From NCBI GenBank assembly GCA_044892525.1, contig CM097885.1, positions 11,720,001 through 11,784,000 on the forward strand: a stretch of DNA of 64,000 nt. The letters are read 5' to 3'. Below, one piece after another: positions 1-64,000 of this stretch. This DNA comes from Schmidtea polychroa. Taxonomy: Eukaryota. Both the position numbers and the translations under genes were made by a program. The notes under the pieces were generated by a model. The model did not search any database. It had not been told where the DNA came from and worked only from the letters and a program-made list of their open reading frames with translations. Numbering within the stretch: the first letter of the stretch is position 1; every line of letters starts with the position of its first letter.

Positions 1-809
1 TCTAGTTAATCTTTTAGCGTTATCATAACTCCTTTTCGAGGACACAGAATGACTAGGAGAAATGAAAAAATGCGTATTACCTTAATAATCTAGAGATCTC
101 ATTGGTCACATTTATGTGTGGTATAAAATTCATTAAACTCTCCAGTAACATACGAACGGAAGCAAAAGATTTTAGCCAAGGAAAGAAATGGGTTTTGAGT
201 TTATATCATTTTGATGCCTAAATATTTTACGGTGGATTTAGTAAGTTCCATTTGTGCTTTCTTAAATTTAGTTAGACTTAAGTAACTAAGGTTCTGAAAT
301 GGGTTACTTCAATAATTTTAAATTTATTGAAATATTTAAATACCTTATCAATAACAAAAATATTGACTTGCCCCACTTTTAAAATAAACGGCTTAAACGT
401 TAGTTACTTGAAATATTTCTTCATTTTTTTCTATAATTTTTAATTTCTCATTGAATTCTATTTCTAAGTAGAAATCAACATAGAAAATTAAAAATTTAAT
501 TATAAGATGGAAAATTATTCTTGGCAAAACATCTAAAGAAGCCTTGAATTTGACAACTGCCTTTTATTCAATTGATTTCATAATATAATGTGAAAACACA
601 TAAAAAACATCTTTGTGAATTTATTTAAAAATCAGTGCTAAAGGTTTTCATGATAAAATCAAATAATATTTGAAATATTTTATTAATTAATTTTAAATTT
701 TAGGTATATTAATTAGATTCATTTTATTTAATCATATTCATTTAATTATATGAATTATATCTAAATTTTTAACTTTTGTTTTTATTGATTTATAGATTTA
801 TTAACTACA

Positions 810-1218
810 GAGAAAAGAAATTAAAAATATACGGAAAGTGAAAATCCGAGCAAATCGGCATTTTGCCTCAGCTAGGGTAAGAAGAAACCGAGTTAAGAAT
901 AGGTAAAACGAATTAAGGAAATTAGGGAAAAAGAAGAGATAGAATAAGAATAAAAAGTGAGAAAAGGATCAAATCAAACAGAAAAAAAAGAAAACGTTGG
1001 TCAAGAGCACCTAAGAGAATAAAAGGTGAATATTATCTTTATCAAAGCATCAACACCGAGCGGAGAATCGGTCAAACGTAACTTTGATTATTAATTGTAA
1101 AGTGGTGAGAAAAGAGTGTAAATTTTGTTATTTCAATATACGTTGGGTCGTTATTGTTTTGATTTAAAGGACACGAGGAGTCAGAGGTAACCGACTTAAA
1201 TTAACCAAAAACCCAACA
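810..1218 (+). mobile_element. 3' part of an LTR (family related to LTRs at 36066 and 42542)
   Basis: Ends ...AACCCAACA like the solo LTR at 36984; shares GGAGTCAGAG and AAATCGGCATTTTGCC.AGCTA with the other LTRs; 5' boundary not resolved. Confidence 0.5.
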
Positions 1219-4030
1219 TATAATCTAAATAAAAATCAATAAATTTATAGTATAGGAACACACAAACTTACCTGTGTGTAGAAATTTATTGTTCCGAAAT
1301 TTAAAAACTTTTTTATAGAAATTGAGAAGATGACAGAAAAATAATTGACCATACCAACACAAAACACAATGAAAAATGCATGCAAATTTATTATAGCGTT
1401 TTTTGTTCCGAAATTAATAACCATTAACATATTGTTAACATATTATTAAAATATAATTATTTTAAAATTATTAAAAAATTATGCAGGAAAATATTTTTAA
1501 TTTAGAATCGGACAGCTCTACCTTGAGCTTCACAGAAAAAGAAGAAAATATGTAAAGTTTAATTATAAAATAATTTAGAATATAAACTTTTTTTAGATTT
1601 ACAGATATTTCTCAGGATACACTGCCTTTTCGCGAAGGTAAAAATCTGACAATGTTATTTTTAGAAATTGAATAAATGAAGTTATAAACTTCATTTTTAT
1701 GTAAATTGTGAGTCACCTCAACTGGTGTGCACACCAGTGTGAATTATAGAGGTTACTAAATTTCGGAATTGGGTGTACCCAGTTGTTAATTATTAAATGA
1801 AATTGTTTGGTATGTGTTGGAGAATTTATATCTGAGTAGGTGGAGGAATCTAGACCACTCTTACATGTACGATGTCGATAAGACCGTCCAATGACTTAGT
1901 ACAAATTCATACATACAAATTCAGCAGACTATTTTCAAAAATTAATATTGATAAAAATTTTTATTCTGAAATTTTTTCCAATCTTTAATAAACTCATCGG
2001 CCTTTTCTTATTATATTCCAAAAAGTTGTATTTTTAATAATTGATTGCTTTTTTGAATTTTTCATACTTTGAATTTTTTATATTTATAATATTTAAATTC
2101 TGTCATAACTATGTCATAATAACAATATATAACAATTATAATATACTATTTACAATAATAAGTAACAAAATTAGTAGATTAATTATAAAATAGAAACAGT
2201 AGCGATTGTAAACTAAGTCGTAGAATTGAATATTGACACTTGAACGTTTCACTAAAGCTCAACAAAGACAAATATTGTGTGCAAATAGTAAGTTAAAAGT
2301 TATATTGTGCGTTATATTTACATTTTTCTAAAAGTTTTTTAAATATTTGTAGTCTTTGTGTTAATAGTATTCGTATTAAAATTAAGATTTCAGATAATTT
2401 ATGATTAATTTTTGAAAATGGTAAGATTTATTAAATTTTCATTTAAATACATTTTTGAAGCTATTCTTAAATTTTTTCAATTTTAAATAAGTTTGGCAAA
2501 CTTTTTATCGTGTGATTGCAGTAATTTCCTTCTTGTTCGTTACTTCGATCAATTTGTTTTTTATTTCTGAGCATTTAAAAATAATTACCTTTGAATTTAA
2601 TATTTCAATTATAAATTATGTTTTCGATAATTTTCTCCTATATTTCTCATAATTTCTAGTGATCTTTCATCATTTCATCTTTTTAATAAAGTTTTCTTTG
2701 ACTTCGATTATTTTGACCATTAACTTCTGCATTATCTTCCTTATTCATATAAAATTAGGATTTAGTTCTTTCAAACGTTATTGAATTTCATGTGATATTT
2801 TAATAATTTCAATAAATATTTGTTGCTGTTAGAATATTAGCTGTAGAGGAATGTGGTTAAATTACTAACGCCTCACACAATACATCTCCCAAATGATTAC
2901 ACAAAGTTTTATACACAATTTGTAAAAGTATTTAAATTTGTCTTTTTACACTTTCTTCTATACACAATAATATTACTCAAATCCTTCAATTTTGTTATGT
3001 TGCTGAACTCGTGTGCAGAGTCAACAGGGAGTGTTTTCTATGTATGTGACATTGCATCCATTACATGTAAATTTATTTGCTTAGTAAAAGAAAATATTGA
3101 AAGAAAAGAATCTGTTGATTATCGAATAATTTAAAAAAATATTTAATGACTGTCAGTTGGCATAAGCTTATTGCCAAAATAAATAATGTCAATTGTCTGT
3201 TGTAAACTCTTGCTACAAAGTGGTAGGAAACTTGAATATATTTAGAATAAACTTACTATCGTTCAGATTTCAATTTTGTTCCTAACTTAAATATGAAAAT
3301 GATGACTATTTTTGAACAATACAATTTTAATAACGGATACAACCTATTCTTTTAGTAGAGTAATTAACAATTTATAGGAACTAGGGATATTGTGATGTCA
3401 AGTAAGGAATTAAGTGTTCATTGAGTGGTAGTTAAGGGCCGTCTCGTAAACAAATTGTGTAAATATACGTTAATAAATTGAGCGTGTCAGATATGAAAAT
3501 AAATTGTACATTTAGGTAAAGATTTCTATTAGATATTTTCTAGATTTTATATTATGTAACTTCTTTTTTAACTAATCCTAGAAATTTTAAAAATAGCACT
3601 AGATTAAATTTTATCCAAAAACGCCTTTTATCATGAACCTTTACCATGTAGGATTAGGAAATGGTACTGTTCAAAAGATTTTTATTTGAATCAAGCAGTG
3701 AATACTGGTACTTTTATTATAAAATATATTAATTTTATTTCATACTCATAAATAACAATAAAAATAAATAGTAATAATAGCAATAATAAAATTATTATTT
3801 CTTGGTAACATCATAAATTAAATATTAAAGATAATCCCTTTCTAATAATCGATTTTGTTTTCATTTAATACAATATTTGCAGAAAAAGACTTATCTTATA
3901 ATTTTTAGAGCTCTGTTTCATTAGGAAACACTTTAGTAATTAGTGTGTAGATAGAAAATAGTCATTTTTAGAAAATAGATAAAAATAGTAATAAAAAATT
4001 ACTTTTTTAAAATTATATGAATATATAGTA

Positions 4031-4250
4031 ATTAAAATTGTATTTATTAAAAAATTGATTATGAATCAGTAATGATATCGATGTTTTTTTTATATTCACG
4101 AATTTTCGACAGTCTTTTTCAAGTGAGTTTAATAAATCTTCATCAAACTCACTTGGCAAAAAGGCTGTGTCGAAAATTTGTGAATATCAAAAAAAAACAT
4201 CGATATCTTTATTGATTCATAGTCAATTTTTTAATAAATACAATTTTAAT
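4031..4250. mobile_element. Foldback/MITE-like palindrome
   Basis: ~100-bp arms are near-perfect reverse complements; shorter relatives at ~4868-4995 and ~6006-6135. Confidence 0.7.
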
Positions 4251-6164
4251 AAATACAATGCCAGTTGATATGAAATCAGAGGTGAAATTGAAAAGATTCT
4301 TTTAATAATATAATAATTAGAAATTACTATTTTTAAATACCAAAATTGAAATGTAAAAACTTAAATACAGGCAACAAAATCAACAAGAGGAGACAACTAG
4401 TAGAAAGACAAAATAATTGATAATTTTATCGACTTGATTTGCACTGCAGTGAAATTTTGTTAACTTTCATTTACGTCCATTTTGCATTTTTTCTATTTTA
4501 GTGGGCTATTAGTATAGTTTTTTCATTTTTATTTAAGCTCTCGCAAATTTATTATTAGGACGAAGTCAAAGTAATAACCAATTTTGGTTATTACTATGCG
4601 CTAAAATATTTTGAATCAACCGGCAAATCTTTTTCCTTTCACCTATATAAGGCTGTTGGTGCTATTTAGGGCCACCTTTGATTGTTATAAATATCTTCAG
4701 GGTTGGTTTGTTAATATTAAATCTTTACTACCACATCTTGTTATTTATTTATTATCTATCTAATATTACATACCCTTCACAAACAGTATATATTACCTTT
4801 TGGAGTCAAGTAAGTAAAATAAATTAGTAAACACAATGATATATGGTTTTCATTATAAGAACTTATTGTTTCAAATCTCATCACTGATTTCTTTTCCATT
4901 GTATGTATTAAAAATGCTTGAAGACTATGAATCAGTAAATATATCAAAAACATCGATATATTTACTGATTGATGGTCAAGCTTTATTAATAAATATGGTT
5001 TTTTACTTTAAATGTTACTTTTATCATTTTTATAACACGTCTATCGAAATTACTATTCCTCTTTTAAAAATGTCTTTTGGCTTGGTTGCAAAGATGTAAG
5101 TCAGAATAAGACATACCATTTATATTGCTTTCAATGGCGTAATCGAGAAAGGGAATAATTTTAGTTCAAGAGATTTTTTGATACAAATTAATTATACGCA
5201 TGCATACTTATTTCTTAATATTGCACACACAAACATTTTCACGTCATTCATAATATATCGATGTCATAGTGACCTAGTTAGATAACCAATTTTTAATAAA
5301 TATTATTATCTCACTCTACAAAGAAAAATGTTTTAACTTTTGAGATGACATAAATAGTTTATATTTGTTTAAATATTATCTAAATAAATAGAAGAATTTT
5401 TAAAAAACTAATAATGAGTTGGTTGGTGTAGCATATATGTTACACTTATTAAATGTTAAAAGTGTTTTAATGAGATCTTTTTACTTTGTTTTCTTTGAAA
5501 TTCAAATGCATTGCAACAGTTTTTGAGTCGTTTGTTGATAATAGATTTACATTATAATAATTATAAAAAAATCCCATTATTTTTTATTGGAAGTGAAGAA
5601 ATTTCAATTAATAGTTTGATTGATGAATTTACCTGATTTTGGATAATTGCTTTAAAAACCTTTTCATTTTTATTATTAACGTTTCACTGTAAATTTCAAT
5701 TAAAATGTATGTAAATGTTTCATCTATTTTGTAATTAGGAAAATTAGGAAATTTCTAATTATATTTTAGAACCGTTTTATTGTGAGTCATTTTAAATAAT
5801 TATTTAATAAAGTCTTTTTTTTGTACTTTTATGTTTGAAAAATTACGACATCAGCTAGAATTTTTTTAAGATTGATAAAGGTGTCTGTTAATAAAAAACT
5901 AAAAATTCCTAAAAATCTGTTATATTATTATTTACAAAAATCAAACTACTAAAAATCTATCAATATTTAATAATTGTAATAATAATAAAATTTTAAAAAA
6001 TAATGTTGTATTTATTAAAAAGATTGACTATGAATCAGTAAATATATCAAAAACATCGATATATTTACTGATTCGTAGTCAAGCTTTTTATTAAATACAA
6101 TGACAATGGAAAAGAAATCAGTGGTGAAATTTGAAAAAAAAAGTTGTTATATTAAAAAATAATA

Positions 6165-6166
6165 AA

Positions 6167-6209
<43 letters not shown>

Positions 6210-6340
6210 TTGATAATAATAATAATAATTATAATAATTATAATTATAATAATAATAAATTGATGGATAGAAATTGAAGTATGCTAGATTACTGATATTA
6301 TATATGAATCAAAATAGTAATTTAATTTTGGTGGATTTTA
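6165..6340 (+). repeat. (AAT)n tract followed by a dispersed host repeat
   Basis: AAATTGATGGATAGAAATTG...CTAGATTACTGATATT recurs after the AAT tract at ~40020 and inverted at ~48161-48203. Confidence 0.7.
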
Positions 6341-7132
6341 GAGGAAAAGTTGATTAAAAATATTTACTGATGGCGGCCTCATTTGATATGAATATCCAGT
6401 AGAAATATTTATTAATCTCGTCGACTGAAGAGCTATTATAAATATATATTTCATTAAATCTTTGCGACATTTATTGCTATACAATTGGTTACTTTGTTGT
6501 ATATGCAGAATTTGAATCGGTGTTACCTTGAGATGAAAAACATTATAATTATTACACCCTTAAAGTTAAAGGAAATGATTTTGTTTAATGATATGTTGTG
6601 ATAATTTTTTGTAATTAAACTTTTAGAATGGTATCTGGCTCCATCTATCCTAGGATAAATATTAATAGGCTAAAAGAGTTTCTAATACCTCAAAGTAAAC
6701 TCAACATCCCAGAGAATTATATGATTATTTGTAGCAGCGTTCATGTTTCATAAAGGACTTCATAGATTATTTTAGAGATAATGAGGTGCCGAAGGTGAGA
6801 AGTAGGCTATATTGATCTGATTTCAATATCATTGTTCCACCCTCTTCCAATTTCCTCTTCATAATATGTTACATTTCAATAAATACTTACCTCTTCCATG
6901 TGTATTTTCATCGATATTTAGTAATTCTAGCCTCCAGTTCCCTCTTCCCAGTTCCAACGATTCCTACTCTCAGAATATTATTTTTATCAAAGTTCTTATA
7001 TTGATTAAAATGATTAAAGTTTATAATAAGTTTGACTCATTTAAATAATTTAAAGGGAACTTAATGATAAGTTGTAAGAATCATAATAAGTTATAATGAG
7101 TTTAATATTTGATTTGAGGGATCATTTAATCC

Positions 7133-7223
7133 AATTTGTATTTACACTCATCCCCCGATTTGCGCGGTAGATACGTTCTTCAGAAAGTACCGCGTAAATC
7201 GGGGGTGAGTGTATATACAAATT
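7133..7223. other. GC-rich hairpin
   Basis: AATTTGTATTTACACTCATCCCCCGATTTGCGCGGTA pairs with TACCGCGTAAATCGGGGGTGAGTGTATATACAAATT. Confidence 0.75.
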
Positions 7224-7688
7224 TATACAAACTAATAAAATTTAATTTTAAATATCTAATCTCAAAGTTAGTGTACATATATTATATGCATAAAATATAT
7301 AATTTTAAAAATAATTAAAATCCTGTAAATTTAAACAATCAATTTAATTTTTTAAAAATTTAATAAATTTATGAAAATAAATCTGAAACTAGTAAAAGGA
7401 ATTTTTTTTACCAGGAACATAAAAATAGAAATGTCGGAAAACTATTTGCAGTCGATTTTTGACAAGTTATCATTGAAAAATTATAAAACAAAATTTTAAC
7501 AACATTGTAAAAAGAAAACAAAATTAAAAAATAATTAAAATAGAAGAGAATTTTAAAAATGGAGTTGATTAATTTTTCTAAAAATAATTTCTTTAAGAAA
7601 GTACTTTTTTATAAATTGCAACTATTACAACTTTAGAATAAATATGAAATAAATAGTCTAAATTTTTTTTCATTGAAAAATTAGGAGG

Positions 7689-7853
7689 AGTTATATTAAA
7701 AATAGTATTATAAGCACAAAACCATAATAGTCCTAATTCATAATTTAAATTTTGATCTAATTTAATTGAATCTTGAAAGTTTATAGTAAAGTCTGATTCT
7801 TTTGAATTTATAGATAAAGTTCTTGAATATTTATCTGACATTATGTTTACCAT
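7689..7853 (-). pseudogene. Minor capsid protein (penton), displaced N-terminal part
   Basis: SKESDFTINFQDSIKL...YELGL...YNTIFNIT is the typical penton N-terminus; the continuation is at 14233-14780. Confidence 0.75.
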
Positions 7854-7894
7854 TTTTTTTTAATTATCTTCCGGAAGGTTGCGAAGCTCCATTT

Positions 7895-8353
7895 TCATAG
7901 TAGAGATTTTAAATCATTATAAATTTCTTGGATTAAGGAAGTGAAACCTTCTCCATTATTCAATCTATACAAAACATATAAGCTTAAAATACCACATATT
8001 TTAGTATTATTGGGTTGAACTTGTAAAGAATTAAAAGTATAGTCCTTCGAGGAACTCTTCGAGAGATAGTCTTCAACTTCTTTACTGGGTTTAATCCCAA
8101 AAGAATCAAAGTAGATTGGGACTTCGTCCATATATATACAAACCCAATGAGATCCTTTTTCATTTGAATTTTGATAATTGATTATTATATTCTTTGGAGT
8201 GACCCTTTGACCTTTGACCTTCGGACCTTTCAATTCATTATTCATTAATATTTTTATTTTTAAATTTAAATAATCTGCATAATCTTTTAAATCAAAATTT
8301 GTTTTTGCATTTATTCCAAATGTTTTTAAAAAATCTAATATTGAAGGAGTCAT
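7895..8353 (-). CDS. Adenain-like cysteine maturation protease
   Basis: GSHW, YFDSFG, Q...ICG catalytic motifs. Confidence 0.9.
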   Translation of the reverse strand: MTPSILDFLKTFGINAKTNFDLKDYADYLNLKIKILMNNELKGPKVKGQRVTPKNIIINYQNSNEKGSHWVCIYMDEVPIYFDSFGIKPSKEVEDYLSKSSSKDYTFNSLQVQPNNTKICGILSLYVLYRLNNGEGFTSLIQEIYNDLKSLL

Positions 8354-8582
8354 TTTATATACTTATTAAATTTATCTTTTGAAATTATTCCTTGTTTTAA
8401 CAAATCTTTAGAAATCTTTAAAATATCAGAATCTAAATTATTATGTCCTGCTTTTTTAGCTGCTAATAGTTTTCTTAATTCAATAAAAAGATTGATTGGG
8501 TTTGCAGCCACAGGCATCCCCTTACCCTCTGTAACAACATAACCCTTTCATTTTTATTTAAATAATTCTTTAAATCTTGAAT
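8350..8582 (-). pseudogene. Displaced 3' end of the 13558 gene
   Basis: 8521-8582 is the reverse complement of 14170-14232 (1-nt indel); the frame continues GMPVAANPINLFIELRKLLAAKKAGHNN...QGIISKDKFNKYIK*, with the stop overlapping the protease ATG. Confidence 0.8.
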
Positions 8583-8854
8583 CAATATGAATATGCGCTA
8601 TCTAGGTTTGGATTTTTGTTATTTTTTAGACTATAAATAATCGATTCAAGTTCTTTAACTCTTTCCTGTAATTGTTTCATTTTCTTCAATCTTATATCAG
8701 CAACATCTACAGCCTTCATATAAAAATGTCGATACTTTTCATTATCTACCATCAACTCTTTGATGTATTCTAATGGTTCTTCTTCTCTTCTTTTCATTCT
8801 CTTATGTTTAGCTTCATTCAATTCATTTCTCATTCTTTCTTTTAACTCATCCAT
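8582..8854 (-). CDS. Small charged coiled-coil protein, unknown function
   Basis: 90-aa ORF with AAAAATG start context like neighbouring element genes. Confidence 0.55.
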   Translation of the reverse strand: MDELKERMRNELNEAKHKRMKRREEEPLEYIKELMVDNEKYRHFYMKAVDVADIRLKKMKQLQERVKELESIIYSLKNNKNPNLDSAYSY

Positions 8855-9024
8855 TTTTATAAATATTTTTTTATTGGATATATTAATTTTTGGTAGCTTA
8901 AGTTAAAACGTTTTTGATCTTAAATTTCCAAGAGTTGCCGTTGACCAATCACCTTAAAAATTTGTACAAGTACTAAATCGAGTATGCTGATCAATATTTC
9001 GTTAAAAATAAATTTGAAAAAAAA

Positions 9025-9097
9025 TGACCGAAATGGGATTTGAACCCATTGGTATTGGCAATGCAGTCGAGTGCTATTACCACTAAGCTATTAGAGC
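9025..9097 (-). ncRNA. tRNA-like Pol III cassette 1
   Basis: A box TAGCTTAGTGG, T-arm ATGGG-TTCAAAT-CCCAT (B box), T8 run directly downstream; acceptor and anticodon stems do not pair. Confidence 0.6.
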
Positions 9098-9267
9098 TAT
9101 ACTCAATATAAAATAAGTTGTTAATGTGTGACTATTTATTGATGAAATTAATAATTAATTATTCATTTTCTCGACAACTACCACTCAGATCCATCTGAAA
9201 ATTTAAATATATACTAAAATCAGTACGCTGAATCAGATTCCGTTGAAAAAAAAATATCGAAAAAAAT

Positions 9268-9341
9268 TGACCAAAATCGAAAATTGAACCCGGTACTCCC
9301 GGTGATAAAATTGAAGCCTATTCCCACTCCGCTATAATGGC
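9268..9341 (-). ncRNA. tRNA-like Pol III cassette 2 (diverged tandem copy)
   Basis: A box TAGCGGAGTGG, degenerate B box GGGTTCAATT, T7 run; flanks resemble copy 1 at ~245-bp spacing. Confidence 0.45.
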
Positions 9342-9397
9342 TTACATAATATATTTAATTAATCCTATTTTTTGTGTGTAAATTTTAATATATAAAA

Positions 9398-10684
9398 ATG
9401 AATAATATAAAAATTCAAGAAAAAAATAAATTAAATCTTGATTATAATAAAGAATTTACTCATGAAATCAAGAAAAACGATGTACTTAAAATCTCCCCAA
9501 CTCCAGGATCTATTGCAAACTTAAATCGTAGGGGTGATATAGTTTTTCAATCTCTTCAAACATCAAACCCAATAGATATTTGTAATGCTAAATTATATTA
9601 TAAAATTGAATTAGAAATTGAAGCAAACAAAGATATAACCCTAGAAAATAATTTCTTTCCAAATTTATTCTCCAACATGAGATTAAAACTAGGATCATCA
9701 GAAATTGAATCTGTTTTACATCCAGGAGTATATTCTACAATGTTAAATTTTATTTTGACAGGTTGTGATTATAAAAACGAATATGGTTAATTAACAGGTT
9801 GGATTCCTGATGTTAATAAAGGAGATTTAGATAAAGATGGTTTAGATATAAATTATGGTTATTATAAAAGAGCTGAACTTTATAAATCTAAAAAATTTGA
9901 AGGTTATTTTGAATTAAAACACTTGTTTGGATTCCTTCAAAACTATAATCGTATACTTCATAATGTTTTTATAGAATTAGTTTGTAATAGAGTAGAAGGT
10001 GATAAAAGATTGTTCTATGGAGGTGTAGATACAAAAGCTAAATTAAAATTATCAACACTTGAATTGCATATACCTGAATGGACATTAAATCCACATTCTG
10101 AAATCAAACTCCTTGAAAGATTAAATTCCAACAAGTCTATAAATGTAAATTATTTAAATAGAATCTGTAGTGAATTTAGTATGACAGAGGGTTCAACATA
10201 TTCCATAAAGGTAGCAAATTTAGCATACCGACCAAGATATATCTTGATTGGATTCAAAGAAGTAGATTCATCTTTCCAAAAAAATAACAACTTGTTTATT
10301 CAAAAGATTGGAGTTGATAATTTAAAAACAATCCAAATTCAATTAAATAGTTCTTATTATCCAATAAATAGAATGGAATTTAATATTGAAAATAATGAAA
10401 ACATATTCCCATATCTAAATTATATTGAAACATGTTATGATTTCAAAGTTGAACCGCAATTAAGTTTAGAAGATTTCAAAAATTTATATTCTATATTTTG
10501 TATAAATGTTTCAGACCAAGATGATCGCCTAGCCATAAATAATGTTGATGTTACACTTCATATAACAAAGGATTTTAATTTTAAAGCTAAAGTATATACA
10601 TTAATATTAGAAGAAAAGAAAATAGAAATGAAATTATATGGTGGAAAGATTTCAATAATCGAAAATGTTAGGGGAGATTCTTAA
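9398..10684 (+). pseudogene. Major capsid protein (double jelly-roll type), one nonsense codon
   Basis: ORFs 9398-9790 and 9923-10684 are in frame and joined by open sequence after TAA 9788-9790; LF..MRLKLG...IE, L..LFGF, PRYILIGF, IFCINVS motifs. Confidence 0.85.
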
Positions 10685-10701
10685 TATTTTAACATTTTAA
10701 A

Positions 10702-12084
10702 ATGTCTCTCTATTGAAGATGTGAAAGTTGTAATTGTCAAGTTACAAGACATCATAAAGCAAGTCATCTAAAAACTAAAAAACATATAGGAGGCGATCTA
10801 CAATCTTCAAAAGTGACATCTTCAATATTAAAACCCTTTACTACAGAAAAATATCCAGGTGAAAGACATTTATTTAAACACAACTATACCGGACCAGGAA
10901 CAAGATTAGATATTAGATTAGATGAAAATAATAATCCCAAACAAGGAGAAGAACCAATAAATAGAATCGACCAAGCAGCTTTAAAACATGATATTGCTTA
11001 CAATTCAGAAGATCTTAGAGATAGACATGTTGCAGATGTTAATTTAATACATGATTTAAATAGTATCCAAAATCCATCAACCCAAGAAAAGATTCAAAGA
11101 GCTCTAGTTAAATTAGCAATGAAAGGTAAGATTTTCATAGGCTTAGGACACAGTCCGATCGCCATGGGTGCAAGACTTCCTAGGAAAGCAAAAGATGCTG
11201 CTAATAAAAAGATTATTGAACAAGCAGATGCTGAAAGATCCCTCGAGAATATATCCAAGACTAGTTTATTAACCCCAACAGAATCACAAATAAAATATGC
11301 CAACGAATTACACCATGAATTTAGAAAAAATAAAAAATATTTAAAAGTTCAAGTACATGAAAAAGATCAAACATGGTCTGCAGATTTAGTCTTTATGCCA
11401 ACCAAATCATCAGACCCTGAAAAATATAAAATAATTTTAACAGTAATAGATTTATATACAAGATTTGCTTTTGCAAGGTGTTTAGAAAATAAAACAGGAT
11501 ATTCTATTACAGAAGCATTTGAAAATATATTTGAAGAACATCAAAGAATTCCAAAATATTTATGGAGTGATAAAGGAACAGAATTTTATAACAAAGTTTT
11601 TACAAAGTTTTTAAATGAAAATGATATTAAATTATATTCAACAGAAAACGAAGGAAAAGCAGTCGTAGTTGAAAGATTAAATAGAACATTAAAAAATAAA
11701 ATGTGGAAATATTTTACTGCTATTGGAAAACAAAAATGGAACAATGAATTGTTACAAAAGATTGTAAATGAATATAATAATGATGTACATAGTTCTATAA
11801 AATCAACACCTTTAAATGCTTCCATAAATCCTGAAACCATTAAAGTGGTAAATATTGAAAATGATGTTATTGAAAAACCAAAGTTTAAAATTGGTGATCG
11901 AGTAAGAATATTTAAATATAAAAATAAATTTGAAAAAGGATTCACAGCAAAATGGACAAATGAAATTTTTATTATAAATAAAATACATTATACAACTCCA
12001 ATAACATATAGCATCATTGATTTAAAAAATGAAAAAATATTAGGTAGATTTTATAATAATGAGTTACAGAAAACAGATTTTTAA
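10702..12084 (+). CDS. Zn finger-phospholipase A2-rve integrase fusion (TGA at codon 5)
   Basis: In-frame upstream ATG gives CESC...HLKTKKH; PLA2 motifs NYTGPG, DQAALKHDIAY, AD..L; DDE residues in WSADL, SDKGTEF, VERLNRT. Confidence 0.9.
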
Positions 12085-12095
12085 GTCGACAAGCC

Positions 12096-12908
12096 CTAAA
12101 ACAAACTTTTCCATATTTCAGCTTCTTCTCTATCTAAATAAATATAATTATATTTTTCTTTCCAATGATTATCAACAAACATATCAAACATATTCTTATC
12201 AGGTTCAACATTTGAAAATAAATCATTATAAATCATATTCTTATCACGGCGATCTAATTTAAAAAATATAAAACAATTAGAATTATTTCTTATTGAATTT
12301 TTATCTAAAGCATAATAAGTTTGAGATATATAAATAACATTACAATTATTATGTCTTCCTCTTGTAAAGTAACTCTTTTGAATCTCTTGATTTTTCATAT
12401 TAACAACATCATCAAATATAACTAGATTCTTTTTATCTTTAGGAAGTAAATCACAATGTAAAACATCTTCAGGTTTATTAGAGAATAAAACTTGAATCGC
12501 CTCTGCCTGCCCCTCATTTTCACAGATGTAATCATTTTTATTACTAATATCTGATTCTAAAATCTTTTCCTTATACGAATCAACCATATCACAAGGTTGA
12601 AAAACTTCTTCAGGACATCTATGTTGATTTTTAATAATATCAATTATAGCTTTTTTAGTTAATTTATTTTCAAATCCACATTTCAAAAGTTGTAATTCTG
12701 GTTGATTTATGGTTGTAGAATAAAAGATTAAATTATTATAATCTAAAAAACCATCTTCAAGTAACATTTTCAAAACAAGTACATTCTTTCCACATCCAGA
12801 AGAACCAACAATTAATAATCTAAAATTATCAGGAAATACTTTATTATTAAATTTAGATTTATGTCTATTTAAAATTGGTTTCCAAATTATTGGACTTCGT
12901 ACATCCAT
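12096..12908 (-). CDS. A32/FtsK-like DNA packaging ATPase
   Basis: Walker A GSSGCGK, Walker B LVIFDD, RGRH, YISQ, IRNN; start placed at MDVRSP. Confidence 0.9.
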   Translation of the reverse strand: MDVRSPIIWKPILNRHKSKFNNKVFPDNFRLLIVGSSGCGKNVLVLKMLLEDGFLDYNNLIFYSTTINQPELQLLKCGFENKLTKKAIIDIIKNQHRCPEEVFQPCDMVDSYKEKILESDISNKNDYICENEGQAEAIQVLFSNKPEDVLHCDLLPKDKKNLVIFDDVVNMKNQEIQKSYFTRGRHNNCNVIYISQTYYALDKNSIRNNSNCFIFFKLDRRDKNMIYNDLFSNVEPDKNMFDMFVDNHWKEKYNYIYLDREEAEIWKSLF

Positions 12909-12923
12909 TTTATTTATTATAAA

Positions 12924-13535
12924 ATGACCTCGAAGAGTTCCTCTACTGAAGAATCTTTGCAAGAATTAATAAATTCAAATAAAAATAAATCAGTAGTAAT
13001 TGATGGTAAAAAATATTTTATTGGAAAACATGTAAAAGAACAAGTTAGAGCGAAGCTGAAGGGCTCTTCGACTAAAGAAGGCGGCATTCTTCCATTAGCT
13101 GCTTTAATACCTGCAATCATTGCTGGTTTATCAGGTGCTGCTGGAATAGCTGGTGGAATTGCAACTACAGTTCAAAAAGCTAAAGAATCTCAAAAGACAG
13201 ACCTAGAAAAAGAAAAACTACAAACTGAAATCGATTCAATGAAGAAGGTAGGGCAAGCTAAGGGAAAAGGCCTCTATCTTAATCCATATGAGGGGACTCT
13301 GTCTGAAGGTCAAAAGTCTCAGGGGACTCTGTCCAAGGGAAAGGGTCTCTATCTTGATCCTTATAAAGGTAGAGGTTTAAATGATTTTTTAAAAAATCAA
13401 ATTTCTACATCTGAATCTTTATCTTCAAAAGATAAAGATGATTTTAAAAAAATATGTAAATCTTTAAAGAATGGATGCCTTTGTAAAACTAAAAATGGTA
13501 AAGGTTTATACTTGAAGCCCTTCGAACCCCATTGA
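12924..13535 (+). CDS. Putative virion core/membrane-active protein
   Basis: GG followed by hydrophobic ILPLAALIPAIIAGLSGAAGIAGG; three GKGLYLxP repeats. Confidence 0.65.
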   Translation: MTSKSSSTEESLQELINSNKNKSVVIDGKKYFIGKHVKEQVRAKLKGSSTKEGGILPLAALIPAIIAGLSGAAGIAGGIATTVQKAKESQKTDLEKEKLQTEIDSMKKVGQAKGKGLYLNPYEGTLSEGQKSQGTLSKGKGLYLDPYKGRGLNDFLKNQISTSESLSSKDKDDFKKICKSLKNGCLCKTKNGKGLYLKPFEPH

Positions 13536-13557
13536 TACCATTTTTAATACCATAAAA

Positions 13558-14256
13558 ATGGTATATGAAAAAAGATTAGCACTTTTAAAAAAATTACAAT
13601 CTGAACAAGATAAATATAATAAAAAAGATACAACTCAACATGCTGAATCTATAATATTAAATGAGGTAATAACACAACAACAGGGGCCAACAATTAAAGC
13701 TATAGAGGGACTTAAAACTATAGAATTTCCTCTAACCCCTGAACTTAAAGCTATAGAACCTTCTAAAAAGGAATTATCAAGATTAATGGGTTTAAGAAAA
13801 CGTAGAAATACTATTGATTTAGAAGAAGATGAATTTCTTTCAAGATTAACACCTCTTAAGACTCCAATTAATTTTAAAATTAATACATCACTAGCTCCAT
13901 CAATTATACCTACTATAGGTTATGATCCTAGAGGTTTTCAAACAATAACAATTAATAATCAAAAATTTTATATATATTTAAATTCAAAAAATAATCCAGC
14001 GATTATTTCAACAAATAGTTTTATGAATAGAGAGCGTGTAGACATTGAACTTTCAGATGGTTTTCATGGATTAATTTCTGGATATCTTCCAGATGATGTT
14101 AAGAAAGAAGAAATTGATAAATATTTAAACTTAATAAAATTAATACATGGTAGTTCTAAAGCAAAACATATTCAAGATTTAAAGAATTATTTAAATAAAA
14201 ATGAAAGGGGTTATGTTGTTACAGAGGGTAAGATATTAACACATTTAGTTATGTAA
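13558..14256 (+). pseudogene. Conserved Polinton protein, 3'-truncated at 14232
   Basis: Its C-terminus with the LL..K.AG.N motif is found inverted at 8350-8520. Confidence 0.7.
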
Positions 14257-14780
14257 GCCCCCCAAAAACGGAGTATAACATAATAACAATCGAACCCGGA
14301 GCTTATGAGATAAAAGATTTAAATAATATACTTTCTAAAAAAACAAATGGAGTCATTAAAATTAAAATGGATTTACCAACTTCAAAATGTATAATGACTT
14401 TAGAGAATATAGGAATTCATTTTCAAAATAATAGTTTCTTTAGAACAATTTTAGGATTTACACAAAACCATTATAGCACACCTGAAGTTACATCAGAAAA
14501 TATTATAAAAATAATAAATACAAACACAATAAATATTCATTGCGATTGTATAACTAGTTCTTATAATAATGGTAAACAAACAAATGTTTTATATTCCTTT
14601 CCCTCAAACACAGTTCCTATGGGATATAAAATAGTTGAAAGAATGAATCCTCCAAATTATTTACCTTTATGTAGAAAATATATAATGGATATTAATTTTA
14701 AAATTCTTAACCAATAAGGAGAATTGATTGATTTTAATGGAGAAGAGATTTCAATGTATTTACATTTGAAACAGGTTTGA
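14233..14780 (+). pseudogene. Minor capsid protein (penton), C-terminal part
   Basis: INTFSY...IEPGAYEI.D, INIHCDCI..SY.NG, P.YLP, then TAA 14715-14717 and GELIDFNGEEISMYLHLKQV*. Confidence 0.85.
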
Positions 14781-14804
14781 AGATTCATTTTAAATTATTA
14801 ATAA

Positions 14805-15782
14805 ATGAGTTCTTATATTCCTTGTAATAGAGGTGGTGGAACAATAAAAACAGGGTTTAATACAGAAGAAATATTAACTTTAACAGAAAATAAATATGTT
14901 AATGAAAGAGGTGATTCAATGAAAGGAGATTTAAATTTAAATGGACACAAGATAAAAGATTTATCTTTACCAATTGATGAAGGTGATGCTGCTAATAAAA
15001 ATTATACTGATTTAACAACAACAAGAATTGAAAGTTCATTAACAACAAAAATTGATTCAATGGAATCAAAGCTTAATAATATCGAACAACGATTTAATGA
15101 TAAATTTGACAAGTTACAAAGTCTGTTAACTGAACAAGTTGTAAAGTTAAATACTAGCATATTAAATTCTAAAGATAAACAAATTATGAATACTAAATTT
15201 AATACAATATATAATATAATAAATGAGATGATTACATCATTTAATAAAAGACTTTCAAATTTAGAGTCTCATACAACACATATTAACACCACACATAGTA
15301 TTAGAAAAAGAGCTGCTGAATTAGAACAGAATAAAACATTATTACCCCATACATATAAACATTTTATAGAACCAACTTTAATAACAACAAATAGTAAAGA
15401 ATGGAGTGTTTTTATGGTTGTAAAGATTATTGATCCTTATTTCTTTTTATTTGATGATGATAATGAAAGAATGAAATGGTTTGTGAAATGTGATTATAAT
15501 AGTAAGTTTGAAAAGGGTGATGTTATAATAAGTGGTTATGATTTAACACATGGATATTGGCATGATAAAACTGATTCACATAAAACACATAAAGTTAAAA
15601 GTAAGAATATTATTTTTAAAAGCACACTTGTACAATATATAGATTTAATATTTTATGAAAAAAAGGTTGATGTTGATGAAGTTCGTAAAGCATTGATGGA
15701 ATTGTATAAAGACATTCTCTCAACAAGAGTCTCTTATGATATCCGAGTATTGGTACCAGATAATAAAATTTTATTTTTTTAA
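14805..15782 (+). CDS. Fiber/adhesin-like protein
   Basis: GDSMKGDLNLNGHKIKDLSLP....DAANKNY trimeric fiber-type motif, coiled coil, distinct C-terminal domain. Confidence 0.6.
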   Translation: MSSYIPCNRGGGTIKTGFNTEEILTLTENKYVNERGDSMKGDLNLNGHKIKDLSLPIDEGDAANKNYTDLTTTRIESSLTTKIDSMESKLNNIEQRFNDKFDKLQSLLTEQVVKLNTSILNSKDKQIMNTKFNTIYNIINEMITSFNKRLSNLESHTTHINTTHSIRKRAAELEQNKTLLPHTYKHFIEPTLITTNSKEWSVFMVVKIIDPYFFLFDDDNERMKWFVKCDYNSKFEKGDVIISGYDLTHGYWHDKTDSHKTHKVKSKNIIFKSTLVQYIDLIFYEKKVDVDEVRKALMELYKDILSTRVSYDIRVLVPDNKILFF

Positions 15783-15790
15783 TTATTAAA

Positions 15791-16381
15791 ATGGAAGAAG
15801 TAAGAGAAGAAAAAGTTTACCCAGAATTGTCATCAGGATATTATTCCCCCAAACCTTCGGGACCTTCGGGAACTTCAGCTCCCACAGAACTTGAAATTAT
15901 GAGAGTAAAAGAATTTAAGTCAGAAACCTTACATTTAAAAGATTTATTAAAGCATTATAAAAAAATTAAAAATAGATGGAATAAAGGGAATACAGTTTTA
16001 AAAGTTATAGGTTATTCTTTAGGATTTGCATCTGCAATATTAACAGTTATTTTACCTATAACTTTACCAGTTTTAACACTTGCGCCAGTAATACTTGGAA
16101 GTATTTCTGTAGCTGATGGTTTCCTAACTGAAATAGTTTCACTATCTTATACTTCAAAAAAGAAAAGTTTATATCGTGAAGTTTGTTTATCAATAGAATT
16201 AGGAATCTCTAAATTATTTTTATTTCAATTAAAAGCTTTGGAAGATGGAATCTTAACTGATGATGAAATAATGAAATCAAATCAAATAATACAAGATATT
16301 AAAAATAATATTAATAGATTAAAAAGTGCTAATGTTATAACTAATGAATATTCTAAAAAATTAAACGGGAGAAATGGTTAA
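15791..16381 (+). CDS. Membrane protein with hydrophobic hairpin
   Basis: 196 aa, N-terminal VYPEL, ~45-aa hydrophobic segment flanked by basic helices. Confidence 0.65.
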   Translation: MEEVREEKVYPELSSGYYSPKPSGPSGTSAPTELEIMRVKEFKSETLHLKDLLKHYKKIKNRWNKGNTVLKVIGYSLGFASAILTVILPITLPVLTLAPVILGSISVADGFLTEIVSLSYTSKKKSLYREVCLSIELGISKLFLFQLKALEDGILTDDEIMKSNQIIQDIKNNINRLKSANVITNEYSKKLNGRNG

Positions 16382-16476
16382 AGAATTCTTATTTATAAAA
16401 TGGGTGTATTTTTAAAAAAGTAGATCAGGTTGCTATAGTTGCTTAAATTAATTGTCGACATTTTATTATTAAAAAA

Positions 16477-19400
16477 TTAAATATCGTTGAAAGCCAACCT
16501 TTGAATCATTAATTTATGATCTTTAAATTCTTTATCACTTAGACCTTTTATATATTCAGGATCAGTATTAAAATATTTAAGTTCTAAACATATAGGATTA
16601 AAAACTTGAGAATATAAAGGCTTCTCGATTTCTCTCTCGGGATAAATGATTTCAACATTATAAATATCAAGATCAGTAATTTTTGTATCATATAACTTAT
16701 TCAACTTTTCTAGATTTTTTATTATCGGTATTAAATTATTTCCAATAGGTAGAGTTGTCTTTAAATCACTTAGGATGAATCTCTTATCATCATAATTTGA
16801 TAATGATACTTTTTGAGATTCTATCAAGTGAATATCATGGTTTTCGCTTTTAATCTGATGCACTTCATCAATTTTATCTTTATGATTTGGATTCAATGTA
16901 TCTATATAATCTTGATGAGAAAGATTCTTTGCAACGGATTTCTGTATTCCTTTACATCTGTTATCCTTTACAGGTTTTTCTTCTTGTCCCTCTGGTCCTT
17001 TAGGGAATATAGGATATTTAAATGAAATAATTTCCTCTTTTTCTGGGGTTTTAAATATAATTTCTCGGGTTATAAATTCAGGGTTTTTAAATGTTTCGTA
17101 TGAATATTGTTTAGCACGAATAAATATTCCATTTTCTATAGGAGTAAAAGGTTTTTCATCTTTAAATGAAAATAATTCTCCAGTTGAATTTATTAAATTT
17201 GAAAGTATAGGATTTTCAGCTATATCTCTTTGTAAATCATGAGTTCTTATTGTTAAAAACATTGAATCTGTATCCATTGCATGCATTGATATATTAGAAC
17301 CATATATAGGTTGTAAGATGTTATAATATGTTTCATACATTTGTAATTTTGAAAGTTCTAAAATTGAAAACCCTATAAATATTGGTTTGTTGTATGTTTT
17401 ATCAAAATTCTTTAGTTCTACTGCAGTAAGATTTCCAGAAAATACTTGTGCGTTTTTAAATGTAGGCTTTCCTAGCATACGATTATAACGCTTAATGTCT
17501 TTGGTAGTATTTGTTAGGAGTTCAATATGAGTATATTTATCAACATTCTCCATTGTTTTCCCAAAGACTGAATTATTTAAAAGTTTATAATTATTATCTT
17601 TAAAAAGGTTACCTTCTCTTTTTGCAATGTTTCGACATCTAATGTTCTCCTCGATAAAAGCTTTCATGAATGGCCTCTGTTTAAATCTTATGACACTATG
17701 AACTTTTTTTAATATCATACCTCGTGAAAGATAAAATTGGAGGAGTCTATAGTGACAAAGATAAAACCTTCGATCTGTTTGATCACAAAGAAGTTTCATT
17801 GTTGGGGGTTTATCTTGTGAGATTTGCCATTCAGAAAGTTCGTTGATATCAATCTTTCTTCTTACAGGAGCTAAAGGGAAATATCTTGTTCCTGATTTTA
17901 TATCATCTGGATAAAATAAGTCACATTCTACAAAGTAACCTATTGGAGAATCTTTAGGTGTTGAAAGTATTTCTTTTATAAGAGTCTTTGATGATTCTAT
18001 TTCAATGAAATCACCCATTGGTAAATATTGAGTCATAATTCCTGAATATAAAGCTGTTGCATCTATATAAAGTATAAATAGAGGATTTTTCATTGTTTCT
18101 AATAATTCTTTTAATTCCTCATTGTTAATTTTTATATATGGATCATTAGGGTGTTTAGAGAGTCTTCTGCTAGTAGTTATTGCATTTCTAGCTTTTATTT
18201 CTCTATTCCCCATTACTGAAGAGACTCCTCCTCTAATGTTTGTTTTAATTAGATTAAACATATCGAGGTTAGTTAAAAGATCTATAATTTTATCAGCTTC
18301 TTCTATATTTGAAGTCCAAATGGTATATAATAAAGTATCCCAAGCTAAAGAGGGTGCTGTTATATAATTGTAAGGTTTAAGAACAAAAGATTTTGTAAAT
18401 TCTTCAAAGCAATCTGCTAGAATATAAACATCCAAGGATAAATACATACTTGTATATTCTCCTAAAGTTTTACACTTGAATAATTCCCACATTTTATTTG
18501 CTCGAGAATATTCTTGATTTGTAATATGATTTTTTTGAAGTTGTGAATAGAAATCTTCTTGGCTAGGAAGACTTGTTTCATTATATCTTTCAAACGAGTC
18601 AACATAGTCATAAGGATATATTCCTTTTGCTAAACATGTAGGATATTCTTCTAGAGGAATATTATTTTTTTCCAAGAATTCTCGAGTGATTTTAAAATCT
18701 TCTGGTTTCATTGTTTTAGCTATTCCATCTAGAGACATTTGAAGAAAGTTTAACGAGTCTATAAATTTTAATTTTCCATATTCAACTGATTTATATTTTT
18801 CCTTTGTAAGTCCTATAACTTTGAAAGAGTTTTTAGCATTTGCTGCTAAATGTTTAATAAATAGATGTATGTCATAACCAAAAAGATTATGAAATATAAC
18901 AGGTACAAATTTAGGAGTATGACAATTAAGATTACAATTTTTATGAGCTGCTCCTCGATAATTATTTTCCTTTTTTAAATGATCATGATCGAGGACTTTT
19001 ATATTCGGAGACTCTTCAAATGGTTGTTTACACATCCAACAGTTGGAAGTGTTTTCATATTCTTGTTGTTGTTGATTAGAAATATTTTGAGGATAGTTTG
19101 TTTTTAATACTTTAAATATTTCATGTTCTAGATCATTTATACTTTTAGTAAAATGATTCAAGACTTCTGTTTCTGAAATTCCTCGAAATGTATATTCTCT
19201 AGATTCTATGAGTTCAGGATAATTACTTTTAAATAATAATTTATAAGCAGATGGTAATTGTTTAGTTTTTTTAACACTATTAGGTTTATTCCTTTTTCTT
19301 AGAAAGGCTTTCATCCTCTCTGGTTTCATCTTCTCTCCTGAGGAGTTCTAGGAATCCATGAGTTTATTTTTCTCTATTATTTTAAAATATTGTTTAACCA

Positions 19401-19545
19401 AATCTTGTTTACGATTTATAGATTCAAAGTCCCCATAAAGCACTCCTACTGTTTGTAGTAAATTTGAAAAGTTTTTAAAATACATCTTGGGATTATTAGG
19501 CATTTTAATTAAAGCTGGATCATCTTTTTCACAAAATCTTGTATG
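16477..19545 (-). pseudogene. Protein-primed DNA polymerase B of element 1, C-terminal part
   Basis: YGDFES (ExoI), in-frame TAG 19348-19350, CxxC...DHDH...YRGAAH..CN (EndoVII-like), FHNL.GYD, KGIYPY, YIDATALY, KLLNNSVFGK, MDTDS, KG. Confidence 0.95.
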
Positions 19546-19551
19546 TTTAAT

Positions 19552-20751
19552 AGTAGTAGGATGTGGGCCATCCAGATCATGTCCCCTCCAGATCACATAT
19601 ACCCCCTCCCCCCCCCGGGGAAAAAATTTTTTTTTTAAATAAAAGGTCAAGGTCATTTATTTTTTTTTAATTAAATTTTTTGTTTTAATTAAGTGATCCA
19701 GAGGGGACCTACTTTTTTTCTTCCCAAAAATTAATGTTCCTGCCAACAGATTTTATTGACCGATACCTCATCTTAAAGCTCAGTCCAAGACCTTTCGAAT
19801 GAGCTATAGGTATCATATATATCTTTAATAGTTTTAATGTTATTAACATTTAATGACCACCATCTTTTAAAGTTAAATTATTATTATTTGTCAAAATATT
19901 ATTAAGTGATCCAGAGGGAACCTACTTTTTGTCATCCCAAAGATTAATGTTCCCGCCAACATATTATATTGATCGATAGCTTATTTTAAAGCTCTGTGCA
20001 AGACCTTTCTAAGGAGATATAGATTTCTATAATATGATGACTCATCACATTTTTAAAACAAAGACAATGACTCGTCATATTTTTAGAACGATGCCTAATA
20101 TTTTTAGAATGATTACGTCATAATTTTAGAACGATGTCTATTATTTTTAGAATGATGCCTAATATTTTTAGAATGATTACGTCATACTTTTAGAACGATG
20201 CCTATTATTTTTAGAATGATGTCTAATATTTTTAGAACGATTACGTCATACTTTTAGAACGATGCCTAATATTTTTAGAATGATTACATCATACTTTTAG
20301 AACGATGCCTATTATTTTTAGAACGATGCCTTTTAATTTTAGAATGATGCCTAATATTTTTAGAACTATTACGTAATCGATGTCTAATATTTTTAGAATG
20401 ATGCCTAATATTTTTAGAATGATGCCTAATATTTTTAGAACTATTACGTAATCGATGTCTAATATTTTTAGAACGAAGCCTAATATTTTTAGAGCGATTA
20501 CGTCATACTTTTAGAACGATGCCTCTTATTTTTAGAATGATTACGTCATATTTTTAGAACGATGCCTAATATTTTTAGAACGATTACGTCATATTTTTAG
20601 AACGATGTCTAATATTTTTAGAACGATGCCAAATATTTTTAGAACTAATAATTTTTGTTTTAATTATCGAATACGTAAAAATATAATTTTGTTTAAATCG
20701 TTGATTACATATTATTATTTTCTAAGTTTTATTATTATTATTATTATTATA

Positions 20752-20786
<35 letters not shown>

Positions 20787-20849
20787 CTATCCGACAAAAT
20801 ATTCTGTCCCCCTATGGGTATTGCTCACAAAGGTACTACTCACACTCAA
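19552..20849 (+). repeat. Left TIR of element 2, including ~20-bp tandem array
   Basis: Reverse complement of 32008-33431; array of TTTTAGAA(C/T)GATGCCTAATA and TTACGTCA units at ~20080-20645. Confidence 0.9.
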
Positions 20850-20869
20850 TATGTCGTAAATTATTATTA

Positions 20870-20892
20870 TTATTATTTCAAATACAAGTTCA

Positions 20893-20961
<69 letters not shown>

Positions 20962-21076
20962 CAAAAAATCTAAAATATGGTTTACACACACACACACACA
21001 ACCCATTAACAATTATTTGTATCAATATTAGTGAAAACCTAAAATATCTTCTACACACATATACAACCCATTAAAC

Positions 21077-21138
<62 letters not shown>

Positions 21139-21251
21139 CAAAAAATCTAAAATATGGTTTACACACACACACACAACCCATTAACAATTATTTGTATCAA
21201 TATTAGTGAAAACCTAAAATATCTTCTACACACATATACAACCCATTAAAC

Positions 21252-21307
<56 letters not shown>

Positions 21308-21420
21308 CAAAAAATCTAAAATATGGTTTACACACACACACACGACCCATTAACAATTATTTGTATCAATATTAGTGAAAACCTAAAATATCTTCTACAC
21401 ACATATACAACCCATTAAAC

Positions 21421-21492
<72 letters not shown>

Positions 21493-21720
21493 GCAAATAT
21501 TAGTCAAAAACATAAAAACACACACTCAACCAATTAACAATTATTATTATCAATATTATTATTATTGCAAATACTAGTCAAAAACTTAAAATTTTTTTTT
21601 TACACACACACAACCCATTAACAATTATTATTATCAATATTAGTGAAAACCTAAAATATGGTTTACACACACACACACAACCCATTAAACTTTATTATTA
21701 TCATTATTATTATTATAATT
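20870..21720 (+). repeat. ~170-180 bp tandem repeat with AAT and CA tracts
   Basis: Three near-identical units CAAAAAATCTAAAATATGGTTTACACAC...CCCATTAAACTTT plus degenerate copies. Confidence 0.9.
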
Positions 21721-22066
21721 ATTATTATTATTAGTGAAAAAACCTTAAATAATTTTTACATACTAAGTTATGGGGTAGAGTATTATTATGTTTGCAGTAT
21801 TCTGCCTTTACAGGAAGTTGTCAATAAGGAGCGATAATTTTACACACACATTCTATATACACATACCTTGTTTAACATGGGTGTATATACTCATAGTTTA
21901 TCCGACAAAATATTCTGTCCCCCTATGGGTATTGCTCACAAAGGTACTACTCACACTCAACATATCGCAAGGGTATATTAATTAGGGTTAGTAAATAAAA
22001 CCTATCACACATACTATTTAAACTATAAAAATCAAGACAAGAGAGGACAAGGCAAAGTTTATGCAA

Positions 22067-22291
22067 TTATTATTGCCAGGCCTAATGAGCAGTGACCAAA
22101 TATCTGTGCCTGAAAGACACGGTGGATATTTGTTCGCGTCCACAAGGGTCGTCTGTGCCTCCCCCAAGTGGGGTCAAAAGAACCTGGGCATTATAGTTTT
22201 CCGTACGGAACATTACGCCTAGCATGGGTAGTCAACTACCAGCACATTCGAAACGTATAATTTCAAAATACATGCGTCATTGGCACTATAA
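22067..22291 (+). ncRNA. Candidate structured RNA with degenerate hammerhead-like frame
   Basis: GC-elevated island with multiple hairpins; CTAATGA 22082, GAAAC 22250, stem ACGTAT/ATGCGT, GTC 22276, TGCCA/TGGCA closing stem. Confidence 0.35.
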
Positions 22292-24905
22292 CCAAATTAA
22301 TTAATGTTTTCACTAACACAAATATATATTTACAGAGGCCTCCCACTAGTTGGATTACAACCGCCCACCACGACGATCAGCTTGTAAATATATATTAATT
22401 AAGGGATAAAGAGGACCCACCCAACCCTATTATATTTAATTTACAAATTTTTCTCGCTCTTCTGATGGTATTCTATCTCAAAATTATCATCTCCATCGGG
22501 CCATTTGGAATACATCTTGCGAATTGGACGTATTTCTTAGTTTCTGATGTGGCGTCAACTATCATTGCTAAAATTTATATTGATTTAAAAGCAATTAACT
22601 TACATTATCTAGCATTTTATCGTCACAGGCTTGATAAATTAGGCAACTGTTATTTGTGGTATACTTTTTCAATGTCATTTCCCACCATAAAACACAGATA
22701 CCTAAATATAATATATATATTTTAAAGAATTAATTCATGTCTTACATTAATAATAATATTCTTCAGGTAGTACTTTACAATATCTCATTGCTAAAACATC
22801 GGTTTTTCCCATTTTTCTTGACATTCGTTGAAAGTTTACATAATTTAAGTCTGATAATTCATGTTGAAGGACACCCACAATCAGCTAATTCATTTAAGAA
22901 ATCCAGAACATAGCAATGTTTCACCATTTTGTCTGGTTCATTTTCTTCTATAATTCATGTTTTAATAAGAAATTTCTAAATCCAGAACATAAGTCATTTA
23001 GTGTTTCACCATTTTATCTGGTTCATCTTCTTCATAATCATATAATTCATTTTCTTCATTACTAAGTAAAATAATTAAAATATTGTAGTAAATTCTTTAT
23101 TTACTTACTTTATGGATACTAAAACGAAAGAAATAAAGTTATATCAAAAGTATATTTAAATAAATTAAATTTAAATAATTTAATTTAGTTATTTAAAAAT
23201 ATTTAAACAATTTAGTTATTTAAGCATATTTAAACATTAACATTATTATATAGTATAATTTTATATAATATTATAATTTTATGTACACTTATATATCCTT
23301 CATTTAATTTTTTAAATTCAAAATTTATAATGAAGATTCTTTGAATTAAAAAATATTCTGTTAGTATTTCCAGGCAGTAAACAACGAATTCAATAATTAA
23401 AATCTTAATTTTCATGTTGTTAGGGTTGTGGCCAGAATTTAATCGCCATCTAATCGTTTGTTCTCAATTTCGCTCATTTTTGTTCAAAACATTCAGGTGA
23501 GTTGTTATCTGGAAAGTTTCTTTGAGCTCAGTTTTGTTAAAACACTCACGGTATTTTTGAGGGACGTGACACTGGGAATAAATTAACAATGGGTGGTCAT
23601 CCATACATGTTGTTGGTTTGAACTGTTGATTTATTTTAGAAATATGTATATTAAAAACATTTAAGGTATCATTCAGTAAAATAATATAGTATTTTTGAGT
23701 ATTTTTAGTTGATTTATAAATAACAGTATTTTGATATATCAATAAAGACCATATACTCCTAGTTTATCCGACAAAATATTCTGTCCCCCTATGGGTATTG
23801 CTAGCAAGGGTACTGGTCACATTCAACATGTCGCAATATTAATCATTTAGAAATTCTTAGGTAAGATAATCAGAAATTTGTGAATATTTTAAATGTAACT
23901 TTACACTTATGTCGAGCGACTAATTTATTGGTTAACTTTGTAGTCATTTAAAGCAAAAATTAATTTATTCATCTAATGTTCGTTACAATAGTTAATAATA
24001 TGAGAAAAACATGGTCATTATTCATTGATAATTTTAAATTCTTTATCATTTGGAGTAAATTTGTTTGAGGCAAAAATAATTAAAGGAGTCATAATAGAAA
24101 TATGGTTATCATTTAACCAAATAAGGTGCTTATTAGTTAAAAATATATATTATAAAGTAACAATTATTTTCTAATTTAATTAGATGATCATTAGACGTAA
24201 TATATCTTTGCGAGAAATTTAAGATGTTTGAGTAACCAAAACATGGATATTTTGTGCGATAAATTTATTAATAGTGCTTAATTTTCTCATTTTTAGTCAT
24301 TTAAAATAATATTTAGCAAAGGTAATTTAGCAAAATATCACTTATCCATCCGATAATAATATTCCTTCAATAGATTTTACCTTTAATATTCAACCGATTT
24401 AATTTCTAATTAAAATCATAAAATTCCTTCAATAAAGATCAATTTTCTTTAACCGTTGTCGATTTCCAACTTTTAAGTCAATATTTCTCAAGTTTTGTCA
24501 CTGATGTCCCCACAATGAATAAAATAACTTCTTAAGTAAAATAATTTAAAGCAATAACCTTTGATATCAATTATCTCTAAATATTTCAAATATTTCATTG
24601 TGAAAACCAAGTAAATTGATCATTAACCCTAAAAGACTTAATAAAACAGTGGATAATTAATAAAAAACTGGTTCTAAAACATAAATCTAAATTACTGTGC
24701 AATGACATTCATCACAACCTAATAAACCTCTAAAACGATATAATTTCACAGGAACTATTATTAATTCATAGCTAAATACTGACTATTTCCCTTTAAAATT
24801 TTACCAATAAGAACATTGTCGATTTAAATAGAGATTTCAAACATTTCCACCATAACCGATTCCTCACCAAATATTTCTACCATTTTAAACACCCCCTTAA
24901 AAATC

Positions 24906-24965
<60 letters not shown>

Positions 24966-25048
24966 TTAATAATAATAATAATAATAATATTAATAATATT
25001 AATAATAATAATAATAATAATAAAATAATAATAATATTAATAAAATAA

Positions 25049-25079
<31 letters not shown>

Positions 25080-25109
25080 AACAACAACAAAGGATACAAA
25101 ATACATTTA

Positions 25110-25493
25110 TTAATCATCAAATTTTTTATACAACAACCAAGCTAAACAATGTTGACCGCATGTTTGTGTCAAGGGATTTTGAAACATTGTTTTATTATAT
25201 ACAATAGGTTTCCCCATTGTTTGTAGTTTTGATACCAACAAAGCAGGGTAATAGAAACCCATAGGATCGAACACGAATATATTACTAGGTTTCACATATA
25301 TAGCAATCCAATGTTCTCCACCAAGATGAGACGATTGAGTATTGACGATTATGGCTTGATTATTGCTCAAATATGGGATTTTATCGAGAGGAAAAACTCC
25401 TACAAATTCATTTCCCAATATCTGTTTTCCAATTCTATTGACCTGAACAGAACTACTTTAATAAATTAAACAGTATTGAAAAACTTACTCCAT
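25110..25493 (-). CDS. Adenain-like protease, two exons (intron 25453-25488)
   Basis: ATG GA|gtaagt...tag|T TCT GTT CAG gives MDSVQVNRIGKQILGNEFVGVFPLD; GEHW, FDPMG, Q..LTQTCGQHC. Confidence 0.9.
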
Positions 25494-25521
25494 GACAACT
25501 TTTTGATGTTTCTGTATACAT

Positions 25522-26742
25522 TTATACTAGCACGGTTCTATTTGCAGTAATTTGAACTTCATTTTCAAATACTCCATATATAATAACATGTACCGGTTCA
25601 GTAATGGCCTTTGCAAACTTTATATCCAGTCGTAAATTCCCGTTTTGTGGTAATTGACTCTGATTTAAATCAAAATCGGGAGCTAGAACAAATGTGAAAA
25701 ATGGGTATTTGCTTTTAAATTCTTCAAGAGTTATTCCACAATTCAAGTTTTTATCTAAATAACCCAGATTTCTAACAATACTCTGCATATATGTCGCACA
25801 GTAATTATCATTCTCGAAATCTTGAGTATATGTTTCTCTATAATCAGTATTTTTCGATAAAGTCAATGAAGTAACACCAAAATTTTTGAAAATTGAGCTG
25901 GAAGCAGTATACGATCCATTATATTGCGTTTCACTTTGAAATGTTACCAGAATAAAATTAGGCATTCTTCTGTCACCAAATATTTGTTCTTTATAGAATG
26001 ATGAAGCACCTTTAGCAATAGCAAATTGTACAATTTCCTTTGTTTTTAAAGGATAAATTGCATGTTTTGAATTAAGCCCCAATTGATGACCAGCTAATAC
26101 TGACGGGTCTACTCGAACTCTTCTCACCAATAATTTTGCATCAACTAATTGACATATTGGTGCACCAGTTGCACTAGTAAGAGACAATGCAGAATCAGAC
26201 CTTTTCAGTCTAATATGTATATTAACTCCCGGTAGTAAATATTTCGGTTGATCCATAAAATCAAGTTGTAATGATGAGCACATAGTGAATACTTTTGAGC
26301 CTTTAACCCACTTTTTTCTTTCATCATCACTGCCATAACCCATAGGTGTAAGACATGTATTTTTAGTATCAGAATTGTAATTTAAAATAGTTTCTATTAA
26401 TGCCTTGTGAATGAATGTATTATTTCCGCCCTCAATCTTGATATTATTAAATCCCAACACTGCATCTTTAAACAGAGTATGAAACATGAAATTGTTCGGT
26501 ATTACATCTGTATTGGCATCCAAAACCTTTCTATCTTTATCTACAACCTTGATCTGAACAGTCAATAAAGTATCGTTCAAATCTAAATATTCAGTTTGCG
26601 AACCATTAATATAAAACTCGATATCATTTCTACTATCAGTAATTGAATTCATAGGAAAAACTTCCTCAAAGGCACCAAATTCTATTACTGCCTGGGGCGA
26701 CGGTCTATCAAATATACATAATTCGGATTTACCACAAATCAT
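25522..26742 (-). CDS. Major capsid protein
   Basis: 406 aa; SEL.IF..P..Q, YLDL.DT.L, Q.KYLLPGV, G.LRLDIKF, QI...R.V Maverick capsid motifs. Confidence 0.9.
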   Translation of the reverse strand: MICGKSELCIFDRPSPQAVIEFGAFEEVFPMNSITDSRNDIEFYINGSQTEYLDLNDTLLTVQIKVVDKDRKVLDANTDVIPNNFMFHTLFKDAVLGFNNIKIEGGNNTFIHKALIETILNYNSDTKNTCLTPMGYGSDDERKKWVKGSKVFTMCSSLQLDFMDQPKYLLPGVNIHIRLKRSDSALSLTSATGAPICQLVDAKLLVRRVRVDPSVLAGHQLGLNSKHAIYPLKTKEIVQFAIAKGASSFYKEQIFGDRRMPNFILVTFQSETQYNGSYTASSSIFKNFGVTSLTLSKNTDYRETYTQDFENDNYCATYMQSIVRNLGYLDKNLNCGITLEEFKSKYPFFTFVLAPDFDLNQSQLPQNGNLRLDIKFAKAITEPVHVIIYGVFENEVQITANRTVLV

Positions 26743-27101
26743 TTTGCAAATATAGTTCCATGTCCTTTCATTCGTTTGTTTATACGCGATATTCCATGCC
26801 CTTTACGTTTTGGCGCTGGGACTGGAGGTGTATCTTTTTGAAACATACCAGCAACTCCAGGTAGAACCTTCCCTAACTCAGCTAAAGCATTTGTTTTTAG
26901 GGATGGTAATATTTTCTGTTCATTCATAATCACATCTTTTGCAGTTTTCATGCCAAAACTACCAATACGTTTAAGAATGGGAAGTGCAAATCTCCCTATT
27001 GTTTTTAACCAACCTGATCCATACTGTTTACCAATAAAATATGGTAATTCACCACCAGATTGGCTATCACTATACATACTAATAATATCGGAATTAGCCA
27101 T
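26739..27101 (-). CDS. Small basic core-like protein
   Basis: Q.GG...F.G.Q.G.G motif, amphipathic helix, K/R tail; position between penton and MCP. Confidence 0.75.
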   Translation of the reverse strand: MANSDIISMYSDSQSGGELPYFIGKQYGSGWLKTIGRFALPILKRIGSFGMKTAKDVIMNEQKILPSLKTNALAELGKVLPGVAGMFQKDTPPVPAPKRKGHGISRINKRMKGHGTIFAK

Positions 27102-28161
27102 CTACTTTACGAAAATGTAGTGTCAAATGAGTTTTTGAGTCTTTTGGGAAGTTTATAAGTTTTCCACTATCGTCACGAATATTTATTTCTATATTGTTTA
27201 TACATGAGCTTGAAATTGGTAAATACATGGGATTATCTATATTTATATTGACAACTTCATCATGTTCATATTTTCCAATCCACACCGATTTCAATAGAGG
27301 AACACTGGAATCACCAACTATTATAGGCTCAATAATATTAGTATATATGAACATTTGTTGATGATGTTCAAGTATTCTTGGTTTACGTATACCAGCCGAT
27401 TTTTCCCGATATTGCTGCTTCTCTAATCCAAGTGTATTTGTCAAATTTTTATCAAATGTAACTTCGCAAATGTCATCATTCAAACTGAAGGTAAATAACA
27501 ATTCTTTCACAATGTCCAAACTTTTAAATATGTGTGAACAATTATACTTTAAATATTTAAGTAACACATCAAGTTTATCAATATATAATTCGTCAGCGAA
27601 GGTGAATGATTCTTCAACTTCATTATTATACGACACTGAAATTTTGATTTCTTCTCTCATTACACTGTTTGCTTCAAATAGATCAAAGCGTAATAAATAT
27701 TCTGTTTCCATAACTTCATTTTTCAACTTATTGCAACCCATTCGTCTGGCATCTTCAATATATTCGAATGTTATTGTAAATGGTTTAAAATCACAACTGA
27801 TATTTAATCCATCCTTGTAAAACATAGTGCAATGCTGATCTAATATTTGATTCGGAATATGATATGTTTTATCATAATTACTGATAATAAAGATACCACT
27901 ACATGTTTTCATAGCATTCCTTTTGAAATCAATCTTACATTGACTATAAAATGGGAATGTATTGTACACGAATGTAAAATCTTGCAGTGCAACTTCCCAG
28001 TCACCATTTAAAGAAATCGGATTCTGGAGATTGACCATGAATTTACTGGCTTGATTATCTGGATGAATAAGCGGGCAACTATTGCTTGGTAAAATAGTAT
28101 AAAAATTCACTTTACTAGATCCTTTTCTGATATCCATGATGGGTTTTGATAACCATGCCAT
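27094..28161 (-). CDS. Minor capsid protein (penton)
   Basis: FY.ILPSNS, L.GDWEVAL, FIYTNIIEP..VGD..VPLL, IRDD.G..I.F, LHFR; exact start uncertain. Confidence 0.9.
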   Translation of the reverse strand: MAWLSKPIMDIRKGSSKVNFYTILPSNSCPLIHPDNQASKFMVNLQNPISLNGDWEVALQDFTFVYNTFPFYSQCKIDFKRNAMKTCSGIFIISNYDKTYHIPNQILDQHCTMFYKDGLNISCDFKPFTITFEYIEDARRMGCNKLKNEVMETEYLLRFDLFEANSVMREEIKISVSYNNEVEESFTFADELYIDKLDVLLKYLKYNCSHIFKSLDIVKELLFTFSLNDDICEVTFDKNLTNTLGLEKQQYREKSAGIRKPRILEHHQQMFIYTNIIEPIIVGDSSVPLLKSVWIGKYEHDEVVNINIDNPMYLPISSSCINNIEINIRDDSGKLINFPKDSKTHLTLHFRKVDG

Positions 28162-29162
28162 TTGACATAGTATTGTTTATCCTTGCCTTTATTTTTAGTT
28201 TTCAATATCTTCTGAATTCTAAATACTTTTGGGGGAGGAATAACTTGTAATTCTTGTTCATAAAATTTTCCTTGTACAATATTGTTATCATCGTCTTTGA
28301 TGACATACATTACAGGATTCTGTTTAGTATTTATTTTTGAAATTACAAAGACTTCATCACTCCAATTTGTATCGAAATTTTTAATAAATGGTGATGCACT
28401 AATTTTACTAATTCTAACATGGTCACCTACTTTATATTTCGGTTTTGTAATTTTTTCAGGTTTTTTAGAATAGATTGTTTTTGACGTGATATCAATCGGC
28501 CTTAATCCATTCAGTCCTTGATGTGATGAGTGATTATAACTGGTTATTATTTTTGGTAAAACCAATACCCATTTTTTATTACCTTGATGCATGAATAATT
28601 TCTTTAATCTATCTCTCAAAGTTCGGTTAAATCTTTCAACATGAGCAGCTTTGTATTGAGAATGTACTGAGTAATGGTTTATTTTCAATTTAATGAGGAT
28701 TTGCTTGACTTTACTGTTGTAGAATTCTTTACCTAAAATAATAATAATAATAATAAAAATAATAATATTAATACCTAAATCAGTTTGCAAGTTTTTAGGA
28801 TATCCGTCTTTAAATAAATGATTAACAGCTTTGGACATTTCATCTGCAGATTTTGCCTTGACGGGTATTGCTCGGGCAAACCGACTGAATACATCAATAC
28901 ATGTTAAAATATATTTATACCCATTGTTAATTTTCGAATAGGGTATCATCTCCATCAAATCCATTTGCCATAAATCATTTATTCCATATGTTTTATAAGC
29001 TCTTGTTGGGAATCGTTTCTGCATTGGTTTGTTCAAACTGTACGCAAGCTGGTCTGATAACCACTTCTGAGTTTCCTTTTTCGAATTCGGAACTCTTTTC
29101 CTTAATTTTGCCACTCCACCAAAACCGGCTTCGTCTTCCGGGTTCGTCCAAATCTTCTCCAT
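28107..29162 (-). CDS. rve integrase with C-terminal chromodomain (intron 28733-28774)
   Basis: WQMDL, IDVFSR, TDLG|KEFYN restored by removing a 42-nt GT-AG intron, VERFNRT, YYVKWHGY..PSW. Confidence 0.92.
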   Translation of the reverse strand: MEKIWTNPEDEAGFGGVAKLRKRVPNSKKETQKWLSDQLAYSLNKPMQKRFPTRAYKTYGINDLWQMDLMEMIPYSKINNGYKYILTCIDVFSRFARAIPVKAKSADEMSKAVNHLFKDGYPKNLQTDLGINIIIFIIIIIILGKEFYNSKVKQILIKLKINHYSVHSQYKAAHVERFNRTLRDRLKKLFMHQGNKKWVLVLPKIITSYNHSSHQGLNGLRPIDITSKTIYSKKPEKITKPKYKVGDHVRISKISASPFIKNFDTNWSDEVFVISKINTKQNPVMYVIKDDDNNIVQGKFYEQELQVIPPPKVFRIQKILKTKNKGKDKQYYVKWHGYQNPSWISEKDLVK

Positions 29163-29220
29163 TACAACAAGAAGATTTAATATTAAATTTAATGTCTGGT
29201 AATGAAGGATTAGCACCCAT
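28993..29220 (-). CDS. Overprinted small ORF with N-myristoylation signal
   Basis: MGANPS...SSCC; ATG 4 nt after the upstream stop; kept open in element 3 (47982). Confidence 0.5.
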   Translation of the reverse strand: MGANPSLPDIKFNIKSSCCNGEDLDEPGRRSRFWWSGKIKEKSSEFEKGNSEVVIRPACVQFEQTNAETIPNKSL

Positions 29221-29223
29221 TGT

Positions 29224-29712
29224 TTATGATCGACTTCCTATTATTCCACCTAATAATGATATTGCTAAAGGTATCAATGCACCGATAAATCCCCCTTGTT
29301 GTTTATATATAATTTTTCTCATTTGTTGACGATTTTTATTATTTACTAATGATAGCAAAGGTTTCCTATGTTTACTCAATAATTGCTTTTTAGATTTACT
29401 GATTTTAATCTTGCCTTTGACTACTTTAAGTATAATATCGAGTAAATCATCGACAACATAATTTGGAAAAGATTGCAAAATACTGTTTCTTTTCATACTT
29501 GGTGCCTTTAACAATGTATTGAAAAACGGGAAACTCCGATGATTTTTAACAACTTTTACTTTCTTAGTGGTTTTACTTTTTGGTTTAGGATTTTTCGAAA
29601 TAAGATTCATTGCAGGAAAATTTTCTGTAATAAGATCTTTAGATGGAGTATAACTAGTTGTTGGTGGAACTTTTGGTTGTTTTTTACCCGATATCCTTGT
29701 TTTTGAAAACAT
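29224..29712 (-). CDS. Basic core/membrane-active protein
   Basis: K-rich; ends Q.GGFIGALIPLAISLLGG, typical of Maverick proteins next to the ATPase. Confidence 0.75.
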   Translation of the reverse strand: MFSKTRISGKKQPKVPPTTSYTPSKDLITENFPAMNLISKNPKPKSKTTKKVKVVKNHRSFPFFNTLLKAPSMKRNSILQSFPNYVVDDLLDIILKVVKGKIKISKSKKQLLSKHRKPLLSLVNNKNRQQMRKIIYKQQGGFIGALIPLAISLLGGIIGSRS

Positions 29713-29725
29713 GATTTATATGTTT

Positions 29726-30364
29726 TCAACTTTGTTTTGAACTTTGTTTATATACCATGGCACCTTTTGGGTTGAAAATATCTGTTTTTACCCGTATATC
29801 ATCAGGGCATTGTTGTGTGAAATCGAGAAATATATACCCATGCGGTATTTTCGTGGCATCTTGAAATGCACTGATAAGAAAATTACGGTTATTAGGGTAT
29901 GCTTGTCGTCCAAGAAAATCAATGACAGTTGCATCTCTAGGATTCTTGAAAATAACTAAATATTGTACATTTAAATTACGTGTTCGATGTGCACCACCTT
30001 GATGAAATAGATTTTGTGTTATGAAAATAACTGTTACACCAACATGTCTGCTGATTTTTGTGAATAAATTATTAAAGTCCTTTTCTTTATTGGCTTCTTG
30101 ATACAAATCATCGATAATGATGACATCATCTTTCTTCAAACGACTTGACCAGTTTTTATCAAAGCCCTTTACTATTTTCATGTTTTTCAACTGACAGAAA
30201 CTTGATTGCGTCAATCCGTGTTCTTCGTCGGCGCCCCTATGCCAATAAATATTGTTGAATTTTGTTTTAAACAAATTTGATTTTAGTAATTTACAAACAA
30301 ATAAAGTTTTCCCGCTACCACTTGGACCAACGATTTGGTATACTGCATCATTTCGTAATTCCAT
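29726..30364 (-). CDS. DNA packaging ATPase
   Basis: GPSGSGKT, IIIDDL, SRH, ITQN, FKNPRD. Confidence 0.93.
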   Translation of the reverse strand: MELRNDAVYQIVGPSGSGKTLFVCKLLKSNLFKTKFNNIYWHRGADEEHGLTQSSFCQLKNMKIVKGFDKNWSSRLKKDDVIIIDDLYQEANKEKDFNNLFTKISRHVGVTVIFITQNLFHQGGAHRTRNLNVQYLVIFKNPRDATVIDFLGRQAYPNNRNFLISAFQDATKIPHGYIFLDFTQQCPDDIRVKTDIFNPKGAMVYKQSSKQS

Positions 30365-30469
30365 TTTTTAAAATTTAAACTATATAATTATTGTTTATAT
30401 TGATAATTTAAATGAACTCTGTTTTTAAATACCTATATATATCAAAGTTTTTAAAATTATTTCATTAAA

Positions 30470-30934
30470 ATGCTTTCAAATATAAATTACAGGGCAAAAA
30501 CTGATGTATCAAAAATGGTATTTCCAATAGGGAAACCACAACAACTTATCAATAGAAGTAATAAATATCCAATAATATATTTCAAAACTGGTAAATGTAG
30601 AATTATGGGGTGTAAGGAAATAATCAAAGCTAGTGAATATAATGTTTATGATTTAGAAATACAATCGATAACCGTAACTTCCGATATAGGTTTTTCTTGT
30701 AATTTAAATAAATTAGCTAAATTAATACCATGCTTTTATGAACCAGAATTATTTCCAGCTTTGAGATATATAAAATATAACCCTATGTGTGTAAATATAT
30801 TCGCTAGCGGTAAGATAGTAATTCTTGGAATAAAAAATATTGATTACAAAAGTATAGTTGATAATATCATATCTGAAATTAAATCAATAATTGAAGGAAA
30901 AGAATTTTTAGATTTTTTATTATCACTTAATTAA
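30470..30934 (+). CDS. TATA-binding-protein-like protein
   Basis: Two TBP half-repeats: IYFKTGKCRIMGCK and YEPELFPAL.Y...VNIFASGKIVILG.K. Confidence 0.85.
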   Translation: MLSNINYRAKTDVSKMVFPIGKPQQLINRSNKYPIIYFKTGKCRIMGCKEIIKASEYNVYDLEIQSITVTSDIGFSCNLNKLAKLIPCFYEPELFPALRYIKYNPMCVNIFASGKIVILGIKNIDYKSIVDNIISEIKSIIEGKEFLDFLLSLN

Positions 30935-31042
30935 TTATTTATCATTCAATTAAAACAAAAACATACTGCAATCTGATTGGATGATAAACAATAGTCATAG
31001 GTATAAAAACCCTGTACCATTTCATTTTAATCATAATTCACA

Positions 31043-31462
31043 ATGACCAAGAAAATTTCAAGCACTGAAAAACCAAAAGTAGTTCCAGAACTTGTACAAC
31101 CTGTTCAAATGTTCCACAACTACAAAATGTATTTTTTAAAAGAAGAAATCAATATGAAATTGGTGTCACCGATCAAGCTAATTCCTACCCAATTTCAATT
31201 CTTAACCGGCACGCTTTCAATGTTAGATATTAAAACCATAGATGATGTTTTCAAAAGGTTGAATACGAATCTATCATGCAATCAAAATGCATTTTTCAAC
31301 AACCGATATGCAAAATTTTATGATTCCTTTGATGAAATCAGTTTCAAAGAAAACGAAAATTGGTATATAACAATTACAATCCAAGGATATAAAGTTGATA
31401 ATAATGATGTGTATTCTCCAATTTGGAAAATTATGTCTGCTAGACTTTCACAGTTATTTTAA
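31043..31462 (+). CDS. Hypothetical protein conserved with element 3
   Basis: 139 aa, homologue at 45040-45459; ATTGG and TATAAAA upstream, AATAAA downstream. Confidence 0.75.
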   Translation: MTKKISSTEKPKVVPELVQPVQMFHNYKMYFLKEEINMKLVSPIKLIPTQFQFLTGTLSMLDIKTIDDVFKRLNTNLSCNQNAFFNNRYAKFYDSFDEISFKENENWYITITIQGYKVDNNDVYSPIWKIMSARLSQLF

Positions 31463-31558
31463 TGTTGTATTTAATAAATGTATTTAGTCATATTTGTTTT
31501 CGCTTATATTCTATATTTTCTATAAACAAATATATACTATAGTTTTAAAATACTAATA

Positions 31559-31917
31559 ATGACTACAGAAAAAGGTTAATATGATTAGTTAATTATTGAA
31601 TTATTTAATATTTAGAATTTATAATAAACTTTTTATTGGAAAAATTAGCAGAAATATCTGGTGTGAAAATGGCGGATATATTATCTGTTACAAACGCATT
31701 AAATATAGACTGGGTAGCAGAGAGTGAAGATTCGGAATTTGATGAAACAGATGAAGAAAACACTCAAGATGATGAGGAAAGCATTCAAGAAATTGATGAA
31801 CCTATGGAGGAATTTACGGATACTGAACCATGTGTATATAGGGATTGTATAGATCATGTTGTTGAAAATGTTATGAACTGTGGAGATGATGAATGTGAAT
31901 GTGTTAATAAATTTTAG
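31559..31917 (+). CDS. Acidic protein with Cys tail, two exons (intron 31575-31615)
   Basis: Splicing gives MTTEKEFIINFLLEKLAEISG...; the same intron position is present in element 3. Confidence 0.7.
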
Positions 31918-32007
31918 TGTATATTTAAAGAATAATATTTAGAATTTAGAAAGTTTTGTCTTGAATATTTTTACCAGTAACTTTGTGAGTAGTACATTTG
32001 TAACTTG

Positions 32008-32072
32008 TTGAATGTGAGTAGTACCTTTGCGAGCAGTACCCATAGGGGGACAGAATATCTTGTCGGATAGAT

Positions 32073-32142
<70 letters not shown>

Positions 32143-32143
32143 C

Positions 32144-32221
<78 letters not shown>

Positions 32222-33431
32222 CTTAGAAAATAATAATATGTAATCAACGATTTAAACAAAATTATATTATTACGTATTCTATAATTAAAACAGAAGAATT
32301 ATATAATCAATGATTTAAACAAATTATATAATCATCGATAATTAAAACAAAATTATTAATTCTAAAAATATTAGGCATCGTTCTAAAATTATGACGTAAT
32401 CGTTCTAAAAATAAGAGGCACCATTCTAAAAATATTTGGCATCGTTCTAAAAGTATGACGTAATCGCTCTAAAAATATTAGGCATCGTTCTAAAAGTATG
32501 ACGTAATCGCTCTAAAAATATTAGGCTTCGTTCTAAAAATATTAGACATCGATTACGTAATAGTTCTAAAAATATTAGGCATCATTCTAAAAATATTAGG
32601 CATCATTCTAAAAATATTAGACATCGATTACGTAATAGTTCTAAAAATATTAGGCATCATTCTAAAATTAAAAGGCATCGTTCTAAAAATAATAGGCATC
32701 GTTCTAAAAATATTAGGCATCGTTCTAAAAATATGACGTAATCAATCTAAAAATATTAGACATCATTCTAAAAATAATAGGCATCGTTCTAAAAGTATGA
32801 CGTAATCATTCTAAAAATATTAGGCACCATTCTAAAAATAATAGACATCGTTCTAAAATTATGACGTAATCATTCTAAAAATATTAGGCATCGTTCTAAA
32901 AATATGACGAGTCATTGTCTTTGTTTTAAAAATGTGATGAGTCATCATATTATAGAAATCTATATCTCCTTAGAAAGGTCTTGCACAGAGCTTTAAAATA
33001 AGCTATCGATCAATATAATATGTTGGCGGGAACATTAATCTTTGGGATGACAAAAAGTAGGTCCCCTCTGGATCACTTAATAATATTTTGACAAATAATA
33101 ATAATTTAACTTTAAAAGATGGTGGTCATTAAATGTTAATAACATTAAAACTATTAAAGATATATATGATACCTATAGCTCATTCGAAAGGTCTTGGACT
33201 GAGCTTTAAGATGAGGTATCGGTCAATAAAATCTGTTGGCAGGAACATTAATTTTTGGGAAGAAAAAAAGTAGGTCCCCTCTGGATCACTTAATTAAAAC
33301 AAAAAATTTAATTAAAAAAAAATAAATGACCTTGACCTTTTATTTAAAAAAAAAAATTTTTTCCCCGGGGGGGGGAGGGGGTATATGTGATCTGGAGGGG
33401 ACATGATCTGGATGGCCCACATCCTACTACT
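32008..33431 (-). repeat. Right TIR of element 2
   Basis: Outer ~550 bp almost identical to the left TIR; array and AAT lengths differ. Confidence 0.9.
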
Positions 33432-34682
33432 TTTAATCATAGAGTTTTTAGTTGTTGAATAATGAAGACATCTTTTACATGTTCCTCCTCCACTAGTTGG
33501 ATTCTCTGGTGATGTAAAAGCTTGAAAGTTTTTTATTAAAACATAATGTTGATTATTTTGTTGTTCCAAGATTAAAAGATATATCTCCCTAGTGTTATCC
33601 TGGGGTTCGTTATCTCTAACTTCATAATCTGAAATATAAATTGGAATAATTTCTCTGCTATTAACATGTTTCCCTTTAACACGTTCATAAATATTAATTT
33701 TAAGATTATTTAAACTTTCAAATTTTGGAATGTCTTCTAGTTTCATTGGATGTTTGAATCCTTTGGGAAATATTAATTCATTTTCATATTGTTTGTATTT
33801 TGAAACTCTTTGAGGGTTTGATTCTTGAGGGTGTAAATGTGCAAGTATTGACCAGACTAAACATTTGTTATCATTATTCTGTATGTTTATAACATTTTTA
33901 GATTTAAAGGGTGTAGGAATATAAGATTTAGGATTAGATGGTAATCCTCTCCAATAATCAATCACTAAAGTTTGGAAAGAGTTGAATACTAAGTTTGAAT
34001 CTCCTAATTCATTTTCAACCTCTTCTTGTTTTGCTTCTACTGCTTGAATTATTTCTTTGATGGTTTTATCAAATCCTTTAGTTGAAAATAAATATTTAAA
34101 GGGTATTCCAATTTCAACATCTAAAGGTGTTGTCTTTTCTTCTGCTCCTCGCCAGTATTTTGCTTTGATTATAATTTTATATTTTATAACATTATACCTT
34201 GTCGGTTTTTAATTTTTTAAAGCTTCAGTGAAAGAATTTTTAATATTTTTTTTATTTTTATTTATATATTCTCCAGGAGTTATAGGTCCATTGATTTCTA
34301 ATTGAAATTCATCTACATGATTAAAATCATCCCAGTTATATTTTTCTCTTTCAACATGATCAGGTTCTCCTTTTGAATGACATTCCTCATCGTCAGAATT
34401 TTGTTTTTTATTTTTACATTCTTTTATATGTTCTAAATAATAGAAATTTACTTTTGTTGAAAAGTTACAGTGAGAACATGTAAATATTTCTCTATTTTTC
34501 CCGATACAATTTTCAAAATGTTTATTATATCCAGAATGTAGAAATCTTCCTTTACATTTAGGACAAAGTTTTGAATTTGTATCATTAAGATTATTTTCTT
34601 TTAATAAATGAGCTTTCGATTTTAAGTGAGAAATCAATCCAGTTTTATTTTTAAAAACTTTATTACAAATATTACAATTCAT
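33432..34682 (-). pseudogene. pPolB of element 1, N-terminal part
   Basis: Zn fingers (CNICNK...HLKSKAH), in-frame TAA 34209-34211, NIQNNDNKCLVWSI, HYVLIK, CKRCL; joins in frame to 19545 after removing element 2. Confidence 0.9.
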
Positions 34683-34794
34683 TTTTAGAAAAATATTTTT
34701 ATTGGATACCCTGTTTTGATTTTTTATGATGTTTTTATATTTATTTTCATAATGTGACAGTATAATTTTTAGATTTTTATAACAAAAATCCAAA

Positions 34795-34875
34795 GCCCGA
34801 TAGCGCAGTGGGCTAGACTGGCACAGTGGTTCAAATAGATAGCGGTTCAAATCCTAACTACGATTAGTTTTTTTT
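34795..34875 (+). ncRNA. tRNA-like Pol III cassette 3
   Basis: A box TAGCGCAGTGG 34801, B box GGTTCAAATCC 34844 (second GGTTCAAAT at 34828), T8 terminator 34868-34875. Confidence 0.6.
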
Positions 34876-36065
34876 CAACATAAAATAATATTAAAAATTT
34901 GAAAATAATATTGAAAATGATGTGGGTATCTTAGATTTATAAAGTAGTTGTATATTTTATTTTATTTATTTTATTTTTTTATTAATTAATTAATTTTTAA
35001 ACATAAATATGAAAAAAAAATTATTGAAACGGGTGATGGTGGCGAACCGGTAATTATCGCCACCTGTCTTTCGAACACCCCCGGATCGAATTTTTAATGT
35101 GCACATTTATTTCTCAGTTGTTTTCGGACCTCTTTCGGATTCACTTTCGAATTCATTTGTACTTTCGAGCAGCACGCTTAAAACGCCGATGAAATCGTAT
35201 TCGAGCGAGAAGCGAATAATAAGGTGTGCTGCTATTATCGGATTGATTCTGATGTATGAGTCTGGCCAGCTTGTATATTAGAAGAGATTTGATAAACGAA
35301 AGAGGTTGAAATGATCCGGATCAAAAAAACTGTTGAGGGGACAGTGAAAAAAAAATACCACTGTCCCCTCAGAGCAGTTTTACTATTTTTCATTTATTTT
35401 TTAATTTATATAATTTAAAATCAATAATCTGATAAAGATCAACTCCGGAGTTTGATTGATCCCAAATAGCCCTCTAACTTTTTCATAATGCCATTTTCTT
35501 TTCTATTCTCTTTTTAGTTTGAAGCTTTTGAGTTTGAGGCTTTAAAGATTAAGGGTGGTTGTTGTTTAAAATATGGGGTTAAAATACTATAAAAGCATAG
35601 GTTTTATGTTGTTTTTCTAATGGTTTAAGCGTAATGGAGGTATGTTTTTGTTGGGAGGGCTGTTTGGGTTGGGTATATATACACACTACTAGGAGGGGTT
35701 TTAATTGAAACTAATATTAATATAATTTTACCTTATTTTTAATAAGAGGGTAACGGTAGTGTATATTAAATACTTTTAGGATAAAAAAAAATTAAAAAGT
35801 CCAAACCACCTTCAAATTCTTAAGTTCTTATCGTAAAGAATATATATTTTTCAATGTTGCTAGTTATTTCATTTTTTTATAAAATATGGAATTTTGTATG
35901 TGGAAATTTCATATTAGTGTTTTAATGGAGGACATTGTGAATAATTTAGTGTAGTATTTGTCAATTGGTTCTTGTGCTGGACAAAGCAATTAGACCGCTA
36001 TTGGCTGAGAGATAAGCCAATTAACTGAATGATAAAATATTGATGTCAATGAAAGTGGATACATC

Positions 36066-36984
36066 TGTTGAGGATACCTAAATAAACAATTTATAAATAA
36101 ATAAATAAAATTACCTGGGGGAACATCGTCATGACAAACGGGACGATCTATGGGAACTCAGAAAAGAAAATGGAAGTAAAAAGAAATTAAAAATGAGAAA
36201 GACAAAGGAAATAAAAGGAATCAAACATGAGAATAAAAGACAAGGTCAGTACTAATTAATTAGTATAAAAAGGAAAAGGAATTTGGAAATCAGGAAAAAA
36301 TGGAAAACAACAATATTATTATCTTGACAGCCTGCCAGTGATAACGTAATTGCTGGGAGAAGGCGGTCAAACAAAAAAGGAAAAATATCTCGACATCTGT
36401 CAGAGATAAGGTTGACATAGCGGGGAACGCAGAAGAAAATGGAAATAGGAAAACAAAATCTGTCGCCAATGCCAAAATAACTATATAAAGGAAAACTGGT
36501 AGACGAGAAATCAGAACAAAGGTAGAACGAAAATAGAACAAAATTGAGAACAAAACAGTACGAAATTAGAAACAAAAAGTAGGACAAAATTAGAGACGAA
36601 AAGAGTTAAAAAGGAGAATCAAAACAGAGTGAAACGAGAAGTGACAAGAATCTTTTATAAAATTGAATATAAAGTAAAGGGGGAGTAAATAAATTGTGTG
36701 GTCAAAGCAAATCGATCAACGTATCCTGTAATTTGAGTAGTTGACGGCTAGTGATTATTGTTGTGATTACAGAAAGGGCTATTCTTCACGTAGTGTCGAA
36801 ATAAGCTCTGTGTGATAAATTGGTTTATAGTTAATTTGTTGTAATTGAAATTTGTACAATTCCGTGTGGATATTAATAAAGCTTATTGTGTTCGAGAGTG
36901 TTGAATTGTGAGTTAATAAACAAGTTTTGGAGTCAGAGTAAAAGTTTGAACATTTAAATTTATCACCAACTCAATAACCCAACA
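36066..36984 (+). mobile_element. Solo LTR
   Basis: TGTTG...CAACA termini, 4-bp TSD CATC on both sides, TATA-like and AATAAA signals inside. Confidence 0.85.
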
Positions 36985-37399
36985 CATCGAAAATTAACTA
37001 AATAGTACTTTGCTGGAATCATGTGCCATTTATTAGAACATTGTAATACATTTCCTCTCTACTGAATATTAAAGATTATTGGCTCAATTAAATACTTAAC
37101 CTCTCTTTATTCTCAAAAGATCTGCAATAAAGTATTCTATTTTACTTAAAATTTTTCTTAAACAGCCCTTCACATTGAAATTTCATCAATTAATTTCTTT
37201 GATCTCTACTTTAATACTCACTAATTTTAAAAGTTTTCTTTGAATTTTAAACTTCCTAAAGAGATGTCTCGATTCAACGTTTTGTGCTCAATATAACTTT
37301 TTAACTTGATCTTGAGGTATATGACTCATCGTCCTACGTGGCGTATTCGTATCAAATTTCAACACATTAAAAAAGTCGTTGATGTCTATTCCAGTACTT

Positions 37400-37860
37400 G
37401 AATTTTCATATTTACAGAAAACTTTATTTTAAATACCGATGCTAGTTTTGATACGTTTGGTAGAGTATTATCAGAGTTTGATTTTAACTGTAAACTGAAT
37501 TTGGAAATTTGGTACCATAAAACATTCAAGTCTCAGCTTCTTAGAATTATTGAAAACTCACATATTACAATAATGTATTCAAGTCCATGTTAAAATGATT
37601 TAGAACGATGCAGTTTAGAACTACAGGGACTATTATGTTGAAAGTCATTATAAAGATTGAGCAAAGATTTTGATTGAAACAATCGAAGAGAAATTGTTGA
37701 GGAAATTTAAAATAAAAAGGACAGAGAAATGGGTGTAATTACACAAAATTATATGAATTTGGAATTTGGAGACAAGGTATTATTTAAAATAGAGGCTACT
37801 AGAAAGATTGATGAACCTTACGAAGGGTCTTATAAAATTACTGAAAAAAGGGCAAGAAAG
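37400..37860 (+). pseudogene. Degenerate Gypsy pol fragments
   Basis: FILNTDAS (RNase H) at ~37423 and FGDKVL...K....YEGSYKI (GPY/F region) at ~37765. Confidence 0.6.
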
Positions 37861-38285
37861 AACATATGTGCTAAAAAATAAAAAAGGTAATAAAATAGTT
37901 TGAAAGTTTTAAATGGACATGAATATAAGGTGATGTAATAATAATTTATAATAAACTGATTATACAACCAAGTCATTATGACCTTGATAATTGATGACTG
38001 ATGCGAGCATGTTTGTATGCAATGATGTGAAGTAAGTATGTATGTGATATGTATCAATGATATCGCTTTGACTAATAATACTCCTTTTCTATAATATGCT
38101 AATGGAAGTACTAGAAATGGTATTCCAATTACATGTTCCTGTTGGAATATCTTAAACAAATAATGTATAGCAGTGACTTTTTAACAATAATAATAAATAT
38201 TATTATTGCTAGGATAAAATAAATAAAAAATAAATAAAAAAATAATTTATTAATAATTAAATCTTTAACCACAGTATGGAATTAA

Positions 38286-38504
38286 CACTTGCCGGGCGAT
38301 TTTTTTTCATATTTTCGGTCAAAAAAAACTATTTTTAAATCATTAATTAATAGTATATAATCAAATTATAACGTAAATATTTTTTTTTAATTTTCCGAGT
38401 TTGTATTCACTAATTTTTCTATATGAGTTCTATATGATGTGAGCGCTCGCCCGAAAAGGTACACATTTTTTGCACTCATATTTGAGCGCGCGCCCGGCAA
38501 GTGG
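38286..38504. mobile_element. piggyBac-type MITE
   Basis: TIRs CACTTGCCGGGCG / CGCCCGGCAAGTG, flanked by TTAA on both sides. Confidence 0.75.
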
Positions 38505-39064
38505 TTAATATTAAATGTTTAATTTGAAAAGTTTTTTTGTTTGTATTTTTATTTAAAATCGGCAAATTTGTATACAAATATATTATAGTGCTCAGTAATT
38601 CTGAGTCAGAATAACAGAAGTTTATAATTAATATATAATGTATTAATTTCTTTTTCTGTCTGTCTTAAAAAGTATATAATATTAAGGTTGGAAAACTAAC
38701 AGATGAATCAGTTAAACTATTAAGAGATTTTTTTTATTTCAATCAAAACATAATTTTCTTTCTGAAAATAATAAAACAAGTGTATAATTAAAAATAATTA
38801 AATTTAGCTTTTTCAAGTTTATATTTACAAATTTAAAACTTTTTACATTGAAAATTATTTATATTTTTTCCCAAATGTTAATTTTTATTCATATGAAATT
38901 GTTTATTCAAGTGACAAAATTCAAGAATAATGTTATAAAAACAATTAAATATTATGTAATATTTGTTTATTCCCAATATGGGAGTAAACAATATACAAAC
39001 ATTTCAATTCATAATACAATATAAATTCATTCTCGAATATAATTAATTTCAATTATTTCAAATA

Positions 39065-39390
39065 ATGAATATTAAATTAGGAATTTGTTTGCTGCTAGTC
39101 TTTTTTAGTTGTTACTTATCCGAAGACACTGAAAAGAATAGAAAGGACAGGTAAAAGACTTATTTTCTTTTTTTAATTTATTTTTTTCCAGAATTGAAAA
39201 TATAGATTGGATACTGAACAATTCGAAGTGTATGGAAAGTGAAAAAAATTTAAAATTATGCTTGGAAATATTTTTAAATCCTTTGCGGCCAGGTAAAAAC
39301 AAAATATTATCATTTTACAGCTAATAATAATATAATATTTCAGAAAAAATGAAACGACATCTAATTGGAAAAAGACATTTCATCGGATGA
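39065..39390 (+). CDS. Host neuropeptide prohormone-like gene, three exons (39065-39150, 39192-39292, 39344-39390)
   Basis: Spliced 77 aa: signal peptide MNIKLGICLLLVFFSCYLS ... KR-HLIG-KR-HFIG*; TATAAA ~39020, AATAAA ~39416. Confidence 0.8.
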
Positions 39391-39792
39391 ATATGAATAC
39401 ATTTTCTTTATTATGAATAAATTTTCTTTATGTTAAAAATCCCTTTTTTTCTCTTTTTATTATTGGTAGTGTATTTATGTGATTACTCTATATTATTGTC
39501 TATATGTTAAAAGAAATTAGTTAAGTCCAGCCAAGTCACCGGTAAAAATCTGTTTCGGGATGGTTTTTATTGTAATGCGAGTATTGAATGTGAATATTAT
39601 AGAGAATTTGTGTATATAGATGTAAAAATAACGATTTTAATAATAGTATAATTAGCAACAACCGTTTATAGCAATAAAACCTTTTATTAAAAACTCAAAT
39701 TAAAATTTTTCTTATTAAAATTACATATTCCATAAAGTTCTTGTGGAAATAATTACATTTGGGAATTATAGTCTTTTGATATTACAAAACTT

Positions 39793-40020
<228 letters not shown>

Positions 40021-41169
40021 AATTGATGGATAGAAATTGGAGTCGGCTAGATTACTGATATTATATATGAACCAACATAATAATTACGGTGGATTTTATT
40101 ATTATTAGAGAATTTTTATATTTATTTCGAATGATTTAAAACATTTGAATTAGGTAAAAAATATTAAAATGTATATTTTTCATACACATTTTCTAGTATT
40201 TCATTTCGTTTTGTTTATTCTCAAAGTCAAAGTAATTTTATTTAATTTTTGGTGGAAAACGAATTTCTAAAGTAACAGGGGGAAAATTGCAGAAAGCGAA
40301 ATAACAAAAACAATGAATTTCTATGGAAAAATAGGGATAACCCTGATAAAGGCGGAAGAAATGCAAATCTCTAATGACAGATGAGGTTGATATATTTTTT
40401 AAAGTTACAACAGGGGGAAATTGTAAAGAAACTTATATAAGATTGTGATGTAGAGGTTTGAATTAAATTATTTAAAATCAGTTAATATTTTTTAATTGGA
40501 AAAATGAGTGTTTTTCAAAATTATTTAATAAAGTATAAAAAGGATTTTTGAAAATTTAAAACTTTGAAGAGGTTTCATAGAAAAAATTATTAAGATATTA
40601 TTTTAAAATATTAAATTTTTTACAGATTAAAAGTATATTTCAAAATATTATAGTGTCAAACATATATCACAAACTGTTGTAGAACTTAAAAATGTTTTTA
40701 TTTAATAAGTTAAATATAAATAAAATTATTTTTTCTAATTAATGATATAACATGCATGTTTGATATAAAAAAAATTCTTGCTAGAATATTTCACAAGGAA
40801 ATAATATTTTTATTAAATTTTTTTTAAAAGTGTTTTTAAATGTTTTTAATTTTTTAACTTTAAATTTTCTACCAAGAAAAATAACTTAAATAATTTATAT
40901 TAATTTATATTAAGATTGCGACGTTTAAACATCCGTTTGGCTATATATTTTGACAGTCATCATTAGATAGGATAAGAAAAATTATAGAAATTTTAGATTA
41001 AATAAAATAAATTACACAATATTTATTATCTTTAAATTTTTAAATTTAATTTAAATAATTGATTAATCAAATATTTTCAAAGGTATATTTAAAAAATTTT
41101 AAATATTTTAATGACACAAAATAATTTTAATAATTTAACGTCTAAGCAATTGAAAAACATTCAAAGCAC

Positions 41170-41450
41170 AAGTGTTCACAGCATTTTGCAAATTAATTTT
41201 TGGATCCAATGATTTCATCATCAGAGCTTTATCTAGTCACACTTTTCACACGTTCTTAATAATTATTAAAAAGTTTTAATAGAATATGAAAACAAGATAT
41301 ACCAATTTTATTCTTGCAGGTCTTATTATATTCACTAATATTGGTTAATCCTTTCAGTCGATAATTTTCAAGAATTTGAATATAGAGATGACGGGAAGTC
41401 TCTCCAATGTATGTTGCGTTGCACCCATTACGTGTAAATTGATAAGGAGA
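41170..41450 (-). pseudogene. Penelope-like GIY-YIG endonuclease fragment
   Basis: YQFTRNGCNATYIGETSRHL...E and AL......PKIN. Confidence 0.7.
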
Positions 41451-41989
41451 TCAAATACAGTCCCTCGTGAGTTTTAAACTTATTAATAAGCATGAATTTG
41501 CATGAATAAGAGAATTTTATAATTTATAATTCCTCTTATAATCTGTAAATTCTTCCCAGTAAGGTAGTACCAACACAAATTTACCTTACCTTCCGATTTG
41601 CATACACTGTAGAGAAATACAAATAATTCGAATAAAGATTTATTCAAAAGGACATTGAAATAAATAATTGATATATCAGCTCCAGTAGTCAATGTACCAA
41701 CGAAAGCACGGACACTTGATCTGGCGATTGTACGTAGATTGTTGATGCTCTTGACTATCATCGAGAGATCATAGCTAAGAAAACGATGGCTTCAGTTTCT
41801 TGAATTACAGGCATATTTTCTTTATTGGTTCTGACGAGATTTAATGATTGGGAAGTTGAACAATTCATTATTTGTTTTTTATATTGAATTTGATTTTGGG
41901 AAAAAAGTGAAAATTATTCAAAAATTGAATTTAATTTTAATTTGATTAATTTAATAATATATTTTAAGTTCAATTATTAAATTGATAGA

Positions 41990-42270
41990 ATTGGGAGTCA
42001 GAGGCACTACAATAGCCCCCGTCGAAGTACGTGGAGTGTATCAAAAGATAAAGACGACGATAATGGTGGAAGCAGTCACTGAAGATCATAATCCGAGAGG
42101 TATTGAGGGAATTTACGTGTAATGCGAAACGGACCTTTGAATCTAGGTTTGAGGTTTGAAGAGTCGATAGTTCTCATCCATGCGTGAGTTGCTGAGGAAA
42201 GGGACTGTGGTATATATGGTTTGTACGACATGGAATATGTGAACGATGGATTAGTATCTAAGCTCAAAAG
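41990..42270 (-). pseudogene. Gypsy 3' end fragment
   Basis: LKPRFKGPFRI motif followed by a GGGGG tract and a TGTAGT LTR-like start. Confidence 0.55.
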
Positions 42271-42541
42271 ATTTTAATTTAACCCAAACATTCTCAAACG
42301 CGAAACCGTAGGATATTTAATAAATTTTTGGTTAATACATAGTAAGTTGTGAGCCCGCAAGACCAAAGCCATTTTTTCAATCAAATCTTTAACATAGAAG
42401 AAATAATCACATAAATTTCAAAGTAAAGACTTTTATTTTCTACAAAGTTGTCGGATTATATTTTTAAATTTGTGCAAGTGACGTACGTAAAGACGCAGAA
42501 AAAATTACATATTTTCCTGATCAAAATATGACCTATATAAA

Positions 42542-43259
42542 TGTTGAGGTCCGTAAATTAAAATAAAATTTAAATGAAATTTAGGTTAATAATTTTAAAA
42601 AAAAGTAAGTGAAGAAAAAAGACAAATAAAAGCGGGATCATGCACAGAATCAATAGTAAAGGAAAGTGTGGTGGAAGCAGTATTAGAAAATGCCAAAAGC
42701 AATTACGAAAGGCAAGAATCCGGAAATCCGAGAAAAATCAATAAATGGTAAAATCATCGAAATCGAATGGGGAAAACGGGACAGGTATAGATTAGCTAAT
42801 GGTCAACAAGATGATGATTAAGGATTTATCAGAAAATGGTTAGGAAGGGTCGAAAAGCATTCAAATGTATGAAAACAGAAAACGTTAATTAATTAATTAA
42901 TTGGCTAATGGAAAACCCGAGCTAATGGGAAACCCGAGCCAATGGAGAACCCGAGAGATGAAGGAAACCCGAGCTGGGTAAACAAGAAGAAAAGCCAACA
43001 GAAGGAAGATTTGGGCCCATTACCTTGACACAATGACTAATTGGAAAAGAGCAAGGAGGAGATAGCGCGTGTAGGAAGACCAGAAGGGTCATTAATTATC
43101 TGGATTCGTTGGACCATTATAAGTGACAGCTGAAGCAGATACGTGGAAGCAAATGTCAAGTGAAAGATTAGCTCGGCAATAACCATTTGTCATCCCGATT
43201 TCGAGGAGTATATAAGGAAAGGGAAAATCAGAAAAAATCGGCATTTTGCCTTAGCTAAG
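42542..43259 (+). mobile_element. 5' part of an LTR interrupted by element 3
   Basis: Starts TGTTGAGG like 36066; similarity to the LTR at ~850-875 stops at GCTAAG 43259. Confidence 0.7.
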
Positions 43260-43727
43260 AGTAGGGTATTGTGTGGAGTCGGGAACAAAGACATATGACG
43301 TCATCGATGACGTCACAAAGACATATGAGTCATACCCCGGGGAGGGGTTTTTTAACAAAGACCATGACTCATCGTGATGACTCATCGTGGTGACTCGTCG
43401 TGGTGACTCGTCGTGGTGACTCATCAAGGTCATATTATTATTTTTAAAAGATATTATTATTTTATTTTTAAATTTTTTCAAAGTTCCCGCCAACGAAAAT
43501 TATTCATCGATAGCTCATTTTAAAGCTCAATCCAAGACCTTTCGAATGAGCTATTGAAGGTATCATCATCATTAATATTGACAAAGTTATTATCGTTTTC
43601 CCGAGACCATTTTCAATGTCATATAATTATTATTAATCTATATACTCCGAGTCTATCCGACAAAATATTCTGTCCCTCTATGGGTACTGTTCGTAAGGGT
43701 ACTGGTCACGCTCAACAACTCGCAATG

Positions 43728-43759
<32 letters not shown>

Positions 43760-43770
43760 GTTGTTGTTGA

Positions 43771-43813
<43 letters not shown>

Positions 43814-43997
43814 GTTGTTGTTGATATTATTATTATTATTATTATTATTATTAGTTTTAGCACACACTCATTATACCAATATGAATATAGTTTTCATGGT
43901 GTATCAAATCAAAACTCCTATTTTTATAGTCTATCAACCAATCAAAATCATATGGTAGTAATATAAATAAAGCAGTATATTTTAAATTAATTTAGAA

Positions 43998-44526
43998 ATG
44001 TCGCAACCAAATTTTAGTGAAAATGTTCTAAACGGAATTGTCACCGCGAATATAGTCGACAGCCTCAATTTCCTGATCAATCGAACTGAACAAATCATTG
44101 AAGGTGAACATATCGATTATCATCAAATGATGGAGATAGAATCCCTGGAAACCAAGAAGTTATACTTCAATAGAATATTTCAGTGTCTTTTCGATGAAGA
44201 CATGAAATGGACAAGGATAATTGTAGGATTCACCTACATGAAGATAATCATTGCAAAAGGTCAACATGACTCAGAACATTATTATCAGTGGTCTTTAGAA
44301 GTAAGATTTCTTTTATAATCTATATTTTATTAATATTCATTTCTAGATAATCAAGTCCAAGTTTACCCCATGGATAGAAGCCAATGGCGGATGGGGTGTA
44401 TTAAATAAACTGGCCTGCAATTTTAAAGAAACTGATGAAATCAAAAGAAAAATGAAAAACTATATAAAACTTACAACTGGAGTTGTTATAATGTATATTT
44501 TCTGTAGATATATGAATAAAAATTAA
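43998..44526 (+). CDS. Bcl-2-like protein, two exons (intron 44301-44346)
   Basis: BH1-like LFDEDMKWTRIIVGFTY, BH2 PWIEANGGW, C-terminal hydrophobic anchor; 160 aa spliced. Confidence 0.85.
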
Positions 44527-44571
44527 TGTTATTGTTTTTTAATAGTATATTTAAATGAAAATAATTAAATT

Positions 44572-44906
44572 TTAAAATTTATTAACACATTCGCAATCGT
44601 CATCTCCACATTTCATTATATTTTCAACGACATGATCAATACAATCATTCGTAATATTATCTTTAGGTTCCTCTATAGGTTCATAGATTTCTTCATCAAT
44701 TTCTTGAGTTTCTTCATGATCGTCAAATCCTGAATCTTGACTTTCAACTATCCAGCCGATATTTAAGGCATTTGTAACAGATAATATGTCCTCAATTTTT
44801 ACACCAGCTATTTCTGCTAATTTTTCCAACAAAAAGTTGATTAATAATTCTAAATAATAAATAATTCGGTATTTAATTAATCATGTTAACCTTTTTCTGC
44901 AGTCAT
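44572..44906 (-). CDS. Acidic Cys-tail protein, two exons
   Basis: MTAEKE|LLINFLLEKLAEIAG; homologue of 31559-31917. Confidence 0.7.
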
Positions 44907-45039
44907 TTTCATCACTTTAAAACTATATTATAAGTTTGTTTATAGATTGTCTTTGTTAAATTTGCATGTCATTTGCATTAATGTTGCAATTAATAAAGAG
45001 AAAAAACAAATATGACTAATACATTTATTAAATATAACA

Positions 45040-45459
45040 TTAAAATAGTTGTGAAAGTCTAGCAGACATAATTTTCCAAATTGGAGAATACACATCATTA
45101 TTATCAACTTTATATCCTTGGATTGCAATTGTTATATACCAATTTTCGTTTTCTTTGAAACCGATTTCATCAAAGGAATCATAAAATCTTGCATATCTGT
45201 TGTTGAACCAGGCATGTTGATTACAAGATAGATTCGTATTCAACCGTTTGAAAACCTCATCAATAGATTTAATATCTGTCATTGAAAGCGTGCCGGATAA
45301 GAATTGAAATTTAGTTGGAATTAGCTTGATCGGTGACGCCAATTTCATATTGATTTCTTCTTTTAAAAAATACATTTTATAGTTGTGGAACATTTGAACA
45401 GGTTGTACAAGTTCTGGAACAACTTTTGGCTTTTCAGTGCTTGAAATTTTCTTTGTCAT
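45040..45459 (-). CDS. Hypothetical protein
   Basis: Homologue of 31043-31462. Confidence 0.75.
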   Translation of the reverse strand: MTKKISSTEKPKVVPELVQPVQMFHNYKMYFLKEEINMKLASPIKLIPTKFQFLSGTLSMTDIKSIDEVFKRLNTNLSCNQHAWFNNRYARFYDSFDEIGFKENENWYITIAIQGYKVDNNDVYSPIWKIMSARLSQLF

Positions 45460-45731
45460 CGTGAATTATGATTAAAATGAAATGGTACGGGGTTTTTATA
45501 CCTATGACTATTGTTTATCAACCAATCAGATTGCTGTATGTCTTTGTTTAAATTTGCATGTCTTTGTTTAAATTGCATGTCATTTGCATTAATGTTGCAT
45601 TAATGTTTTTATTATAAATATTGTTTTTTATTATTATTTCTAATATTATTATTATTATTACTTATATTATTACTATTATTTCTATTTCTATTATTTCGAT
45701 TTACAAAAACAAAACAATTCAACATAAAAAT

Positions 45732-46142
45732 TTATTTTGATACAATCTGACTCGAGTGGTGATTTCTCAGAGTCTTCACCAAACACCATTCAACATATTG
45801 TTGATAACGGAAATTGCAACAGCTACATCCGAAAATGCAAGGAGCCTCTGGTTTCATTTCTTTCATCCCCTTCCTATCTTGATATCCCATAGAAAGGTGT
45901 TTATTATATCGAATATCCAGATTCGTGTTTGGTTGTATACCAAATCCGGAATGATAGCTGGATCTCTATCTTGTAGAATTTCATTTAATTCTGGATAATA
46001 GAAGCATAATCTTTGCAGGATAATTGATTGATACTGATCTGTAAAAATATATATATATTAATGTAATAATAAAAAATTTGAAATTACCATAATTTGCATG
46101 CTCTTTCATTGAGGTGATTGCGGAACTTTGTATGTTGTACAT
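45732..46142 (-). pseudogene. Spliced accessory gene, probably frameshifted (intron 46039-46087)
   Basis: MYNIQSSAITSMKEHANY|DQYQSIILQRLCFYYPEL...; a Cys-rich tail PCIFGCSCCNF follows in another frame; absent from element 2. Confidence 0.45.
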
Positions 46143-46263
46143 TTTTGTTGAATAAATGACAACTAAACCGAAAACATTTTGTTATAAATAATCATCAGCC
46201 AATTAGATTTCGACCAATCAGAATCATGCATTTCAATTGCATTGAATTTGCAATGATAAATAA

Positions 46264-46728
46264 TTAATTAAGTGATAATAAAAAATCTAAAAATTCATTT
46301 CCTTCAATTATTGATTTAATTTCAGATATGATATTATCAACTATACATTTGTAATCAATATTTTTTATTCCAAGAATTACTATCTTACCGCTAGCGAATA
46401 TATTTACACACATAGGGTTATATTTTATATATCTCAAAGCTGGAAATAATTCTGGTTCGTAAACACATGGTATTAATTTAGCCAATTCATTTAAATTACA
46501 AGAAAAACCTATATCGGAAGTTACGGTTATCGATTGTATTTCTAAATCATAAAGATTATATTCACTAGCTTTGATTATTTCCTTACACCCCATAATTCTA
46601 CATTTGCCTGTTTTGAAATATATTATTGGATATTTTTTACTTCTATTGATGAGTTGTTGTGGTTTCCCCATTGGAAATACCATTTTTGATACATCAGCTT
46701 TTGCCCTGTAATTTATATTTGAAAGCAT
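46264..46728 (-). CDS. TBP-like protein
   Basis: Intact homologue of 30470-30934. Confidence 0.85.
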   Translation of the reverse strand: MLSNINYRAKADVSKMVFPMGKPQQLINRSKKYPIIYFKTGKCRIMGCKEIIKASEYNLYDLEIQSITVTSDIGFSCNLNELAKLIPCVYEPELFPALRYIKYNPMCVNIFASGKIVILGIKNIDYKCIVDNIISEIKSIIEGNEFLDFLLSLN

Positions 46729-46832
46729 TTTAATGAAATAATTATAAAAACTCTGCTATATATAGTTATTTTAAAAAGGAGTTCATTTAAATTATCAATA
46801 TAAACAATAATTATATAGTTTAAATTTAAAAA

Positions 46833-47470
46833 ATGGAATTACGAAATGATGCAGTATACCAAATCGTTGGTCCAAGTGGTAGCGGAAAAACATTATTTGT
46901 TTGTAAATTACTAAAATCAAATTTGTTCAAAACAAAATTCAACAATATTTATTGGCATAGGGCGCCGATGAAGAACGTGGATTGACACAATCAAGTTTCT
47001 GTCAATTGAAAAACATGAAAATAGTAAAGGGTTTTGATAAAAACTGGTCAAGTCGTTTGAAGAAAGATGATGTCATCATTATCGATGATTTGTATCAAGA
47101 AGCCAATAAAGAAAAGGATTTTAATAATTTATTCACAAAAATCAGCAGACATGTTGGTGTAACAGTTATTTTCATAACACAAAATCTATTTCATCAAGGT
47201 GGTGCACATCGAACACGTAATTTAAATGTACAATATCTAGTTATTTTCAAAAATCCTAGAGATGCAACTGTCATTGATTTTCTTGGACGACAAGCATACC
47301 CTAATAACCGTAATTTTCTTATCAATGCATTTCAAGATGCTACAAAAATACCTCATGGGTATATATTTCTCGATTTCACACAACAATGTCCTGATGATAT
47401 ACGGGTAAAAACAGATATTTTCAACCCAAAAGGTGCCATGGTTTATAAACAAAGTTCAAAACAAATTTGA
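46833..47470 (+). pseudogene. Packaging ATPase, 1-nt deletion near 46960
   Basis: GPSGSGKT; AGGGCG versus AGGGGCG in element 2. Confidence 0.9.
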
Positions 47471-47483
47471 AAACACATAAATC

Positions 47484-47978
47484 ATGTTTTCAAAAACAAG
47501 GATATCGAGTAAAAAACAACCAAAAGTTCCACCAACAACTAGTTATACTCCATCTAAAGAACTTATTACAGAAAATTTTCCTGCAATGAATCTTATTTCG
47601 AAAAATCCTAAACCTAAACCTAAACCTAAAACCACTAAGAAAGTAAAAGTTGTTAAAAATCATCGGAGTTTCCCGTTTTTCAATACATTGTTAAAGGCAC
47701 CCAGTATGAAAAGAAACAGTATTTTACAATCTTTTCCAAATTATGTTGTCGATGATTTACTCGATATTATACTTAAAGTAGTCAAAGGCAAGATTAAAAT
47801 CAGTAAATCTAAAAAGCAATTATTGAGTAAACATAGGAAACCTTTGCTATCATTAGTAAATAACAAAAATCGTCAACAAATGAGAAAAATTATATATAAA
47901 CAACAAAGGGGATTTATCGGTGCATTGATACCTTTAGCAATATCATTATTAGGTGGAATAATAGGAAGTCGATCATAA
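47484..47978 (+). CDS. Basic core/membrane-active protein
   Basis: Homologue of 29224-29712. Confidence 0.75.
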   Translation: MFSKTRISSKKQPKVPPTTSYTPSKELITENFPAMNLISKNPKPKPKPKTTKKVKVVKNHRSFPFFNTLLKAPSMKRNSILQSFPNYVVDDLLDIILKVVKGKIKISKSKKQLLSKHRKPLLSLVNNKNRQQMRKIIYKQQRGFIGALIPLAISLLGGIIGSRS

Positions 47979-48039
47979 ACAATGGGTGCTAATCCTTCAT
48001 TACCAGACATTAAATTTAATTTTAAATCTTCTTGTTGTA

Positions 48040-48204
48040 ATGGAGAAGAATTGGACGAACCCAGAAGACGAAGCCGGTTTCGGTGGAGTGGCAAAATTAA
48101 ACAAAAGAGTTCCGAATTCGAAAAAGGAAACCCAGAAGTGGTTATCAGACCAGCTTGCGTAATATCAGTAATCTAGCCGACTCCAATTTCTATCCATCAA
48201 TTTA

Positions 48205-48251
<47 letters not shown>

Positions 48252-48878
48252 GGTAAAGAATTCTACAACAGTAAAGTCAAGCAAATCCTCAATAAATTGA
48301 AAATAAACCATTACTCGGTACATTCTCAATACAAAGCTGCTCATGTTGAAAGATTTAACAGAACATTGAGAGATAGATTAAAGAAATTGTTCGTGCATCA
48401 AGGTAATAAAAAATGGGTAAATGCTTTAATGAAAATAATAAAAAGTTATAATCATTCATCACATCGAGGACTGGATGGATTGAGACCGGTTGATATTACA
48501 TCAAAAACAACCTATTCTAAGAAATCTGTAAAAATTGCAAAACCTAAATATAAAGTCGGTGACCATGTTAGAATTAGTAAAATTAGTGCATCACCATTTA
48601 TTAAAAATTTCGATACAAATTGGAGTGATGAAGTCTTTGTAATTTCAAAATTAAATACTAGCCAGAGTCCTGTAATGTATGTCATCAAAGACAATGATAA
48701 TAATATTGTACAAGGGAAATTTTATGAGCAAGAATTACAAGTTATTCCTCCTCCAAAAGTATTTAGAATTCAAAAAATATTGAAAACTAAAAATAAAGGC
48801 AAGGATAAACAATACTATGTCAAATGGCATGGTTATCAAAACCCATCATGGATATCAGAAAAGGATCTAGTAAAGTGA
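48040..48878 (+). pseudogene. Integrase with internal deletion
   Basis: 5' region breaks at ~48160; the first catalytic region is lost; resumes at the intron acceptor ~48252 (GKEFYN). Confidence 0.9.
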
Positions 48879-49891
48879 ATTTTTATACTATTTTACCGAG
48901 CAATAGTTGCCCGCTTATTCATCCAGATAATCAAGCCAGTAAATTTATGGTCAATCTCCAGAATCCGATTTCTTTAAATGGTGACTGGGAAGTTGCACTG
49001 CAAGATTATACATTCGTGTACAACAAATTCCCATTTTATAGTCAATGTAAGATTGATTTCAAAACGAATATTGTGAAAACATGTAGCGGTATCTTTATTA
49101 TCAGTAATTATGATAAAACATATCGTATTCCGAATCAAATATTAGATTCACATTGCTATATGTTTTACAAGGATGGATTAAATATCAGTTGTGATTTTAA
49201 ACCATTTACAATAACATTCGAATATATTGAAGATGCCAAACGAATGGGTTGCAATAAGTTGAAAAATATTGTTACGGAGACCGAGTATTTATTACGTTTT
49301 AATCTATTTGAAGCAAACAGTGTAATGAAAGAAGAAATCAAAATATCTGTGTCGTATAATGATGAAGTTGAAGAATCTTTTACCTTTGCTGATGAATTAT
49401 ATTTTGATAAACTTGATGATTTACTTAACTATTTAAAGTTCAATTGTTCACACATATTTAAAAATTTGGAAATTGTGAAAGATTTGATGTTTACCTTCAG
49501 TTTGAATGAGGATATTTGCGAAGTTACATTTGATAAAAATTTGGCAAATTCACTTGGATTAGATAAGCAAAAATATCGAGAAAAATCGACTGGTATACGC
49601 AAACCAAGAATACTAGAACATCATCAACAAATGTTCATATATACTAATATTATCGAGCCTATAATTGTTGGTGATTCCAGTGTTCCTCTTTTGAAATCGG
49701 TATGGATTGGAAAATATGAACATGATGAAGTTGTCAATATAAATATCGATAATCCCATGTATTTACCAATAGCAAGTTCATGTATAAACAATATAGAAAT
49801 AAATATTCGTGACGATAGTGGAAAACTTATAAACTTTCCAAAAGACTCAAAAACTCATTTGACATTACATTTTCGTAAAGTAGATGGCTAA
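48824..49891 (+). CDS. Minor capsid protein (penton)
   Basis: Homologue of 27094-28161. Confidence 0.9.
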   Translation: MAWLSKPIMDIRKGSSKVNFYTILPSNSCPLIHPDNQASKFMVNLQNPISLNGDWEVALQDYTFVYNKFPFYSQCKIDFKTNIVKTCSGIFIISNYDKTYRIPNQILDSHCYMFYKDGLNISCDFKPFTITFEYIEDAKRMGCNKLKNIVTETEYLLRFNLFEANSVMKEEIKISVSYNDEVEESFTFADELYFDKLDDLLNYLKFNCSHIFKNLEIVKDLMFTFSLNEDICEVTFDKNLANSLGLDKQKYREKSTGIRKPRILEHHQQMFIYTNIIEPIIVGDSSVPLLKSVWIGKYEHDEVVNINIDNPMYLPIASSCINNIEINIRDDSGKLINFPKDSKTHLTLHFRKVDG

Positions 49892-50243
49892 TTCTGATAT
49901 TATTAGTATGTATAGTGATAGCCAATCTGGCGGTGAATTATATTTTATTGGTAAACAGTACGGATCAGGTTGGTTAAAAACAATAGGGAGATTTGCCCTG
50001 CCTATTCTTAAACGTATTGGTAGTTTTGGCATGAAAACTGCTAAAGATGTTATTATGAATGAACAGAAAATATTACCATCCATAAAAACAAATGCTTTAG
50101 CTGAGTTAGGGAAGGTTCTACCTGGAGTTGCTGGTATGTTTCAAAAAGATACACCTCCAGTTCCAGCTCCAAAGCGTAAAAGACATGGAATATCGCGTAT
50201 AAACAAACGAATGAAAGGACATGGAACTATATTTGCAAAATGA
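49884..50243 (+). CDS. Small basic core-like protein
   Basis: Homologue of 26739-27101. Confidence 0.75.
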   Translation: MANSDIISMYSDSQSGGELYFIGKQYGSGWLKTIGRFALPILKRIGSFGMKTAKDVIMNEQKILPSIKTNALAELGKVLPGVAGMFQKDTPPVPAPKRKRHGISRINKRMKGHGTIFAK

Positions 50244-51459
50244 TTTGTGGTAAATCCGAATTATGTATATTTGATAGACCATCGCCTCAAGCTGTAATAG
50301 AATTTGGGCATTTGAGGAAGTTTTTCCTATGAATTCAATTACTGATAGTAGAAATGATATCGAGTTTTATATTAATGGTTCGCAAACCGAATATTTAGAT
50401 TTGAACGATACTTTATTGACTGTTCAGATCAAGGTTGTAGATAAAGATAGAAAAGTTTTGGATGCCAATACAGATGTAATACCGAACAATTTCATGTTTC
50501 ATACTCTGTTTAAAGATGCAGTGTTGGGATTTAATAATATCAAGATTGAGGGCGGAAATAATACATTCATTCACAAGGCATTAATAGAAACTATTTTAAA
50601 TTACAATTCTGATACTAAAAATACATGTCTTACACCTATGGGTTATGGCAGTGATGATGAAAGAAAAAAGTGGGTTAAAGGCTCAAAATCATTCACTATG
50701 TGCTCATCATTACAACTCGATTTTATGGATCAACCGAAATATTTGCTACCGGGAGTTAATGTACACATTAGACTGAAAAGGTCCGATTCTGCATTATCTC
50801 TTACTAGTGCAACTGATGCACCAATATGCCAATTAGTTGATGCAAAATTATTGGTGAGAAGAGTTCGAGTAGACCCGTCAGTATTAGCTGGTCATCAATT
50901 GGGTCTTAATTCAAAACATGCAATTTATCCTTTAAAAACAAAGGAAATTGTACAATTTGCTATTGCTAAAGGTGCTTCATCATTCTATAAAGAACAAATA
51001 TTTGGTGACAGAAGAATGCCTAATTTTATTCTGGTAACATTTCAAAGTGAAACGCAATATAATGGATCTTATACTGCTTCCAGCTCAATTTTCAAATATT
51101 TTGGTGTTACTTCATTGACTTTGTCGAAAAATACTGATTATAGAGAAACATATACTCAAGATTTCGAAAGCGATAATTACTGTGCGACATATATGCAGAG
51201 TATTGTTAGAAATCTGGGTTACTTAGATAAAAACTTGAATTGTGGAATAACTCTAGAAGATTTTAAAAGCAAATATCTATTTTTCACATTTGTTTTAGCC
51301 CCTGATTTTGATTTAAATCAGAGTCAACTACCTCAAAATGGAAATTTACGACTGGATATTAGGTTTGCAAGAGCCATTACTGAACCGGTACATGTTATAA
51401 TATATGGAGTATTTGAAAATGAAGTTCAAATTACTGCAAATAGAACCGTGCTAGTATAA
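50240..51459 (+). pseudogene. Major capsid protein, frameshift near 50307
   Basis: MICGKSEL start at 50240; one base short relative to element 2. Confidence 0.9.
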
Positions 51460-51486
51460 ATGTATATAGAAACATAAAAAGTTGTC

Positions 51487-51871
51487 ATGGAGTAAGTTTT
51501 TTGATAATGTTTAATTTTATTAAAGTAGTTCTGTTCAGGTTAATCGAATTGGAAAACAAATATTAGGAAATGAATTTATAGGTGTTTTTCCTCTCGATAA
51601 AATTCCTTATTTGAGCAATAATCAAGCCATAATCGTCAATACTCATTCATCTCATCTTGGTGGAGAACATTGGATAGCTATATATGTGAAACCTAGTAAT
51701 ATATTCGTATTCTATCCTATGGGTTTCTATTATCCTTCTTTGTTGATATCAAAACTTCAAACAATTGGGAAACCTATTGTATATAATAAAACTATGTTTC
51801 AAAATCCATTGACTCAAACATGTGGTCAACACTGTTTGGCATAGTTGTTGTATAAAAAATTTGATGGTTAA
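51487..51871 (+). pseudogene. Adenain-like protease (intron 51492-51528), TGG>TAG at 51842
   Basis: Homologue of 25110-25493; FDP changed to FYP. Confidence 0.85.
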
Positions 51872-52299
51872 TAAATGTATACTGTATGATTTTTATTTGT
51901 TGACTATTTTAATTATTTGTTACTTATTATTATTATTATTAATATTATTATTATTAATATTATTAATATTATTATTATTTTGAAAAAATATTATTATTTT
52001 AATTAATTTTATTATTCAAATAAATATTATTAATTCTACATAAAGACTACCTATGCCTGAAGCATGCACAGTGCAAGTTAACAAAGGCATGACTAACAAA
52101 GGCAGTCACATGTAATTTCTGAGTGATTTACATTACATGCATGCATGCGTGTGATTGGTTGAGAGAGTAAAATATTCAGTGTATATGTGAGTAGGTAGAT
52201 AGTAGCGTACTGCAGCAATGACCCCGGGGGGGGGGGGGGGGGGGTTCTGCTGCAACTTTTTTTTTTGCTGCAACTTTTTTTAATAAACTAGTTACGGCT

Positions 52300-55200
52300 T
52301 GTTATGTAATAAACTAGTTTAAATTATATTCCCCGATTCTCAATACCCCACTAATTATTATCACTTATATTCCCCGATTCTCAATACCTCACTAATTATT
52401 ATCACTTATATTCCCACGATTTTCCACTATTTAATCATTTGTATCCCCTCGAATTTCCATTAATTATTCGCCTATAACCCCCACCCCGATTTTCTACTTA
52501 TATTCCACCGATTTTGATTAATTATTCACTTAAAACATCCCCACAAATATTTGTTTTAAAAGTTTTTTTTTTATTAAAGTGTTAATTTTTAGAAAATAGT
52601 TGCAATACATCCATTCTTATCAACCTTCATCTTATCTATACTACTTCTCATTATCTACCTCCATTAATGAATTATTCTACCAATTATTTTTACCCATTTG
52701 AATCGAGTAATGAATAATTTCCTCACTTTAATGAAGATTCTTACCACCTTCATTGTTAATTTTATCAAAGTTTAAAGAATAATTGTCTTTTCATTGCTTA
52801 CCACTTTAGAATTTTTATCGAAATTTATGATAATTTGACTAATTCAATGAAAAATGAGTTAATTAATATATACTCTGAGTTTATCCGACAAAATATTCTG
52901 TCCCCCTATGGGTATTGCTCACAAGGGTACTACTCACATTCAACATGTCGTAAGTGTATTAGTCGTAAAGGTATTTAATGCTTTTATTTGAATGATTATT
53001 TAGAAAAATTTGATGTTTAAGGTATTCATAATTTTTAGAGTTGATGGTTTTATTCAAGTAAATTTCTATCTTTTTTGTGAATTTTTATCGTTTTTTGTGA
53101 ATTTCTATTATTTTTGCGGATTTCTATTATTTTCCGTAATTTTTTTGATTATCTGTAATTTTTGTGGATATCTATCATTTTTGTGAATTTCCTATTATTT
53201 TTGCGAATTGCTATAATTTTTATGAATTTTTATCGTTTTTGTGAATTTCTATCATTTTCATGAATTTTTATCATTTTTGTGAATTTCTTTGATTTTTGTA
53301 AATTTCTATTATTTTTGTGGATTTCATGATTATTGAATGAATATTTAATAATTCAAAGTTAGTTCTAAGATAAATTTAATAAATTTCTTGATAATTGGAT
53401 GTATTTTTAATTTTTAATGAGGTTAATAATTAGAGTTTGTACAATAATCAAGTGGTAGGATAAATTTTTATGAGGATATTGAACAATTTTCTAAGAATAT
53501 TTACACATTGATGCACTTTAAAAAACATAAGCTAAAAAACCAGTTAACTTTATCAAGGACTTTAAATTTACTTGATAATTATTGTAGGATATACAGAAAT
53601 TTAGTTTGTTGTTATTGCTTGAAAATGATTGGTTGAATAGCTGAAGAATTATGATCAAACAATATATATCATCTCCAGTTAGGTATTTGATGGTAAATAT
53701 TTGTAGAAAATAATCAGTTTATTATGTCTGTTACAAAGTCGCCTTTAGCGTCAAAATGTGTTTTTAAAATAAATTTTAATTTTAAAATACCGCAACGTAA
53801 TATATTTTTCCTCTGCCCTTCCATGATTTTGATTGGTTAGTGGGCTCTTATTATTTAGCTACTAAATTATTTCAATGGAAGAATATTTGGTGTCTATAAC
53901 AATTAAGTCATATTTTTGAAGTTCTTTAAAGATTTTAAGACTGAATTGAATTAAAGGAGGATTCAAGTGGGTAGAATTGAAGGATATATTCGGTTAGATG
54001 TTTAAAGAGGTAGAATATTTGCTGAGAGATCGATTAAGATGGGAATATATGATCTTTTGAGGGGATATAGTTGGTTAGATTTAATGAAGGATGGGTTAAG
54101 ATGGAAATAGATCATTGTAAGGGAGATGTAGTCGGTTAGATTAAATGAGGGATAGGTTAAGATGGGAATATATATCATTGTAAGGGAGATATAGTCGATT
54201 GACTTTAATGAAGGATGGGTTAAGATGGGAATATAGTCGGTTAAATTTAATGAGAGATGGGTTAAGATGGGAATATATGATTTTTTTTAATGGTGATGTT
54301 GGTAAAATATCATTGTTTTAAGGGAAATGTCAATTAGTCAGTTATGAATCAATAATAATGTGAAATTTTATCGTTTTATTAGATTGTGATTAATGCACAG
54401 TAAATTAATTTAGAACAATGTTTTATTAAGTAGGGATAATGATCGATTTACTTGGTTTTGATAATGAAATCTTTACAGATAATTGGGATTGATATCAACT
54501 TTAAATTATTTTTTTTCTCTTTATTTAAGCGGAGAATGACAAAAGTTTAGAAATAGGGACTTAAAACATTGATCTTTATTGGAAGAAATCTTGATTTTAA
54601 TTAGTAATTAAATCGGTTGAATATTGGTAAAAATGATCATTTGAAGAAATATATTTTATTGAATGGATAAATTTAATCTTTCAATGGGATCTAGTCAGTT
54701 ATATTGTAGTAATATTTATTTAAAATATCGAGTACAGTGATTAACAAAAATTTAATTATAACCACTTTTATCATTAGATTTTATAAATTATTTAGGGTTA
54801 ATGATTTTACATGTTTTATAGGGAAATATTCGTGATAATAGGAATTAAAGTTAGAATTATAGTCATTTAAATGGGACTTTAAGCAATCTTATTAGTCTGA
54901 GGGAATATATGATCCTTTACGGGTACTTATCATTAAAATATCAATCTTTAAATATTGATATATTTAGGGGAAATGATGCTTTTTAGATGATTTTAATGAA
55001 TTATTTGTAATAATATGAATTAAGGGTAGAAATATAGTCATTTAAGGGATTTTAAGGAATCTTATTAGTTTGATGAGAATATATGATCTTTAACAAGTAT
55101 TTATCATTACAATACCAATCTTTAAATATTGATATTTTTAGGGAAAATGATGCTTTCTAGATGATTTTATTAGAGAATTCACTTGGATATACCAATTATT

Positions 55201-56526
55201 GCTATTTAAATGAATTTACTGGTTTGTTAGATGTTATCATTAGTTATCTAGTCTCTTTTGGAATTTAATGAATATTATTTTTATTGTAGATTGCTGACTT
55301 TGATAATTGTAATGAATTTATACTGATTTTTTGAATATATTGAGAAATCAGTCAATCAATTTGAGTACATGTATTACTTTTACAAAAATAATTAAAATTA
55401 ATTTTATTCAATCTAAATCTAGATCTTATTTCAAAACTTTTATTAATTTATTATCTTAGTTGATTCAACTTGAATGATCAGTATTTTTTTTATTTACTGG
55501 ATGATTAATGATTAGAATTTTTTCCTGTCCATTAATTAAATTTTTATGATATTTATTTTGAATAATTTAAATTTTTACAATAATTTAATCAAATTTTACC
55601 TAGTTATTGATGCCTTGAGTTCAATTAATTTTCCATCTAATTTTTCAAGTGATGAGTATTTGCTTTTAAAGATCAATTTGTTAGTACATAGTTGTAGGTT
55701 GTAAGTAGTTGGTTGACTTTTTAGATTTTGATAAGAAAATAGTGTATGCGATGAAGAATATTTTGTATTTAATTGCTATTATTTTTATGTGTTGTTAGTT
55801 GATTGTTGGTACTAAGTTGTTGGTATCTTGTATTTGGTAGTAGGTACAATGTTGTTTACTGATTGTTGTTATATAGTTGTAGGTTGATAATGCTTAGTAC
55901 CTGGTTGTTATCGGTTGTGAGTACTTGGTATCTGGTTGATAGCTTGTTGATAGTACTTAGTAACTAGTTAATGGGTAGGTGGTGGTTGAGTGTTACCAAT
56001 ACCCTTACGACTAGTACCCTTACGACCTGTACCCTTAGGGGGTCAAAACATCCTGTCGGATAAAGTCAGAGTATATATAATAAAACTGATCAACAATAAG
56101 TATTTATTGAATGCGATTTTTACATTGCAATAATAAGTCAGTAGTTATCATTTAAAAGAAGAATGTTTTGTAAATTAGAATTCATTAGTCTTTCATTGTA
56201 ATTATTTTGAATTCCACGTGGTGTTTTAAAGTGGTTGAGTTGTGGTTTTTTGATGAAAATCAACATTTTTGTTAAATTTAGACATTTTGAAAAGGTTTTT
56301 CTACTGATTGTAATTAAAATTATTATAGAAGCTGTATAAAAAATATTAATTTAAAAAGCATTTCATAAAATACAATAAAGAATATTTAGTTGATTGTAAG
56401 TAGATAGTTGTAAGTATGTGGTTGTTTGAGAGTTAATTAGTACGTGGTATCATGTTGAAAGTATTTGTTAGCACCTAGTTAAAAATATTTAGTAACCGAT
56501 TGTTGGTAACTGTTGAATTATTATTA

Positions 56527-56566
<40 letters not shown>

Positions 56567-59280
56567 CATTTAAATTTTCATTAAAAATTACATTTCTCAA
56601 AAAAATTGGTGGTTATTCAATATTTTGATAATAAATTTAAAAATCTTACTTTAATTTACTTATTTAGCTTTAATTAAAAATTTGAACCATTGGTTACTTA
56701 ATTTTAGATTTTGAACCTTAATTTACTTATTTAAAAATTATTACTTTAATTTACTCATTTAGCTTTAATTTAAAATTAAAACCATTGTTTTCTTTAATTT
56801 AAAATTTTGAACCTTAATTTACTTATTTAAAATTTTTAACTTTACTTATCCTTAATTTACCTAATTATTCTTTATTTCTTAATTCTACACCATAATTTAC
56901 TTAACAACTAAATATAATCCTTATTTTCATATTTTACCAATAATTTCATGTGGTCATTGATTAATTGACGAAGATTTGCATCTAAAATTAACATTGAATA
57001 TCCCAGAAAACTTTCATCCTAAATTGACTTTAACTTTAATATTTTAGATCATTGATTAGTTAATTTAAAAATTAAACATTAATTTACCTATTTAACCAAT
57101 AATTTCATGTGGTCACCTGGTTGTAAGTACTTGGTATCTAGTTAATGGGTATGTGGTTGTAGGTGCTTAGTAGTTGGTTGATGATGCTTAGTAGTTGGTA
57201 ACTGGTTGTAGGTACTTAGTAGTTGGTAACTGGTTGTTGGTATCTAGTTGTTAGTATCTAGTTGTAGGTAACTGGTTGTTAGTAACTAGTTGTATGTACT
57301 TGGTAGGTGGTTGTTGAGTAGTTGGTATCAGGTAACTAGTTGTTAGTAACTAGTTGTAGGTTGTAAGTGTTTGGTATCTAGTTGACAGTGCTTAGTACCT
57401 GGTTGTTGTCGGTTGTAGGTACTTAGTAGTTGGTAATTAATGCTTAGTACCTGGTTGATGTTGGTTGTGAGTACTCGGTATCTGGTACCGAGTTGGTTGG
57501 TTGTTTTGTTGTATGTACTTGGTAACAGGTAACTGGTTGTTAGTAACTAGTTGTAGGTTGTAAGTGTTTGGTATCTAGTTGACAGTGCTTAGTACCTGGT
57601 TGTTGTCGGTTGTAGGTACTTGGTATCTAGTACCTAGTTGGTTGTAGGTACTTAGTAGTTGGTAATTAATGCTTAGTACCTGGTTGTTGTTGGTTGTGAG
57701 TACTTGGTATCTGGTAACTGGTTGTTAGCTGGTTGATGTTTGTTGTAAGTACTTGGTATCTAGTTGTAAGTACTTGGTAGCAGGTAATTGGTTGTTAGTA
57801 ACTAGTTGTAAGTACTTGGTAGCAGGTAACTGGTTGTTAGTAACTAGTTGTAAGTACTTGGTAGGTGGTAGTAGGTACTTGGTTGATGTTTGTTGTAAGT
57901 ACTTGGTATCTAGTACCTAGTTGGTTGTTTTTGGTTGTTAGTACTTAGTAGTTGGTTGTAGGTACTTGGTAGGTGGTAGTTAGTTGTTAGCTAATTGTTG
58001 TGGGTTGTTAGTACTTGGTATCAGGTAACTGGTTGTTAGTAACTAGTTGTAGGTATCTGGTTGTTAATACATGTTCGTAAGTTACTGGTTGTTAGTACTT
58101 AGTAGGTGGTTAATAATGCTTAGTACCTGGTTGTTGTTGGTTGTATGTACTTGGTAGTTAGTTGTTAGTACTTGGTACCTAGTTGGTTGTATGTTTTTGG
58201 TTGTTGGTACTTGGTATCAGGTAACTGGTTGTAGGTATCTGGTTGGTAATACATGCTCGTAAGTTACTGGTTGTTGGTACTAAGTTGTTGATTTGTTGTT
58301 GAATTATTATTAAAATTTGTCTTTGAAAAATATTTCATAAAAATTTTCAATAAAAATTATCTTAAAAATTTCCATCTAAAATTATCATTGAAAAATATTT
58401 CTTAAAAATTTCCATTAAAAATTAACTTAAAAAATTATTTCATAAAAATTTCCATTAAAAAATTTCAATTCTCAAACACCTATTATTTCAACGTTTTGTT
58501 AATAAATTTAAAAATCTTACTTTAATTTACTTATTACATTACTTTAATTTACTTATTTAAAAATTATTACTTTAATTTACTTATTTAAAATTTTTTTACC
58601 ATTGATTACTTAATTTAAAAATTTGGACCTTAATTAACTTTAATTTAATTTTTAGAACCTTAATTTACTTTAATTTAAAAATTTGGACCATTATTTAGTT
58701 TAATTTAATTTTTAGAACCTTAATTTACTTTAATTTAAAAATTTGGACCATAATTTACTTTAATTGAAAAATTTGAACCATAATTTACTGTAATTTTATT
58801 TTTTAGAACCATAATTTACTGTAATTTAATTTTTTAGGACCATTATTTACTGTAATTTAATTTTTTAGAACCATAATTTACTTTATTTTAATTTTTTAGA
58901 ACCTTAATTTACTTTAATTTAAAATTTAGAACCTTGAAAATATCTTGAGACCTTAAATTACCATGCTTTTTTAGTGTAGACCACCTATTTCTCAGGACCA
59001 AGGAGACTCGCCTCACTATAGTTTGAAAAATCCTTGGCTTTTTTAGTGTAGACCACCTTTTTGTATTGAAAATATCCTGAGACCTTAAATTACCATGCTT
59101 TTTTAGTGGTAGTCGGATTTTTGTATTGAAAAATTTTTATTGTATTGAAAATCCCAGGACCATCGTTTTTGTATAGAAAAAAAAAACGATAAAAATTCAC
59201 AAAAAAGATAGAAATTTACTTGAATAAAACCATCAACTCTAAAAATTATGAATACCTTAAACATCAAATTTTTCTAGGGG
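52300..59280. repeat. Non-coding block of successive degenerate tandem arrays
   Basis: Arrays at ~52320-52520, 53060-53330, 53960-54290, 54860-55170, 56630-56900, 57110-58290 (GT-rich), 58500-58930, 58935-59110. Confidence 0.85.
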
Positions 59281-59445
59281 GTTTGCTGCAGTGGGCTACT
59301 AACTACCTACTTATGTGTGTGTCTATATTCTCATTGGCTGGGACAGGAAAATATTCATTCTCTTTATAAACATCGACAAATCTAAAATTTGTCACAATTA
59401 TTTTAAAATTTTAAAAATCTATTAATAATAATAATATTTAACAAC

Positions 59446-59753
59446 ATGAACAACAACAATATCCAAACAGTTGACGGAAAGATCGTTGGAGGAATTAATG
59501 GTAAATTTATTATTTTATTATTTTATTATTTTTAATATGATTATTAGGTACTAATCAACAAATGAATATCGACGGACAATCTGTAGACATGAATAGAATA
59601 AATGGTAATAGTTTACTATTATAATCATTATTATTTTATTATGCTTTTAGATGGAATAAATACTTCTGCTTGTTCTGATGCTGGAAAATTTCTTTCGAAA
59701 GGACGAAAATGTAAGTATTTATTTATTGTTATAAGTTTTTAAGTTTTTTAAAC

Positions 59754-59786
<33 letters not shown>

Positions 59787-60493
59787 TAAAAGAAGATTAT
59801 AAAGAAACTTATGAAAAGAAGATATTTTAAAAGAAGATTTATTTATGATGATTTTGAAAGGAATATTTATGAAAAGAAGATTTATTCATGAAAAGAAGAT
59901 TTATTTATGATGATTTTGAAAAGAAGATTCATGAAAAGAAGATTTATTTATTTATGATGATTTTGAAAAGATGATTTATTAAATATGATAATTTTGAACA
60001 TTATAATTAATAACTTTTATATATTATTTATGAAAATAAAATCTATTTTAGAAAATGAATTATTTATTTATGAAAATGAATTAAATTATTTATGAAAACG
60101 AATTGAATTATATATTTTATAATATTTTTTATATTATTTTTTATAAGATACTATTTAAAAGACAATTTTGAATAATATCTTACGAAAAATATCTTAAACT
60201 TTAAAAATGATTATTATCTTAATATTTTTTAAACATTTTATGATAAAAATATTTTCATAGGTTTGAAATACCAAAACTTTTGTAATAGTCAATATCATAA
60301 TGACTGCGATGATATAATGGAAAGATATTATAGTCATAAATATAACGGTGTCACCTACATTCTATGCCCTAAATGTGAGGTTATTGAAGTTATAACGTAT
60401 AAGGAATTTTATAATAAGCATAGACTCCATCTCCAACAATTTAAACCTTCTAAGAAGTCCCTTTTCTATAGCTTATATGAATCGTTTGTTAAC

Positions 60494-60545
<52 letters not shown>

Positions 60546-63500
60546 TCACCAGCAACAATAATATCAACAATAATGATAATAATATCACCAACAATAATAC
60601 TAACAACACCAATAATAATGATATAAACGAAATAACTGAACTAAAAGATCAAGTAAATAAATTAAATGATCAAATAAATAATCTAATTAATATGAATAAA
60701 AGAAAAAATAATGAAAAAATAAATTCAATACCAAGTAAAAAATCTAAAGTTATTGATGTAATTACAATAAGTGATGATGAAATAATCAACATAAGTGATG
60801 ATGAAATAATCAACATAAGTGATGATGAAATTGATAATAATAGTAGTAATATTTATTATAATAATGGTATTAATAATAATATTAATCAAATAGGTTATGG
60901 TGTCGTAGATGTCACCAGTGATTTAAATAATAATCATATTATATTAAAAATGGACGTTTCGTCTTTAGATTTAAAAACGGTCTCTGTACCAGACATTTTA
61001 ATAAATAAATTAAAATTATATGTAAATAAATTAAAATCATGTAAAATTCAATTTTGTTTAAAGGTGGAATTTATAAAAGATGATGAGTTACAATCTTTTG
61101 TAATCTCGAATTCCGCCCGAGTTTGGAGCGATACATTCATTGACGAAGGTATTGCTCGTTTAAATGAAAAAATAATTAAAATTAATGAGAAAGGTAGTAA
61201 TTGGACTATCAATAAAATAGAATACATAAGCTTTGTTCTAACTAAATTTGCTGAAATAAGTCGGTTAAGTGGTAGAAGTTTTATTGAAACCCAAAAATCT
61301 TTAAGAAACTTAAGCTGTCTCGTTAATGTAGTTAATAATGACCACTTCTGTTTTTTGTATAGTTTCTTGTCAATTATTAAATATGATAGTATAAATAGGC
61401 AATATAGAAATCGCCCTAATTCATACAATCTTTCTGAAATTAAATTTGATCCTAATGATATGCCGATGAAACTATCAAATATAAGTAAATTTGAACAACA
61501 CAATCCAGGTTATAGTATAAATGTTCTTACTTATAACGAAAAGGCTTTGATTGACATTTCCGATGAAGATGCAGTTATAAAACATCCCTTTATTGATATA
61601 ATATACAGGAGTAAGATAGTAGGAGCCATACCTATCAATTTATTATTAATTGAAAAGAATGATAATTATCATTATCTTGGAATCACAGACCTAAATAGAT
61701 TCCTTAATTGTAGGAATAGTTCAATCACTCCTGTTAGGATTTGTAGTCAGTGGTGCCCTAGATGTTTAAACGGTTTTAGGAATGATGACGCTTTTAATAG
61801 ACATAAGGATCTTTGCGATAAAAATCAGCTTGGTACTACCTTGTACACATTGCCTAAAAATAAATATTTAGAATTTACTGATTGGAGTAAAACAGTCACT
61901 CCTCCCTTTGTTATTTACGCTGACTTTGAGGCTATCTTACCTTAAGACACTCGCTACTTTCAACGTCATCTGCCTATTTCTGCCGGTATGCTTTTTATTA
62001 ATAATTTTACGGGCGTAAAAATTTATAAGTCGTTCACCGGTTTAGATTGTGTCGATCAATTTCTTACTGAAATTGAAATGATAGGGAAATATATTGTAAC
62101 TCCTTATTATTATAAAAATTATCAAAAGAAAATGATAATTACAGATGAGTAGGAATTAATGTTTGAAAACAGCACATCATGTTATTTGTGCAATAAGCAT
62201 TTAGTTAGTCCAGTTAGGGACCATGATCATTTTACCGGTCTATATCTTGGTGCCGCTTGTACAACTTGTAATCTGTCGAGGCAAATTAGACATACCCTTC
62301 CTGTAGTATTTCATAATTTAAAGGGTTATGATCTGCATCATATCTTGAAATTTGGCCTTTCAAAATATCATTCATGGAATATTAGTTGTATTCCTTTAAC
62401 TAGCGAGAAATTCCTTAGTCTTTTTGCTAGGATTGACTCATTAACTGTTAAATTTATAGACTCTTGTCAATTTGTCAGCGAGTCTTTAAATAATGCTGTC
62501 AAAACTTTATCATCTTTACCATTGACCGAATCAGAATTTCAGGGTACAATAATAACTGCAAAGGGAATTTTTCCTTATGATGCCGCAACTTCATTAGAGG
62601 TTTTACATAACACTCATCAGTTACCTCCTATTTGGAAAGATGTGACTCCCGCTGAATATGAGACAGCTCAGCGAATTTGGGTTGAAACTTCATGTACTTC
62701 ACTTTTCGATTACATGATGGTTTATTTAAAACTTGATGTTTTCCTTTTAGCCGATTTTTTCCAGCAATTTAGAGCTAAGTCCATTGCTCATAACCGACTA
62801 GAGCCATTAAATTTCTTAGGGATTCCAGGTATGTCTTGGAATTCAGCCTTATTAACTTTAAACTCTCCAATTGAGCTCCTCACCGATATGGAGATGTATA
62901 ACTTTTTCGAGGGCGGTATCCGTGGCGGACTAACTTTTGTAAATAAACATTATGTAAAAACAGACCCGGATACCGCTTTGCTTTACATAGATATAAATAA
63001 TTTATACGGTTGGGCTTTAAGTCAACCATTACCTTGCAGTGACTTTGAATGGGTTACTGATGATAATTTATTAAATAATATAATTGTTGAATGCACAACA
63101 GTAGATTTAGATCTGCTTGATTATGGTTATACCATAGAAGTGGATTTAGAAATACCGACGTCAATTCACGACAAACTGGACGATCTTCCCGTTGCCGCTG
63201 AAAAGATGTGTGTACCGGGTTCGAGAATAGAGAAGCTGTTGCTTACACACAGCCCCAAGAGGAACTACGTTCTTCATTGGAGGCTTCTACAAATATTTAT
63301 TAAATTAGGTGTTAAAATATTAAAAACACATAGAGCAATTAAATTTAAACAAGATAAAATTTTCAAAAATTATATTAACACAAATACGGCGTTACGAGCA
63401 GCGTCGACAAATAAACTCGATAAAAATTTTTATAAATTATTAAACAACAGTCTTTACGGCAAGACTGTTGAAAATCTTAAAAAACGTATTAATTTACGTC

Positions 63501-64000
63501 TGTGTAATTCTTCACAGAGATTATTAACATTCTGTTCGAAACCGACTTTTCGTAAATCCACGAAAATCGATGATGACTTGATTTCGGTTTTATTGAGGAA
63601 GGACATAGTGTGTTTGAATAGACCTAGTTACATTGGTCAAACCGTACTTGATTTATCCAAACTTCGCATGTACCAGCTGCAGTATGAAGAGTTGCAAAAA
63701 TATCGCGATGAATTCAACTGCGAAATTAATATCGTTGCTGGAGACACAGATTCCTTCTTCTTGGAAATTAAACATTGTAGTCTTGACATTCTTTTACCTG
63801 CGATGATTAGAGATCAATTATTAGATACTTCGAATTATGACCCAAATCATCCTTTATATAGTAGGAACCTTGATTCTGTCATTGGTAAATTCAAAGACGA
63901 GAATAAAGGGTTATTATATAAAGATTGGGTGTTCTTGAGACCTAAATGTTACAGTTTGATGGGTGATGAGGAAAGTATGAAGGCTAAGGGGATAAGTATG
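59446..64000 (+). pseudogene. Protein-primed DNA polymerase B with three 5' introns and two nonsense codons, 3'-partial
   Basis: Exons 59446-59500, 59548-59604, 59651-59710, 60261 onward; TAA 61943, TAG 62150; YADFE, RDHDH, FHNLKGYD, KGIFPY, YIDINNLYG, KLLNNSLYGKT, GDTDS, KAKG. Confidence 0.92.

Follow-up and report, generated by a model that had tools for sequence, protein, structure and literature searches.

Upstream of the major capsid protein gene of a Polinton in Schmidtea polychroa lie two tRNA-derived RNA polymerase III (Pol III) promoter cassettes, U1 and U2, which were probably captured from the ribosomal DNA (rDNA) spacer of the host and are carried in the Polinton as a dispensable passenger. 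They are located in a 64,000-nt stretch of contig CM097885.1 (hereafter the window) from an AT-rich host genome of 781 Mb. A sequence-only reading had put the pair forward as possible analogues of the adenovirus VA RNAs. For this pair the outcome is mostly a correction, the VA-RNA look-alike being host rDNA spacer.

Two degenerate tRNA-like cassettes in the window

U1 (9268..9341; A box 9334-9324, B box 9290-9281, T7 run 9266-9260) and U2 (9025..9097; A box 9090-9080, B box 9046-9037, T8 run 9024-9017) are both present on the minus strand and are predicted to be tRNA-derived cassettes with type 2 Pol III promoters. They are 73-74 nt long, and in both the B box lies 33 nt past the A box and the T-run follows immediately after the place of the discriminator base. 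A scan for an A box, a B box and a T-run returned three sites in the 64-kb window (U1, U2 and a third at 34801) and none in any of 30 block shuffles. Judged by a box consensus which we take to be that of type 2 promoters, U2 has no violation at 16 positions and U1 has one, its B box being without the final conserved C. The two A boxes are 244 bp apart, and the units, identical at 41/73 positions, form part of a ~245-bp duplication with a local alignment score of 163, against a mean of 65.7 (SD 8.3, maximum 93.5) in 500 shuffles. The sequence-only reading was thus right in describing two minus-strand units of ~73 nt with A box, B box and T terminator in a diverged tandem duplication, and its proposal of tRNA-type Pol III promoter cassettes inside a Polinton is supported, as predictions, by the type 2 boxes.

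The same reading had claimed that acceptor and anticodon pairing is absent, and had called for comparison with a tRNA model. This comparison gave a divided answer: U2 scores 32.4 bits with the Rfam tRNA model (cut-off 29), but U1 is not among the Rfam tRNA matches and ARAGORN returned no tRNA in the 64-kb window. In the Rfam alignment, U2 pairs at 5/7 positions of the acceptor stem, 2/5 of the anticodon stem and 5/5 of the T stem. U1 pairs at 5/7 of the acceptor and 4/5 of the T stem. Neither unit has the intact cloverleaf of a functional tRNA, but the pairing is damaged rather than lacking. The predicted transcripts, each of ~80 nt, fold no better than shuffled sequence for U1 (z 0.07) and modestly better for U2 (z -2.47). 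Among the three host tRNAs compared, tRNA-Cys is nearest to U2 (alignment z 9.6, against 7.0 for tRNA-Lys). A pattern of the Cys anticodon arm has 1,020 matches in the genome, and host tRNA genes also occur in long tandem arrays (L088-L117, L182-L189) with periods of 424, 278 and 281 bp.

The Polinton carrying the cassettes

The surrounding genes code for a double jelly-roll capsid protein (PF21738), an A32 packaging ATPase (PF04665), a retroviral-like integrase (PF00665) and a protein-primed polymerase B (PF03175), the combination that marks Polinton/Maverick elements. The capsid gene (9398..10684, plus strand; PF21738 E-value 2e-23 on its downstream part) stands head to head with the cassettes, as had been stated, and is broken in the window by an in-frame stop near 9788. 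Polintons are bounded by terminal inverted repeats with target duplications of 5-8 bp (10.1101/2023.08.22.554363). Both features were found in the two other copies checked, each with a 6-bp target duplication; the terminal repeats of one measure 946 bp and are 94.6% identical between its two ends. The window copy retains the right terminal inverted repeat (34779..35690, plus strand), the inverted counterpart of which adjoins the equivalent of 8594 in most other copies, and is without the left one. It is rearranged at 7126-8594: its left end carries, in inverted orientation, the protease and the beginning of the penton gene, with a long palindrome (7126-7232) marking the edge. A near-identical copy occurs on another contig (C147).

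A second, unrelated Polinton, recognised by its ORFs and a 6-bp target duplication, is located inside the polymerase gene (19552..33431), and the scan found no A/B-box cassette in it. The family of this second element encodes a TATA-binding-protein-like ORF, found on the plus strand at 30470-30934 and 46264-46728, with a PF00352 match (E-value 1e-15) for the first of these.

The rDNA intergenic spacer as the probable source

U1 and U2 lie in a 490-bp block (8891..9380, minus strand) composed of two host rDNA intergenic-spacer subrepeats of ~245 bp each. The block is identical at 275/280 and 245/250 positions (98%) to all five rDNA intergenic spacers tested, and at 277/281 and 254/260 positions to the spacer of locus L313. 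U1 has a 100% identical counterpart in the rDNA spacer, and U2 is 96-99% identical to two to three spacer copies per rDNA unit. The only non-Polinton locus among 59 loci bearing U1 or U2 is L313, an rDNA unit. Its 18S and 28S genes lie on the minus strand, and between them the plus strand carries one different cassette, then U1, then three U2 repeats. The spacer cassettes are thus antisense to the rRNA genes, in subrepeats of ~243 bp. Among 40 unplaced contigs picked blind, 11 cover the main-type spacer site. U1 is present in 10 of these, nine of which have two or three U2 copies, while in the tenth the stretch ends at U1. In 10 of the 11 main-type spacers the units therefore have the position and the variable copy number of an rDNA subrepeat between 28S and 18S; the remaining spacer is without the block. 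A second rDNA type, represented by two of the 40 contigs (L364, L372), has an 18S 92% identical to that of the main type, a different spacer and no cassettes. The second type and the one main-type unit without the block indicate that the block is not essential to rDNA and could itself have been inserted there long ago. Another, different A/B-box unit occurs ~240 bp before U1 in the L313 spacer (4244-4320) and at the same site in other spacers, and its equivalent is retained in the rDNA unit that lacks U1 and U2.

Animal rDNA spacers are already known to contain Pol III (5S) genes. The NOR-5S units described for turtles and crocodiles (PMC8789306) and for nototheniid fish (PMC10138776) are likewise Pol III units in the 45S rDNA spacer, and in the turtle case they are likewise antisense to the rRNA genes (PMC8789306). 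The spacer units of S. polychroa differ from NOR-5S in being tRNA-derived, in the loss of the cloverleaf and in their arrangement as three to four ~243-bp subrepeats. Neither tRNA-like rDNA spacer subrepeats nor Pol III cassettes or structured non-coding RNAs in animal Polintons were found in the open-licence literature. In the accessible text of the adintovirus paper, tRNA comes up a single time, in a legend concerning other viruses (PMC8502044), and that of a nematode Polinton preprint makes no mention of it (10.1101/2023.08.22.554363).

The block is bordered on each side by a 6-bp motif (8885-8890 and 9381-9386), which is present once at empty sites, twice at filled sites and also in the spacer at the point of entry. 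On the side away from the capsid gene it is followed by a 90-aa ORF to which no function was assigned (8582..8854, minus strand), and in copies without the block this ORF is joined straight to the region upstream of the capsid gene. The block is a sub-interval of the host spacer, and the Polinton lineage would have gained it through repair at this 6-bp microhomology, in the stretch that separates the capsid gene from the 90-aa ORF. Filled and empty copies have both spread widely. A one-letter difference between the Polinton and rDNA forms of U2 is fixed in all 16 Polinton copies compared. In the coordinates of L313, the Polinton-borne pieces span 4438-5420, 4372-5466, 4360-5448 and 4461-5466, with 5139-5388 in an older subfamily; all stop inside the spacer, at no fewer than four differing points. 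Three pieces outside Polintons extend further into the spacer (to 5586, to 5593 and beyond 6000). The older subfamily, which was recovered by way of its downstream terminal region rather than the boxes, carries in its terminal repeats a U2-only piece ~87% identical to the spacer. Of its 11 U2 copies, five have the same 16-nt deletion between the boxes, and another three have lost bases at the A box (8/11 damaged). Spacer pieces appear to have been captured from rDNA at least twice.

Transfer in the opposite direction would have the cassettes arise in Polinton ends and enter the main rDNA spacer long ago, where they multiplied by concerted evolution, the Polinton copies being later refreshed from rDNA. 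The second rDNA type without cassettes is in keeping with such a course, as are the U2-type cassettes in both terminal repeats of the older subfamily. Furthermore, U1, U2 and the terminal cassettes of the Polinton share bases just after the A box that host tRNA-Cys does not have, and the resemblance of U1 to the terminal cassettes over its first ~20 bases leaves room for a still older flow from Polinton to rDNA. Against this, U2 is already linked to downstream spacer in decayed copies outside Polintons (79-86% identical), and the spacer showed neither a Polinton terminus nor a remnant of a Polinton gene. A tree of the 163 shared columns (28 rows, one short row omitted) is poorly resolved, with one starred inner branch among 25, and cannot root the direction. 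This opposite route is considered unlikely and would in any case touch only the deep origin of the cassettes, the window block being still spacer-like at 98%. A macrosatellite with a period of ~1,245 bp (L346-L348, L319) also contains a decayed U2 with downstream spacer sequence.

Distribution of the block among Polinton copies

The Polinton family comprises ~2,000 or more copies, a capsid-start motif having 1,972 exact matches in the genome. The U1-or-U2 pattern has 3,255 exact matches, and its reversed control none. The first 100 of these 3,255 matches represent 59 loci, of which 51 are head to head with the capsid motif and seven more lie in Polinton context by BLAST, giving 58 Polinton loci and the one rDNA locus. 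Over the same genome range, a unit adjoins 51 of 88 capsid motifs. Unit matches outnumber capsid matches by a factor of 1.14 within the range sampled and of 1.65 genome-wide, with ~1,000 matches left over, and element-borne U1/U2 pairs are estimated at ~1,100 or more. Among 30 capsid loci taken in genome order, without regard to the block, 16 have the U1/U2 pair and one has a truncated U1 (block counted as present in 17/30), while 13 are without. The expectation that the units would be conserved in other copies of the family is thus borne out only in part, and a viral origin for them is contradicted both by these 13 empty copies and by the 98% identity of the block to host rDNA spacer. Four sequencing runs presumed to be RNA were examined as assembled contigs; those of two runs, from one study, cover the stretch, and in both runs the joined, block-less form (joint 8884-9381) is found as well.

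In a capsid tree of 64 copies (of 75 loci, four short ones and seven duplicates having been omitted), presence and absence of the block are scattered and force at least four changes, a pattern that fits recombination or repeated loss as well as a single gain. A sister subfamily, making up 21 of the 64 rows, has no cassette between capsid start and terminus and has spread nonetheless. This absence is no proof of the ancestral state, as the ends of the subfamily have been replaced by a short terminal unit. The end unit (L118-L142) measures ~230 bp, has short inverted termini of its own, resembles a miniature element and lies 40-270 bp before the capsid start.

A tRNA-derived SINE of the host, inserted in this copy, would explain the tRNA-derived head and the short direct repeat at the block ends. 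It would be expected to form dispersed solo copies with an A-rich tail, whereas the 59 sampled loci are Polinton (58) or rDNA (one). In addition, 40 bp of the block precede the A-box unit, the block has T-tracts and no A-tail, and a pattern relaxed to admit diverged relatives has 20 genome matches, 13 of them in one array. A SINE insertion is hence hardly credible, in agreement with the sequence-only reading, which had named a dispersed SINE as the finding that would overturn it.

A tandem array in the host was also considered as a donor and rejected, since it is one locus (13/13 exact matches) and its spacer is unlike those of U1 and U2 (z 0.2 and 0.1). It consists of tRNA-like cassettes (L053 1-5900 and L051 5000-5700, near 46.7 Mb of G000:C4) with a period of ~220-230 bp, in which A box, B box and T-tract are kept. 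The spacer of this array is similar to that in the terminal repeats of the older subfamily (z 5.2, both being AT-rich), and a copy of the Polinton family is inserted in it.

Comparison with viral small RNAs

VA RNAs are ~160 nt long. VA1 is transcribed from a type 2 promoter (PMC8223928), and VA RNAs form stable hairpins that are cut by Dicer (PMC2777419). U1 and U2 are similar in being two tandem type 2 Pol III units with terminators, as are VA RNAI and VA RNAII (PMC8223928, PMC2777419), and the virion proteins of the Polinton are related to those of adenoviruses. The estimated number of element-borne pairs, and the activity in vivo of a lone tRNA-like module of MHV68 (PMC4337559), also lend some weight to the idea that U1 and U2 yield small RNAs serving the virus as RNAi decoys or effectors. 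Unlike VA RNAs, however, the units are short, weakly folded, of a type identical to host rDNA and absent from many copies. They have no long stem of the kind that Dicer could cut, and no hairpin would be transcribed with them, as the T-tract comes at once after the unit. A role as VA-like RNAs is therefore highly unlikely, and the analogy drawn in the sequence-only reading does not hold for units so short and dispensable.

No cassette was found near the capsid gene by pattern, ARAGORN or Rfam (the last on 12 of 35) in 35 metagenomic capsid relatives at 23-54% identity, which amount to 83,454 bases and mostly have little upstream DNA. Two capsid relatives at 73-74% identity exist. Searches of viral contigs gave no match for a single capsid protein or for the cassette pattern and one distant locus for the capsid alignment; a genome search with distant capsids recovered the same Polinton family only. 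Polinton-like viruses of protists carry tRNA genes, with 558 Rfam tRNA matches reported in 8,300 genomes and acquisition from hosts proposed (PMC12220804). In contrast to those tRNAs, which are discussed there in terms of decoding, U1 and U2 are promoter-only remnants traced to the rDNA spacer.

Conservation of the boxes and possible functions

A third cassette, U3 (34794..34875, plus strand; A box 34801-34811, B box 34844-34853, T8 run 34868-34875), is located at the inner end of the terminal inverted repeat and so occurs twice per intact copy. It is present in 27 of the 30 capsid loci. The older subfamily has two cassettes in a row at this place, with the same boxes and different interiors, and tandem doubling of cassettes in the terminal repeat is frequent.

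U1 and U2 differ at 1/16 box positions and at 31/57 other positions (p=0.0004). The same picture is obtained for most pairs among U1, U2, the terminal cassettes, the L053 array and host tRNA-Cys, the exception being the close relatives U3 and U3' (p=0.13). As the cassettes were recognised by their boxes, ascertainment inflates this signal, but it cannot yield several box-complete paralogues where shuffles give none. Within the young family the power is low: U1 shows 0/272 changes in the boxes and 2/982 elsewhere, and U2 1/256 and 18/882, of which 16 are at one fixed site. The divergence between U1 and U2 long predates capture, which places selection best in rDNA, and it is there that the boxes were most likely preserved. 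Since the ~80-nt transcripts fold weakly, selection is more likely to have acted on the binding site than on the RNA. TFIIIC would be recruited by the boxes, TFIIIB and Pol III would follow, and transcription would yield an ~80-nt RNA unable to act as a tRNA. The part retained by selection would be the binding site, its most probable role being that of a chromatin boundary within the rDNA spacer. In yeast, tRNA genes and their boxes act as barriers, the A and B boxes being what matters, and one such case is at the rDNA locus (PMC7990762). The cassettes described here differ from the yeast barriers in being degenerate and in being carried by a mobile element as well, and their barrier role is putative. 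An animal rDNA spacer with promoter-only, tRNA-derived Pol III subrepeats that have kept the boxes and lost the cloverleaf is a candidate nucleolar TFIIIC boundary.

In the Polinton, the same predicted binding could keep the capsid promoter open, and the block may still bind TFIIIC beside it; TFIIIC-bound insulators had been the other suggestion of the sequence-only reading. A stronger proposal is that the Polinton keeps captured cassettes for this purpose, TFIIIC/TFIIIB shielding or opening the capsid promoter, with U1/U2 and U3 interchangeable and capture favoured. Hints of such a benefit are that some cassette lies no more than 400 bp from the capsid start, head to head with the gene, in 28 of the 30 copies, that both boxes are retained in each of four to five diverged cassettes of the lineage, that spacer pieces seem to have been acquired more than once, and that cassettes are so often doubled in the terminal repeat. 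On the other hand, the sister subfamily has spread without a cassette between capsid start and terminus, damaged U2 copies have been amplified, and the second Polinton in the window is without a cassette. This proposal is possible but doubtful. Carriage as a dispensable passenger remains the preferred reading for U1 and U2.

A folded region in the terminal repeat

A better candidate than U1 and U2 for a viral RNA is a folded non-coding region of the terminal repeat (35030..35312, plus strand), proposed as an element-encoded RNA from its fold, a compensatory helix and poly(A) ends. The fold of 35025-35312 has a z of -3.96, the longest ATG-initiated ORF on the plus strand is 35 aa, and no Rfam family matches at the cut-off. 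The region is conserved across subfamilies at 64-96% identity. Over 29 copies, 40 named pairs are paired at 97%, compared with 93.1% for shuffles and 41-52% after sliding. In one 11-bp helix both partners have changed at 7/11 pairs, mostly from one subfamily split, and a 22-bp hairpin contains two invariant G-U pairs. These pairing statistics offer good but not independent support for the predicted structure, as it was drawn from the same sequences and most double changes stem from one subfamily split. Contigs of two runs of one study, presumed to be RNA, end in non-templated A-runs at 35310-35312 (one contig in X1, six in X2). A rival explanation is that the region forms hairpins in single-stranded DNA during replication rather than an RNA.

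The TMERs of MHV68 consist of tRNA-like heads joined to miRNAs (PMC4337559). Like these clustered, non-aminoacylated tRNA-like units near a genome end (PMC4337559), the cassettes lie near the end of the Polinton. The miRNA hairpins follow behind the tRNA part of a TMER, whereas U1 and U2 end at a T-tract with no such hairpin behind it, and the TMER model would suit 35030-35312 better. Tentatively, the Polinton lineage may run a Pol III module at its ends, made up of promoter-only cassettes and a folded RNA of ~290-360 nt with a pre-miRNA-like hairpin, resembling VA RNAs or TMERs and repeatedly recruiting rDNA-spacer cassettes, with U1/U2 as the latest. If this is true, an animal Polinton encodes a structured non-coding RNA, and if the terminal-repeat region is a functional RNA, Polintons, as relatives of adenoviruses, use non-coding RNAs too. 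The block-bearing and block-less copies in one genome provide a natural control both for the TFIIIC boundary in the spacer and for the terminal-repeat RNA. Motifs resembling A and B boxes are also seen in the alignment of the 5' part of 35030-35312.

What the first reader, a model, noticed from the sequence alone, without database searches (positions are those of the whole stretch)
19546..33437. Polymerase-less Polinton inserted into another Polinton's polymerase gene
Seen: perfect TSD, near-identical TIRs, and intact integrase, ATPase, protease, MCP and penton, but no pPolB in 13.9 kb. Excising it restores ...CKRCLHYSTTKNSMIK|HTRFC... and a ~1440-codon pPolB. Its relative, element 3, appears to have pPolB on the side where element 2 has only repeats. 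Inference: a helper-dependent satellite that packages and integrates itself but borrows replication, or a post-insertion deletion.
Basis: partly seen in the sequence, partly recalled or inferred. Interest (0 to 1): 0.75.

Follow-up and report, generated by a model that had tools for sequence, protein, structure and literature searches.

The report
Young Maverick missing only its polymerase
A recently inserted virus-like jumping element has kept its capsid, packaging and integration genes but lost its DNA-copying enzyme, so it probably borrowed that enzyme from a relative, although one copy cannot prove this and similar elements were recently reported in butterflies.

Summary
Observation largely confirmed. 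E2 (19552-33431, 13,880 bp) is a clean, young Maverick insertion with a 6-bp TSD and outer TIRs 524/525 identical. Integrase, ATPase, capsid and penton (both fold-confirmed), a TBP-like gene and a protease that needs splicing are open. It has no pPolB (best tblastn E 0.2; control 5e-73). It splits another Maverick's pPolB, which also carries two unrelated stops. The loss is derived: 6 of 6 relatives long enough to tell, and neighbour E3, carry pPolB past the protease. The 'repeat' side is not junk: 21745-24895 is a high-copy arm module seen in four runs from three studies. Homology to E3 ends inside an (AAT)n run. Best reading (0.55): pPolB was lost before insertion and the copy was replicated in trans. 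Rival (0.33): deletion after insertion. A multi-copy polymerase-less family is not shown, because no genome was available. polB-less polintons that kept amplifying are already reported (bioRxiv 10.1101/2025.02.07.637071). The scan noted gene-less and copy-back Mavericks elsewhere in this genome, but not this layout.

The parts
19546..19551 (+). left target-site duplication (6 bp)
19552..20972 (+). left TIR, about 1.4 kb: 525-bp outer part, 21/43/64-bp tandem array (20077-20645), 80-bp motif copy, (TAT)n
20907..21476 (.). 169-bp tandem repeat, 3.3 copies, 97% matches
21745..24895 (.). non-coding arm module, high-copy in the species, with collinear distant homology to the arm of gene-less element E4; no pPolB remnant; longest stop-free frame 108 aa
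21884..21976 (+). copy of the 80-bp motif also found at the inner end of the TIRs
22283..22381 (-). SRP-RNA Alu-domain-like stretch (first about 46 nt match well); below Rfam gathering score
23751..23837 (+). further copy of the 80-bp motif
24898..25081 (.). (AAT)n microsatellite; homology to E3 ends inside it (about 24952): inferred pPolB-loss junction
25110..25493 (-). adenain/Ulp1-type cysteine protease; start codon separated by a predicted 36-nt intron (25488-25453)
   Evidence: Pfam Peptidase_C5 E 1e-6; intron read from sequence
25522..26742 (-). major capsid protein, double jelly roll, 406 aa
26739..27101 (-). 120-aa conserved small protein (core-protein-like by position; function inferred)
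   Evidence: conserved in relatives; no Pfam or PHROG hit
27094..28161 (-). penton / minor capsid protein, 355 aa
28107..29162 (-). RVE integrase with C-terminal chromodomain; predicted 42-nt in-frame intron (28774-28733)
29224..29712 (-). 162-aa basic protein (core-protein-like, inferred)
   Evidence: conserved in relatives
29726..30364 (-). packaging ATPase (A32-like), 212 aa
30470..30934 (+). TBP-like protein, 154 aa
   Evidence: Pfam TBP E 1e-15
31043..31462 (+). 139-aa conserved protein of unknown family
31609..31914 (+). acidic reading frame, about 100 aa; start not defined
32068..33431 (-). right TIR
33432..33437 (+). right target-site duplication
16477..19551 (-). E1 pPolB, 3' part (one in-frame stop at 19348-19350)
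33432..34682 (-). E1 pPolB, 5' part (one in-frame stop at 34209-34211)
43260..52032 (.). E3: related element in the opposite orientation; different termini; integrase, ATPase and capsid frames broken
52190..59311 (.). E4: 7,122-bp gene-less Maverick-ended element with its own 6-bp TSD, nested upstream of E3's pPolB
60317..64000 (+). pPolB of the E2/E3 lineage (two in-frame stops; runs off the window)

Best explanation
E2 is a deletion derivative of a Maverick/Polinton that lost its whole pPolB transcription unit before it inserted here, and it was replicated in trans. SHOWN: it has both ends, all morphogenesis genes, an integrase and a TBP-like gene, but no pPolB; the lineage normally has pPolB beyond the protease; the break lies in an (AAT)n run. 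INFERRED: (1) a template switch or annealing at the microsatellite removed about 5-6 kb, joining the protease end to the non-coding arm; (2) pPolB also carries the terminal protein (PMC11161782, passages), so both primer and polymerase had to come from a co-active relative that recognises the TIR ends; (3) the linear copy was integrated by its own or a sibling's integrase, giving the 6-bp TSD; (4) it landed by chance in an unrelated Maverick's pPolB. It works like a defective-interfering genome that keeps the structural half. Of the 0.55, about 0.28 is an established multi-copy polymerase-less subfamily and about 0.27 a one-off defective copy integrated once.
For: Youth: 1 mismatch and 1 gap in the outer 525 bp of TIR and a perfect TSD leave little time for a large deletion at this site. 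No stop in any of the 9 E2 frames compared, against stops or frameshifts in E1 and E3. Clean loss: no pPolB remnant and no match to E3's pPolB promoter/leader beyond AAT microsatellite. pPolB follows the protease in 6 of 6 fetched loci with at least 2.4 kb beyond it (33 of 70 loci had a protease hit). Gene-less E4 in the same window has Maverick ends, a perfect TSD and a homologous arm (348/416 aligned, score 105 against a shuffled maximum of 31), as expected if such ends are moved in trans. E2's arm letters are shared by many copies in study P1 (median 34% and 25% of summed depth in X1 and X2) but few in P2 and P3 (3%, 0%), over the 40 of 115 variant rows shown: a sub-lineage with E2's arm expanded recently. 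Precedent: polB-lacking polintons with signs of amplification in Pieris (10.1101/2025.02.07.637071, section 13).
Against: Only one copy was seen, and no genome was available. The arm's abundance is equally explained if it is the normal arm of pPolB-bearing copies. E4 could itself be a post-insertion deletion. The purifying selection measured (pN/pS 0.19, 1,784 codons) is between E2 and E3 and may all predate the loss. E3 lost about 100 integrase codons next to a microsatellite, so local deletions do happen in this family. No helper was found: both neighbouring pPolBs are broken, and the closest database pPolB is only 66-69% identical to E3's. The 40 rows were chosen by the tool as best supported, summed contig depth is no copy number, and X1 may be the source sample.
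Confidence: 0.55

Rival explanations
1. Post-insertion deletion: a complete Maverick of about 19 kb inserted here and later lost pPolB by recombination at the (AAT)n run. E2 is then an ordinary decaying copy that has not moved since.
For: The junction is in a microsatellite. E3 shows a comparable internal loss in its integrase. Most Mavericks in genomes are degraded (96% in vertebrates; PMC8097293 passages). No second polymerase-less copy was found in the scan's notes.
Against: TIR divergence of about 0.2% and no other lesion in nine frames. The loss takes promoter, leader and gene together and leaves nothing else damaged.
Confidence: 0.33
2. E2 needs no Maverick helper. It is copied by host enzymes (for example cut-and-paste by its integrase, or host-polymerase synthesis from a fold-back end), or a replication function hides in one of its unassigned small ORFs.
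For: The integrase and long TIRs are intact. The 120-, 162-, 139-aa and acidic frames have no assigned family.
Against: The 120-, 162- and 139-aa ORFs also occur in pPolB-bearing relatives (L002, L021), so they are not replacements, and all are too short for a polymerase or a Tlr1-type helicase fusion. No new ORF above 108 aa occupies the gap.
Confidence: 0.07
3. Assembly artefact: two different copies were joined, or pPolB collapsed, at the 184-bp (AAT)n run.
For: The junction lies in a simple repeat of a high-copy family, and it was not covered by the stretch laid.
Against: Matching TIRs and TSD enclose the element, and its flanks are consecutive parts of one gene. The arm is covered in 30 of 30 bins in 4 of 4 runs, and the deepest listed internal joint is about 1% of local depth or less (15 of 107 joint rows shown). 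A 184-bp repeat is short for a long-read assembly (inference; the assembly method is not known to me).
Confidence: 0.05

Closest known systems
polB-lacking polintons of Pieris mannii and a second insect group (Pannagram preprint, bioRxiv 10.1101/2025.02.07.637071; sections 12 and 13 read whole, other passages; figures and supplements not seen)
   Same: TIR-flanked polintons that lack polB while close relatives keep it; the authors infer continued mobility and leave the mechanism open.
   Different: There the loss goes with LINE or LTR cargo and two or more related copies are shown. E2 has no retroelement ORF, ends its homology in a microsatellite, and is so far a single copy.
Maverick/Polinton (polintovirus, adintovirus) elements (PMC8097293, PMC5499653, PMC11161782, PMC8502044; passages read)
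   Same: 6-bp TSD, long TIRs, RVE integrase, packaging ATPase, Ulp1/adenain protease, double-jelly-roll capsid and penton; length within the 12.7-24.6 kb range of intact vertebrate elements.
   Different: No pPolB, which PMC5499653 treats as defining. Two predicted introns (intact vertebrate Mavericks are intronless per PMC8097293). A TBP-like gene.
Polinton-like viruses and Tlr1 elements (PMC5499653, PMC11296320; passages read)
   Same: Capsid-encoding, TIR-flanked elements without an active pPolB; Tlr1 has been called a non-autonomous polinton.
   Different: They replace pPolB with a helicase-polymerase fusion or a primase-helicase. E2 has no replacement, and its genes are 92-99% identical in protein to a pPolB-bearing neighbour.
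Defective-interfering genomes and non-autonomous DNA transposons (recalled; general definition seen in PMC6431247 passages)
   Same: Keep the cis-acting ends and depend on trans-acting enzymes of a complete relative.
   Different: E2 keeps the whole structural and integration module open and lacks only replication, the reverse of satellites that replicate themselves and borrow capsids (recalled).

Membership tests
Maverick/Polinton | 6-bp target-site duplication | tested here: met
Maverick/Polinton | long terminal inverted repeats | tested here: met
   about 1.3-1.4 kb; outer 524/525 identical
Maverick/Polinton | RVE integrase | tested here: met
   Pfam rve E 1e-7 (32.5 bits, cut-off 32.6, with the predicted intron left in) and chromodomain; 35-65% identical to relatives
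Maverick/Polinton | protein-primed family B polymerase | tested here: not met
   tblastn best E 0.20 against control 5e-73. E2 is therefore a derivative, not a complete member
Maverick/Polinton | packaging ATPase | tested here: met
   Pox_A32 E 2e-7
Maverick/Polinton | Ulp1/adenain protease | tested here: met
   Peptidase_C5 E 1e-6; translation depends on a predicted intron
Maverick/Polinton | [quoted passage not shown] | tested here: met
   model pLDDT 87.6; top PDB hits are iridovirus, PBCV-1 and mavirus capsids. No sequence-level PDB or Pfam hit
Maverick/Polinton | penton / minor capsid protein | tested here: met
   mavirus penton top hit, E 2e-8
Intact vertebrate Mavericks (PMC8097293) | intronless core ORFs | tested here: inconclusive
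   36-nt and 42-nt GT..AG intron candidates; no RNA evidence obtained
PLV / Tlr1 | helicase-pDNAP fusion or primase-helicase in place of pPolB | tested here: not met
   no such ORF; the only P-loop protein is the 212-aa ATPase
polB-lacking polintons (Pannagram preprint) | polB absent while close relatives keep it | tested here: met
polB-lacking polintons (Pannagram preprint) | LINE or LTR cargo at or near the loss | tested here: not met
   no frame above 108 aa in 20.8-25.1 kb; a decayed cargo is not excluded
polB-lacking polintons (Pannagram preprint) | amplification after the loss (several insertions) | not testable with these tools
   no genome held; contigs cannot span the microsatellite junction
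Helper-dependent satellite virus | replication only with a helper; packaging of its own genome | not testable with these tools
   no helper pPolB identified

The most novel reading that the evidence does not exclude
E2 belongs to a stable, recently expanded satellite subfamily of Mavericks that keeps capsid, packaging, integrase and its own TBP under selection and outsources only pPolB and terminal protein. With the complete elements and gene-less elements such as E4, it would form a three-tier system in which polymerase-less copies supply particles and integrase in trans, in effect a split (multipartite-like) polintovirus inside an animal genome.
Probability: 0.25. Interest if true: 0.7.

Novelty: new member of a known kind. 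Interest (0 to 1): 0.42.

Why it matters
How Mavericks replicate and whether they form particles has not been shown by experiment (PMC8097293 abstract; PMC5499653 passages). A clean natural deletion of only the polymerase unit, if it recurs at several sites, would show that pPolB and terminal protein act in trans on the TIR ends. Selection on capsid genes after the loss would show that particles matter to spread. Surveys that define polintons by pPolB plus integrase (for example 10.1101/2024.01.15.575659, passages) would miss such elements. If it is a one-off deletion, it is an ordinary decaying copy.

Tried and rejected
Whole-genome search for other copies: no genome is held. Viral contigs: no relative with the single protein (0 of 37 stretches) or the alignment (0 of 10). 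Look-ups in the scan's notes near this window and by E2's arm, TIR and capsid sequence, and by words: nothing; only 31 windows of this genome have notes, so this is no evidence of absence. RNA: no RNA holder listed; introns and expression untested. tRNA scan: 0 genes. The 80-bp motif: weak consensus fold (-6.1 kcal/mol), no compensatory pair in 10 predicted pairs, 7 copies; role unknown. The 381-nt stretch around the Alu-like match folds no better than shuffles (z -0.9). PDB sequence search with the capsid profile: 0 hits. Atlas for the 139-aa ORF: no usable hit. PHROGs for 8 small frames: two weak hits to unknown-function families. DNA of the E2 gap has no match in the 70 fetched loci. Search for a near-identical intact helper pPolB: none above 69% (word-limited searches). 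Rejected: E1 as helper (distant and broken) and E3 as direct parent (synonymous divergence 0.128, different termini). Rejected as coincidence: E2's length (13,880 bp) almost equals a 13,872-bp gene-less element noted elsewhere, since other noted families measure 10.9, 16.9 and 17.5 kb. A guess that the host is a flatworm led to one paper search with nothing relevant; the host is not established. Seven paper searches found one report of polB-less polintons; Kapitonov and Jurka 2006 and Pritham 2007 were not read and may describe non-autonomous forms.
Full report
Verdict. E2 is a young Maverick/Polinton insertion that lacks pPolB and nothing else. I favour loss before insertion with replication in trans (0.55) over deletion after insertion (0.33). 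The decisive test, a census of copies, could not be run because no genome is held for this window. That the host is an animal comes from other notes of this scan and was not tested.

Boundaries. The element runs 19552-33431 (13,880 bp) between two copies of TTTAAT, and its first and last 29 bases are exact reverse complements. The outer 525 bp of the TIRs differ by one mismatch and one single-base gap. Over the first 1.1 kb, 1056 of 1078 aligned bases match, and 21 of the 22 mismatches fall in the internal 21/43-bp array. The TIR reaches about 1.3-1.4 kb. The insertion is therefore very recent.

Genes. On the minus strand: ATPase (Pox_A32, E 2e-7), a 162-aa basic protein, integrase (rve, chromo), a 355-aa protein, a 120-aa protein, a 406-aa protein and a Peptidase_C5 protease. 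On the plus strand: a TBP-like gene (E 1e-15), a 139-aa ORF and an acidic frame. The 406-aa protein had no Pfam or PDB sequence hit. Its model (pLDDT 87.6, 50 sequences) matches double-jelly-roll capsids at E 5e-17. The 355-aa protein's model (pLDDT 82.6) has mavirus penton as top hit (E 2e-8). The protease start codon is followed by a stop unless a 36-nt GT..AG intron is removed, and the integrase holds a 42-nt in-frame GT..AG stretch. These are predictions; no RNA holder was listed. None of the nine E2 frames compared has a stop.

Absence of pPolB. Seven pPolB pieces from the two neighbouring elements give a best tblastn E of 0.20 across E2. The same search detects a 30%-identical pPolB at 5e-73 in a control stretch of the same length. 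The longest stop-free frame between TIR and protease is 108 aa, apart from microsatellite frames. E3's pPolB promoter and leader region matches E2 only through AAT repeats. No helicase or primase replaces pPolB.

The host element E1. The two flanks, aligned separately, abut in one frame of the intact pPolB in L002, so the insertion splits one gene. That gene has two further in-frame stops, and E1's capsid frame has one. E1's pPolB is about 30% identical to the one at 60317-64000. E1 is a distant, decayed family: a landing site, not a helper.

The loss is derived. E3 (from about 43260) carries the same gene block inverted, 92-99% identical in protein over the main segments, with pS 0.128 and pN/pS 0.19 over 1,784 codons. 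After its protease come an (AAT)n run, a 7.1-kb nested gene-less element (E4, own 6-bp TSD) and then a pPolB. That pPolB belongs to this lineage: it is 55-59% identical to the pPolBs of L002, L021 and L006, whose capsids are 54-57% identical to E2's, whereas E1's is 26-29%. Of 70 fetched loci, 33 have a protease hit and 8 a pPolB hit. All 6 with at least 2.4 kb beyond the protease have pPolB there; the others are mostly too short to tell. Seven are convergent with the protease and one (L023) is in tandem like E3. E2-E3 homology ends near 24952, inside the (AAT)n run at 24898-25081. E3 is not the direct parent: its termini differ and only inner TIR parts match at 75-80%. Its integrase, ATPase, capsid and pPolB frames are broken.

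What fills the gap. Between the left TIR and the microsatellite lie a 169-bp tandem repeat and about 3.1 kb of complex sequence. This holds two more copies of an 80-bp motif found at TIR inner ends (7 copies in the window) and an SRP Alu-domain-like stretch (29.6 bits, gathering score 70). Laid against four public runs from three studies, 21745-24895 is covered in 30 of 30 bins in each, by 56,063, 7,538, 6,927 and 457 contigs, with roughly flat summed depth and 115 variant rows. The deepest listed internal joint is about 1% of local depth or less (15 of 107 rows shown). Summed contig depth is no copy number and X1 may be the source sample, but the stretch is plainly a real, highly repeated module. 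Over the 40 rows shown, the window's letter keeps a median 34% and 25% of depth in X1 and X2 (study P1) against 3% and 0% in X5 and X7; only 2 of 40 are nearly private in X1 (rows selected by the tool). So a sub-lineage with E2's arm is abundant in P1. The arm has collinear distant homology to E4's arm. This result cuts both ways: the module may be the normal arm of pPolB-bearing copies, and short-read contigs cannot span the microsatellite junction, which I did not lay.

Mechanism. Shown: intact ends, open structural and integration genes, clean absence of the pPolB unit, a junction in a microsatellite, youth. Inferred: a template switch or annealing at (AAT)n removed about 5-6 kb. Since polinton pPolB carries the terminal-protein primer (PMC11161782, abstract and passages), a copy without it can be replicated only with a relative's product. 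Integration then needs only the ends and an integrase. For loss before insertion: little time since insertion, no other lesion, gene-less E4 with a perfect TSD next door, and unchecked notes of hundreds of gene-less and several copy-back Mavericks in this genome. Against: a single copy; E3's own internal integrase deletion shows such losses occur; the measured purifying selection may predate the loss; no intact helper was found (best database pPolB 66-69% to E3's). Packaging is wholly untested.

Comparison with what is known. By the definition in PMC5499653 (passages) E2 fails Polinton membership on pPolB and is a derivative. It is not a PLV or Tlr1 element, because nothing replaces pPolB. The closest precedent is the Pannagram preprint (sections 12 and 13 read whole; passages; figures and supplements not seen, and they may show further cargo-free cases). 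It reports TIR-flanked polintons in Pieris mannii and a second group that lack polB, carry LINE or LTR cargo and seem to have amplified afterwards, with the mechanism left open. E2 differs in having no retroelement cargo, predicted introns and a TBP-like gene. Passages of PMC8097293, PMC11296320, PMC8502044, PMC6431247 and 10.1101/2024.01.15.575659 gave definitions and context but no such element. Seven searches found no other report; subscription papers, including the original 2006-2007 descriptions, were not searched.

Scores. New member of a recently reported kind; interest 0.42. The bold reading, a maintained polymerase-less satellite subfamily that supplies capsids and integrase within a three-tier Maverick system, has probability about 0.25 and would merit about 0.7.

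Noticed in passing
window 52190-59311: E4: 7,122-bp gene-less element with Maverick-type ends, imperfect short TIRs, a perfect 6-bp TSD, a 96-bp perfect internal inverted repeat (53001-53096 / 59181-59276) and several tandem arrays; its arm is homologous to E2's.
   Followed up: partly
window 19546-33437 and 52190-59311: Both nested insertions in the window hit a pPolB unit (E1 coding region; region upstream of E3's pPolB). With two cases this is compatible with chance.
   Followed up: no
window 22336-22381 (-): About 46 nt closely match the 5' Alu domain of SRP RNA (Rfam RF00017, 29.6 bits, below gathering score). It could be a 7SL-derived insert or an element-encoded Pol III RNA.
   Followed up: partly
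window 43998-44318 (+): Bcl-2-like ORF in E3 (Pfam Bcl-2 E 0.005, below cut-off), possibly continued after a short intron; absent from E2.
   Followed up: no
window 59445-59740 (+): Three micro-exon-like segments with GT..AG boundaries upstream of E3's pPolB (read by eye), like the leaders described in other notes of this genome.
   Followed up: partly
window 20773, 21884, 23751, 32075(-), 43639, 52867, 56078(-): An 80-bp motif conserved across E2, E3 and E4 even where their termini differ; two small hairpins, no covariation. Candidate cis-acting site.
   Followed up: partly
window 48040-48252: E3's integrase lacks about 100 codons; the gap is filled by a 91-bp AAT-rich piece identical to 39973-40063, part of a dispersed repeat also seen at 6155-6340.
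   Followed up: no
L019, L020, L021: These relatives carry two tandem penton-like genes.
   Followed up: no
L027, L028, L031, L039: More distant relatives (capsid 41-44% identical) place the TBP-like gene after the protease, so gene order varies within the TBP-bearing lineage.
   Followed up: no
window 7895-19329: E1's other genes (protease, capsid with a stop, integrase, ATPase, several unassigned ORFs) form a second, distant Maverick family; its ends were not found.
   Followed up: partly

Follow-up and report, generated by a model that had tools for sequence, protein, structure and literature searches.

A minimal TATA-binding protein of an animal Polinton clade and its candidate late-promoter box

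Viral proteins that mimic the TATA-binding protein (TBP) are already known, as is a TBP label in a Polinton-related virus. KSHV ORF24 and the other TBP mimics of beta- and gammaherpesviruses have, as described in the text of PMC12529657, a polar DNA face and a non-canonical late box of their own (TATTWAA); ORF24 itself is a 752-aa protein that keeps all four DNA-kinking phenylalanines, lacks the acidic residues that contact TFIIB and works within a six-protein viral complex. The TBPs of large dsDNA viruses, according to the main text of Ravarani et al. (PMC7221094), in which the word "polinton" does not occur, lack the eukaryotic N-lobe regulator surface, vary in the TFIIB-contacting stirrup (its glutamate pair is about 40% conserved) and mostly come with a co-evolving viral TFIIB. 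For Polinton relatives, the legend of Fig. 5 in Starrett et al. 2021 (PMC8502044) labels a TBP-like gene; this is a legend label only, the text giving no structure, residue, selection or promoter analysis and the text form of the supplement not containing "TBP". The term is likewise absent from the main text of three Polinton papers (PMC10748475, 10.64898/2026.06.19.733378 and 10.64898/2026.10.13.758929). Apart from the Starrett legend, our literature searches turned up nothing on a TBP in Polintons or on an ATAAAC box, although figures, bioRxiv supplements, Repbase and subscription journals may name the gene.

The protein described here is encoded in a 64,000-nt window of the Schmidtea polychroa genome (contig CM097885.1, positions 11,720,001 to 11,784,000), by which we mean the whole stretch of DNA that was analysed. 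An open frame of 154 codons at 30470-30934 (+) within the transposable element that we call element 2 is matched by the Pfam TBP family (PF00352, E 1.4e-15, above cut-off), in agreement with a preliminary description of this DNA. That description had also placed an intact gene in element 3, and the second copy (46264-46728, -) is indeed intact and 94.8% identical to the first. Its wording of a two-repeat TBP core stands for the fold and the complete C-terminal repeat but not for the N-terminal repeat, which is reduced, and Pfam recognises, above cut-off in both cases, a single TBP stretch per copy (residues 62-135 at 30470-30934 and 62-125 at 46264-46728). The product of the gene at 30470-30934 is thus a TBP-fold protein in reduced form and not simply a two-repeat core.

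The AF2 model of the viral TBP, computed from 85 sequences (the query and 84 of 97 matches, short and partial ones having been dropped), has a pLDDT of 95.7 and forms a saddle over the whole length of the protein. It matches yeast TBP (residues 66-240) with Z 12.5 and an rmsd of 2.7 over 143 residues, the next non-TBP row in the structure comparison reaching Z 6.3, and Foldseek gives E 2.4e-9; the fold match that had been proposed as a check is therefore present. Like the cellular TBPs of yeast (7o4i), Sulfolobus (1mp9) and Methanocaldococcus (2z8u), the viral protein has the saddle, a full C-repeat and the YEPELFP stirrup; unlike them, it has in its N-repeat neither helix H1, nor the long helix H2, nor an equivalent of Phe99. 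Its N-repeat, about 30 residues shorter than in cellular TBP, consists of four strands and one 4-residue helix. The Asn-to-Phe spacing of this repeat is 34 in the window protein, with a family mode of 37, against 45-47 in canonical TBPs, and the stretch that holds H2 (Gly to Asn159) is 19, with a mode of 21, against 34-35 in the 8 of 40 canonical sequences in which it is measurable. More distant relatives retain shortened helices, and the helix loss therefore looks stepwise in these alignments. Among large-virus TBPs in BFVD, the best structural matches are 16-22% identical.

Yeast numbering was anchored on Table 1 of PMC12529657 and on PMC1636458, and equivalences follow from sequence alignment rather than atomic superposition. 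Seven residues are invariant in all 85 aligned sequences: Glu91, Glu93, Phe38, Phe95, Phe111, Arg44 and Asn109. In a larger set of 157 sequences, the stirrup glutamates that contact TFIIB (PMC7221094, main text) are kept in 151/157 (Glu91) and 155/157 (Glu93); since this set was filtered on the Cys107-Asn109-Phe111 motif, only the 85-sequence counts are valid for those three residues. Of the surfaces singled out for checking, that for TFIIB is therefore retained, whereas the eukaryotic N-lobe patch for Mot1, TAF1, TFIIA and Brf1/2, a basic patch that the text of Ravarani et al. (PMC7221094) places mainly on H2, is absent together with the helix. Three of the four DNA-kinking phenylalanines (yeast F99, F116, F190 and F207) are kept, as Phe38, Phe95 and Phe111, and at F99 the alignment places Lys22 or Pro23 instead. 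The equivalents of Asn69 and Pro191 are also kept and that of Arg196 is lost; with both Phe99 and Arg196 missing, binding to DNA may be weak without a partner. Elsewhere, the family carries its own near-constant residues: V71 is replaced by Asn (Asn6) in 131/142, V122 by Arg (Arg44) in 152/153, T124 by Met in 155/156, N159 by Ser in 146/157 and I194 by Arg (Arg99) in 145/157. The DNA-facing equivalents of V71, V122, V161, I194 and L205 are all polar, and ORF24 is likewise polar at V122, V161 and L205, as tabulated in PMC12529657. The positions changed in the altered-specificity yeast mutant TBPm3 are I194, V203 and L205 (PMC1636458), and all three differ in the viral TBP.

Element 2 spans 19552-33431 (13.9 kb), with AGTAGT termini, inverted repeats of about 1.4 kb and a 6-bp target duplication. 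Polinton/Maverick elements are defined at their termini by AG...CT ends, and element 2 combines such ends with terminal inverted repeats and a 6-bp duplication. Its gene set is that of a Polinton, namely a retrovirus-like (rve) integrase, an A32-type ATPase, an adenoviral-type protease (recognised on a sister copy) and a capsid protein (assigned indirectly); a protein-primed polymerase B had no match in element 2 and is carried by sister copies and by 7 of 81 related loci. The viral TBP gene stands head-to-head with the A32-like packaging ATPase (29726-30364, -; 212 aa; Pfam Pox_A32, E 2e-7), with a 105-bp gap between them. Within this region lie an ATAAAC box upstream of the ATPase, where no co-oriented gene precedes it (30393-30398, -), and a canonical-looking, putative promoter of the TBP gene (30434-30466, +), composed of a TATA-like box (30434-30441) and a TCATT initiator-like word (30462-30466). 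Behind the ATPase on the minus strand follow a basic protein of 162 aa that may be a virion core precursor (29224-29712; homologues in 9/81 loci, no Pfam match), with its box inside the ATPase 3' end (29746-29751, -), and the integrase with a chromodomain (28107-29162; Pfam matches to rve at E 1.1e-7 and to Chromo at E 4.5e-4, each narrowly below cut-off), with a box at 29222-29227 (-). A 355-aa putative minor capsid protein, so named from its position (27094-28161, -; no Pfam match), has its box within the integrase 3' end (28175-28180, -), and a 120-aa protein (26739-27101, -) contains the box (26778-26783) for the next gene. That gene encodes the putative major capsid protein (25522-26742, -; 406 aa), which has no Pfam match and whose profile weakly matches an ORF beside the double-jelly-roll match of element 1. 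The adenovirus-type protease-like frame (25116-25577, -) closes the series; Peptidase_C5 was found on a sister copy, and stops lie in the 5' part of the frame in both window copies. The preliminary description had pictured TBP as transcribed divergently from a block reaching from ATPase to protease: the divergence is true of the window but local, the two genes being on the same strand in 23 of the 25 metagenome loci that have both.

Downstream of the viral TBP gene, a 139-aa protein (31043-31462, +; AF2 pLDDT 89) is likely an OB-fold single-stranded DNA-binding protein (SSB). Its best Foldseek match, a weak one, is the phage Enc34 SSB (probability 0.98, E 0.022), and it had no match in Atlas. 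With this predicted fold, the protein was rejected as a candidate substitute for TFIIB or TFIIA. A distant TBP-bearing element (L087) has two SSB-like genes (8306-8758 and 12943-13410), one with a box and one without, as well as KilA-N and phospholipase A2-like genes.

Several further features of the window deserve record. Element 2 (19546-33437 with its duplication) lies within the polymerase gene of an unrelated Polinton, element 1, so that pieces of that polymerase flank it left and right; its 6-bp target duplication has stayed intact. Element 1 (7895-19329), which has no TBP, shows TAAA(A)TG at the start codon in 8 of 11 listed genes, a motif reminiscent of the poxvirus late promoter that may be an A-rich start context only. 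In element 3, ATPase and integrase (46830-48878) are broken and TBP is intact. Within the element 2 integrase, 42 in-frame nucleotides with many ATT repeats (28732-28773, -) start with GT and end with AG and may represent either a small intron or the insertion of a microsatellite; the element 3 integrase has a longer insert at the same site. Finally, a 106-aa ORF at 43998-44318 matches the Bcl-2 family weakly (E 0.0046, below the cut-off) and has a 63% identical relative in another subfamily.

The element has hundreds of copies in this animal genome, and relatives of its TBP gene neighbour Polinton genes in metagenomes. The 781-Mb genome yielded 4,146 first-look TBP candidates, and the best 150 of these are all at least 99% identical and stop-free, 53 of them being identical; intact copies of nearly identical sequence thus number at least 150. 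With a relative as query, two further, diverged subfamilies (145 and 170 aa) came to light, which are 57-63% identical to the window protein. Database searches recovered 97 relatives among 117 candidates, mostly of 145-160 aa, as well as 118 representatives with E no higher than 1e-10, cellular TBPs among them. Across 81 related loci, mostly short contigs, the gene is accompanied by the ATPase in 25, the 139-aa gene in 21, the integrase in 20, the capsid gene in 11 and the polymerase in 7, and the viral TBP is a stable feature of one large Polinton clade. It lies outside the Polinton core set, as had been stated, with no TBP match in 20 other elements. In a quick tree, 32 Polinton-type rows fall on one side of a branch and 33 cellular and large-virus rows on the other (SH-aLRT 100); from these 32 + 33 rows no donor of the gene could be identified. 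Capture from a host gene in this genome was rejected, the host TBP-like loci grouping with cellular TBPs (two of six loci placed). These six cellular TBP-like loci (L172-L177) include two that are intronless and divergent.

The viral TBP is under purifying selection, which answers the proposed check against neutral evolution. The pair of window copies gives a dN/dS of 0.31 (6 synonymous and 7 non-synonymous changes over 140 codons, Fisher p 0.039). Comparisons of subfamilies give 0.16-0.27, and 23 of 37 metagenome pairs (dS 0.2 or more) give 0.08-0.49; values above 1 occur in two near-identical pairs, each with at most 2 synonymous changes. Constraint is weaker for TBP (0.16-0.31) than for the ATPase or the capsid gene (0.04-0.10; ATPase 0.04-0.09). 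Between subfamilies, dS reaches 1.2-2.1 in TBP against 0.27-0.59 in the adjacent ATPase, and is also raised in the 355-aa gene (0.84). The excess over the ATPase points to an exchange of old TBP alleles between similar elements. At six loci (L198-L201, L204-L205), TBP alleles about 60% identical sit between ATPases that are 94-96% identical, and the 355-aa gene is mosaic too.

The morphogenesis genes of these elements share an upstream word. In de-duplicated 90-nt upstream regions, with shuffle and antisense controls, ATAAAC precedes the ATPase in 23/23 (antisense 0; shuffle mean 2.0, maximum 6), with 19 of 24 sites lying 30-37 nt from the ATG. It also precedes the putative capsid gene in 9/9, the 355-aa gene in 10/12, the integrase gene in 9/15 and the 120-aa gene in 2/7. 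An unbiased ranking returns ATAAAC as the top hexamer (54/67 regions against 5.7 expected; antisense 0/67), and the box persists across loci of 28-44% GC. The preceding base is C or T in 51/56 sites, so the box is not AATAAA, and the following base is A in 48/56; only 11 of 57 boxes have an initiator-like TCAY behind them. The TBP gene behaves differently: ATAAAC occurs upstream of it in 5/49 (shuffle 3.1) and TATAWAWR in 21/49 (shuffle 6.25, maximum 10), and CCAAT and TCATT words are enriched. The SSB-like gene has ATAAAC in 3/7 (shuffle maximum 3). Many boxes lie within the 3' end of the preceding gene, where their codons are fixed, in 19/20 cases in ATPase tails versus 20/59 in gene bodies; Ile-Asn is written ATA AAC in 8/8 cases in the tails of the gene before the capsid versus 13/153 in gene bodies. 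At boxes within coding sequence it is therefore the DNA that is constrained.

Over whole loci, a box at -70 to -11 is found at 53 of 124 ORFs in 12 TBP-bearing elements (exceptionally at 1/6 polymerase and 1/12 TBP ORFs) versus 4 of 233 ORFs in 20 Polinton-like elements without a TBP match, four large-virus-type TBP loci (box in 1/38 ORFs) being set aside. These counts are not independent, the elements being related, and the TBP-less controls come from other clades and include many partial contigs; box and TBP co-occur within one clade, and the controls therefore do not separate TBP from ancestry. Scans of viral contigs with ATPase and capsid alignments, meant to supply TBP-less controls of the same clade, found no relative. 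Four contig runs cover parts of the element, without start sites or strand.

No TFIIB match was found among the 35 ORFs of the window, and genome-wide the TFIIB family amounts to 21 matches from 32 candidates, against some 4,100 first-look TBP candidates. By these searches the elements carry no recognisable TFIIB, a very remote homologue being possible; a same-genome viral partner, as in the TBP-TFIIB pairs of giant viruses, was found neither in the window ORFs nor among the 32 genome-wide candidates. Thirteen TFIIB-family matches with open frames of 301-310 aa form two clusters (C3: 38.2-39.1 Mb and C1: 23.8-24.2 Mb; L188, L189), and the one clustered gene that was read is intronless and full-length TFIIB-like. 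This clustered host expansion could be a source of partners for the viral TBP. The best-matching named relatives of the TFIIB of this genome are flatworm proteins, in line with a likely flatworm host.

We consider it probable that the viral TBP is the late-gene factor of the element, which would read YATAAAC(A) and recruit host TFIIB and RNA polymerase II. YATAAAC is shared by packaging and putative capsid genes, and the viral TBP therefore likely switches those genes on; "late" is assigned to them from gene identity. Transcription of the viral TBP gene would come first, by host TBP acting at the ordinary CCAAT/TATA/initiator promoter of that gene. The product would then read the box. In the 3' half of the TATA box, which the N-repeat of TBP contacts, a C is disfavoured, as described for yeast TBPm3 (PMC1636458); in the ATAAAC box, a C stands at position 7, under the remodelled N-repeat, which with Arg44, Asn6 and no Phe99 equivalent may accept it. 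Docking of host TFIIB would proceed through Glu91 and Glu93, and because helix H2 is lacking, the protein would escape Mot1/BTAF1, TAF1 and probably TFIIA. Such an early-to-late switch, with its putative binding steps, is the simplest joint reading of the box, the TBP promoter and the residues. The suggestion that the protein redirects host RNA polymerase II to late promoters thus gains from the box at morphogenesis genes, the kept TFIIB glutamates and the failure to find an element-borne TFIIB, with the binding itself predicted. KSHV ORF24 may serve as a functional precedent for a viral TBP that reads its own late box: the herpesvirus-type trait of an own box before late genes has its counterpart in the gene-class, strand and distance bias of ATAAAC before presumably late genes. 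The likeness is one of fold only and we claim no homology; the Polinton protein has 154 aa, keeps the TFIIB glutamates and has no viral partner among those sought. The DNAs named for comparison with YATAAAC are TATAAAAG and random A/T DNA.

Other readings account for parts of this evidence. The box could be read by a host factor (TBP/TFIID, a TBP paralogue or a forkhead protein) while the viral TBP does something else, which we regard as unlikely. Wild-type TBP has been crystallised on the C(-25) TATA variant, which has C at position 7 (1qn3), and host TBP may therefore use the box; there are six host TBP-like loci to choose from, and the co-occurrence of box and viral TBP is confounded by clade. 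Yet host TBP would tolerate a C rather than select for it, and the box is fixed in strand (antisense 0/23) and in distance and persists over loci whose GC content ranges from 28 to 44%. Forkhead proteins have the consensus RYAAAYA, and their sites would be expected to include GTAAAC and to occur in either orientation; of the 67 regions, 3 contain GTAAAC and 54 contain ATAAAC, and none has an antisense site. Less likely still is a decoy, the dominant negative of the preliminary description, which would sequester TFIIB or Brf1 or occupy host TATA boxes and so damp host transcription. The TFIIB stirrup is the best-kept surface, one kinking phenylalanine and both N-repeat helices are gone, and allele exchange between near-identical elements could reflect conflict, all of which would suit a sponge; a sponge, however, needs no new near-invariant residues on the DNA face (Arg44, Asn6, Arg99), leaves the box unexplained and sits uneasily with thousands of candidate copies in a viable host genome.

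That the viral TBP depends on a second factor of viral or helper-virus origin, as in the late complexes of herpesviruses and giant viruses, and makes no direct use of host TFIIB seems to us highly improbable. Known viral TBPs do act with viral partners, as far as the texts of PMC7221094 and PMC12529657 go, and several small ORFs near the TBP gene belong to no family; against this, the host-type Glu-Pro-Glu stirrup is invariant, the most constant family-less neighbour (21/81 loci) folds like an SSB, and none of the 35 window ORFs matches TFIIB. We give very little credence to a non-transcriptional role in DNA bending, for packaging, replication or integration, with the box as a packaging, processing or polyadenylation-like signal. 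It would fit the position of TBP, which neighbours the ATPase in 25 of 81 loci and the SSB-like gene in 21, and the many boxes at the 3' end of a preceding gene, but ATPases without any co-oriented gene upstream (in the host's own subfamilies and at locus L097) have the box as well, the base before it is mostly a pyrimidine and it is thus not AATAAA, and DNA bending has no need of TFIIB glutamates.

The ATAAAC box provides a short sequence marker for candidate late promoters across the clade, and the viral TBP is a natural deletion experiment in which the TFIIB stirrup is kept, the N-repeat helices are dropped and all three TBPm3 positions are changed. A dedicated TBP with a matching box bears on the question of how animal Polintons, with no helper virus, time the expression of their capsid genes, and it offers a direct test of a productive viral cycle. 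We suggest, tentatively and with somewhat more doubt than belief, that one large clade of animal Polintons may run a two-stage, virus-style transcription programme around a single switch, a TBP of 150 residues without regulatory helices that reads YATAAAC, uses host TFIIB directly and has its alleles swapped like cassettes between elements. If true, no orthogonal system by which RNA polymerase II recognises promoters would be smaller.

Follow-up and report, generated by a model that had tools for sequence, protein, structure and literature searches.

A Polinton in the genome of the planarian Schmidtea polychroa carries, close to its left end, a two-exon gene for a Bcl-2-like protein. Sequence comparison and structural models together point to a gene that was captured from the host by way of mRNA, gained an intron and would act as a tail-anchored pro-survival protein, binding BH3 helices of the Bak/Bax type and keeping cells alive during replication of the element; we regard this composite reading as probable rather than secure. 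The window is the whole stretch of 64,000 nucleotides that was analysed. Coordinates are window positions throughout, and the right end of the element is numbered beyond 64,000 (window-equivalent).

Exon 1 (43998-44300, plus strand) comprises 101 codons and encodes helices 1 to 5 and half of helix 6 of the Bcl-2 fold, including a degenerate BH3 and the BH1-like motif LFDEDMKWTRIIVGF (44187-44231, plus strand). The intron (44301-44346, plus strand) is 46 nt long, in phase 0 and 85% A+T, with GT-AG borders (GTAAGA...TTTCTAG). Exon 2 (44347-44526, plus strand) supplies 59 amino acids and the stop codon: the end of helix 6, the BH2 motif PWIEANGGW (44368-44394, plus strand), a basic linker, a hydrophobic tail (about 44470-44505, plus strand) and a short basic end. 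The unspliced ORF (43998-44318) encodes 106 amino acids, and the spliced product of the window copy has 160, with the BH1-like, BH2 and tail motifs; the original prediction of a 46-nt GT-AG intron that extends the shorter frame to the longer one is found in the sequence as claimed. Upstream lie a CCAAT box, AACCAATCA (43936-43944, plus strand), present in 6/6 compared copies including those of a family at 41% identity and of an intronless lineage, and a TATA box, TATAAATA (43962-43969, plus strand), present in 5/5 compared intron-bearing copies and not seen in the intronless lineage. The two boxes form a putative promoter.

The gene starts 738 bases inside the left end (43260) of the Polinton. 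The element is preceded by the 6-bp target site duplication (TSD) GCTAAG (43254-43259, plus strand), which is repeated after the right end at window-equivalent 65822, and it opens with the left terminus AGTAGG... and the terminal inverted repeat (TIR; 43260-43890, plus strand, inner limit approximate), which stops short of the Bcl-2 gene. The window copy has one Bcl-2 gene, and its right TIR is without it. From left to right, the element contains the Bcl-2 gene, three accessory ORFs, a TBP-like gene, the ATPase, the integrase with chromodomain, the capsid block, the protease, a 7.4-kb insertion and PolB.

The accessory ORFs lie on the minus strand. The first is a convergent, acidic ORF (44572-44908); its candidate 41-nt intron (44890-44850) is retained in three sister copies. 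The second, of 139 amino acids (45040-45459), adjoins the Bcl-2 gene in the intronless lineage too, and the third (45732-46110), with a candidate 49-nt intron (46087-46039), is missing in window element 2. Both candidate introns are GT-AG and kept in sister copies; together with the Bcl-2 intron they suggest that three genes of the block may be spliced. Contigs of X2, a run guessed to be RNA, show a poly(A)-like loose end at 45013, where the 139-aa ORF has its 3' end, and so hint that the accessory block of this Polinton family is transcribed.

The TBP-like gene (46264-46728, minus strand; PF00352, E 3.9e-15) is compact, and a TBP-like gene also occurs at 30470-30934. The core block (46830-51844, plus strand) consists of the ATPase, a 164-aa ORF, the integrase, a 355-aa ORF, a 119-aa ORF, the capsid-like ORF and an adenain-type protease, with rve and Chromo domains in the integrase, Pox_A32 in the ATPase and Peptidase_C5 in the protease. 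The double-jelly-roll (DJR) capsid-like ORF (50329-51459, plus strand) is open from its ATG and has a DJR-like Atlas match of 0.97. The inserted DNA (51995-59428, about 7.4 kb, no strand assigned) is absent from the sister copies R1 and R7; within it lie a unit with 96-bp identical inverted ends (53001-53096 and 59181-59276) and 14-bp and 30-bp tandem arrays. The protein-primed PolB (60317-64000, plus strand) contains stops, continues past the window end and is 30% identical to the PF03175 polymerase of element 1 (E 1.6e-71). The core genes are broken, as had been stated: a frame change near 46960 disrupts the ATPase, about 108 codons are missing from the integrase, and two in-frame stops interrupt PolB.

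The family has the hallmarks of Polintons, with AG..CT-ended TIRs and 6-bp TSDs (GCTAAG in the window, ATATTG in R1, TCCGTG in R7), as well as the gene set of protein-primed PolB, retroviral-type integrase, packaging ATPase, adenain protease and DJR capsid. Window element 2 (24982-32089, minus strand) belongs to the same family in inverted orientation and has an end variant without the Bcl-2 gene and a 77-aa ORF; sequence comparison agrees with the earlier statement that the gene is absent at this matching end. Element 1, which occupies 7895-20972 and 32068-34853, represents a different Polinton family with DJR capsid, integrase, ATPase and PolB, and its 1.4-kb end recurs inverted at 32068-33441.

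Exon 1 is predicted to form a Bcl-2-like fold around a central helix 5. Against PF00452, exon 1 of the window alone reaches E 0.0045 and 18 bits, below the 31.4-bit cut-off, which is exceeded by sister copies read across the intron (34.6 and 33.1 bits), by the intronless lineage (32.7 bits) and by the host bcl2-like gene. The best Atlas clusters for exon 1 are Bcl-2 clusters (score 0.92, with recognition below the mark), and a 10-row profile finds Bcl-xL at E 5e-9 along with 104 representatives. The exon-1 model has a pLDDT of 87, obtained with an 81-row alignment rich in ordinary Bcl-2 proteins, and its top 15 VIA rows consist entirely of Bcl-2 proteins, cellular or viral (Z 7.1-9.1, where values of 7-9 are common for helical bundles). 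A family-only model of the intronless L114 has a low pLDDT of 52, and Bcl-xL/Bcl-2 still rank first; Foldseek gave no match at E <= 0.001 for either model. The Bcl-2 fold anticipated earlier is thus matched by profiles and by structure prediction, the model covering exon 1.

The BH1 motif reads KWTR in place of the canonical NWGR. At this place the host gene has RWSR, the intronless lineage CWSK and the relative P0004 KWSQ, and the BH1 glycine is present in 62 of the 84 representatives with a parsable BH1. The host RWSR and the KWSQ of P0004 imply that the glycine was lost before capture, which leaves only serine to threonine as the element's own change; the idea of an element-specific step from NWGR to KWTR gives way to a change that is mostly inherited. 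Every intron-bearing subfamily retains the BH1 Trp and Arg, BH2 and the tail anchor, except for one decayed copy, L159 (WSQ). In the alignment to Bcl-xL, the Gly-Asp positions of BH3 are occupied by Ile-Asn, unlike the intact BH3 of Bax/Bak-type proteins, and the lack of a usable BH3 motif argues against a killer role. The tail has a Kyte-Doolittle mean of 1.6 over 15 amino acids (1.8 in the host tail) and basic flanks.

The 15-residue linker between helices 1 and 2 of the host gene is down to 3-4 residues in the old and intronless lineages and to zero in the window lineage. In the exon-1 monomer model, helices 1 and 2 are fused into one helix spanning residues 6-34. The absence of the linker may hint at a swapped dimer like that of F1L. 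A homodimer prediction for exon 1 (alignment not used, fold uncertain) scores 0.00 and speaks neither for nor against it. The model aligns with DPV022 at Z 9.1 (rmsd 3.8, 91 aligned) and with F1L at Z 8.0 (rmsd 4.3, 92 aligned), in both cases from residue 7, and with Bcl-xL at Z 8.4 (rmsd 2.2, 85 aligned) only from residue 14-15. The domain-swapped poxviral F1L and DPV022 and other viral Bcl-2 proteins (E1B-19K, BHRF1, A179L) are described as having a compact fold and eroded BH motifs (PMC11209288, in the part covered), as here. The set is 6-14% identical to the Polinton protein and shows no sequence kinship with it, the Z values are tied, and the Polinton dimer is hypothetical.

In the preferred reading, host Pol II would transcribe the gene from the CCAAT and TATA promoter, as an early gene, and the host would splice the transcript. 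The basic-flanked tail would insert into the mitochondrial outer membrane (or the ER), and the groove of helices 2 to 5, with its BH1 Trp and Arg kept, would bind the BH3 helices of host Bak/Bax-type proteins. A cell in which a de-repressed element replicates its linear DNA would then survive long enough for copies to be made and integrated. The BH1 glycine, which lets BH3 helices pack, is replaced by threonine here and serine in the host, and this counts against groove binding.

The lost glycine, the degenerate BH3 and the small remaining identity to the host protein (about 23-25%) also favor a different function for the spliced Bcl-2-fold gene, one outside apoptosis: damping of innate immunity or autophagy, or action at mitochondria through another surface, as for poxviral N1. 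Functions of the NF-kB type that do not use the groove are described for Bcl-2-fold proteins in the parts of the literature covered (PMC7022251, PMC11209288). Such a role is credible yet unlikely: the host donor is itself without the BH1 glycine, poxviral proteins without BH motifs are reported still to bind BH3 (PMC11209288, in part), and the BH1 Trp/Arg, BH2 and tail anchor persist wherever the intron-bearing subfamilies have not decayed as L159 has.

The probable donor is L102, a single-copy, two-exon cellular locus with a 2,972-nt GT..AG intron directly after the GGW of BH2 and with no Polinton genes in the 20 kb around it. A Pfam scan of the genome found cellular Bcl-2 loci, LTR polyproteins and two Polinton lineages; in tblastn with exon 1, L102 alone was matched among the eight cellular loci (E 3e-7), together with zero LTR loci. 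L102 is the orthologue, at 89%, of P0120, a 'bcl2-like protein' of Schmidtea mediterranea (ACW83059.1, UniRef C9WPR4) that may be planarian bcl2-1, and P0120 has the same join after GGW. Exon 1 aligns with P0120 residues 43-126 and exon 2 with residues 127-182, abutting without gaps (E 8e-10 and 2e-9). This gap-free colinearity with P0120/L102 lends support to the capture from the host that had been proposed, and it fixes the splice register. Twelve alternative frame-keeping GT..AG pairs were dropped, the gap-free abutment on P0120 being given by 44301/44346 only.

The host and Polinton genes resemble each other over 140 gap-free residues, in the basic-flanked tail, in BH2, in the degenerate BH3 and in a non-canonical BH1 (WSR in the host, WTR in the Polinton). 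They differ in that the host gene is single-copy, with a 3-kb intron after GGW and a protein of 184 amino acids with a 15-residue helix 1-2 linker, whereas the Polinton gene has more than 1,000 copies, an intron of 41-55 nt located 16 codons earlier and a protein of 160 amino acids without the linker; identity between the two is 23-25%.

The Polinton Bcl-2 genes are continuous through the host intron site, tail included. On this comparison the Polinton intron, 16 codons before the GGW site, is not the host's: an intron interrupts the host gene right behind GGW, a point at which the Polinton gene is unbroken. GGW is followed by GT in five of the eight cellular loci checked, so the host intron looks ancestral and the element copy is likely to derive from mRNA. 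A second Polinton lineage (L113-L118) has an intronless Bcl-2 gene, 46% identical to L102, which adjoins homologues of the 139-aa ORF and of TBP in an element with 1.5-kb TIRs. The simplest reading, and a likely one, is intronless capture via mRNA followed by gain of the short intron in one lineage.

Phylogeny agrees weakly with capture from the host. The intron-bearing lineage forms one group in both trees (99; 100/98). Polinton rows, L102 and P0004 group with an SH-aLRT of 88 in a quick 116-row tree and, in a more careful tree of 29 rows, at an open node (82/57), and a single clade of all Polinton rows has p-AU 0.51, which fits one or two captures. P0020 and P0022, spurious or fragmentary, were left out of alignment A2 and the trees. 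The phylogenetic comparison with host genes that had been proposed shows an intron position unlike that of the host, and tree support is weak.

The direction of transfer may instead be reversed or tangled, with the host gene a domesticated element gene or both genes derived from a third mobile source such as the Bcl-2 domain of Burro-type LTR elements. The open root is compatible with this, as are the unnamed intronless relatives of the P0006 cluster on contigs of up to 13.7 kb and the LTR polyproteins of this genome that carry a Bcl-2 domain. We nevertheless consider it quite improbable, given that the host GGW intron is common to four other cellular loci, that the LTR domain is distant in both trees and that, of the eight cellular loci, the exon-1 search reached L102 alone. 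Origin from the Burro-type domain was rejected on the distance of the domain in both trees and the lack of an LTR match in the same search.

Burro giant LTR elements of planarians are reported to carry a BCL2-like motif or domain (PMC6431247, in the part covered), which makes them a second kind of planarian mobile element with a Bcl-2 domain, and such polyproteins are present in this genome; like the 89% orthologue, they point to a host near Schmidtea mediterranea. Their domain sits in a polyprotein of more than 2,400 amino acids, far from the Polinton gene in both trees, and likely represents a separate capture. One Burro-like LTR polyprotein, L187 (G000:C1:6414000-6423999), combines a Bcl-2 domain with viral fusion glycoprotein, protease and RT domains, and the PF00452 matches include many ORFs of this type.

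Beyond this genome, word-index protein searches yielded just three unnamed exon-1-like proteins. The P0006 and P0100 clusters (unnamed, ENA/Logan) comprise Bcl-2-like relatives whose contigs reach 13.7 and 16.3 kb, respectively; the full-length P0006 type has the tail and no break at GGW, and may be cargo of another mobile element. Relatives of P0006 or exon 1 were absent from viral contigs, as were relatives of P0006 from metagenome contigs. Within the genome, L091-L097 (G000:C4:89.95-90.83 Mb) are seven near-identical copies of a cellular-type Bcl-2 gene with the canonical NWGR, a segmental repeat or an assembly effect.

The intron is conserved in position and free in length. At all 68 loci with both exons, GT..AG occurs at the identical place, with lengths of 42, 44, 45, 46, 48 and 51 nt; these loci are best matches, hence biased toward intact copies, and represent subfamilies whose exon 1 is 61-100% identical. 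The same position holds a 41-nt intron in an older, decayed family of about 41% identity, one copy of which occupies the same place in a full Polinton. Among the first 100 junction matches listed, intron lengths are 44-55 nt, and by eye 99 begin with GT and all 100 finish with AG. Lengths across all families compared thus span 41-55 nt, so the frame of exon 2 relative to exon 1 shifts among subfamilies and exon 2 is usable only through splicing. The unspliced tail, read past exon 1, varies in length and sequence between subfamilies. A genome-wide search for intronless versions of the intron-bearing subfamilies (exon-flank pattern with a 0-9-base gap) gave 0 matches.

Selection was estimated as dN/dS by the Nei-Gojobori method on five copies from four subfamilies, giving nine between-subfamily pairs. 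For exon 1 the ratio is 0.05-0.15 where dS is finite (it is saturated in three pairs), with all p < 2e-9; for exon 2 it is 0.11-0.45, with p < 0.05 in seven of the nine between-subfamily pairs and p 0.07 in the other two. Other genes of the element have ratios of 0.10-0.34. By these estimates purifying selection acts on both exons, and on comparative grounds (conserved position, free length, restored frame) the GT-AG intron is real.

The intactness of the gene beside broken core genes had been put forward as evidence in its own right, a point that falls away: the window copy is 98-100% identical to its 40 best DNA matches and is simply young, so intactness proves little, and the evidence for selection is the between-subfamily dN/dS. 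The youth of the copy would equally suit a neutral passenger whose 'intron' is an unspliced insertion, with only the 106-aa ORF, or nothing, being made. The Bcl-2-less end variant is common, and contigs of X1 cross the intron, with no 44300/44347 joint among the 15 of 61 joints listed, a listing of four runs, all contigs, that is dominated by the DNA-like run X3 and in which the RNA runs are guessed as such. Such a passenger is very improbable in the face of an exon 2 under purifying selection in a frame reached by splicing only, of GT and AG kept over intron lengths of 41-55 nt and of an unspliced tail that differs between subfamilies in length and sequence. Equally doubtful is the idea that the protein acts as a decoy or a pro-death factor by neutralising the host Bcl-2-like protein, for example for late particle release or the killing of competitor cells: it is host-derived and without its helix 1-2 linker, a loss that could uncover new surfaces for dimerisation, but it has no BH3 motif, the Gly and Asp positions being replaced, and viral Bcl-2 homologues are described mostly as pro-survival (PMC11209288, in the part covered).

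The gene is abundant. The exon-flank pattern with a 34-59-base gap has 1,081 matches genome-wide (539 + 542), with 0 in the reversed control; first-look candidates, which are not copy numbers, amount to 2,378 (exon 1) and 3,867 (capsid). Among the five DNA matches at 100%, those on contigs C242 and C147 share the layout of the window and probably duplicate the window locus. Convergent pairs of matches within about 16 kb were counted by eye, with 11 among 150 matches in one listing and 6 among 150 in another. In all four pairs fetched (R1, R2, R6 and R7) the Bcl-2 gene lies inside both TIRs, which measure 1.4, 1.5, 3.2 and over 3.7 kb, with perfect 6-bp TSDs in two of the copies.

The same subterminal place is held in subfamilies of 41-100% identity. 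The full junction of the Bcl-2-less end of element 2 recurs at no fewer than 40 places, 97-100% alike, and the spread of this end indicates that the gene is dispensable at least in cis. The subterminal Bcl-2 slot is conserved, sometimes doubled and sometimes lost. Its earlier description as a variable slot is therefore half right: the place is fixed across subfamilies, and a Bcl-2-less end has been amplified too. A 9.4-kb capsid-less derivative (L133-L134, G000:C1:203692000-203701500) has 3.2-kb arms that each contain the Bcl-2 gene, the three accessory ORFs and a piece of PolB, an arrangement that suggests arm copying. Such copying, which extends the TIR inward, is the most likely origin of copies that have the gene in both TIRs, and the dosage from the doubled gene may or may not be selected. 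Three head-to-tail copies (L130-L132, G000:C2:131875000-131905000), 11 kb apart and >99% alike, are polymerase-truncated and Bcl-2-bearing.

Bcl-2 cargo is already in print for related elements. Adintoviruses are stated to encode homologues of Bcl2 and IAP (Starrett et al. 2021, PMC8502044), and the part of this source covered labels Bcl2 on three supplement map rows, near the names Astyanax and Steinernema among others. There too, Bcl2 is an accessory gene in an element with integrase and PolB; a planarian element, a donor gene, an intron and a TIR duplication go unmentioned in the covered part of that account. As regards the adintovirus definition, the present Polinton has a chromodomain integrase. 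Spliced cargo is likewise known, nematode Mavericks being described by Widen et al. (bioRxiv 10.1101/2022.07.12.499685) with intron-containing genes (wasp, krma) close to the left TIR. That cargo is read, in the part covered, as host-derived with its introns included (10.1101/2022.07.12.499685), whereas the planarian Polinton lacks the host intron and has a new one at a different site. Intact vertebrate Mavericks are reported as intronless (PMC8097293, in the part covered). Literature searches, with Repbase and subscription journals outside their range, found no publication on a planarian Polinton Bcl-2 gene, and the main texts of PMC11161782, PMC8097293 and PMC11071296 contain no mention of Bcl-2. 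What the present analysis likely adds is a named donor, an mRNA route with later intron gain, an inherited BH1 change, the TIR duplication and the lost linker.

In the portions of the literature covered, Bcl-2 cargo of animal Polintons has so far been listed without donor tracing or tests. Here the probable donor, the spliced-mRNA route and the later intron gain can be followed within a single genome in which both intronless and intron-bearing lineages occur, which makes a clean case of intron gain in a virus-like element of a kind usually described as having intronless genes. A bolder reading, which we find improbable, is that an essential survival gene (if ACW83059.1 is bcl2-1) has been made into an obligate F1L-like swapped dimer, spread to >1,000 loci and often present twice per element, that would raise the threshold for cell death when Polintons are de-silenced in differentiation or on loss of PIWI. 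If that were true, a transposon would be a working part of planarian cell turnover and regeneration. RNAi of bcl2-1 in planarians is reported to cause systemic cell death and lysis (PMC6970515, PMC4993586), and planarian Polintons are reported as PIWI targets that become de-silenced in differentiation (PMC8532177), each in the part of the source covered. More generally, purifying selection on an anti-death gene suggests that active Polintons trigger the death of host cells, much like lytic or replicating viruses, and in planarians RNAi against a multi-copy gene offers a way to probe this.
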